Below are positions 1 to 64,000 of a DNA stretch of 64,000 bases, in pieces (the first letter of the stretch is position 1; every line of letters begins with the position of its first letter). A program made the translations under genes and the position numbers. Source of the stretch: Eledone cirrhosa (taxonomy: Eukaryota); contig OZ024743.1 in assembly GCA_964016885.1 (NCBI GenBank), positions 43,028,001 through 43,092,000 of the forward strand. The letters are read 5' to 3'. The notes beneath the pieces are model-generated. The model did no database searches. It was not told the origin of the DNA and saw only the letters and a program-made list of their open reading frames with translations.

Positions 1-700
1 TACACACCAGCAGCACAGCTGAAACAACCCTGCTCCCACTAATCGCAATCCTAATTGCAACTGCCGTAACCCCACTGCATGCCCGCTTAACGGACATTGC
101 CTTACGCCCAATATCGTATATAGGTGCATCGTTAGAACGACCTCATCTACTAGCTCCTATATTGGCTCTACATCTAACCCATATAAGGTTCGATATAACG
201 CGCACTTATTTTCCTTCCGCGACCCTGGCCATAGGTAATTTCGCTGACAATAAGGTAATTTCCATACAAGAAGCCATCTTGTGCCTTTCGCGGCATTGTT
301 TACTTTCAGCCTCGACAGATATGTAACGTTTCTTTATACCATACACTTTAATTCCAGTGCCAAGAAACCCCACCTAGAGGGCTGCTAATCTGACGATATT
401 TACGGACACCTTACCCTCTTATACTATTTTATTTTATTTCTTCTTTATACATATTAATATTTTCATTATCTAACTTCAAGTTCCGAGGAGCTGCTCCATA
501 ATAATATTTGGTGTTAATTATCTTTCTCTGCACCAAATCATAACGATATTACTATCGATTGATCCAGAATCATTATATGGAGTAGTGAAACAATTGTAAA
601 CTGACATTATTACCCCTTTTTATATTAAACTGCACTTAATATTTATACTTTTCGACTAATGTCTTCTATGTGAGCTTGTGATCTTGATTTGCTTAACTAC
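1..700 (+). mobile_element. 3' fragment of a Penelope-like element (GIY-YIG endonuclease region plus 3' pLTR)
   Basis: Manual translation from ~47 reads NPNCNCRNPTACPLNGHCLTPNIVYRCIVRTTSSTSSYIGSTSNPYKVRYNAHLFSFRDP (CxCx5C linker, VY..YIG); homologous to 21323-22303. Followed by a hammerhead-like motif and ends in (TA)n. Confidence 0.85.
479..602 (+). ncRNA. Hammerhead ribozyme-like motif (type I, long stem II insertion, U4->C core change)
   Basis: AGUU / CCGAGGA / GCUGCUCCAUA..~70 nt..UAUGGAGUAGU / GAAA / C-AAUU-G / UA / AACU; folded by eye. Confidence 0.6.
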
Positions 701-729
701 TGAATATATATATATATATATATATGAGC

Positions 730-771
<42 letters not shown>

Positions 772-3258
772 GCGTGAAACTAATAAACCGGTGTTCCCAC
801 TGCTTCTGTTTTGTTCCCTTTCCATTTTCCACTATATATATATATATATATAATACACATTATTTTATTGTTTTATTACAGTTTAGTGACACTTGCAAAG
901 TGTATTTCCCTAATACATATTCTTCTGTAGTGTCAATCAATTTACACATGTCACAAAAGCAATTTGAGATATTTTCGTTGAAAGAACTATTTACAGATAA
1001 CGTATCACTCCTTCTGAAATAGTTTCGTAAAATATATACAAACTCTATCATTTATATTATTGAGACACAAAGTACAATGTTATCAATTGTTACTAGGATT
1101 ATTTCTAACACCATATAGGCAAATTCCCTGATGATAAATTCTAATCAATTAGATAATATCGTACAATTTGAGCAGATTTATAATTACTTTAGACAAACAA
1201 TTTCGAGTATAAGTCCATTGGATCGAAATTTAATTTCTTTCTATATGTAAATAAGGATATTACTATTACAATATGAGTTTAATATACTACCTAGTGTGAT
1301 TACGTAATTACCTTGTCTCAGCTTCATGTGTTCAGGTGTTCGATCAGGTTAAAGTCAATATCGTGAATCAATACACAAATGGTTGTATATTCCACGTGTA
1401 CATTTCTCTCTCCGCATGAGAAAATAAGTGTCGATGAAGGATGATTGAATTACAGTTATCATCCGTCAAACGAGCTTCTGTGCAGTTTCTATCAACCCAA
1501 TTTCACTCTGGAGTCTTTAATAGATCTGAAAGATGCTTGCAAGAGTTGCCATGCTGTGAGATCAAACCCTTAGTCTCAGGATTGCAAACGAACTTCATCA
1601 CAACTCAGTTATACTACGTCTACACATATTCTGGGAACATTTATGTTAATGTATATTCGTATTATTTATTTGTTCTCTCAGTGATTTCACTGGTGTGATT
1701 GTTATATACAATACGGCTGAGGTCGCGTGAAGTGTTTTGTCGAGGGTTTTCAAACTCAAGATCTCACACGGATCATCATGCCCTGGAGGAGATTCACAGT
1801 AGGCTAAATGTAATTTCCAGCAGTACAGCAGATAGGCTGCTATTTTGCGTCATTAAAAGGAATAACATAAAAGTAAGGGGTTTAGGTAAATTAGCATAAA
1901 ATTGAAGAGGAAAACGTTTCTATTTTAAATATTCTGCCACGTATTAATTGATTATATCAGCCCGAGTACTTATTTTAATCTGTTACATATTTATTCCATT
2001 CATAATTTTCAGATCACTAAGTTAATGGATATAAATTTCAACACAGCTGCAACCTTACGAGGTATATTGAAAAACAGTTAGACAGAATAGACTGAGGTTG
2101 GAAATTTCTATAGGAGAAACCGGCGCATGAGAAATAGTCAGAGGAGAAACGTCATGGGAATAACGCTGCGTATTATTTAAATACCTACACAAGATGGTAT
2201 AATTAAAATAGTGGAAAGTTATATCTATAAATATTTACAGAAAAACAAACGACTGGAAACATCAAATTTGGATTAAACTCTTATTTTCTTAGCCAAGAAT
2301 ATGAATTTTTTCTAGTGATTTTTTTTCTTTCGTTGCTCACCCATAAACTCATGCAAATATTTACAACAAGGCCAATCGAAAAATGATTAGATGAAAGTAA
2401 CATTGGTAGAAGATCGTTCGCAGAAACATAATTTGAAACTTAAGTGCGACTCGTATTTTTAAACGACATATTGTAAATTTAAGAATTTAAGATCAATTTA
2501 CATTTTAACAGAAATGTATTTTCAGGCTAACTGCACTTTATTCTTTTCAGAAAACAAATGTAAATTGAAATAAATCGTTTTTCTATGAAACATTTCTATC
2601 CAAAATAATACACTATATCTCGAAGATAATCCAAAGTATCTATTTGCAGAGATAAACAGACGAATTCGAGATGTTCCTTCCTTAAGCAGTAACGATGTCT
2701 TGTGGAATCGCGCACAAGTCACCTTCCCATATACTCCACACATACTCCAGAGACAAAGCCAATGATCCGCACTCAAACACGAAATGAATTCAACTTTATT
2801 CTAATTAGCCTGCTGAAAACATGAATTTCAACATTTTGTATACATGAACAACATCAATATATATATATATAATTATCTATCATGAGACCTGAAGTGGTTG
2901 CACTAAACGGGGAATACGACGCAATCAATATACATTAAGTACATATGCAATGGTGATAAACTGGCAGAAACATTACATCTGACTACGAAGTACGTTTACT
3001 TGTAGCCAATTAAAATAGTGTCAATGTGTCAAACAGAATTACTGTTATTTGGGATCAAGACAGAAAATTTGATTGAGAAGCAAACCATTCAGCCAGACGC
3101 TTCCTATACCTTCCCACCAACACACACACATACACACATACACACATACACACACATACAAATACACACACACATACACGCTTCCCCATATATATATATA
3201 TGTATATATATAAAATGATATTAAATAAATGGAAACTATATATATAAAACCATATTTA

Positions 3259-3316
3259 TTCTATTATATATATTTCAAGGGTACCAAAAACTTTGGTACG
3301 CTTTCATCAGATAAAA
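3259..3316 (-). ncRNA. Minimal type-I hammerhead ribozyme (inverted pLTR copy)
   Basis: UUUUAU / CUGAUGA / AAGCGUACCAAA-GUU-UUUGGUACCCUU / GAAA / U-AUAU-A / UA / AUAGAA. Confidence 0.75.
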
Positions 3317-3453
3317 TACAAAGAGTGTTTTAGACATTTTGACATAGCCAAGGAAAAAACATACCTTATCAGTTGAATATTCCTTGGGTAGTGAGAATAT
3401 AGAACGGATTTTTCAAACTTATGGATGAATATGCAAATGAATATGTAAATAAT

Positions 3454-3637
3454 TGTTTCTACTTTAGGCACAAGGCCAGCAATTACCCAGTGCATTACTG
3501 GTACTTTATTTTATCAACCCCGTAAGGATGAAAGGCAAAGTCAACCTCTGCGGGATTTGAACTCAGATCGTAAAGGGACATAACTATGCTGGAAACATGG
3601 CGTCCGACCCTCTACCGATACTGCCAATCCACCGCCT
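3454..3637 (-). mobile_element. tRNA-derived SINE (short subfamily)
   Basis: Same family as 11682-11897; B-box GAGTTCAAATCCC on minus strand; 18-bp TSD AATGAATRTGTAAATAAT at 3436-3453 and 3642-3659. Confidence 0.88.
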
Positions 3638-4332
3638 TTTGAATGAATGTGTAAATAATGTTGAGTTATATGAGTGAAAAACCGTTATTTTAAACGCTAT
3701 GGAAAGTTTAGATATGTAATAATAAGAGACAAAGAAAGAAGAAGGAAAAAAGAAAAGGAAAAATAAGAAGAATGAAAAGGAAAGGGAAGAGACACATATA
3801 ACGTTAATTTGGGGGAAATATATTCGAACATTTGTCTATGTATATATTTATATGGACAGTTATGTTTGTAAGTATTTATCTTATTATATTGTAGTGGGTT
3901 AAATATATATATATATATATTTTAATATCATATGTATTTTATTAAAAGGATAATTTACAATTATTAGTTGGTTATAATATGAGTTACGAGGGAAGTTTAT
4001 TTTGTCTTTTAAGTAGATAAATAAATAAATAAATAGCTAGTTCAAGATTTCGGTGGTGTTCTAATATGAGTTACGAGGAACATTGATTTTGTATTTTATG
4101 TAAATAAATATGTTAAAATTGACAATGTTTTAAATTAAATTAACGGAGTTAGGTATAATATTTATATGATTGAAAAGGAAAGATAACTCTGATTTTATTT
4201 GTTAATCGTTAGTGTGAGATTACTTAATTATTTAGTCGAAAAAAATATGAATGTTTAGGATACATCTACGTTTAAAGAATAGCTTTAGATGGTGTCGTTG
4301 TACTTAATAAAGAATTAAGAAATTTAAAAAAT

Positions 4333-6663
4333 GTGTATGCAAATTACTACTCCGCTATTACTCCTAGTTTACTTAATAGGGTTCTTATCTATGCATCTAA
4401 ACATACAAATTTATCTATAGAAGAAATGCATATCATTCTAACTGCACGGAAAACTTTAATTGAATTCAACTATCATCTCCGGACAAGAGCCGATAGAAAA
4501 AATAATTTTAATATCACCATGGGATCATTGAGTCGGCGCAAATAACGGATCTTGTGAACTTATTTATTATTAATACACTGCATAGAAAATGCCAGAGATG
4601 ACCGGTGGTTTATATCGTGATGATATGCTGCTTTTAATTGAAAACCATAGTAATTGTGAAATTAATAAGAAAAGAAAATCCATAATACAATTCTTCAATA
4701 ATTATAACCTTAAGTTAGAAATAGAGAATAACTATAAAATCGTTAACTTTTTAGACGTAACATTAAACCTTAGCACAGGACTCTACTATCCATTCCATAA
4801 AATTATTGAGAATCTAAGTTACGTAAGTTTTAACTCTAATCATCCTAGATCTATTATGAACACTATTGAAAATAGTGTCTAAGATCGAATCTCACGCATC
4901 TCTGCTAATAAAAAATATTTTTGATGATAAGGCTGAATATTATAATAAGGCAAATCACCCTACTATTAATTGTAATAATAATAAACAATTTAACTTAAAC
5001 TCTAAAACAAACAATAGAACTAGAAATATTATTTGGCATTCACCCCCATTCTCATTAAGCGTTAAAACACCTTTAGCAAAGCAATTCTTTAAAGAACTAG
5101 ACAAATGTTTTCCTAAAGCCCACATATACCTCTCAATCGTTAACAGACACACTATAAAACTATCCTAATCTATACTATGAACATAACTCAACATATAAAT
5201 AGAATTAATAATGGAAACTTAAATTTAAACCCTAACCAAAATAACCATAATAGCAATAATAATATTTCTTGCAATATCCAACCAAATAGTACCGTTCCGA
5301 GCAACAGCAACTCCGTAAAATGTACCTGTAGAATCAAATCAAACTGCCGTTTACAAAATAAGTGTTTAGATAAAAAACGTAGTCTATAAATGCACAGTTA
5401 AAACTAGTGAAAATATATTTGACTATGTCGGTGCCACTTCTACAGAATTTAAAGTTCGCTGGAATAACCACAATCACTCTTTTAAAGGATCTGATAAAAA
5501 TATTCTACTTCCCTTTCACAACGTATATGGAACTTAAAAAGCAAGAATATAGACTATTCAATATCTTAGAAAACGATTTCGAAAGCACCTGCATACTGAA
5601 ACACGGCTTTATCAAGATTCTGAAAATTATGTATTGAAGAAATTGTTTATATAATTAACTGTCAACACTCTATTAATCTCAGAATAGAATTATTTAGTTC
5701 CTGCAGACATCGCCAGAATTCAACATTCAGAACTATATATATAACTTATAATATACTTATAATAATTCCTATTAATCTCCAAAATGATCCTATCTGCTTT
5801 AACAATTTATATTTTTACTATATTGATATCTTTAAATCATAATATCTCTAATATTTGTAGTACTTCCACCTTTTAGAAAAAAAATTATTATAATATATAC
5901 GTATGTATATAATTCTAATTTTTAAATTTTAATTTTTTTATTTTTTATTTAAAAATATTTTTTTTAATTTATTTTTTTTAATTTATTTATTTTTATTTAT
6001 TTATTTATTATTTTTTTTAATTTATTTATTATTATTTTTTCAAATTTTCTTAATTTCTTAATTCTTTATTAAGTACAACGACACCCTCTAAAGCTATTCT
6101 TTAAACGTAGATTAATAACCATTAACTGATTTTAGCAAAATGTATTCTAAACATTCATATTTCTTTCGACTAAATAATTAAGTAATCTCACACTCACGAT
6201 TAACAAATAAAATCGGAGTTATCTTTCCTTTTCAATCATATACATATTATACCTAACTCCGTTAATTTAATTTAAAACATACTCAACGTTAACTACATAT
6301 TTATTTACATGAAATATAAAATCAACATCTCCCCCGTAACTCATATTAGAACAACCGCCTAAAACTTGAACTACCTATTTATTTATTTATTTATTTATCT
6401 ACTTAAAAGACAAAATCAACACCCTCGTAACACGTAATCATTTGCATATTCATCCATAAGGTTGACAAATCAGTTCTATATTCTCACTACCCGAGGAATA
6501 TTCAACTGATAAGGTATGTTTTCCCTGGCAATGTCAAAATTTATAAAACACTCTTTGTGTTTTATCTGATGAAAGCGTACCAAAGTGTTTGGTACCCTAG
6601 AAATAGATATAATAGAATAAATATGGTTTTATAAATATAGTTTCCATTTATTTAATATCATTG
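4333..6663 (+). mobile_element. 5'-truncated, frameshifted Penelope-like element (RT + GIY-YIG), probably Hydra-type
   Basis: ORF pieces NYYSAIT, FNITMGS, GGLYRDD, VNFLDVTLNLSTGLYYPFHK, SNHP, RNIIWHSPPFS, CTCRIKSNC; collinear with 20691-22303; AT-rich 3' UTR ending in a hammerhead. Confidence 0.92.
6560..6617 (+). ncRNA. Minimal type-I hammerhead ribozyme in PLE pLTR
   Basis: UUUUAU / CUGAUGA / stem II GUACCAAA-GUG-UUUGGUAC / GAAA / UAGAUA / UA / AUAGAA; second copy at 3259-3316. Confidence 0.72.
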
Positions 6664-6894
6664 TATATTTACTCCAGAAACTTGTCGAGTGCTCTGTATC
6701 TGTTCTAAACATTTATATTTGTTAGATTTGCAACAAATTAAATATCCCTTCTACTTATGTATATATATATATATTGTTACAAACGCAAAGCACTGTATAT
6801 ATATATATATATATATGTATATACAAAACACCAGCACCAACAGTTTTGCAAGAGATGTCAACCTAAATGGACCTGTTGTTTTTATCTAAAGACA

Positions 6895-7075
6895 TATTTT
6901 TCCAATTCCATCCAACCCGTCCCCTCAATCTATCATATTTCTCATTCTTTCTTTTGATGATAGACTAGCGTCCGAAACGTTAAGACCCTCTTCCTGCTAT
7001 ATCAAGCATTAACCTAATATATCCCTTCCATATACTGTACTGATTGTGTTGTTATTTCTGTTTATCTTTTACACC
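6895..7075 (+). repeat. Degenerate pLTR-like repeat with decayed hammerhead core; related copy at ~17180-17358
   Basis: TTGATGATAGACTAGCGTCCGAAACGTTAAG (6954) aligns with CTGATAAAGGACTAGTGTCCAACACGTTAAG (17240); flanks also align loosely. Confidence 0.5.
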
Positions 7076-7194
7076 ACCCCCCCATATATATATATATATA
7101 TATATAGTAAAAAATTGAACGGGAACAAAACAGAGAGGCAGCACGAACAAATGTTTATTAGTTTCACGCTCTTGAGAGTGAGGTGGTGGTGGGG

Positions 7195-7417
<223 letters not shown>

Positions 7418-7937
7418 GTGCGCTACGTTTGTAAGATTGTGTGTAATCGTATACGCATATCTCAGTCGTATTAAATTCTTGGAATCCATCCATTATCGAA
7501 AGATATTTTCTAAGGAACACAAAATCTTCATTAGATTTAATCAACAACCAGTGCTTATTGTTAGATGGCAATCTTTGAGTAACACTTGCACAATATTGGT
7601 GTTCCACATATAGATTGATTTTAATGAATACACAGGTGTTGGGTTATCTTCATCTTTACCAGTAATCACAAGTGCTTAACGACACCTGCTTAAGCATTTG
7701 ATGACGTATTCAAATGCTGAAATTTAAATGGAAAACAGAATACAGCACATGTGTCTTTTGATGCAGTTTTCTATTATTTTTCTCCGTGATCTTTGATGAA
7801 TGTTACCCATTCGGTTATAAATGTCCTGTACAATATAGGCGCCTGTTCGCTTCTGCGACAATTCTCCGTATTTGACATTTACAGGTTATATTTTCGTGAT
7901 GGTGATGGTGGCGATACGTTTGCGGATGATTATGAAA

Positions 7938-8114
7938 GGCGGTGGATTGGCAGTTTCGGTAGAAAGTCGGATGCCATGCTTTGAAGCATCCTCGTATGAT
8001 CTGAGTTCAAATCCCGCCGAGGTTAACTTTGCCTTTCATCCTTCCGGGGGTCGATAGAATAAAGTACCAGTAATGCACTGGGTAATTGCTGGCCTTGTGC
8101 CAAAAGTAGAAACA
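7938..8114 (+). mobile_element. tRNA-derived SINE (short subfamily)
   Basis: A-box-like TGGCAGTTTCGG, B-box GAGTTCAAATCCC, central GCCTTTCATCCTTCCGGGGGTCGATAGAATAAAGTACCAG; short TSD ATTATGAA. Confidence 0.88.
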
Positions 8115-8850
8115 ATTATGAAGCTGAAATGTATGATTGCTTTTGACATATAAGGAATCGTGAATAGTTTGAGAGAATAACCTGAGAAGTATCGTTTATG
8201 TTTATATTAATTTTTTGGTTTTCGGTAATTCTTTTTTATATATAAAGATATATGGTTATGTGATACATTTGGATATTTTATCATTTACAATGTTATATAT
8301 TATATTACAATGTTATATATCATATTTCCCCGTAATAAATTTCCTCTTGTAATAAATAAAATCCTAGAAATTGTTCATAAATATTAGTAACAAAAATAGG
8401 TGACATTTGAAATTAAGGTAAATATCAGTGACCAGATATAATCATTCGTAGATGATACAACAACCCGGATTTCAACGTATATCTTTCGTATTTTAGTTTT
8501 GAAAATCCCAGTTGCAACAAACTTAGTTTTCATCAATATATCACTGCTTGAATGGTTACGTTACAAATATTTAATTCGATTAAGATAAAAGTACCATCTC
8601 ACCAACACATTGGTAAAAATATAATTATTATACAATACGTAAGATTCTTGAAGTTATCTCATTTGAAGTATACACTCTCACACGTATCTTTAGATTTATG
8701 ACCGTAATGGAATTTTCGCTCCGACAAACTGTATACATATAAGCATGTGAATTTTGTATATATAATGATATATGGGGTATTTACGAAAATACATTTTGAA
8801 AGCTTTTAGTTATCAATATTAAACAGCTGACGCCTAACGCCACCTAGCAG

Positions 8851-9004
8851 ATTCCAGCAGAGGATAAATGTCAATGCGTTTCTGGCCTACGGCCGTCATC
8901 AGGTCATGGCTTCTCCCGCTCTGCTCTTTGCTGGAATTTTAAACAGGCGAAAATATATAGTTTTTCCGCCTAATTACATTGGCTGATTAGCTAAATTTGC
9001 ATAT
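8851..9004 (-). other. Solo octamer-CCAAT-TATA-hammerhead relic
   Basis: Minus strand: ATGCAAAT (8995-9002), TCAGCCAAT, hairpin containing TATATA, then AUGAC / CUGAUGA / C-GGCC-GUA-GGCC-A / GAAA / CGCA / UU / GACAU (8868-8907), enclosed by an ATTCCAGCA/TGCTGGAAT stem. Confidence 0.55.
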
Positions 9005-9045
9005 GGACAAAATAAAGGAATTTCGAGAGACACTTTGCAAATAAT

Positions 9046-9235
9046 TGTTTCTATTTTTGGAACAAGACCAGCAATTACCCAGTACATTACTGGTACTTTA
9101 TTTTAACGAGGCCATAAGGATGAAAGGCAAAGTTAACCTCGACGGGATGTGAATTCAGACCGTAAAGGGGCGTAACTATGCTAGAACTAGAAAGCATGGC
9201 GTCCAACCCTCTACCGATACTGCCATATCACCGCC
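9046..9235 (-). mobile_element. tRNA-derived SINE (short subfamily)
   Basis: Family match; 13-bp TSD CTTTGCAAATAAT at 9033-9045 and 9236-9248. Confidence 0.88.
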
Positions 9236-10416
9236 CTTTGCAAATAATACAATATACATCAGAATTACTGTAACACCTAATTATTCCACATATCACATGC
9301 TTCTCTCTTGAGAATGTGATTAAGATATTCAGTAGTATATTCAAAGATAAACAGTCTAAAAGAATAGAAGAATTACTCATAGGATAATTTTTATTATAGG
9401 TCTGCTCAGTCGAAGATGACCTGGGCCCAAGCAACAAAATAATTACAACTATAGAAACCACGTCATTCTCTCTTCACATATTGTTTTAAGATGCAAAGTA
9501 CACATTGCATAATATCACCTTATAACATATGGCTTATCATATAGCGCATTTGATCCGAGGTCTTGTAGACCAAGTAAAACGGCAAGTAACCATAAGAAAA
9601 TAGTATGAGAATGAACAAAGTGACTACACAATTCTCTCTTGTATTATAGGAATAATGCTAGCTTTGTACCAAGTCTATATATTAGCTGGTGTTATTGTTT
9701 ACCCTAAATAAAGCTCCGACCAAACAACCCTACGATCTAATGCATTCCAATCATGATCATTCGATGTTTCTTCTGTTATTGATAACATATCAGTGACTAC
9801 AGTATCAATGATGTCATCATTTTATAGGACTATAGGTTGTAATTTGGTGGAAAATTTACTGCTATTCCATTCAGATCAATTGAAAGGTAAGGGTCCTCTT
9901 ATTTATCCAAGTAGTCTGAAATGTCATGATTATAGGTACTTATAGAAGGGCCCAGTTAGTGTGTTCTAATTAAAGAAATGAAGGTGACAAATTTACAGAT
10001 TCATATTTTATGTTAACTACATCGATGGGATTAAATGCAATGTTTGAACCCAGTCGGATTTGAACTCTGGGTGCAGAGATCTACAAAAATTACAACAGCA
10101 TGTTCTATTCGCTGCAATATTGATTCTGCCACATGAAACAGTATCTATATAGCAACTTTTCTTGCAGGTATTCAATACAATCAATTTTGAATATATATGA
10201 TCTCGTTTTACTTTCTCACTAATTATTCTCTATTCAAAATATATAGAGGATATAAGAAATTTTAACTGCATGATACTATATATTAATGTATTGTTTACCA
10301 TTCTGTGTCGTCTCTCTTTGTCTTACATATTCGGTGTCCTGAAATTCTTCCCTTTCATCATAATATTTATCATCATCATCAGGAGCATTATATTACTAAT
10401 CTTCATTTTTTTTCAA

Positions 10417-10438
10417 CACCACCACCACCACCATCACC

Positions 10439-10508
<70 letters not shown>

Positions 10509-10543
10509 CTGTCATGATCATGATCATCATCATCATCATCATT
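10417..10543. repeat. (CAC)n(CAT)n trinucleotide microsatellite
   Basis: Directly visible. Confidence 0.97.
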
Positions 10544-11308
10544 CATCATCAATATCATCTACATTTTTATCATCGACATAATTTTCCTTTTCATCGTCAT
10601 TTAGTTTTTCTCTATAATCGTCATCATGTGTTCCTATTATTCACCTTTCACTTCTAATTTTAATACACCTCTTTTCACCTGTTCCTTCCACTCCTTCCTC
10701 CCCCTCTTCATACATATATGAATAAAAACAGAAAGACATGGCTACTTACTGATTTGCGCTACGCTATATGACATCGTCAATGTAATAAGGTAAAGATAAT
10801 CAAATAATATCAATATTTCTGACACTTACCCAATTCGTATTAGAATGAAATGTATAAAAATATGAAGACAAATTAGAGTTTTAGTGGTTCTTTGTCGCAC
10901 AAACTTTGTTCTTTAATCGTTACAGGTTACCAGGCAATTTCAAAGAAATGGTAATAGTTATATATTCTACGGTAATTACATATCCAACTATGTCTTTAGA
11001 TATGTCACTAATTAAGAACAGAGTTTCTAAGATAGTTGAATACTTTCTTGAATGGTTATTGTTATCTACGTACAATAATGTTCAGTCATTACGAAATTAG
11101 ATAATAAAACCAGTAACAAAGAAAAGCAATGATCAATACAATAGCAGTCAATTGAGAAATATATCTTAAATTGATTCTGAAAATGCATCGTATGTTGATT
11201 CATGATGAAGAGCATCACAAATAAGAAGAGACAGTTCCAGTTCACTAGATTATTTAATAAACTAAATTATATATTAATCTTCAATACAAGCGAATAAAGA
11301 TAGTTATA

Positions 11309-11488
11309 GGGTGGTTTGGCAGTATTGGTAGAGCGTCAGACACCATGTTTTGCAGCATAGTTATGGCCCTTTGCGTTCTGAGTTCAAATCCGCCGAGGTT
11401 AACTTTGCCTTCATCCTTACGAGGTCGATAAAATAAAGTATCAGTGGTGCACCGGCGTAAGGTCTGGCCTTGTGCCAAAAGTAGAAAC
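11309..11488 (+). mobile_element. tRNA-derived SINE
   Basis: Family match: TGGCAGTATTGG, GAGTTCAAATCC, central domain, CTGGCCTTGTGCCAAAAGTAGAAAC tail. Confidence 0.87.
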
Positions 11489-11681
11489 TCTATATTATTG
11501 TAACTTAGAGTGCCATATTGACTTGTAAAGGAATTGTGGTATACTTCACACACATTCTAGAAACAGTTGGGTCCCCGTTAATTTCGCGCATGTTTCAGGC
11601 ATCAGTACACCAAACAAGAAAATCTATAACACATGATTTCACACATTTCTAGTATAACAAATGTTATTCTTAGCTATGTTA

Positions 11682-11897
11682 AGGTTGGTGGATTGGCCGT
11701 ATCGGTAGAGGGTCGGGCGCCATGCTTTGCAGCATAGAGTTACGGCCCTTTATGTTCTGAGTTCAAATCCCGCCGAGGTTAACTTTGTCTTTCATCCTTA
11801 CGGGCTCGATAAAATAAAGTACCAGTCACGCACTGGGGTCGATTTAATCGACTCCCCACCTCCAAAAAATGCTGGCCTTGTGCCTATATAAGAAACC
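11682..11897 (+). mobile_element. Full-length tRNA-derived SINE (long subfamily); central domain resembles the MetaSINE domain as I recall it
   Basis: A-box TGGCCGTATCGG, B-box GAGTTCAAATCCC, extra GGGGTCGATTTAATCGACTCC hairpin; perfect 16-bp TSD ATTCTTAGCTATGTTA at 11666-11681 and 11898-11913. Confidence 0.92.
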
Positions 11898-12833
11898 ATT
11901 CTTAGCTATGTTAGAAGTACCTAGACGACATACCGTGCCGTTGATTCGAACCTGTCATCGACTACCTGCAAGGCGAATATCTTGACGAAACATGTGTACC
12001 AATAATCATTTCTGGTGACAAATTGATGAACTGTTGTAATTTCCTGTTAATATAAAATGTAGATTTTTAGCGGTAACCATTTTTACTGTAAACATTTTTA
12101 GATCACATTTACTCGACAGAGACCATCAACAACGTCAAGGAATTCCAAATCATACCATATTGTATTATAGGAAAAGAAAAACAGATCATTTAATTGTTTT
12201 ACCGAAAAATCTCAAATTTTTAGAAGTAATTATCGATTTACTGAATCATATGAAACTAGAAATATTTATCATCGCCATTGTGGTACTTACATTCCTCCTT
12301 GAAGGATTACCTTCAAACTTCATTTGCTCCGGAACAAACAGATGACAGGATTTCCAAAGATAAGTAACGTATGTTTTGTTTTTAGATTGACCGTGCCATA
12401 CAGAAGATAATGCAGTTCAAATATATGTAAACTGGTTTTATAATTGAAGAACATACATATATACATACATATTATGCATGTATGTATGTAGCTAGGTAGG
12501 TAGATAGGTACGTAATTAGGTATATATGTATACATATAAGTATTTATGATGGTAGGGAAGTAGGTAGTTATGTATGTTATTAGTTAATTAGTAAGTTGTT
12601 TACTTAGATACATATGTAAGTAGGTAGGTATTGATGACTTAAAAAAGCATATATATAAGATGATATATTCTGTATTGATTTCGACGTTGAACATAACATT
12701 GCACAATAAAGTAAACACCTATAATTCTGAACGCAATCCTAGTTTATTATCAACAGAAACAATACATGTCAAGAATGTGACAATCCATTCACGGTGTTGT
12801 TTCTATTTACCCTATTTCATTCACAACAGGTCA

Positions 12834-13060
12834 TTCTCCGACAGTTTTGCGGTCGTACACTTGGCAGTGGAGACTTCTGGTGTGCTTGGCCCTAGCGCTA
12901 CCTCCCTACTCACCATCATAGGCCCTGGGCTGGCCAGCCGCAGGTGTAAGCTTCGTGAGCTGGAATGGCTTTTCCAGCGCGTCTCCCTTGCCGTCGTCCG
13001 GGGAAACGCCTTCTCCATTCTCTCCCGCCGGGGCTGTGGGGGTGCCACCAATGTGATTGA
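12834..13060 (+). mobile_element. C-terminal fragment of a CRE-like (restriction-like endonuclease) non-LTR retrotransposon
   Basis: GC-rich island encoding LAVETSGVLGPSATSLL...RELEWLFQRVSLAVVRGNAFSI, matching the PxAVETxG..QRxSxAxxRGNA end of CRE-type ORFs. Confidence 0.72.
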
Positions 13061-13214
13061 CCGACTTGTCATTTTACCACTCAACTGTTTGATGCCTTCC
13101 ATTGTCATAACACATTTCTTGTCCTAAACTAACAAAGAACCTATGACGTCATGAATCCGAAACGAACGCCGTAACGACGATAACAGGCTTGGACAATTAT
13201 TAAGATTAATTATT

Positions 13215-13420
13215 GTTTTAATTCATGGTCAACGTCAGATTTGAAGGGGAGGTGTAATCCGATTAAACCGACCCTAGTGCGTGATTGGTACTTTATTTTA
13301 TCGAACCCGCAAGGATGAGAATCAAAGCTAGGCTAGGCGGGATTTGAACTCAGAATGTAAAGGGCCGTAACTATATGCCACGAAGTATATCTGACGCCCT
13401 ACCGATGCTGGCAATCCACC
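13215..13420 (-). mobile_element. Diverged tRNA-derived SINE (long subfamily)
   Basis: GGTACTTTATTTTATCGAACCCGCAAGGATG...GCGGGATTTGAACTCAG...GGCAATCCACC. Confidence 0.8.
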
Positions 13421-13447
13421 AATAAACGTTATTTCAGAGACATAGAA

Positions 13448-25547: not shown

Positions 25548-25733
25548 ACATATATATGTATATATATATATATATGTATGTGTAGATATATAAGTGTGTG
25601 TATGTGTATGCGTGTGTGTGTGTATATTTGTGTGTTTGTGTTTTTCTTGTGCATATATGTATATATGTGTATGTATGTATGTGTGAGTGTGTGTATATGT
25701 ATGTGTGTGTATGTGTATACGCACACATATGTG

Positions 25734-25779
<46 letters not shown>

Positions 25780-26109
25780 TATGTGTGTGAATGGGTAGGT
25801 GTGCACACACACACACACATATATATAAATATATATATATATATAGGTATATATGAGTGTGTAAGTGTTTAAATATGCGTGTGTATATATATGTGTGTGT
25901 AAGTGTTTTTGTATGTGGTTGTGAGTATGTAAATATATTTTATTCTTTCCTTCCTACAAAAACACTCTGGCCACCTGTGGCTTGTATGTTAACTTGACCA
26001 CTCACCCCAGTCTGTGCCATGATTCGGTCTTGTTAAATGTTTAATTTCTATTACCAACCCACCAACATTTCCCTACGATATATCTGTTGAATTACTATTC
26101 TTGGGGTTT

Positions 26110-26146
<37 letters not shown>

Positions 26147-26515
26147 TTTATTTATTTTTTATTTATTTTATTTATTTATTCTTTTATCTATTTATTCATT
26201 TATTTATTTATTTACTTATTTATTTATTTCAAAAAAGCACTCTGGCTAAAAAACGGCCTGTGCCATGAAGTGGTCCTGTGTATCTAAATACCCCCCCCCC
26301 CCCCACTTCTACCCACCACCACCCCTCCCTTACCACTACCTAAATGTATAAATACCAGAACTTAATATGACACCCAGCTTCCTGAAGATTTCATCTGAAT
26401 GAAACAGTACTAGTCCTGTAGAAGCTCCATCTATAAAATAAAAAAATTTTACTCTGCCATGTATTGAGTACCTTACTTACTGTGGTTATCCCCGACTCAA
26501 CCTGGGACCTACTTA
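25540..26515 (+). mobile_element. PLE 3' UTR/pLTR (right arm of the 0.9-kb inverted repeat)
   Basis: Reverse complement of 17596-18491, extended by the pLTR end also seen at 14161 and 59281. Confidence 0.85.
26376..26426 (+). ncRNA. Type-I hammerhead ribozyme, predicted cleavage after GUA at 26420
   Basis: AGCUUC / CUGAAGA / UUC-AUCU-GAA / GAAA / CAG-UACUAGUC-CUG / UA / GAAGCU; stem I covaries with the 14247 copy (AGAUUC/GAAUCU). Confidence 0.75.
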
Positions 26516-26519
26516 GATA

Positions 26520-26649
<130 letters not shown>

Positions 26650-28490
26650 AAGAAATTAAAAGATGGTTAAAAAAGTTCCATGTATTTTATTATGCGCATT
26701 TCAATATTTTATCCGATATCTGCATTGCTTTATTGTGCTACAATAAAACTCACCTCCTATATATATATGGGATAACAAGTTATCGTTATAGGTAATCCGG
26801 TTAGAGGTTGTGAGTTCTCTACGCCGTAGATAGCTTTAACGTACGGCTTTGTTTGACTCAAGAAGATGCTTCCATAGTTATGCAGCGAGGTCGCGGTAAT
26901 TTCTATGCAGGTTATACTTGGACTTATAATAGTTAAAGGAGTAACATGGTTGGCTGTACAATAAGGGCTTTATTTAAAGTACTGACAATTGTTTCGTTGA
27001 TCAGGTGAGTCTAAAGTTCGCTAATCGCTTGAAGTGGCCTCACTCGATCTCCAATACATTATTTACCTCTGGTCAACACATTAGAGTACGTAGATATATA
27101 TATATATATATGTCTATACATGTGAGTATATTATATATATACATATATATATGTATATATATAAGAACTTACGTGGACCTTTCAAATACTTTTGATTTCC
27201 ATATAGGATTTTCACCCTGAAACTGGATTACTAATCGACTCGACCGGACTCTACCCTCATCTCACTATCATTTTCCATCCACTATTTTCTTCTGACTCCT
27301 CCCTTCTCACTATATCAATATTACTATTCTATTTCCCTCTGAAGTGTCTATCCCATTTTATTCTACCCCCCACCCGTATGTTTTCAACTCTTTTCTCCAT
27401 TATCTTACGTCCTTTTCTAATCCGCTTCACTAGTCAACATCTGTTACTACTCCACCCTTTCCTCACTCTCATCATTTAATCATGCCCAATCTCAAATCCT
27501 TCCACGACCAGCCCCATTCCAGACTGAAAGGCTTCCTCCATCCTTTTCACCCTATTTGTATCCAAACTTTCTTGCATCTCTCCAGGCTCCTCTTCTCCAA
27601 AACACACAACGACAATCACCTCACTTTTCTAAGCCATTCTCTTCACCACTAAAACTCATCGATATGAATCCTAGAAAATGAATTAGTAACAATGCCAAGT
27701 ACTGAAGTTCTAAAAATGTACCTGATGACCTCCCATAGAATATATATATGTGATGCGGAAAGGCCACTTCCCGCGTGCAAAGTAAAAAGTTAACCATCTG
27801 ATTGGCACAATTTGCTTGGTGGGGAAGTTGAATTATTAAGGGCCTGGAATGTGTTTGTTATACTCTGGTACGAAAACATTCAAACTGGATTAAAAGTTCA
27901 ACAGAAGAGTGGCAGATGACTATGCAGAGACCTGGACGACATTCAAACGGTCATACACTAAACATTTCCCGCAGCTGTGATATTTCTGGGTGTTTTGAGC
28001 AACGAAGGAATTGTTATGTCTCCTTACCCCTTTCCTCATGGCTGAAGGGGTATGGTTGCTGACTATAAGGATATGTTAGTGAAGGTTCTGGGGCCTTGTA
28101 TAGAGAGCGGGTGCAAAGAAAGAATGTAAACTTATCAACAAGACTCTCCGCTGTAATGCCAAGGCGACGCGAGGATGAATGATTTACAATCTCCACAATC
28201 ATGCCACACCAATCACCTAGAACTTAATCACGTTTTCCTACTTTTATAACCCTTTTATACATTTTCGTTTGACTGATTATATATTTTACGATGCGGGGCA
28301 ACTAAAAATTTCATTTCAGGCGTAACTGCCGACTATAAAAGGTGGACTTTCCAGCGAGACTTGAACCGAACTCCTAACAACGAGACACGTTGCTTATAAT
28401 TCTCCGCCGAATCTATTCTTTTAACCATAAAGGGGTGTTCACAACAACATATACCCTCAAGCAGAAAGAAAGTATATTGAGTGACTTTTC

Positions 28491-29128
28491 TGCTACATAA
28501 CATATCTCGCTTAGAATTTAGACAAGCAAAATCTTACGTACAACTATTTGCATATCATAGAAATTATTTACATCTGTCCAATAGACATACGTAGCCATTA
28601 AGTAATAACTGTGTAATACGGCTGAAAAGGACATTTCATATGTTATATAATATGGTATGTTGCAAAATCGAATTAATAAGAGATAACCTTTTGTCTTTGT
28701 TTGGTGATTTAGATAAATGTGTAGAGCGGGGGAAAGGTTATTGTATAAGCGTATGGTATTGGAGTGGTCAGGTCAAATACATCAGGGCACCTGATGTTTT
28801 GACACACCATGCTACATAACATATCTCGCTTAGAATTTAGACAAGCAAAATCTTACGTACAACTATTTGCATATCATAGAAATTATTTACATCTGTCCAA
28901 TAGACATACGTAGCCATTAAGTAATAACTGTGTAATACGGCTGAAAAGGACATTTCATATGTTATATAATATGGTATGTTGCAAAATCGAATTAATAAGA
29001 GATAACCTTTTGTCATTGTTTGGTGATTTAGATAAATGTGTAGAGCGGGGGAAAGGTTATTGTATAAGCGTATGGTATTGGAGTGGTCAGGTCAAATACA
29101 TCAGGGCACCTGATGTTTTGACACACCA
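28491..29128. repeat. Recent 319-bp tandem duplication
   Basis: 28491-28809 and 28810-29128 are identical except one substitution that I could see (GTCTTT/GTCATT). Confidence 0.95.
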
Positions 29129-29296
29129 TGATAAAGTTGACTTATCAGGATAAGAGATTATTTTTCATCCTGCAAGTAAGTGGTATCTACACATATACAT
29201 AAATACATAATATATTTGACACAAACACTCATATACATTCGCACTTGAACTCAAATGCACACACGCACACATACACACACGCACACACACACGGAT

Positions 29297-29333
<37 letters not shown>

Positions 29334-31149
29334 TACACAAACCCATACAGAAACGCATACATACATCTGGTTCTACTGTCATGTATTGCACATATAGATG
29401 CATACTCTGTTGTCCATTCAATTCTAGCTGTAAATGTTCACGTATGTATCCCCTCAGTCGAAAATACATCCGTAAATTGTTCCCGTCTAGTCTATGTTTT
29501 GTTTTCATTGGGCTATGATCTTTTTTGAAAACCGACATTGCAAGTCCAATAACACCTTATTGCGTGAAACTGCCCTGCCAGCAATGTGGTTGACGAGGTA
29601 ATGATGCATTTATATATTCTCCTTATGCAACTCTTTATATTTACTCGATATTCCATGACACTTTTTTATTAGAATAGCTTCTCTGAATAAAATATCTGTC
29701 TGACTATTATTTGTTGTTTTAAACCAAAGATTAAATAAAATAGTTCCCAATTTGTTTGAAGTGTTGCGGGTTATAACTACATGTAGGAAGACATATCTAC
29801 CCTGTTACTTTTTAATATTCATCGCCCCAACTTTAACACAGAGTTACCAATCTTCAAATACAATATGTCTAACTCCATATGTACGCTATATTATTTAATA
29901 TGTTTCCCGTCTGTTCTTGACATTATTTGCGCATTATAAGTATTAATTTATGAGTAACCAACCGGATATTATATTAATATATGTTTTCGCTGCCGTTCTG
30001 CGAGGCATATTTGTGAAAGTTATCTTATTATTTAAAAGAGATCTGAGATTTCAATATCCATTTTCGTTGGAATGTGGTAATACCATTATTCTCTTGGGAA
30101 AATCGATCACATGGAAATGGCGGAAGATTGTGCAATATTGAAACTTCGTTTTTACGGATATATCATACATATAGACGGAGGAAGATTATTATATAATTCT
30201 TATTACATAGCCATCTGGCTTAATAAAAATTATTTAAAGGACATTATGAATATAAATACGTGCTCATATATACATCCATTTATACATATATGTACATTTG
30301 GACAAACTTCCTAATCGTATGTAGGCATATGCCGACACAGACACACACATTTATCTACAAGTGTGTGTGCGTTTAAGTGTGCCTTCATAAGATTTGAAAT
30401 AACATACTCTAAGACATACGCATACATATATAATCACACCTCCACAGATCTATACACACGTACCTAACTATATACATACATGTATGTATGCATTCATATT
30501 TATGTTGGTATGTATGAATATATATGTCTATCTGTGTGTGTGTATGAGAGAATGTGTATGTGTGCGAGCAGATGTATTTACACAGTAAGAGAGAGGAAAG
30601 TGACGGTATGAAAATCGATATCAGCTTCATTCATTTTATAATTTCCAGTTTTTTCCCTTTCCTACTGTAGTGAATCTGTATAAAGTTCAAATAATCAGCC
30701 ATTTGTTTATAAACTGTCAGAGTATTCAATGATCAGTAATGTTAAATCTCCTTTGAAAACTGACACAGAAGAAAGAGAGGGAATATAATGACATTAAATC
30801 AATATTTGTTAAGTTAGTTTATTTTAAATCTATGACAGAAATGTAGGATTTTACCTCTTCTTATTTCTATTTTTCGTATTAAACATGAAATATTTGCATT
30901 GCATTTTTATGAAAAAATCATTTCGTTCATTTAGAATTTTCTTTTCAACGATCTGTTTTATTATGTGATAATATATCTTTCAAATAGAGCATTTTATAGT
31001 ATAATTCATGATATATTAACGAGAATCAACATAAAATCCAATCGTTTGAACTAAACAAAAAATAAAAACAGGCCTTGTCTTGATATTCGATATTACACAT
31101 AATTACACATATGAATACACAATCATAGTAATGAATACATAAATACATG

Positions 31150-31431
<282 letters not shown>

Positions 31432-31827
31432 GAGAGTGAAAGAGAGAGAGTTAGTTAGATAGATAGAGAGAGAGGGGGAATTATATGTATGAATCTTAGT
31501 ATATATGTATATATAACACCCCAATCTTCTTAATCTTTTCCAATCTGTCAAACACTCCATCTCTTGATGAAAGACTTCCGCCCGAATAACTGGTCACTCC
31601 TCAACTTCTTCCATAACGTGATCCTAATAACTCTTTATATTTCTGCATACCTGTGTTTCTCTTCTTGCACACCGAATAATCAGTATCATGAGGTATTATG
31701 TATAGGTATCAGAGGGAGTATCAAATTCAAGAAAGAAGAAAGACGGTTTCCCATATTTAACTTTAGTTTATTGTTCTTCTATCACACATGTTATGCCCTT
31801 TTCAAGAGCATTAAAATGTCATTATTT

Positions 31828-31980
31828 AAAGGATGATAGTCAAAGTTAACCTCGGCGGGATTCTATTCTGAGCTCAAATCCCGCCAAAGTTAACTTTTCC
31901 TGTCATCCTTACAGGGTCGATAAAATAAAGTACCAGTAATGCACTGGTAATTACTGCCCTCGTGCCAAAAGTAGAAACAA
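31828..31980 (+). mobile_element. 5'-truncated SINE preceded by an inverted copy of its own middle
   Basis: 31828-31862 is an imperfect reverse complement of 31877-31911. Confidence 0.8.
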
Positions 31981-34205
31981 TTATTTAATGGATATCTAAT
32001 GCGTTGTCGTCACGCTGTTTTCATTTTGTGTTTTCGATATTCCTGTCAGTGAAGGAATGTTGTCAGTTCAGTTTCCGGCAAGCATATGCATTTTCAACGC
32101 TGGTGCTGGCAAGCAAGAGGTAGAGGAGTGGTACCTATTTTGATGATGTGATGAGGTGAAAATGAACAACCTTTGTAACGTTTAATACATGGTACTAATT
32201 TCACTTACGAATTTCTTCTACCGATCAATTACTGAAGCTGGGACATTACTCTGTCCTCGATTTCACTTATACCATATATATTTATGGATGTCTTGCACTG
32301 CAATAATGTGTTCATAATAAAGACCCTAGTACTACAATCGACTTCTAATAAGGCCTCTCCATTTGTATATACATTTTGATCGACGGTCCTACAGAATATA
32401 TTTTCCTTTTATGAACCTTGGCAACGTGAGCATTGAAATCTTATATCAGCTATCTACATATAACGCTGTAGTGAATTCATTTAGAAATTATTTATATTCG
32501 GACACTGTTGCGCGCATAAAACTTTACCACCTACAGAGATATATTTTGAGCCAACGCTTCAAAAGGAAATGCTCCTCCCAAAGGGATCTAGGCCATAACA
32601 CATTCCAAGAATTGGGGAACTGTGAGTATCCACACTCGCATCTGTGAAGTCATTTCTACGCCACACCGGAAAAGTGGAGTTCCATCATCCATCTAAATCT
32701 ACAGTACTAGAGCAACGGATATGTATTGAGGAAATTGTGACTATATACCAGTAGCATAAGACCTCTTCAATTATTTGCTCATTATCTGTAAGTGTTGTGA
32801 TGTTCCAACTTTTTTTCATTTTAAATTTGCTTCCTTCATGACCCGCTTTGTGTGTCTTTGTGTTTGCAACGTTTATGAGGCCATCTTAAGCTTCGTAGGA
32901 CAGGTAGCAGTTCCATCGATATTTGTCACAGCGTTGGATTGAGAATGCAATATATTTTTGGAACAAGTCCATCTACATAAATTGTTGTTACACCTCGTGC
33001 AGACCGATAGGTCATGAATGATTTTATTGCATCTGTACTGTATTGCTATTTTTTAGTGTTTTTGTCTACTAGTCACCAATGTGATACATCTATCAGGCCC
33101 ACGGAGTACCAACGGTCACATTATAAAGGTTTTGTGAAGTATTATATATTGGTTTCAATTAATGCTCCTAAAAAGAATCATACAGTTATAACAACAACAT
33201 ATATTTCGAATTAATCACATAAATATTCACGTAGTAAATGGCAGTTACATAGCCAGTTATATTGTAAACATTATAGGCATATAGTAAATTGTAGTGAGAG
33301 TAAAATAATAGTCGTACTTAGTAATTTGTATACATACCTTGTCTTTTCAATATTTAATGACATGGTACGTTTATATTGTTAAACGAACATTCAACACATA
33401 CATAAATTCTGGGTTTTGTATTTCAGCCGATATATTAATGGTAAAAATGTAGATATTATATCTAAAGAAACGCTAGTAGGATTGATCTCAGAGAGGGTAA
33501 AACTATATTAGCACGATATTTAAATAAGATTGTTAGCTGTATATGTCATCTCATTGTACAGGCCATCTCTAAAATTACATTACAACAAACAAGCTGATTG
33601 TAAATACTTTCTGTGATAAGCCTTCCATTTTCTCATTGATATAATCATACAAATGGGATCACAAGGCGCAAACATTTAAATGCTGTGGAAATTGATACAG
33701 GAAAAGAATGACAGGGAATCACGCACGGTATTTTATAAGACAATTGATTTTAAGTAGTATTTCAAAGTAAATAAATTAAGAAACTTTTCACACCGATTGA
33801 CTGCAAAAATAGAATTGATTTCATGCTTTCACTCTACTGAGAAAACCAATTTATAACAAGAACCATGTTTGGTGTGAATGTATAATCAAAGAAATTCTTA
33901 ATTTTACACTAAGTATTCATTGCATGTAAAGCTTTTCTCCCCAATGCTAAATATGATTATTGTTAGTTAACAATTAGATAAATCCTTGGGTGGTTACCTA
34001 TTTGTGGAGTAATTCCTATAAACAGATACAAGAGTGAAACATGATTAACGAATTCAAATTGTTTCTAGCCAAACGTTATATTATCAGAAAACCACCTTTC
34101 TCTAGTAAATGAAAGTACTTATCCATGTATATGAAATTCACTACCCTCTTAATCAGATGGTTTGATAGAAAGAGAGATAAAACAATACATAGAGGGACTG
34201 GTTAT

Positions 34206-34250
34206 TAGATAGATAGATATGTACATAGATAGATAGATAGATAGATAGAT
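34206..34250. repeat. (GATA)n tract at the 3' junction of element A
   Basis: Directly visible. Confidence 0.95.
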
Positions 34251-37200
34251 TTCTTTATTTGCCACAAGGGCGCACAAGAAAAGGGGACAATACAAAGACA
34301 TGCCGGGGATTTTACATACAGTCGTTTAAAAAATACAAAAACAAACAATTACAACAATCGAAATCCCCAATAGGGAGGAAGCGCCACAAATAGGTTGTTT
34401 AATACCCCGTCGATAGAACAACCTTCAACTCCAGGAGCGTGTTGTGCAAGTGCTCCTTTCTTCCTTTTGTTCTCGTCTTCAACCTACAGGCTTATAAGCA
34501 GAGAAGGCCTAATCACTCGGGCCATTTTCGCTCCATTCACCCACCTTTCAGTAAATTTACTGGGGTACAGTGGCTCTCTCTCCACTCTGATTCTCCTTCT
34601 AAAGTGATACTTAAAGAAGGGAATCAATTTGTATCCGGAGAGAAAGGCATCTGTCCTCATTCCTCTCAATCTCGTCCACCATATAACTTCTTTCACCATA
34701 GCCACTGTACAGAGGAAAACAGCCTCTCTTTCCTTTTTGAAAGAGGCTGGCGGTTTGATCCTTACCATAGAATCGGCAATCAACTGGATTTGTCCCATAC
34801 GAGACAGCAGTTGTTCTGCATAGTTCCACTGGTCGGTTACGCCCGGGCAGTGTACAATTGCGTGCAGGACTGTTTAAATGTCCTGCGCGCATCTTGGACA
34901 CGTCCTCTTGGAAGGATCCCTTCCGGGGCGTCCGTGCCTGTAGATATTGTCACGAACCGGTAGAGCTCCTCGGTAGCACTGCCAGGCCAGGGATCTCTGG
35001 AAGTTGTCCATAGGTCCCGGGCGGAAAGTCCTACCATACAGACTGGTGAGCTCATCGTCTTCAACGCCCAGAGTCTCTCCGAACACATCGTCGCCGTTGT
35101 ATCGTACAATCCCTCTAGAGAATGTCGAATGGAGTCTCCACTGATTGCTGCGCCCACTTGCCAGAGGATTGGAAGCGCCTGAGCGCATTCCATGTGCCAG
35201 GCGCCCATCGTTTTCCGTCTTTTCTTGACCCAGGACTGCAGCTCCGTCAGCGAGACGAGCTGTGGGAAAGCCTGTCTCACAAACGGTGCCCACACTGGTT
35301 GGGGGTCGGTGAGGAACACGTGGAGATGCCGCAACCTCAGCGTTCGTTTGCGGATCATCAGCCACGGCATTCCCATCCCTCCGTTGGAAGGGTGCTGACA
35401 GCAGACGGATCTCCTCACCAGCGGAGCCTGATTCTTCCACAGAAACTGGAAGAGCATGCGTTCCATCTTGGCAGGGGTGTTCACGGGGACAAGGGACGAC
35501 AGTCAAGCGGTAGTAGATGGCTGACGCTATGAAAGTGTTCGCCACCTCCGCTCGACCTTTCAAGGACAGTTTGCACTCTGCCCATTTCTGGGTGAAAGCA
35601 AACACCTTGGCGTGACCTCATTCAATTTTTTTTCCACCTGGAGGTCTGGACCGACCCAGACCCCGAACAATTTCACCAGTCCGTCCGTCCAGCGTCCAGC
35701 GACGCTGTCGGACGTCATCGGTTTTCCTCTCCACCTACCGAGTTGCAAACCGACAGACTTGTCCGGGTTTAGTTTGCTCCCGTCAGCGTTTCGTATCCTC
35801 TCAGTAATTGCCGATCACCCCGATTTCCGAGGTGCTCGACACCATTAGCGTTACGTCGCCGGCATAAGCCGACGCCGCTTTGCGCAGTCCAGGTTCTAGA
35901 GGGATGCACTGCAACAGTTCCAATTTCCGAAGTAGTGGCTCTAGAGTCAAATCATACAGAATGGAGGAGAGAGGGCACCCCTTGTCGATAGGAAAGCGTG
36001 ATTGCGAACGGCTCCGATAGGTAGCCGTTCATCTTGATCCTCGAGCAGATGCTGGTGTGAATCGCCTCGATCCAGGCTCTGAAAACGGGACCGAAACCGG
36101 CTGCCTTCAGAACCGCTTCCAAGTATCGATGGTCGACCCTATCGAATGCCTTAGACTGATCCAAATTGATCAGAGCCCCACCGAAGCCGGGTTTACTATC
36201 CACCCTCTCTATGATGTATCGCATGAGGTGGAAGTTGTCGTGTATGGACCTGGTAAGGATTGCACACGTTTGCGCTTTTCCAACCAGTTTCCCGACGACA
36301 ACCGCAACCTCGTCGCTAGCACCTTGGCCAAAATCTTTAACTCTGTGTTGAGCAGAGTTATGGGCCTGAAGTTGTTAATTTCGGCCCCCTTGTTCTCGAC
36401 TTTCCTGATCAGCGTTACTACGCCCTTGCCTGCAGAACTGGGAATTCTCCCGTTCTGCTGCCAATTGCAGTAGACGGCTTTGAGGACGCCAGAGAACAAG
36501 TCCGTCATGCCTATGTAAATCTCATAGGGTAGACCATCTAGACCGGGTGTCTTGCGTTTCCCGCAGCGGCCCAGAGCGTCCCGTATGTCAGTGTCCGTGA
36601 TCGGTCTTTCGCAGAACTCGGCGTCCGTGTTCGAGAGACGTGGCAGGCTGTCGAGGTATGAAGTAAAGTCAATTGCTCCGTTCTGCTCATCGTCGTTCTG
36701 CTGAAACAGTCGCGCAAAGTGCTACTGAAAGGCCGCGCACATTTGCTTTGGGTCAAGTAGCACACGTCTGTTTTGGTCTTTCAAAGACCGAATCGTGGAC
36801 TTGTTGCCACTTTTCGCCACCGCCTGTCGGACCCAGCTGACAGCTTTCGCTCCCTCGTTTCCTATAGAACGTGTTTTGCTTCTGACTACGCAGCCTTCGT
36901 GTTTCGCATCGAAGAACTGGTCCAGTGCCGTTCTCGACGCTAACACTCTAGCCGCGTTATCACTTCTAAGTGCCCCCTCTACCTTGGCAATAAGTTCTCT
37001 TTCTATTTTGTTTTTCTCTAAGGCTAACTCTCTGCTAAACCCTATCGATTCTATTCTAATTTATTTCTTGAGAGAATACCACCATTTATTGTTGTCGATG
37101 GCTCCCATTAACTGTTGCTTGACTACTCTACTTCTCCGTTCACTGTAAGATTTACGTGCCGGCAACGACACGTTCAGCTTCCTGTATCCGGGTCCTTGTC

Positions 37201-38940
37201 CATGTGTTCTATCACGGTTGACTAAGCAGACGACTAATTTGTTATCTGAATAGGCAATCATGTGCATTCGTGGACAGCTTAACATCTCCTTGTCCCTTTC
37301 TCTAATGAAGAACCTATCTAAATAGTATCTAGATGTCCCGCTGCGGTTTTCCCACGTCCACTGTGGTGCAGTCGGGAAATCCAGTCGATACCTATCGGCC
37401 AGTTGGAATTGGCCGATTAAAGTCTTGAGGCTGTTGCACCCCCCGCCCTCTACTGGGACATGCTCCCACATAGTCCCATCGTGCATTTAGGATACCATTT
37501 CAGTCCCCCACTAAAAGTTAAGAGCGCGACGTTCCCAGAAAAGACTCTAGACGCTTAAAGAAGTCTGGCCGTGATTGCGATTGCCCGATCGGGTCCAAGT
37601 GTACTTGCTGTACTTCGACGTCCAGATTCTTCCGAAACATGACAGCCACTCTCCCTCCACCTCCTGGCTGACAGAGAGCGGCGTAGATCTCAAAGTCGTC
37701 GAAGATGGTGGTTAGTTGCTGCCTGTTGTGGATCCTGGACTCGATGATGTCTATCACACCCATACCGTGTGACCTAAGGTTGTTTAAAAGTTGGCCCTGT
37801 TTTCAGGGCATCCCTAAGCCACGCACATTCACGCTTCCAACTCGTAAACTAGCCATGTTGGCGAAGAAGAGTTGGAGACAAAGGACGAAAGGTTCACTTA
37901 CCTTTTCGTTTCCTGGAGATCGAAAGAATCGTATCAATTTCTGGCTCTACTAAGCCAGCCAAGATCCACCAGATGTTAATGTTTGGCGGTATATATTTTT
38001 TTTGTGTCCTTTTTCCCATGTATGTAGGGAAAAAGGTGAATGATTTTGACACAATTGGTGTCACAGAATGTTTTTGGGCGAGAGCCTCGCTTTTAAACAG
38101 TACGGAAACACTTCCGTTCTGTTTTCCTCGTTGGAGAAAGTCGATGTTTGCTCGAATTTCCATCAAAGTATCTTCTATATATCCTTGACTAACAAATATC
38201 GGCTTTTCGTGGTATTGGATACAGTCCTAAAGTTCACTGTCCTTTGAACGAACTGTGTATTCTTTTATTTCGAGGGGTGAGTTAATTCTAAACCCACCCT
38301 CTCTTCGAAAGTTACACATTTTCTCCCTTGCTGCAGCATATCTCTTGCTTTGGAGATGTCAAGATTTATAAAATCCTGTTTTTTGTTCACTGTTTCAGCG
38401 AAAGACATTTTTTGTGTGTGGTGTTGCTGTTGTTGTTGTTGTTATCGTTGTTAGCCTCAGTGTTGGAAATCTCACTTTATGTGTAGATGTATCTGTGGAG
38501 TTGTTGATGTTGTTTTTTTCATGTGTATGTAATAGATTTAATGCATGTGTTTTCATTTTTCTCCGCTTCGATGGTAGAAATTGTACAATCTTCAAGTGGT
38601 AATATTTTCCCCCTTTGTTGACAGTCGTATCTATTGCGACATCCATAGTAGCAGAAGCAGATATAACGTTAACATCTGCCTCTTTCTCTCTCTTTTCTCT
38701 CTCGACGTTCTCTAGCGTTCTTATCGTGTTTTACAGTTGCCAAAATTTGATATTTTAAAACAATATTTAAATTAAATTTTAAAAGGGGCGAAAAATGGGG
38801 CGACAAATAGGATTACCGCCCAGCTGACAATTCAGCTTGGGGGTTAATCTACAAAATAATATTTTTTTTCAAACAATTTGTTCTGTTTTTCGTATATAAA
38901 TTAACAAAAAATCTTACCGGCGATGTTCCACGCGTCAGGC
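34251..38940 (-). mobile_element. Tx1-like L1-group retrotransposon, copy A (decayed; large internal ORF1 deletion)
   Basis: APE, RT (NFRPITLLNTE, DQSKAFDRVDH) and C-terminal CPRC pieces; ORF2 ATG at 37856, stop at 34484; ORF1 remnant ~37898-38650; ends AATAAAGAA|ATCTATCT. Confidence 0.93.
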
Positions 38941-39168
38941 AGATAGAGTGATAGATAGATAGATAGATATATTTCTTTTATTTGCCACCAGGGCATCAAA
39001 AGTGGGACAAGTACAAAGGGTGGAGTGTACACGAAAAGGCGTCCTCAATAAGGAGGAGGCAATAACAAAATATAAAAATAAAATAAAATATAACAAAAAA
39101 AAGTGTGCAACACTTTTCCTCAGGAGCACAGAGAGGGGGGTGCTCCCTCGTTCCTTCCTCTTTTCCAC

Positions 39169-42100
39169 CTACAGGCTTATGTAAAGTGAAGGCCCATTCA
39201 CACGGGCCATTCTCGCCACTTTCACCCACCTTTCATAAAAACGACTGGGGTGGAGCACCTCTCTCTCCATCCTGATCCTTCTTCCGAAATGATATCGGAA
39301 GAAACGGACCAGTTGTTGGCCAGAGAGAAAGGTGCCTGACCTCAGTCCTTTCAGACGCGTCCACCATACAACCTCTTTCGCCATGGCTATTACGCACAGA
39401 AACACCGCCTCTGCTTCATCTTTGAAGGGGGGAGGCGGCTTGATCGTTACAATAGACTCGGTGGTCAACCGGATCGGTCCCACCCTTGACAGCAGTTGTT
39501 CGACATAGCCCCACAGATCGGCTACGCCCGAGCAGTGTACCAATGCGTGTGCAACGGTTTCCTCGTCGCACACGCATCTGGGACAGATCTTTTTGGCGGG
39601 GTCCCTACCCGGGCGCCCGTGTCTGTAGAGCCTTTCTCGAACGGGTAAAGCCCCTCGGTAGCACTGCCAGGCCAGGGACTTCTGGAAGTTGTCCATAGGT
39701 CCCGGGCTGAATGTCCTACCGAACAGGCTGGCCAGTTCGTCCTCCTCCATGTCTAGGGCTTCTCCAAGGGCGTCGTCGCACCTGCTGCGTACCAGCCCTC
39801 TATAGAATGTTGCGGTGGAGACTCCAATGATAACCAGATCCGCCTGCCAGAGGGCGGTGAGCGCCTGGGCACACCCAGTGTGCCAGGCGAACAGTTTTCT
39901 CGGTCTTTGCTTGATCCAGGATTGCAGCTCGGTGAGTGAGACGAGTCTGGGAAAGGGCGTCTCACAAACGAGGCCCACACCGGTTGACCGGTGAGGAATA
40001 CGTAGAGGTGCCGTAGCCTTAATGCGTGTTTACGCATCATTAGCCACGGCATCGCCAGCCCTCCTTTCGAAGGGTGTTGACAGCAGATGGATCTCCTCAC
40101 CATAGTAGCCCGCCTCTTCCAAAGGAATTGGAAGAGTTCGCGCTCCATCTTGGTGAGGGTTTCCCTTGGGCAGGGCACTACGGTCAGGCGGTAGTAGATG
40201 ACGGACGCTATGTAGGTGTTCGCCACTTCCGCCCGACCTTTCAGGGATAGTTTGCAACTGGCCCACTTCTGGGTCAGTGCAAACACCCTGTTCGTAACAT
40301 CCGCCCAGTTTTTCTCCACCTGGAGGTCCGGTCCGAACCAGACCCCGAGCAACTTCACCGGGCCCTCCGTCCAGCGTCCGACGACGCCATCGGAGGGCAT
40401 CGGTCTGCCCCTCCACGTGCCGAGTTGCAAACCGATCGACTTGTCCCGGTTCAGCTTAGACCCTGTGAACCTTTCGTACTCCTCCAGTAAATTGCCGACC
40501 GCCTCGATTTCGGAGGCCGTCAACACCATTACTGTCACGTCATCGGCGTAGGCCGACACCGCTTTCCGCAATCCCGGTTCCAAAGGGATGCCCTGCAACA
40601 ACTCCAACTTCCGCAGTAGTGGCTCGAGAGTCAACACATACAGAAGGGAGGATAGAGGGCACCCTTGTCGGATGGACCGCGCGATTTTGAACGGCTCCGA
40701 GAGGTAGCCGTTCACCTTGACCCTAGAGCAGATGCGGCTGCTGTGCATAGCAGTGATCCAGCCCCTGAAAACGGCTCCGAAGCCTGCCGCCGCTAGCACC
40801 GCATCCAGGTAACCATGGTCGACCCTATCGAACGCCTTAGATTGATCCAAGTTGATCAGAGACCCACCAAAGCCGGGTTCGTTCCCAACCCTCTCTATGA
40901 TGTATCGCATGAGGTGGAGGTTGTCATGGATGGACCTGGACGGGATAGCGCATGTCTGCGCATCTCCCACCAGGTTTCCCACGACAAGCGCCAACCTCTT
41001 TGCTAGCACCTTGGCCAAAATCGGTAACTCTGTATTTAGCAGAGTTATGGGCCTGAAGTTACTTATTTCGTCCCCCTTGTTCTCGTCCTTCCTCACTAGC
41101 GTGACTACGCCCTTGGTCACAGTACAGGGAATTCTCCCGTTCTGTTGCCAGTTGCAGTAGACCGCCTCGAGGAGATCGGGGAACAAGTCCGGCATAGCTA
41201 GATATAATTCGTAAGAAAGACCATCGAGACCCGGGGATTTGCGTTTGCCGCATTGGCCCAGCACGTCCTCTATCTCAGCGGCCGAAATCGGCTCCTCGCA
41301 GGACTTCGCCTCCCTGTCCGAGAGGCGCGGCAGGCCGTCGAGGTATGGACCGAAGTCCACGTTCTCAACCGGCTCCCCGGCCCTCCCGAACAGTCGGGCA
41401 AAGTGCCTTTGAAAGGCCTCACACATCTGCTTAGGCTCAAGAATCGCCCGTCCATGCAGGTCTCGCAAAGACCGGATGTTGGATTTAGTTCCACTGTTGG
41501 CCTCTGTCACGCGGGCCCAGCTAACAGCTTTAGTCCCCTCGTTCCCTAGAGCACGTATTTTACTTCGGACAACGCAGCCTTCGTGCTTCGCGTCGAAAAA
41601 CTGGCTCAAAGCCGTTCTCGACGCTAACACTCTGGCCACGTCGCCGCTTCTAATAGCCTCTTCTACTCTATCTATTAGCTCCCTTTCCTTCCTATTCCTA
41701 TCCGCAGCTAGAACCTTACTAAATTCTATCGAGACTACTCTAATCTCTCTCTTTATTGATACCCACCACCTGCTGTTGACGATCGCTCCAGTCAACCGTT
41801 CCTTAACTAACCTACTAATCCGATCCCTGTAGGCTCTACTTGCCGGCAAGGACAAGTTGAGCTTCCAGTAACCGGGGCCCTGTCTATGCGTTCTATCAAG
41901 GTTGACCATGCAGGTCACCAACTTGTGGTCTGAATAGCCAACCATAGGGCATTTCTGGACAACTTAAAAAGTCCCTGTCCTTATTTCTATCTAAAAATCT
42001 ATCTAGGTACGACCTAGATGATCCGCTGCGATTTGACCAAGACCAGGTTGGCACCGTCGGAAAATCTAGTCGAAATTTATCGGCCAGGTCAAATCGGCCG

Positions 42101-42607
42101 AGTAACCCTTTGAGGCTGTTGCACCCTTCTCTATCGGGACATGCCCCTGCATAGTCCCAACGTGCATCCAGGATACCATTCCAATCCCCCACTAAAAGCA
42201 GGGAACGGGACGTCCCTAGAAAAGACTCCAGACGCTGGAAAAAGTCGGGCCGCTCAGTCCCAAAAGGGGCATATGCGGCTACCAGCCTAAAGGCTCTACC
42301 TTCACCACTGCCAAGGTCCAGAACCACCAGTCGACCCCCTGGGTCCAAGTGAACTATCTGTGTTGCAAGGCCCATATGTTTTTGCAGCAGAACGACAACC
42401 CCACCCCCACCTCCGGGCTGACAGAGAGATGCGTGCATCTCAAAGTCGTCAAAAGGTGGGGGCTAGCTGACGCATGCTGCTGATCCGGGCCTCGCAGATA
42501 ACCATCACATTTATAGATTGTGACCTGAGGTCATTTAGAAGCATTGCTTGCTTCCAAGACGAGCCCAGGCCACGCGCATTTAGACACCCTACTCTTAGCA
42601 CAGCCAT
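39169..42607 (-). pseudogene. ORF2 of copy B: APE endonuclease - reverse transcriptase - CCHC zinc finger (~1145 aa, frameshifted)
   Basis: LNARGL, ICE, GDWN, SYLDRF, SDHK; KSPGLDG, IRQGCPLS, AYADDV; CPRCVCDEETVAHALVHC. Confidence 0.95.
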
Positions 42608-42631
42608 GTTGGTGGTAAGGAGAAAAGGCAC

Positions 42632-44479
42632 TTACCTCTCTGCGTCCCGGGAAACGGGCCGCTCAATTTCCATGCTGGTTGGGGATGGGTTGTTGGGTGG
42701 GGTGGTGGTTTGTGGAAGTGAAGGGGCATCGGTGTGTTGTGGGGTTGGGGTGTTTGTGGTTGAGTGCGTGTCGGGGTGGGGTGGGGGGAATTTTTAGGAG
42801 GACGCGGTTGATTGGTTTGGCGCAAGGGGGGCCCACGTCCTCCGTGAAATTTATTTTCAGTGTTTTGTACAAGTGCATTGGGACTTTTATCATTTTTAAA
42901 TGAGGTAGTCCCACAGCAGTTTTAAAGTTAGGCCCTTCGGTTTGGACCGAAGGGTTTGCTGAAATTGTTTTCCGTAATTCTTTGTTGTCTATGTTCATGT
43001 ATGTATATTGTAAGGTCTTTTTTTGTGTAGCAGATAGTGTTGTGTGACAGGGAGGGGTGGTTTGTGTGTAGTTTGTGTTCTCTTGGGGGGGGGGGGGTTA
43101 AAGTTAACATGTGTGTCTGTGGTGCGTCTCCTCTTCTTTCTTTTTACTTGTTGGAAGGGATCTTTTTCGTCTTGCGACGAAAGGGGTTCGTCTTCCTTGT
43201 TGGGGGGGAGGGGTATGTTTTCTGGTAGTGTTTGCGGTGTGTGTGTTTTTGTATTTGTTTTGGGTGGGGAGGGATTGGGTGGGACGGTATTCTGTGTTAT
43301 TTTTTCACGTGTTTGTTGTTGTTGTTGTTGTGGTGGTGGTGGTGGGGTTGTTGGTTTTTGTTGTTGTTGTTGTTGTGGTTGTTTTTGTTGTTGTTGTTGG
43401 GGCGGTGTTGGTGTTGGTAGCAGTGTTTTTTTCTGTGTGAGCTGGGGACAGGCAGCCCTCAGGTGACCTCTATTGCCACAGAGGTAACAGGAGGGACGCC
43501 TACCCTCCACAATAATGTTGAGGTGGGTACGGTCATCCAGCATGACGCGCTCAGAGATTTGGGCGATGCGTTCTGGCCTTATTTGGGTCAGAACTTCGAT
43601 GCTCATTCCACTGAACGCGTCGCCGGATGCCTTCCCTATTGAAATGAGGTTGTCCTCGTCTAAATTGAGGAAGCCGGTTAGTAACCACCAGTAGTTTATG
43701 TTTGGGGTGATGGTGGTTATCCATATCCTATGGGTTTTTTTACCTATGTAGGTGGGGAAGAAGGTGTAGTGTGTGGACCGAATTGGCGACACAGAGTATT
43801 TTTTCGCCGCCAATTCGTCTTTCATCAATATGGATAAACTCCCATAGAGTTTATCCTTTTGTATAAAAGTGATGTCTCTCATCGCGTCTTTCAAGACTAA
43901 CTGAATTTCGGCTTGAGATGGTTGCGCTGGTTTTTTTGTTTTATTTAAAATTGTTCGGAATACGACAGTTCGTAATTCCGTCTGTTTTTTTAGTTCTGGA
44001 GGTGAATGTATAGAAAACGAACCGTTTTCGCCAAAAGATACATATTTCTTGGCTTTTTCCATCATTTCTTTTGCTTTTGAAATATCTTCAAGCACATACG
44101 CGACTGATAATTTAGCCGTTTGTGCAAAAGATATTTTGTTTTCGCTTTGGATTTTAGTATTGTTTTGTTTCTCGTCGTTTGAGTTGTTTTCATCTTTGTT
44201 GTTGTTGTTGTCTTTCTCGTTTGGTGTGTGGATACTTGTGACGTTTGTGTTGTTGTTGTTTTTGTTGTCTTTATTGTTGCTGTTGTTGTCGTTGTTGTTG
44301 TTGTTTTCAAATTCTTTTGTAGTTGTGGCTACATCTAGTGGTCGGTCAACAGGTGAAGACAATTCTTCCTCTCTCTGACCTCTGCCTTTGGCATCTGCTG
44401 CTGTGACAGTGGAAGGGGGAAGCTGTGAGTATGACTTCCCCTTTCCTTCTTTGATTGATGGTGAAGATGCTTCAGCCAT
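42632..44479 (-). pseudogene. ORF1 of copy B: gag-like protein with one CCHC zinc knuckle and low-complexity N/Q/P tracts
   Basis: ISFAQTA, GRRPSCYLCGNRGHLRAACP; C-terminus ..MEIERPVSRDAER* after frameshifts. Confidence 0.9.
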
Positions 44480-44540
44480 TTTTCTCAAAATAGGGTTTTT
44501 CGAAGTTTTTCGAAAGATAAAATGTTCACAGATAGATATG

Positions 44541-47500
44541 TTTCTTTATTAGCCACAGGGGCACAAAAGAAGGGGACAAATACAAAGGCGGAAGTTTACA
44601 TACAATAAAAACGTGTAAAATATTATCACAAATGTAATTTAAAAGTTAATCGATTTTCCCCAATAGGGGGAGGCATTTCATATGGGTAGCACATACTCCC
44701 GAAAAAATGTGCAATCCTCATCTCCAGGAGTACGAAAAGTCTGTACCCCTTTCCGCTCTTCCTCCTTTTCCTCAACCTACAGGCTAATATAGAGAGAAGG
44801 CCCATTCACTCGGGCCATTCTCGCCACTTTCACCCACCTTTCAGAAAATGTGCTGGGGTACAGCCCCTCTCTCTCCATCCTGATTCTTCTTCCAAAGTGG
44901 TATTTGAAAAAAAGAATCAGTTGTTGGCCGGAGAGAACGTTGTCTGACCTCAGCCCTTTTAACCTTGTCCACCATAAAACCTCTTTCTCCATAGCTATCA
45001 CACAAAGGAAAAGCGCCTCTCCTTTGTTTTTGAAGGAGGGTGGCGGTTTAATCATGGCAATGGACTCGGTGGTCAACCGGATTGGTCTCACTCGCGACAA
45101 TAGTCGTTTTACATAGCCCTACAGGTCGGTAACGCTCGGGCAGTGTATGAATGGGTGCGCGACGGTTTCTACGTCGCACGCCTCTCGGACAGATCTTTTT
45201 CGAAGGGTCCCTGCCCGGGCGCCCATGTCTGTAGGGTTTGTCTCGAACTAGTAGAGCTCCTCGGTAGCACTGCGAGGCCAGGGACTTTTGGGAAGTTGTC
45301 CATCGGTACCAGGCGGACGGTCCTACCGAACAGACTGGCCAGTTCGTTTTCCTCTGCGCCTAGAGCTTCTCCGAACGCGTCGTCGCACTTGCTGCGGATC
45401 AACCCTCTAAAGAATGACGAAGTGGAGTCTCCACTGATCGCCGGGTCCGCCTGCCAGAGGGCTGTGAGCGCCTGAGCACATTCGATGTGCCAGTTGCCCA
45501 TTTTCCTCGGTCTCAGCTTGACCCAGGACTGCAGCTCGGTATGCGAGACGAGTCGTTGAAGGCCCACCTCACGAACGGGGCCCACACCGGTTGTCCGGTG
45601 AGGAATAGGTATAGATGCCGCTGCCTGAGCGCGTGTTTGCGCATCGTCAGCCACGGCATCCCCAGCCTTCCGTTGGAAGGGTGTTGGCAGAAGACGGATC
45701 TTCTTACCAAAGGAGCCCGCTTCTTCCAAAGGAATTGGAAGAGCGCGCGCTCCATTTTGGTGAGCGTTTTGACTGGACAAGGCACGACGGTCAAGCGGTA
45801 GTAGATGACGGATGCTATAAAAGTGTTCGCCACCTCCGCTCGACCTTTCTAGGATAGTTTGCACTCGGCCCACTTCTGGGTGAGTGCAAACACCTTGGCC
45901 GTCATCTCGTTCCAGTTTTTCCCCACCTGGGTGTCCGGACCAAACCAGACCACGAGCAGCTTTACCGGTCCTTCCGGCCAGCCTCCGACGACACCATCGG
46001 AAGGCATCGGTTTGCATCCCCACGATCCGAGTTGCAAACCGATGGTCTTGTCCCGGTTCAGCTTCGCTCCTGTGAACGTTTCGTATTCCTTCAGTAAGGT
46101 GCCAACTTCCTCGATTTGCGAGGTACTCGACACCATTACTGCTACGTCGTCGGCGTAGGCCGACGCCGCTTTCCGCAGTCCCGGTTCCAGAGGGATGCCC
46201 TGCAATAGCTCCAACTTCCGCAGTAGTGGCTCGAGAGTCAATACGTCCAGAAGGGAGGAGAGAGGGCATGCCTGTCGAATGGATCGCGTGATATGGAACG
46301 GCTCCGAGAGGTAGCCGTTCACCTTGCCCCTTGAGCAGATGTTGCTGTTGTGCATTGCAGCAATCCAGCCCGTGAACACAGGTCCGAAGCCTGCTGCCTC
46401 GAGCACCGCATGCAGATAACGATGGCCAACCCTATCGAAAGCTTTAGACTGATCCAAATTGATCAGGGCCCCACCGAAGCCGTGTTTACACCCTACCCTC
46501 TCTATGATGTGGAGGTTGTCGTGTATGGACCTGTTCGGGATTGCGCATGTCTGCGCTTCTCCCACCAGGTTTTCGACGACAAGCGCCAACCTCTTTTCCA
46601 ACACCTTCGCCAAAATCTGTAACTCTGTGTTTAGCAGAGTTATGGGCCGGAAATTGCCTATGTCATCCCCCTTATTCTCGTTCTTCCTGACTAGTGTGAC
46701 TACGCCCCTCATCACAGAACTGGGAATTCTCCCGTTCTGCTGCCAGTTGCAGTAGACCGCTTCCAGGAGACCGGAGTACAAGTCCGGCATTGCGATGTAA
46801 AATTCGTAGGGTAGACCGTCGAGACCTGGAGATTTGCTTTAGCCGCATTGGTTCAGCGCGTCCTCTATCTCAGCGGCTGAAATCGGCTTTTCGCAGAACT
46901 TCGTCTCGCTGTCCGAGAGTCACTGTAGGCCGTCGATGTATGGACCGAAATCCATAGCTCCTAACGGCGCGCCGCCCTGCCCGAACGGTTGAGTAAAGTG
47001 CCGCTGAAGGCCGCGAACATCTGCTTCGGCTCACATATCACGCGTCCATCTTGGTCCTTTAAAGACCGAATCGTGGACTTTTTGCCACTTTTTGCCTCCG
47101 TCACCCGGGCCCAGCTAACAGCTTTGGCTCCCTCGTTACCCAGAGCACGTATTTTGCTTCTGACAACGCAGCCCTCGTGCTTTGCGTCGAAGAACTGTTC
47201 CAATGCCGTTCTCGTTGCTAGCACACTGGCTACGTTGCCACTTCTAATTGCCTCTTCTACTTTATCTATCAGTTCCTTCTCAGTCCTATTTCTATTTAAC
47301 GCTAATTATTTACTAAAAACTAACGAGTCTAATCTAACTGCCCTCTTGAGAGAGTACCACCATCTGTTGTTGACAATGGCCCCTGTCAAGTGCTGTTTAA
47401 TTAAATTGCTAATCCGTCTACTGCAGGCTTTGTATGTCGGTAACGACAAGTTCAGCTTCCAGTAGCCGGGTCCTTGTCTTTGGGTTCTATCAAGTTTGAG

Positions 47501-50330
47501 CATGCAGGTCACTAGTTTGTGATCTGAATAGGCAACCATGAACATTTGTGGAGAGCTTAACATGTCCCTATCTTTATTTCTAACTAGAACCCTATCTAGG
47601 TACGATCTAGATGTTCCCGTGCGATTAGTCCACGCCCACAGTGGCACAGTCGGAAAATCTAGTCGATATATATCGGCCAGGTCAAATCGGCCAATTAACT
47701 GTTTGAGGCTGTTACACCCCCGCTTTATCGCGACATGCTCCCACATAATTCCAACGTGCATCTAGGATTCCATTCCAGTCCCCCACTAAAAGCAAGGAGC
47801 GGGACATTCCCAGAAAAGTCTCTAGACGTTTGAAGATGTCTGGCCGCGGTGTCCCGGATGGGGCATATGTGGCCACCAGCCTGAAGGCTCCACCTTCACT
47901 ACCGTCAACGTCTAGGACCACCAGTCGACCCTCCGGGTCCAGATGTATCGTATGTGTTACGTGGTTCAGGTGCTTACGCAGCAAACGGCAGCCCCGCCCC
48001 CACCACCCGGTTGACAGAGAGATGCGTAGATCTCAAAGTCGTGGAAGATGGGGGCCAGCTGTCGCTCGCTGTGGATCCTCGACTCGCAAATGTCTACTAC
48101 ATCCATAGTGTGCGACCTGAGGTCGTGTAAGTGTTTGCCCTGTTTCCAGGCCGCGTACATTCACAAATCCAACTCTTATATTGGCGATGTTGGTGCTGAA
48201 AAGTTAAAAGAAGAGGAAAAGAAATCACTCACCTTTTCGTCTCCTGGGGACCAGGCTGTATGATTTCCATGGGGGTGTTGGAGGGGTTGTCTGGGTGGGT
48301 GGTGTTTTCAGGCAGGGTGGGAACGGAGATGTTTGGTGGGGAGGGGGTACCTGATGGGGCGGGGGTGTCTGGGATGAGGGTGGGGAAACATTTTAAAAGG
48401 ACGCGGTTAATGGGTTTAACACAAGGATTACCCTTAGGAAATTTTTCCTTTAAAGACTTATAGGTGTCCGTAAGGGACCCTAATCATCTTTAAATTAGGT
48501 CTGTCTGCACAGTTCGAAAAAGTTTTCCATTCGGTTTTCACCATAGGGTCGTGAGAGATGACCTCCATTAAAGCTTTGTTTTCACTGTTTATGTATGTGT
48601 AATGTTCTTGTTGTGTTGTGTTGTGTTGGTTTTTGTCATTTGTTCTTGTGTGAGCTTTCGTTTTGTTGTAGGTGTTTGTGTTTGGAGTGATGACGTGGTT
48701 TTGTTTTCGGGACGGGGGGTTTTTGTTTGTAATGTTTGTGTTGTTTGTGTTGGTGGTTGTATGTTTGTAATGATGTTTGTTGCTTTTTTGTTTTTGTGGT
48801 GTCTTTTCTTCTTTCTTTTCGAACGTAGAGGCTCTCCCTCATCGCCACTTGGTGATGATGAGGGGGCCTCGTCCGTTGTGGTGTCTGTGTTATTTGGAAG
48901 GGGTATGTTTTGGGGAGCTGTTGTGTTTGTGGGTGTTTTTGCAGTGGTTTTAGGTGGAGTAACGTTGGGTGGGACTGTGCTTGCAGTTTGGTTTGTTGTT
49001 CCTGTTTTGGTTCTGTTTGCGTGTTGTTGTTGTTGTTGTTGCTGCTGTTGTGGTGGTGGTTGTGTTGTTGTTTTGGGTGTTGGCAGTAGTGCCTCTTTTT
49101 TTTGCAGCTAGCTAAGGACAGTAAGCCTTCAGTTGACCGCTGCTTAAACAGTGGTAACATGAAGGCCGCCTACCCTCAACAAAAATGTTTATGTATGAAA
49201 TTCCATCCAGAGGCACACGTTGGGGTATTTTAGCTATCCGTTCTGGCCTCATTTGGATCAGAACTTCCAGGCTTGTTCCATTGAATGTGCTTCTGGAGGA
49301 CTTTCCCACTGAAATGATGGTGTCTTCATTGAAATCGATGATGCCAGTCAAAAATCCACCAGAAGTTTACATTTGGTGAAATGTTCGAAATTTTAATGTT
49401 GTGAGTTCTTTTTCCCATATATGTGGGGAAAAAGGTGTAAAGGGGGGGGGGGGGGGGCACACAATCTGCGACACAGAATATTTTTGTCCCGTCAATTGGT
49501 CTTTCATCAACACCGAAATGCTTCCAAAAAGTTTACCTTTTTGGATGAAGGCATTATCCTTCATTGGATTTTTCAGAACCAGTTCAATGTCGTTTTGGGC
49601 TAATTGGACTGGTGTTTTTGACACATTTGAATTTGTCCTAAAAATTATTGTTTTTAGGATAGGTTCTCTACGTAACTGTTGAGAAGTGATTCTGAAAGCA
49701 CCACTCTCACCAAAAGTTACATACTGCTTTGCATCACTTAACAGCTCCCTAGCATTGGAAATGTCAAGGTATGTAAACAGTTCCGTCTTTTGGACGGTTT
49801 GAGCAAAGGAAATCTTTTCCTTGTTTGTGGAGTTGTTCGTGTTGCTGTTGTTGTTGGTGGTGTGGTTGTCATCATTATTGCTGTTGTTCTTGTTATTGTT
49901 GTTGTTGTTGTTCACATTTTTCATCTTATTGGTGGTGTTGTTTGTTTTTTCGTGTGTAGTTGTGTCAATTGTTTCAATTAGAGCATTTTCTGTGTTTTTT
50001 GGTTTCTGTTGTGGGCTGTTATTTTCATCTCTTGTTGTGTAAATATTCATTTCTTTACGAAACGAAGTTTTGTTGTTGTTCGTTTTCATAGATACTTTTA
50101 TGGAAATAGAGGGAGATATCTCTCAGTCTAGCGTTGGTTGTAAGTCACACATTGTTAAAGTTAGGAACATTTTAAAAACTTGTGGGGCGAAAATTGAGAT
50201 TACCACCCAGCTGACAATTCAGCCTGAGTGTTAATCTATCAAACAATATAATTTTTTACACAATAAATTCTGTTTTTTTATGGAACATTTTACAAAAGGT
50301 TACCAGCGATTACCGCACGTCCGATACAGA
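44541..50330 (-). mobile_element. Tx1-like retrotransposon, copy C (full length, decayed)
   Basis: ORF1 pieces 48229-50089 (GRRPSCYHCLSSGQLKAYCP), ORF2 pieces 44777-48188 (AYADDV); (GATA)n on both sides. Confidence 0.95.
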
Positions 50331-50333
50331 GAC

Positions 50334-50362
50334 AGATAGATATAGATAGATAGATAGATAGG

Positions 50363-50399
<37 letters not shown>
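50334..50399. repeat. (GATA)n tract between copies C and D
   Basis: Directly visible. Confidence 0.97.
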
Positions 50400-53300
50400 T
50401 TCTTTATTTACCATAAAGGCATAAAAAGAAGGGACAAATACAAAGGGGGAGTTTACATATAATCGAGTAAAAAGGGTGTAACATGAAAATAATCGAAAAT
50501 AACCTCAAAAGGGAGGGGACGTGATGGGGGTTGCACACACCCCCGAAAAAGTGTGCAATCCTTTGCCCGGGGAGCACATGGAGAAGGTGCTCCCCTCTCC
50601 TTTACTTCTTTACCTACAGGATGGTATACAGAGAAGGCCCATTTACACGAGCCATTCTCGCCACTATCACCCACCTTTCATAAAACTGCCTGTGGCCAAG
50701 CACCTCTCTCTCCATTCTTATCCTTCTTCCGAAGTGATATCGGAAGAAGTAGACCAGACTATGGCCAGAGAGGAAGTTGCCTGACCTCAGACCTTTCAAT
50801 CGTGTCCACCAAACAACCTCTTTCAACTTGGCTATTACGCACAGAAAAACCGCCTTTGCTTCCTTTGTGAAGAGGGGAGGCGGTTTGATTGTCATCACGG
50901 ACTCGGCGGTCAATTTAATCGGCGCCACCCGCGACAGCAGTCGTTCAGCGTAGCCCCACAGATCAGCCACGCCCGGACATTGCACCAATGCGTGCGCAAC
51001 GGTTTCTTCGTGACGCACGCATCTAGGGCAAATCTTTTTTGAGGGATCCCTGCCCGGGCGCCCGTGTCTGTAGAGCCTCTCTCGAACGGGTAGAGCCCCC
51101 CGGTAGCACTGCCAGGCCAGTGACTTCTGGAAGTTGTCCATTGGTCCTGGGCCGAAAGTCCTACCGAACAGGCTGGTCAGTTCGTCTTCTTCCATGTCCA
51201 GCGACTCTCCAAGGGTGTCATCGCCCCTGCTAGCCACCAGCCCTCTATAGAATGATGAGGTGGATTCTCCACCGATGGCCTGGCCCGCTTGCCAGAGAGC
51301 CCTGAGCGCCTGTGCACACTCAGTGTGCCAGTCTCCCAGTTTTTCGGATCTTTTCTTGACCCAGGACTGTAGCTCGGTGAGCGAGACGAGTCTCGGAAAG
51401 GCTCGTTTCACGAACGGAGCCCACACCGGTTGACCAGTGAGGAATACCTGTAGGTGCCGTAGCCTTAATGCGTGCTTGAGCATCATCAACCACGGCATCC
51501 CCAGCCCTCCTTTCGAAGGTTGTTGTCAGCAGATGGATCTTCTCACCATAGGAGGGCGCTTCTTCCAAAGAAATTGGAAGAGCATGCGTTCCATGGTGGT
51601 GAGTGTTTCCTTAGGGCAAGGCACGACAGTCAGGCGGTAGTAAGTGACGGACGCTATGTAAATGTTCGCCACCTCCGCCCGGCCTTTTAGGGACAGCTTA
51701 CACTTGGCCCATTTCTGGGTTAGTGCAAACACCTTGTTCGTAACCTCGTTCCAGTTCTTTTCCACCTGGAGGTCCGGTCCAAACCAGACCCCAAGCAACT
51801 TTACCGGGCCCTCCGTCCAGTGTCCGACGACACCGTCAGGAGGCATCGGTCTGCCTCTCCACGTTCCGAGTTGCAGCCCGATGGATTTTTCCCGGTTCAG
51901 TTTCGCTCCTGACAACCTTTCGTAATCCTCCAGTAAAGTACCGATCGCCTCGATCTCCGAGTCGGTCGATACCATTGCTGTTACGTCATCGGTGTAGGCC
52001 GACACCGCTTTGCTCAATCCTGGTTCCAGGGGGATACCCTGCAACAACTCCAACTTACTCAGTAAAGGCTCGAGAGTCAATACGTACAGAAGGGAGGAGA
52101 GAGGGCACCCCTGTCGAATGGATCGTGTGATTTCGAACGGCTTCGAAAGGTAGCCGTTCACCTTGATCCTAGAACAGATGTGGTTGCTATGTAAGGCAGT
52201 GATCCAGCCTCTGAAAACAGGACCGAACCCAGCCGCCGCTAGCACCGCATCCAGGTAACCATGGTCGACCCTATCGAAGGCCTTATACTGATCCAAGTTG
52301 ATCAGGGCCCCACCGAAGCCGGGTTTGTTGCCAACCCTCTCTATGATGTATCGCATGAGGTGGAGGTTATCGTGAATGGACCTGGATGGGATAGCACATG
52401 TCTGCGCATCTCCCACCAGGCCACCCACGACAAGCGCCAACCTCTTTGCTAACACCTTGGCCAAAATCTTTAACTCTGTGTTTAGCAGGGTTATGGGCCG
52501 AAAATTATTTATACTATCTCCCTTGTTCTCGTCCTTCCTCACCAGCGTGACTACGCCCTTGGCTACAGAACAAGGAATTCTCCCGTTCTGCTGCCAATTG
52601 CAGTAGACCGCTTCGAGGAGTTCGGAGAAGAAGACCGGCATTGCTAAATAAAGTTCGTAAGGTATACCATCGAGACCTGGAGATTTGCGTCTGCTGCATT
52701 GGCTCAGCGCATCTCCGATCTCATCAGCCGAGATTGGTCCCTCGCAGGACTCTGCCTCTTCGCTCGAGAGACGCGGCAGGCCGTCGAGGTATGGACCGAA
52801 ATCCACGCCCTGCCCGGACCCTCGCCTCCCCCGAACAATTGGGCAAAGTGCCTTTGAAAGGCCTCGCACATCTGCTTAGGCTCCCGGATCACCCGTCCAT
52901 CTTCGTCTTGCAACGACCGGATGGTGGATCGATTTCCACTCTTAGCTTCTGTCACGCGGGCCCAGCCAACGGCTTTGGCCCCCTCATTACCTAGAGCACG
53001 TATTTTACTTCGAATGACGCAGCCTTCGTGCTTTGCATCGAAAAACTAGTTCAAGGCCGTCCTCGATGCCAGCACTCTGGCCACATCTTCGCTCTTGATT
53101 GCCTCTTCTAATTTACCTGTTAATTCTTTCTCGTTTCTATTCCTATCGGCAGCTAACATCTTGCTATAACTTATTGATTCTGTTCTAATCTCTCTTTTGA
53201 GAGATGCCCACCATCGGTTGTTGACGATTGCACCCGTCAACCTCTCCCTAACTAATCTGCTAATCCGGTTTCTGTAAGTCTCTTTTGCCGGTAAAAGACA

Positions 53301-56215
53301 AATTAAGTTTCCAGTAACCGGGACCCTGTTTATGTATTTTCTCGAGATTGACTACGCAGGTCACTAATTTGTGATCCGTGTAGCCAACCGTGCGCATTTC
53401 TGGACAGCTTAATATGTCCCTATCCTTTCTTCTAACTAAGAATCTATCTAAGTACGATCTAGATTGACCACTGTGGTTTCTCCAAGTCTAGGTAGGCACA
53501 GTTGGAAAATCTAGTCGATATCTATCGACCAAGTTAAAACGGTCGAGTAACCCCTTGAGGCTGTTACACCCCAATCTATTAGGACATGCTCCTGCATAGT
53601 CCCAACGTGCATCTAGGATGTCATTCCAATCCCCCGCTAGAAGCAGGGAATGCGACGTTCCCAGAAAAGTCTCCAAACGCTGGAAGAAGTCGGGCCGTTC
53701 AGCTCCGAAAGGGGAGTAGACGGCGACCAGTCTCAAGGCCGCACTTTCACTACTGCCAACGTCTAGCACCAACAAACGACCCTCCGGGTCCGAGTGCACA
53801 ACCTGTACGGCAAGACCCAAGTGTTTTTGCAGCAGTACGACAACCCCACCCCCACCTCCAGGTGGACAGAGAGATGCATGCACCTCAAAGTCATCGAAGG
53901 TGGGAGCCAGCTGCCGCACGACGCTGATTCGAGTCTCACAGATAACCATTACATTTATACTACATGACCTGAGGTCATTTAGAAGCTTTTCTTGCTTCCA
54001 AGTTGAGCCAAGGCCACGTGCATTCAAACATCCTACTCTTAACACATCCATGTGGGCGGCAGAGCCAAAGGAGAGTGTAGAGACCTACCTTTCCGCTTCC
54101 CGGGGTTCGGGTTGCACGACTTCCATGGGGTCGGGGGTGTTGGGTGAAGGGGTGTCTTGTGGTGGTGTGGGGTCGTCAGTGTGTGGTGGGGTTGGGGTGT
54201 TTGGAGTTGTGTTGGGGAGGGGAAGGGGAGGAGGAAAGCTTTTTAGTAGGACGCGGTTTATGGGTTTGACAGAGGTTGGTCCTACGTCCTCCTTAAAATC
54301 CTTTTTTAGTTTCTGGTAGAGGTTCATTGGGTATCTTTATTAATTTTAAATGTGGGTAGTTTTCTGAAGAAACAAAGTTTACACCTTCGGTTTGTACCGA
54401 AGGATTATTGTATATGAGTTCATTTAATTTATTATTGTTTCTGTTGATGTAAGTATAGTGTAATGTCTTTTTTTCGGATGGTGTGAGTGTTTCGAAGAGG
54501 CGAGGGGCAGGTTTGGTTTTGTTTGTTGCTGGAGGGGTGTTTTCTGTTTTGTTGGATTGTGTTGAGATTTGGGTGGGGGTTGTTTGGCTTTGTGTGTTTT
54601 GCACATGTTTTCTTTTTTTCCTTTTAATCTGTCTGAAGGACTCCGTTTCTTCCTCCGAATTCGTTGGGTTATCTTCAGTGCTGGAGGGAAGAGGTATGTT
54701 TGCTGGTAATGTTTCCGTGTTGGTTTTCTTTGTGGGGGAGATGGATGTCACTATGTTAGACTGTGTTGTGTGTAGTGTCTGCGGTGGTTGTGTTGTTTTA
54801 TTGAGTGAGAGGTTGGGTGGGCCTGTATTTTGTTTTGGGGTAATGTGTTGTGACTGTTTGTGTTGTGGTGGTGGTGTGGTTTTACTGAGGGACGGGTTGG
54901 GTGGGACTAAGTTTTGTTGTTTGTTTATCTGTTGTGGTGGTGGTGGCGGAGCTGGTGTTGGGAGCAGGGTTTTCTTTTTGTTGAGTTGGGGACAAGCGGC
55001 CTTCAGGTGCCCTCTGCCTGCACAGATATGGCAGGACGGCTTTCTCCCCTCCACGCTAATGTGTATATACCCGTGGCCCTCTAATAGGATTCTGTCGGGT
55101 ATTTGGGCGATGCGTTCAGGCTTCATTTGCACTACCAGCTCTATACCTGTTCCACTGAACGCATTGCCTGTGGTTTTCCCAATGGAAATCACGTTGTCAT
55201 TCACTGGATCGATGAAGCCAGCTATGAGCCAGCAGTAGTCCACATCTGGCATCATTGCATCCAGCCATATGCGTTGAGTTCTTTTACCCATATAAGATGG
55301 ATAAAAGGTAAAAAATTTCGAACGAATCGGTGACAAAGCACATTTTTTTGCCGCCGATTCGTTCTTCATGATAATTGCTAGGCTTCCATACAGTCTGTCT
55401 TTTCTTATGAAAGTGGTTTCATTAACTACTTCTGTGAGTACTGTTTTGATATCTGCTTGAGAAGGCTGTTCAGGTTTATTTGTACTGTTGTTGATGGTGC
55501 GGAACTTGACCGTTCGGCTTTCAATGTCTTTGGTGAATTCTTGAGGCATTTTTACCGATAAAATACCATTCTCTCCTTCACTTATGTATTGTTTGGCGTC
55601 TGTGATTCTTCGTGCCACATCTGAAATATTTTCCGGTATATAAGTCAAAGATTTCTTTGTTGTCTGTGCAAATGAAATCTTGTCGTCTGCTTTGCTTTCT
55701 GTTATGGTGTTATTTTCAAATGTTATTTTTGTGTTTGTTGTGTCTTTGTTTGTGTTATTAGTATTGTCATGCAATTTTTCAAATTTTTTTTTTCGTTGTT
55801 GGAATCCATGTCCAGATTTGTGTTTTCGTCATTTTTTTTCTCCGCAGATTCGTCTGTTTTTATTTTAATTTTTCCTTTCTTCTCTATGACGTTAGTTGGG
55901 AAGGAAGGGGGGACTAAAGCGTGCGAGCTTACAACTCTTACCGCTGTCCCCCCACCACTATTTTCGTTCGCTGCGTTTAACATTTCTGTTAGACGATTGA
56001 CATTTTTTTGTCACAATTTTTTTTTTAAAACAGGTTTTTCACCTCTAGGAGGGGTAAAGATGAGCTGACCCACCGCCTGACAGTTCAGACGGGGGGTCAA
56101 GCTACACAATTGTATCAAAATTAAATTTGAACTCACAAAATTTCCGCAATAAATTTGAACAAAACTTCTGCGCGAAGTGAATTACATCCACACTGTAGAA
56201 CAGACGACAGCTAGA
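50400..56215 (-). mobile_element. Tx1-like retrotransposon, copy D (full length, few lesions)
   Basis: ORF1 54085-55983 (GRKPSCHICAGRGHLKAACP), ORF2 50614-54051 (AYTDDV, CPRCVRHEETVAHALVQC); (GATA)n on both sides. Confidence 0.96.
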
Positions 56216-56217
56216 TT

Positions 56218-56218
<1 letters not shown>

Positions 56219-56312
<94 letters not shown>
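56219..56312. repeat. (GATA)~23 tract at the 5' junction of copy D
   Basis: Directly visible, pure repeat. Confidence 0.98.
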
Positions 56313-57851
56313 TTTAAATTATCATATATATATTAGGTAGTAGCAACACGCTAAAACACAAAATATTGCCGTAAAGAATGACAGACCAAAGATTCAACAC
56401 ATCCATGGCAGTGAGAGCGCATGCCATTTCTCTACACCTATGATTTCCCCGATAGAATCTGTAAGGATAATAATTCATATACTCGTAGCTCCAGTTATTT
56501 CACATTGCTCCTTGCGGGAAGATACATAATTCTAGACTGGAGGTTTATTTGCTTTTCATGCCATACTCAATAGACAGCAGAAACCCACCCTAAATATATT
56601 GATTTGGGGAGACGTGTAGATGTCAGTGATACCCAAAAATATCGAGGGATAGGATGCATACGGAAAGTACTTAAAGGTTGTTTTTTTATCACAATTCAAT
56701 CATAAGTCATTATTAGATTGTTCAAATTATTTTGAAAATAATCAGGAATGTGGAGGGATTTAGCAACTCAACTGACTTTCACGTTACTTTATTTGGAGCA
56801 TCATTTAACTTAGATAAAATATAATAGAAGATTTGCAGATGAAACATATATTAAACAGATATTTTAAAATATATACCCTCGTATTATGCAATCAATAGAG
56901 GCTGCAGGGGGTGTTATACCAACCGATCTAATCATCTTCGCTTCTTCGCCATAACTGATACAGTCAGGCCTCGACGAAACTGTTTATAGTCATAAATATA
57001 ATCGTGTTATATGTGTTTAGAACCAGCGTATGACCTTGGAATCATATTTTCTATTGTTCATATTTCTGTAAATATATGCGTCTCTGTAAATATGTATATA
57101 TGTGTTTATGTAGCAGCGTCCTCTACCGTGTCTACTTGTATGTGTTATCGCTTTATATCTCGTAAGTAATTGGATTGTCAAATGAAAATTGACAAATTAA
57201 GTATCACGCAGAAATATTTAATATCGCGCGATTTGATAAACACTTAAATCTGGTATTCCAAAGATGCAATCCAATAACTAAAATAACTAAAGCATTACTA
57301 AAGCAAATATAAATTAATTTAAAAGCCATCTTATGAATCATTGTCAAGTGTTTATTTCGTGATCCTAAACGTTCTGTATTCAAAAACACGTTTTATCAAT
57401 ACTTATTTTTTACTATATTTTAATATATTCGCACATGAATCTTGATTTAATGAATTAATTGTCGGGGATATAATGATTGAGGATTTGTTTAATATACTAT
57501 ATTGCTGGAAAATGTTTCGTGAGTGCAGAAAAAAGATCCATATAAAATCTGCTAACACACATTAATACCGAATCGATTTACACTAAATATATATTTCTAA
57601 TCTCGGTTCATAATTCAGTAACAGATTTATGCTATTTTGAGAGGTGTTAGTTGGTAAGTTCCCATAAGAGACTCAGGGTAATACATTAATCGTAATTACC
57701 ATTTGCCATTAACTCTATCTGTCCATTCCACTAAATTTTAAAGTCTGCTTTAATTGATTTGTCGATTAGTAATTGTACTCAGTTCGAAAATTTCATTGGA
57801 ATTGATCGTAGTTGCAAACGCCTAAGTAGTAATTTCAAATTCGAACAATCG

Positions 57852-57937
<86 letters not shown>

Positions 57938-57992
57938 CCACACACATACACACATACATACACACACACACATATATATATATATATAATAC

Positions 57993-58023
<31 letters not shown>

Positions 58024-59228
58024 TAGAGTACGGACGGTATTTGAGAACAGATTTATGGTTTAAAAACACGCTTATATAGTAAGAGAAAAAAACGGTATTC
58101 TTATAAAAATAACATAAACATAAAGCTAAATTATCAATTTAATAATTTCACTCAATAAAACCACCATAAGTAACAAAACTGCCTCTACACGGGGTCGAAA
58201 TCATTTGCAAGCTCGGGTTAAGTGGTCCTTGTTCATATCGGACATGACTAGAATTATGGCGGCTTTCAAAGAATCTTTAGTGCTATGGGCGTGTTCATTG
58301 ACATTTTTGTCAACGATGCTCCATACATAGTCCAGTGGATTGAGATCTGGAGAAATAGGAGGCCAAATGTTGGGGGAGATGTGATCATGCAAATTGTCAG
58401 CGATCCATTCTTGTGTCATGTGAGTCTTGTGTGATGGTGCAGAATATTGTTTAAAGACATAAGGCCCTACATTGCATACACTGTTGATCCAAGGCATAAC
58501 AACTTTTTCCATATCCTCAATATACGCAGCAGCTTTCACCCTAAGGCCTTGTGGAAAAAAATGAGGAGGCATCACATGCCCTTCATTGCTAACAACACCC
58601 AAAACCATGACACTTGCAGGAAATGTTGTATGCATTGCTCTTGGAGCCTCAGAAGGGTCTGCACATAGCCACCTATCATTTCTTCTGTTAGTTTGATGGT
58701 CCTGGTCAAGATTTTTCTCATCTGAGAAAAACCAAATCACACCATCTTCTGATGGATTTTAAAGTTTGTTTAAAATCTTTTGGATCTGATTTTGGATCTT
58801 TTGTTTTTTGACATGAATTGACCTCTCCTTATCACGTAAGATTTGTATCTGATATCTTCATGCACAACATTTCTGATTGTTTTTTCTAACACACCAACAT
58901 TATTTGCCTGTGACCTCATTGAATTTCCTTCATTGTCATCAATGCTTTGCTTAACTTCCTGAATGAATTCAGGTGTCCTGATAGACTCAGAGCGTTTCTC
59001 TAATTCACACCGAACCTTGTGGACAAAAGATCTTGCAACTTTCAGAAAACCAGAAATGTCTAAATCCCCATGCTTACACTTCAAAGCCACAATCACAGCA
59101 TGCCTTTTCATTTCATAGTAATTTTCATAGTAATTTTCATTGTTATTTTCTGAAATGGAAGTTCAATAAAAATTATTCAAATAAAATAATGACTAAAAAT
59201 GCATGTGTCCTGAAATACCGCCCGCACG

Positions 59229-59231
<3 letters not shown>
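58024..59231 (-). mobile_element. Tc1/mariner-superfamily DD37D (maT-type) DNA transposon, inactive
   Basis: FFSDEK...QYSAPSH-(37 aa)-D in WPPISPDLNPLDY (second Asp mutated to Tyr); N-terminal part at 58770-59111; imperfect ~26-bp TIRs at 58024-58049 and 59206-59231. Confidence 0.92.
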
Positions 59232-59280
<49 letters not shown>

Positions 59281-59285
<5 letters not shown>

Positions 59286-59400
59286 CGAGTTCAATCCGGG
59301 GTAACCACAATAAGTAAGATACTCAATACAAAGCAGAGTATAAATATTTAATATCTAATACAGAAAAGGCTTCTACACGACTAGAACTGTAGAAGCCTTT
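59281..59400 (-). mobile_element. Truncated copy of the 14160/26450 pLTR
   Basis: GGTAACCACAATAAGTAAGATACTCAATACAAAGCAGAGTAT matches 14186-14227; breaks inside hammerhead stem III. Confidence 0.75.
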
Positions 59401-59404
59401 TCTA

Positions 59405-59548
<144 letters not shown>

Positions 59549-59610
59549 TTCGTTTCTGAATTTGTTTAGCAAGATTCTTTATCTGAAATCGTGTGTTGAA
59601 ACCGATATTG

Positions 59611-59769
59611 TTATACTTTGGGAGGGTCATGTTGCCAATAAGAAACACACGCACCAGTGCTTTCACTTCTATTTATTATAATAAATTTATAAATTTATTA
59701 TAATAAATTGAAGTGAAAGCTACTGGTGCGTGTGTTTCTTATTGGCAACATGACCCTCCCAAAGTATAA
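59611..59769. repeat. Near-perfect spacerless palindrome (~79-bp arms)
   Basis: Axis between 59689 and 59690; one mismatch and one 1-bp indel. Confidence 0.95.
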
Positions 59770-59999
59770 AATATATATATATATATGACCTCATTTAACA
59801 AGTAGCGGTACCTAGTTTATTAGGAAATAACAAGACGTTCAAAATTCCAACTATACACTGTTTATTATTATAACTATCTGGCCTCGAGCCGTCAAAAATG
59901 ATGGCTAATTGTAATATTTCATATATAAAAATGGTACAAAACCAAGGTTTTAGTTTAATAATTCTTTTATTGGAAAGTGTTTTGTGAAAAATCTATCCG

Positions 60000-61284
60000 C
60001 AACTATCTGCCTTGACTGCTTGTTTACTTCAAAGGAAATTTTAAGTTATTCTTCCTTCTCGTACGACTTAAGGCCAAATAAAGCTAGCCGTGAGTTTATA
60101 CGGTAACTGGAAATTAAACACCAACTTTTTCAAAGCCCTGTCCTTGCGATTTATTTATAGTCATGGAAAAAGCTAGTATCACAGGTAACTACCGTCTGCT
60201 CATATTGACGGGTAAATGTTTCACTCGGATGCAGATCAACTCATGGCATGAAAGCTTCGTTTTCTGTTTTACTCCCAGCAATGATTTTTGCTTGAATATA
60301 ATATTCGTTAGAATATAAAACCAAAAACAGAGTACTATTCAGCAAGCCATTAGCAGGGTTCGAATTTTTCAGCAAAATCACAAAGGAATTCTTCTTCAGT
60401 TCTAGATTGTATTAGGCATTCTTGACAGCATCAGAGAATTCCAAATCTCTTGCGGATCATTCATGATATTCTTGTCACTTTCGTCAACCAACACTTTGAC
60501 ATATCTGTAAGTCTCCATCTAGAAGTGATAATATATTGGTATTCAGTTCAATTTAATCTTTTTTGTTTGGTGTTAAAATAATTTTTGTCGAAATTTCATC
60601 AATATCGCCTATACTTCCTACAGGAATGTCGTCGCGAAATACGTCTCTTATCAAATTTCCAGATGAAATCATTCTTTCAGGTATTTCTATTAGATCTTCA
60701 TCTAATCCCACATCAATAATGACTGTTCCATTTACTAAGCTAAGAAGCCATGCACCGAATACTTCTTGTGCATTTATTCACATATTCTCAGTTAAAGTAA
60801 AAAATGTCACATCTGTCCACAGATGTGAATATTTGATAGAAGATTGAATTATAGCAGCATTCGGCCCTCTCTGAATAACCGGTGCTGTTTGTCCCCTCCA
60901 AGGAGACCTTTACCGCCGAAAGGCTTATGGCAGTAGATAAATGAACCTCAATGCATTTCCTGAAAGCATTGAGGCCTCATCAATTATTACTAGGTCAGCT
61001 TATTAAAATGTTTCAGAGCGCTGTGATGGAATCTTTATTAGTGATGTAGAAGTTTCCAAGAAAGGGACTGGCAGCTTAAAGCCATTGTGTACAGTTCTTC
61101 CGTGGTGCAATAGATCAGCCACAATGCCTGTTGCAGCAAAAAAGAGAACGCACTTTCCATGAAGACTCGAATGCGATATCAACGTATTGTAGAGGTACGT
61201 TTTTCCTCTACCACCAGGGCCATCTAAGAAAAAGGAATCTGTTAGTTCGGTGTTCTTCATCAATAGCTGTGACCATTTGATCAA
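60000..61284 (-). mobile_element. Helitron RepHel PIF1-helicase fragment, decayed
   Basis: FFLDGPGGRGKTYLYN, ATGIVADLL..GRTVH..FKLP; downstream FSMTINKSQGQ at ~60135-60170. Confidence 0.88.
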
Positions 61285-61439
61285 ACAGACGACACTAATT
61301 GTCAGTCAAAGAGGGAATTGTGCTTTCATCCAAGGTCGACTTGGTTTTGTTTTACATTCTGGGCATTCATTAAAAGTCTATCAACAATCGGAAGATGCAA
61401 CTCTCGGCATGTCAAACCTTTCAAGGACAATGTTCCTTC

Positions 61440-61770
61440 AATTGGAACAGTATTTTAGACGGTAGCTCGGACTGTGTGGGAGTTGCTGATAGGAGAGAGA
61501 GGAATACAAAAAGCCTCAGCTACTTGCTCAGCCATTTCCAACTGTCTGACAGGTACCGACTAGATTTCACTAATGCGCCAGCGTGGACCTGGCGCAACCG
61601 CATAGTGTCATCTAGATCGTATATAGATGTTTTTCATTTGGTCAATAGATAAGAATAGTATAGGTTGTCCACAATTTCAAACGGTCGCTTATTCAGATCA
61701 CAAGTTTATGATCTGTATGGTCGACCGAGATAAGACATGCAGGTTAGGACTTGGTAACTGGAAGCTAGAA
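61440..61770 (+). mobile_element. Isolated APE fragment of the same Tx1-like family
   Basis: WNSILD..FQLSDRYRLDFTNAPAWTWRN..SRSYID, CPQ..VAYSDHK..GNWKL, collinear with copies A-D. Confidence 0.85.
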
Positions 61771-62839
61771 ATAACGAGTGACAAAAATACACAAGCTCAG
61801 TGTTACCTACATTTGTATTGTTTTAGCGACATATAAATTCAATTCTAAAAATGTTTAGGAAATGAAAATGTACTATAGCACGATTACTTAATCAGCAGAT
61901 AATTGAAATATGTCTTTATTAAACAAGGTAATGGCACACTGCTCCTTAATGTACTACACATAGTAGCCACATTTGATTGAATCACATCATAGTAAATTAA
62001 ATACCAAAAGGAAAAAAACTAGAATATGTAATCTCAACATGATCCGAACAACCAGAATGGATAATTAATTTTGGCATATATTTGATTATCCGTTTGAACA
62101 GACACAATGAATATACAGCGACATTAAATGTTATATAGGTCATCCCAGTCCGTAAAAATGAAACTTGAATGTTGATAAGAACAATTACTAAAGATGCAGG
62201 TAGCGACGGAAAATGGCAGGAATCAGATTATGCTATATAAAATGAAAATTTGAACATGTGTGTATGGCCTGAAGAGACGATGGCGTTGATAATTCGTATG
62301 AATTCTTTCACATCTCATACACATATACTGGAATGATCATATCTATAAGGGAGTTATTAAAGTTTTATAAATAGAAATGAAATTAGCCGTGAACTAATTT
62401 TATGCAAGAACCATACAAAATCATACATTATTAAATCTTCATTCCAACCGTTTTACAATTAATATATTTGATAAATATATATTCATTAACATATGAGATA
62501 AAATATAAACATATATTTTATCAACTAGATATTCCATAACACTCTTTATATCTACAAAAGCATTCCTAACGTAGCAATTTTTCTTTTTCCAGAAGTGAAT
62601 ATAAATGTATATACGTAGTAATGAACCTATTCAGAATTACCAGGCATAGGCAAACATTTTTTAAAATCTCATATTAACTTTAAATAAATGTATGTTTTGA
62701 TAGATCATGTTTAGTTAGACTTTAAATAAATGTATTCACGAGATAGCTCATGGAAACTAATATACAATGAGCTGGTTTATGAACACATGTAGAGGTTTTA
62801 CTGATGAAAACATCATTATAGAGAAGGAGAGTTAAGACG

Positions 62840-63350
62840 AATAAGATATCAAATTCTGAATTTGCTGACGACATAATTCTGGTGACAAACACAGTGAAGG
62901 ATGCAGAGGAGTTGATGCAGGGGTCGAGACTGTGTCCATGAGTGTGGGACTGAGAATGAATGAGCTTATGACGAAGTATCTGGTAGAGAACATTAAGAAG
63001 CCAGAGAAGATTATGAATGTAGGCGGGAAGCCGCTAGAATTGGTTGCGGACTTCCTCTATCTGCGAGAAAAGACTGGGAACACACAGGGTGGTGTGGTTG
63101 ACAGGTAGAGGAAAGCCTGGTTTTAGAGGAAAGCGTGCCACAGTTTGTGATCGTAAGGACGTGAAAAACCGTCTCTTCGCTGCTACAATGGAGTCTGTAC
63201 TGCTGTACGAGTCTGAGACTTGGACACTGACCAAGAAACTCACTCAGATGGTGGATGGGTACTACACGAGAATGCTGAGGATGGCTCTGAACATTAACCA
63301 GTATACAATGAGGATAAATAACTCAGATCTGTACCGTCTTCTTCTCTGGT
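62840..63350 (+). mobile_element. RTE-clade LINE RT fragment
   Basis: EFADDIILV near 62860; LFAATMESVLLYESETWTLTKK..DGYYTRMLRMALNI. Confidence 0.82.
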
Positions 63351-63443
63351 GACACCGTTTCGCAGCAAGGAGGGCAAATAACTTCTTCGTGACTCATAAG
63401 GAATTCTACGAAGGTGGCGAGAGCACTTTGATGATCTTTTGAA

Positions 63444-64000
63444 TCAGCCGTCTGTCGTCAGTGAAGACTTCCTCAAGCCACATGAGCCTCGTTTACACCC
63501 TTTCTGCTCAATGGGAAATAGGTCATTTGTTATCAGGTGGTCATATGTGTATTCAGTTAGGACTGATGTTAAAATGTTATACATTGTGGTCAAGCAAGTT
63601 ATCGGTCTGTAATTTTTGGGATTGTTTGTCTCATCATTCTTCGGAAGCAGGAATGTAATGCCGTTAACTAGCCATGATGGTACCTTTTCTGGCTCCTTAA
63701 CTATTTCATTGTAAAGTTGGGCTAATAGCTCATGAGACTCTGTGAAGTCATTTATCCAAAAGTTTTGTATTTTGTCTTTTCCTGGGGATTTCCATTTGCT
63801 GGTTTTTCTTAGAGCAAAGCGCAACTGTTCAACTGTTATATTTTCCCATATTTGTTCCTCAAGGTGAGCTGTATCTTTCATTTGTCTGTCTATCCGTGGG
63901 GCATGTATGTTATGAACTTTTTCTTCGGCCCAGATCTTTTCCCAGAATTCTTGCACTTCCTCCTTGGGTGGTATTGATTTAGCAGTTATTGTTGACTTAC
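63444..64000 (-). mobile_element. R4/Dong-clade non-LTR retrotransposon RT fragment (runs off the window)
   Basis: FWEKIW, WKSPGKDKIQNFW, GITFLLPK, PKNYRPITCL, EQKGCKRGS. Confidence 0.85.

What the first reader, a model, noticed from the sequence alone, without database searches (positions are those of the whole stretch)
34206..56312. Four diverged Tx1-like retrotransposons stacked head-to-tail in one (GATA)n microsatellite: candidate (TCTA)n-specific family
Seen: four co-oriented elements with GATA repeats at all five boundaries (34206, 38941, 44530, 50334, 56219) and no other DNA between them. Each 3' end reads AATAAA(A)GAAA straight into (TCTA)-type repeat with no poly(A). The tract 5' of copy D has no element upstream of it, so the repeat is not simply an element tail. 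Established: Tx1-clade elements are often sequence-specific, including microsatellite targets (Kibi at (TC)n, Koshi at (TTC)n). Inference: repeated, independent, strand-specific insertion into a single microsatellite has built a 22-kb array. I do not know of a described (GATA)n-specific Tx1 family, but I cannot search for one.
Basis: partly seen in the sequence, partly recalled or inferred. Interest (0 to 1): 0.85.

Follow-up and report, generated by a model that had tools for sequence, protein, structure and literature searches.

The report
GATA-repeat-targeting LINE retrotransposons, stacked
Four broken copies of related jumping genes (LINE retrotransposons) lie head to tail in one GATA repeat, and their relatives elsewhere in the genome mostly sit in GATA-type repeats on one strand and in one phase, so these elements likely cut and insert into GATA repeats by preference, a known strategy with a repeat target that the literature searches here did not find described.

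Summary
Confirmed. Four co-oriented L1-group LINEs (ORF1 zinc knuckle; ORF2 APE-RT-zf), 74-81% identical to each other, fill 34250-56217 between single-copy flanks, separated only by TCTA-type repeats. Each belongs to its own dispersed family; B and D are young, with intact copies. The repeat is a target, not a tail. Of 40 D copies picked without regard to flanks, 30 have two or more TCTA units 5' and 34 have them 3', none on the other strand (background 0.45%); 37 of 68 5'-truncated copies do too. Target-site duplications (mostly 17-24 bp, starting at TAT) place the inferred nick at GATA^GATA. None of 122 copies has poly(A). Specificity is relaxed: some copies sit in (TA)n or degenerate sites. 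Stacking is common (26 of 40 D copies abut another copy). It works like Kibi/Koshi. Tx1 membership is likely but untested, as no named references were obtained. No GATA-targeting LINE appeared in the paper searches; Repbase and Dfam were not available. The scan noted the same thing in another genome (e1-9514738). Verdict: new variant of a known kind, moderate interest.

The parts
34206..34249 (.). Interrupted (GATA)n tract, 3' flank of copy A; left remnant of the target microsatellite
   Evidence: neighbouring flank single-copy
34250..38941 (-). LINE copy A: full 5' end, about 1 kb missing inside ORF1, ORF2 region 37856-34487 with frameshifts and stops; 93% to a family copy elsewhere
38942..38971 (.). 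B/A spacer: terminal TA of B, then TATCTA-type units and a variant stretch
38972..44529 (-). LINE copy B: 5'-truncated by 167 nt, ORF1 open (42995-44545 stop to stop, CCHC knuckle), ORF2 region 42607-39172 frameshifted; 96% to an intact family copy (L260)
44530..44540 (.). C/B spacer: terminal CA of C plus TATCTATCT (about two units); junction unique among 40 scored candidates
44541..50325 (-). LINE copy C: near full length, ORF2 region 48179-44780 with many stops and frameshifts; 94-95% to the best 3' matches
50326..50398 (.). D/C spacer: about 18 interrupted TCTA units
50399..56217 (-). LINE copy D: full length, youngest; ORF1 region 55828-54293, ORF2 region 54051-50617 (APE, RT, zf-RVT) with frameshifts and stops; 97% to an intact copy (L161), 3' end 100% identical to 40 of 40 scored copies
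56218..56312 (.). Perfect (GATA)23 tract, 5' flank of D with no element beyond; right part of the target microsatellite
   Evidence: neighbouring flank single-copy

Best explanation
The array is four separate insertions of related L1-group (likely Tx1-clade) LINE families into one (GATA)n microsatellite, which these families likely target by nicking its GATA strand at GATA^GATA and priming reverse transcription there. Shown: two-ORF LINE anatomy; TCTA context at both junctions, on one strand and in one phase; target-site duplications of mostly 17-24 bp that begin at TAT; no poly(A); no extra repeat units added at off-target sites. Inferred: the ORF2 APE domain makes the first nick; the freed 3' end (...GATA-OH) likely pairs with UAUC just after the element's last two bases in a read-through RNA, at a fixed register; second-strand cleavage about 19 bp away duplicates the target. 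Each insertion leaves TCTA units at both junctions, so an occupied tract stays a target and later families stack head to tail in the same orientation (older A and C, then B and D, by divergence from family copies).
For: Domains: RVT_1, Exo_endo_phos, zf-RVT, weak zf-CCHC; best solved relative human L1 ORF2p, E 1.5e-50 against 2.4e-20 for R2; APE catalytic motifs present in intact B and D ORF2. Forty D copies found with a 151-nt 3'UTR query that excludes the terminus and repeat: two or more TCTA units within 40 nt at 30 of 40 5' and 34 of 40 3' junctions, 0 of 40 on the opposite strand, background 0.45%; 24 of 24 full-length copies. 5' ends selected by similarity: D 27 of 29, C 24 of 29. Truncated copies (break beyond nt 2300): 37 of 68, and 30 of 58 with no family terminus within 70 nt upstream, which cannot be a head or a neighbour's tail. 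Locus-specific TSDs: 16 of 40 in D against a shuffled mean of 2.1, max 7 of 200; 28 of 122 over four families against 3.2, max 8 of 100. 116 of 122 copies read TAT two bases after GAAA, 101 TATCT, 0 poly(A). In 14 of 18 informative copies ending CA or TA, identity with the 5' flank stops exactly at TAT, fixing the nick phase. Upstream of the nick, TATC in 14 of 28 (counted) against 47 of 626 genomic TATCT sites. AT tracts outnumber GATA tracts 241 to 11 in 200 kb, yet 7 of 118 classified 3' flanks are (TA)n and 87 TCTA. Known precedent: Tx1L endonuclease nicks almost only its target (PMC1950540, passages); Kibi, Koshi and crocodilian Tx1 target microsatellites (PMC4494074, passages).
Against: Specificity is incomplete: 31 of 68 truncated copies lack two TCTA units at the 5' junction; among D, 6 of 16 non-full-length copies have them against 24 of 24 full-length (Fisher p 9e-6), two of the 16 being interrupted rather than truncated copies and four (L154, L163, L169, L174) having no TSD. 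Young B copies ending CT went into (TA)n in 4 of 7. A, B and C heads begin with a TCTC/TCTA-like leader, so part of the 5' repeat at their full-length copies may come from the RNA. No biochemistry; no RNA data. Samples are top-scoring hits, not a full census, and include tandem-duplicated pairs (L152/L153, L165/L166).
Confidence: 0.82

Rival explanations
1. Site choice comes mainly from RNA-DNA pairing: a weakly specific endonuclease nicks widely, and only nicks whose 3' end pairs with UAUCU at the RNA end are extended.
For: Positions +1, +3, +5 of the TSD are T in all 28 informative sites (the search required the first three bases to match between both copies of the TSD); several sites have unrelated upstream sequence (L076, L250, L118, L232); (TA)n insertions occur.
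Against: Sequence upstream of the nick, which the RNA 3' end cannot read, is enriched: C at -1 in 71% against 25% of genomic TATCT sites, TATC in 14 of 28 against 7.5%. The two mechanisms may act together.
Confidence: 0.12
2. TCTA is an element tail made by slippage of the reverse transcriptase; the 5' repeats are tails of neighbours or chance.
For: Every 3' end runs into TAT/TCTA without poly(A), as in repeat-tailed CR1, L2 or RTE elements (recalled); 18 of 40 D copies do have a family copy directly upstream.
Against: 30 of 58 truncated copies without a family terminus nearby have 5' TCTA; at off-target sites (L075, L076, L092, L118, L232, L250) the element end runs straight into the TSD with no added units; the tract 5' of D borders single-copy DNA.
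Confidence: 0.03
3. The array arose by tandem duplication, or by joint transposition of several elements as one unit.
For: Repeated identical units exist elsewhere (truncated-B plus D units in L152/L153; L013/L014).
Against: The four copies are 74-81% identical to each other but 93-97% to dispersed family copies; the C/B junction matched in full only here; both flanks are single-copy.
Confidence: 0.02
4. Insertion is random and copies merely survive in repeat-rich neutral DNA.
For: The genome is rich in microsatellites.
Against: Strand and phase are fixed (0 of 40 opposite strand; 1 of 68); the youngest family shows the pattern most clearly; far commoner AT and AC tracts are mostly passed over.
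Confidence: 0.01

Closest known systems
Kibi ((TC)n) and Koshi ((TTC)n) of teleosts, and crocodilian Tx1 families on (TTCC)n/(TTTC)n (PMC4494074, PMC3812793; passages seen)
   Same: APE-type LINE inserting into a pyrimidine-rich microsatellite strand; target choice ascribed to the endonuclease
   Different: Target here is (TATC)n/(GATA)n, in neither list; invertebrate-type genome (inferred); relation to these families not tested; preference relaxed towards (TA)n
Tx1L of Xenopus, and Tx1-Mar/SINEU-3 of crocodilians (PMC1950540, PMC4494074; passages seen)
   Same: Sequence-specific APE LINE; sequential tandem insertion around a TSD is described for SINEU-3; D also recurs at one end of a fold-back repeat
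   Different: Those target DNA transposons; the predicted targeting hairpin loop here has nine residues between its anchors as in L1 (alignment), while the paper gives eleven for Tx1L
Waldo (ACAY), Mino (AC), Dong (TAA), Togen (TG) microsatellite-specific non-LTR elements (PMC3812793, PMC4640811; passages seen)
   Same: Same strategy of inserting into microsatellites
   Different: Other clades (R1, R4, NeSL-related: partly recalled) and other repeat units
Human LINE-1
   Same: Two ORFs with a short spacer, APE-RT-C-terminal zinc finger, TPRT with TSD; closest solved structure
   Different: L1 has a poly(A) tail and a loose TTTT/AA target; this has no poly(A), a CCHC-knuckle ORF1 and a TATC^TAT target
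L1-Tx1 families of Octopus vulgaris (PMC13282606; first third of text, passages and the one supplement held)
   Same: 13 recently active L1-Tx1 families, 421 near-full-length insertions, 80 families in all, in a genome of like size
   Different: The paper has no target analysis ('target' occurs 0 times in the main text); sequences could not be compared, so these families may already be in its library without the specificity noted

Membership tests
L1 group of non-LTR retrotransposons (L1 + Tx1) | ORF2 with N-terminal APE, RT and C-terminal CCHC/zf-RVT; separate ORF1 | tested here: met
L1 group of non-LTR retrotransposons (L1 + Tx1) | RT closer to L1 than to other clades | tested here: met
   L1 ORF2p E 1.5e-50 over residues 8-855, R2 2.4e-20; only L1 and R2 were among the 10 hits, so other clades were not compared directly
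L1 group of non-LTR retrotransposons (L1 + Tx1) | Target-site duplications and frequent 5' truncation (TPRT) | tested here: met
Tx1 clade | RT groups with named Tx1 elements (Tx1L, Keno, Kibi, Koshi) | tested here: inconclusive
   Two homologue searches gave no named Tx1 reference apart from one automatic fungal label; the quick tree of 64 rows shows A, B and D with P0001 as one group, sister to P0002-P0006, but has no labelled anchor
Tx1 clade | ORF1 with CCHC zinc knuckle rather than the vertebrate L1 type (feature recalled) | tested here: met
   zf-CCHC E 0.0029, below Pfam's cut-off; atlas neighbours carry zf-CCHC, scores 0.90-0.92
Microsatellite-specific non-LTR element (criterion of PMC4494074: one sequence type in over 20% of flanks) | Same repeat in more than 20% of flanks | tested here: met
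   30 of 40 and 34 of 40; 37 of 68 truncated copies
Microsatellite-specific non-LTR element (criterion of PMC4494074: one sequence type in over 20% of flanks) | Endonuclease cleaves the repeat specifically | not testable with these tools
   needs a nicking assay; inferred from upstream context
Kibi/Koshi lineage | Target (TC)n or (TTC)n | tested here: not met
   target is TATC^TATCT; (TC)n flanks are rare (for example L132, L276)
Kibi/Koshi lineage | Phylogenetic sister relation to Kibi/Koshi | not testable with these tools
   no reference sequences obtained

The most novel reading that the evidence does not exclude
A still-active invertebrate L1-group lineage has gained GATA-microsatellite targeting independently of Kibi/Koshi and without the long Tx1L-type loop, kept it through a radiation to 74-81% identity, and is now relaxing towards (TA)n in one young sub-lineage. 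That would be an undescribed target with intact ORFs in hand: a natural series for dissecting how endonuclease read-out and RNA priming set site choice, and a candidate tool for insertion into GATA repeats.
Probability: 0.3. Interest if true: 0.62.

Novelty: new variant of a known kind. Interest (0 to 1): 0.42.

Why it matters
It adds a repeat unit, GATA/TATC, to the short list of microsatellites targeted by APE-type LINEs; a review seen here calls the mechanism of such targeting not well understood (PMC3812793, passage). Here the nick phase and TSD length can be read from the genome, and 14 of 24 full-length D copies keep an open ORF2, so the test is within reach. It explains clustering of LINEs in this genome as sequence-driven stacking in GATA tracts, and warns that GATA microsatellite markers here may carry multi-kb insertions. 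It changes no principle: microsatellite targeting and tandem stacking are known.

Tried and rejected
Rfam scan of 34000-56500 at E up to 1 for a 5' ribozyme or other RNA family: 0 matches. Intron idea: the 5'UTRs of A, B and C hold a 70-nt GTAAG/GTAAC...TAG stretch, but D lacks the GT and no copy lacking the stretch was seen among the fetched 5' ends (8 A, 14 B, 68 D alignments); left open. Sequencing runs: no RNA holder listed; contigs of four runs laid on a B copy gave no usable information on splicing or RNA ends, and their depth was not used as a copy number. Empty allele: contigs covering the left flank stop at the repeat, and two other organisms gave no cover. Single-sequence AlphaFold model of the APE domain had mean pLDDT 34 and was discarded; no fold search was run. 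Metagenome scan gave 3 distant loci at 24-34%, uninformative. Named Tx1 references were not obtained; the careful tree did not finish, the quick tree was read, and its row labelled C_L223 is in fact a D copy. The fourth row of the alignment covered the wrong stretch and was not used; the 'stacked' flag missed many cases and was not used. Look-ups of earlier findings by place and by sequence were empty.
Full report
Observation. Between them lie four elements on the minus strand: A 34250-38941, B 38972-44529, C 44541-50325, D 50399-56217, 74-81% identical over ORF2. The C/B spacer is only about two units, and B lacks the first 167 nt of a full-length B. All four 3' ends read AATAAA(A)GAAA, two bases (TC, TA, CA, TC), then TATCT; none has poly(A). 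The flanks outside the array each match once in the 3.0-Gb genome. The window is G000:C4:43028001-43092000. The organism was not determined; genome size and microsatellite richness resemble an octopus (inference).

Identity. Pfam finds RVT_1, Exo_endo_phos and zf-RVT in ORF2 pieces and a weak zf-CCHC in ORF1. All four window copies have broken ORF2s. Natural copies elsewhere are intact: L161 (family D) has ORF1 626 aa and ORF2 1145 aa in one frame with a short spacer; of 24 full-length D copies, 13 have the 1156-codon ORF2 frame and one has it fused to ORF1; family B has intact copies too (L260, L262, L263, L266), 84% identical to D in ORF2. The closest solved protein is human L1 ORF2p (E 1.5e-50; R2 2.4e-20), with APE and RT motifs in place. 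Database homologues fall from 67% (one) to 38-45% (five) and under 40% for the rest, nearly all unnamed. A second search with an 11-row profile gave 269 proteins, and none of the 120 listed was a named Tx1. The quick tree has no labelled anchor. So L1-group membership is shown; Tx1 membership is likely (CCHC ORF1, zf-RVT, site preference; features partly recalled) but untested.

Each copy is its own family. The D 3' end matches 40 of 40 scored places at 100% (968 and 952 candidates); C best matches are 94-95% (2215 candidates), A 95-97% (962); B has 1453 candidates and the window copy is 96% to L260. These counts are lower bounds. The C/B junction matched in full only in the window among 40 scored candidates. 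Duplication or joint transposition does not explain this array, though repeated identical units exist elsewhere (L152/L153, L013/L014).

Target or tail. I fetched all 40 D hits (query excludes the terminus and repeat; all on contig C1, 26-272 Mb) and 20 evenly spaced 10-kb controls. Two or more TCTA units lie within 40 nt of 30 of 40 5' junctions and 34 of 40 3' junctions, with 0 of 40 on the opposite strand; the control rate is 181 of 39,840 windows. Full-length copies score 24 of 24, the others 6 of 16; two of these 16 are interrupted copies, not truncations, and two pairs among the 40 are tandem neighbours. 5' ends picked by similarity give D 27 of 29 and C 24 of 29. Across families, 182 fetched loci reduced to 126 copies with both junctions in view (duplicates, unresolved ends and copies with identical 60-nt 3' flanks dropped, which removes some pure-repeat cases), and 4 more with mis-set ends were dropped, leaving 122. 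Of 68 truncated beyond nt 2300, 37 have 5' TCTA (A 7/12, B 8/15, C 18/30, D 4/11; opposite strand 1), and 30 of 58 that have no family terminus within 70 nt upstream. A truncated copy has no head, so this repeat is the target's. The 31 misses include (TA)n sites, degenerate sites with a clear TSD, and sites with no TSD, which may be target deletions or later rearrangements (inference).

Nick site and TSD. Locus-specific duplications were found in 16 of 40 D copies (shuffled mean 2.1, max 7) and, with a stricter start rule, in 28 of 122 copies (mean 3.2, max 8); 17 of the 28 are 17-24 bp, five of them 19. Pure-repeat sites cannot show a TSD, so this subset leans to imperfect targets. 116 of 122 copies read TAT two bases after GAAA and 101 read TATCT; none has six As there. 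In 14 of 18 informative copies whose last two bases are CA or TA, identity to the 5' flank stops at TAT. That puts the first nick at TATC^TATCT, that is GATA^GATA on the other strand (inferred from TPRT). At off-target sites (L075, L076, L092, L118, L232, L250) no repeat units are added between element and TSD, so there is no synthesised tail and priming is at a fixed register. Upstream of the nick, C is at -1 in 71% and TATC precedes in 14 of 28, against 25% and 7.5% of 626 genomic TATCT sites; this points to DNA read-out beyond RNA pairing. AT tracts are 22 times as many as GATA tracts (241 to 11 in 200 kb), yet 87 of 118 classified 3' flanks are TCTA, 7 are (TA)n and the rest other; four of the seven belong to young B copies ending in CT. 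Heads of A, B and C start with a TCTC/TCTA-like leader, so some 5' repeat at their full-length copies may be RNA-derived; D copies with informative TSDs show only 0-5 extra bases.

Mechanism. Shown: anatomy, strand, phase, TSD, absence of poly(A). Inferred: APE nick at GATA^GATA; a read-through RNA whose UAUC pairs with the primer (AATAAA lies only about six bases before the end, so cleavage would fall in the downstream repeat; established poly(A)-site spacing, recalled); second nick about 19 bp away. Each event regenerates target at both junctions, so stacks grow: 18 of 40 D copies have a family copy directly upstream, 18 directly downstream, 26 on at least one side. The window's four-copy stack is a long case of the normal pattern.

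Comparison with print. PMC4494074 (passages; supplements not readable) lists Kibi (TC)n, Koshi (TTC)n, crocodilian Tx1 on (TTCC)n/(TTTC)n, and sequential tandem SINEU-3 insertions; the target labels in its Fig. 3 were not visible and may bear on novelty. PMC3812793 (passages) lists ACAY, AC, TC, TTC and TAA targets; PMC4640811 (passages) adds (TG)n. PMC1950540 (passages) shows Tx1L endonuclease nicking almost only its target. PMC13282606 (first third of the text, passages, one supplement) counts 13 active L1-Tx1 families in O. vulgaris with no target analysis. PMC8869645 and PMC6136364 (passages) added nothing. Kojima and Fujiwara 2004 was not seen. Ten searches (listings only unless named above) returned no GATA-targeting LINE; the bracketed form (GATA)n cannot be searched, and Repbase, Dfam and most subscription papers are outside the library, so 'not described' is weak.

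Verdict. A real, genome-wide GATA-microsatellite preference of several L1-group LINE families, two of them young. It works like Kibi/Koshi with a different repeat unit. New variant of a known kind; interest 0.42.

Noticed in passing
L041, L055, L171, L176, L178 (5' of D copies); also L185, L250: A fold-back (MITE-like) repeat of about 400 bp whose one end runs into TATC/TA units is the direct 5' neighbour of five D copies: a recurrent secondary target, recalling Tx1L in Tx1D.
   Followed up: partly
window 5' ends of A (about 38850-38920) and C (about 50235-50305); L260 head: 5'UTRs of A, B and C hold an intron-like GTAAG/GTAAC...TAG stretch of about 70 nt, followed by a predicted hairpin that A, B and D form with different sequences; D lacks the GT.
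   Followed up: partly
3' ends of A-D, just before AATAAA: All four have GCC-five bases-GGY directly before AATAAA, a possible small stem-loop for RT recognition (read).
   Followed up: no
L110, L116, L117, L266 and other B copies ending CT: A young B sub-lineage appears to have relaxed its target: 4 of 7 have (TA)n 3' flanks against 0 of 18 for copies ending CA.
   Followed up: partly
L152/L153 (C1 near 271.08 Mb), L013/L014, L165/L166: Head-to-tail repeats of the same unit (truncated B plus D, or D plus D with the same junction) suggest tandem duplication adds to stacks elsewhere.
   Followed up: no
L156: One D copy has ORF1 and ORF2 fused in a 1802-codon frame through loss of the ORF1 stop.
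   Followed up: no
L168, L186: D copies interrupted by later insertions of about 1.8 kb and 370 bp with short duplications.
   Followed up: no
window 58201-58758 (-): DDE_3 transposase remnant of Tc1/mariner type, E 5.8e-10.
   Followed up: no
window 18492-19565, 19756-20690, 28491-29130: Near-perfect tandem repeats of 467 bp (two arrays either side of a TA tract) and 319 bp.
   Followed up: no
window 61554-61766: Short diverged fragment (66-68%) related to the APE region of these LINEs, outside the array.
   Followed up: no
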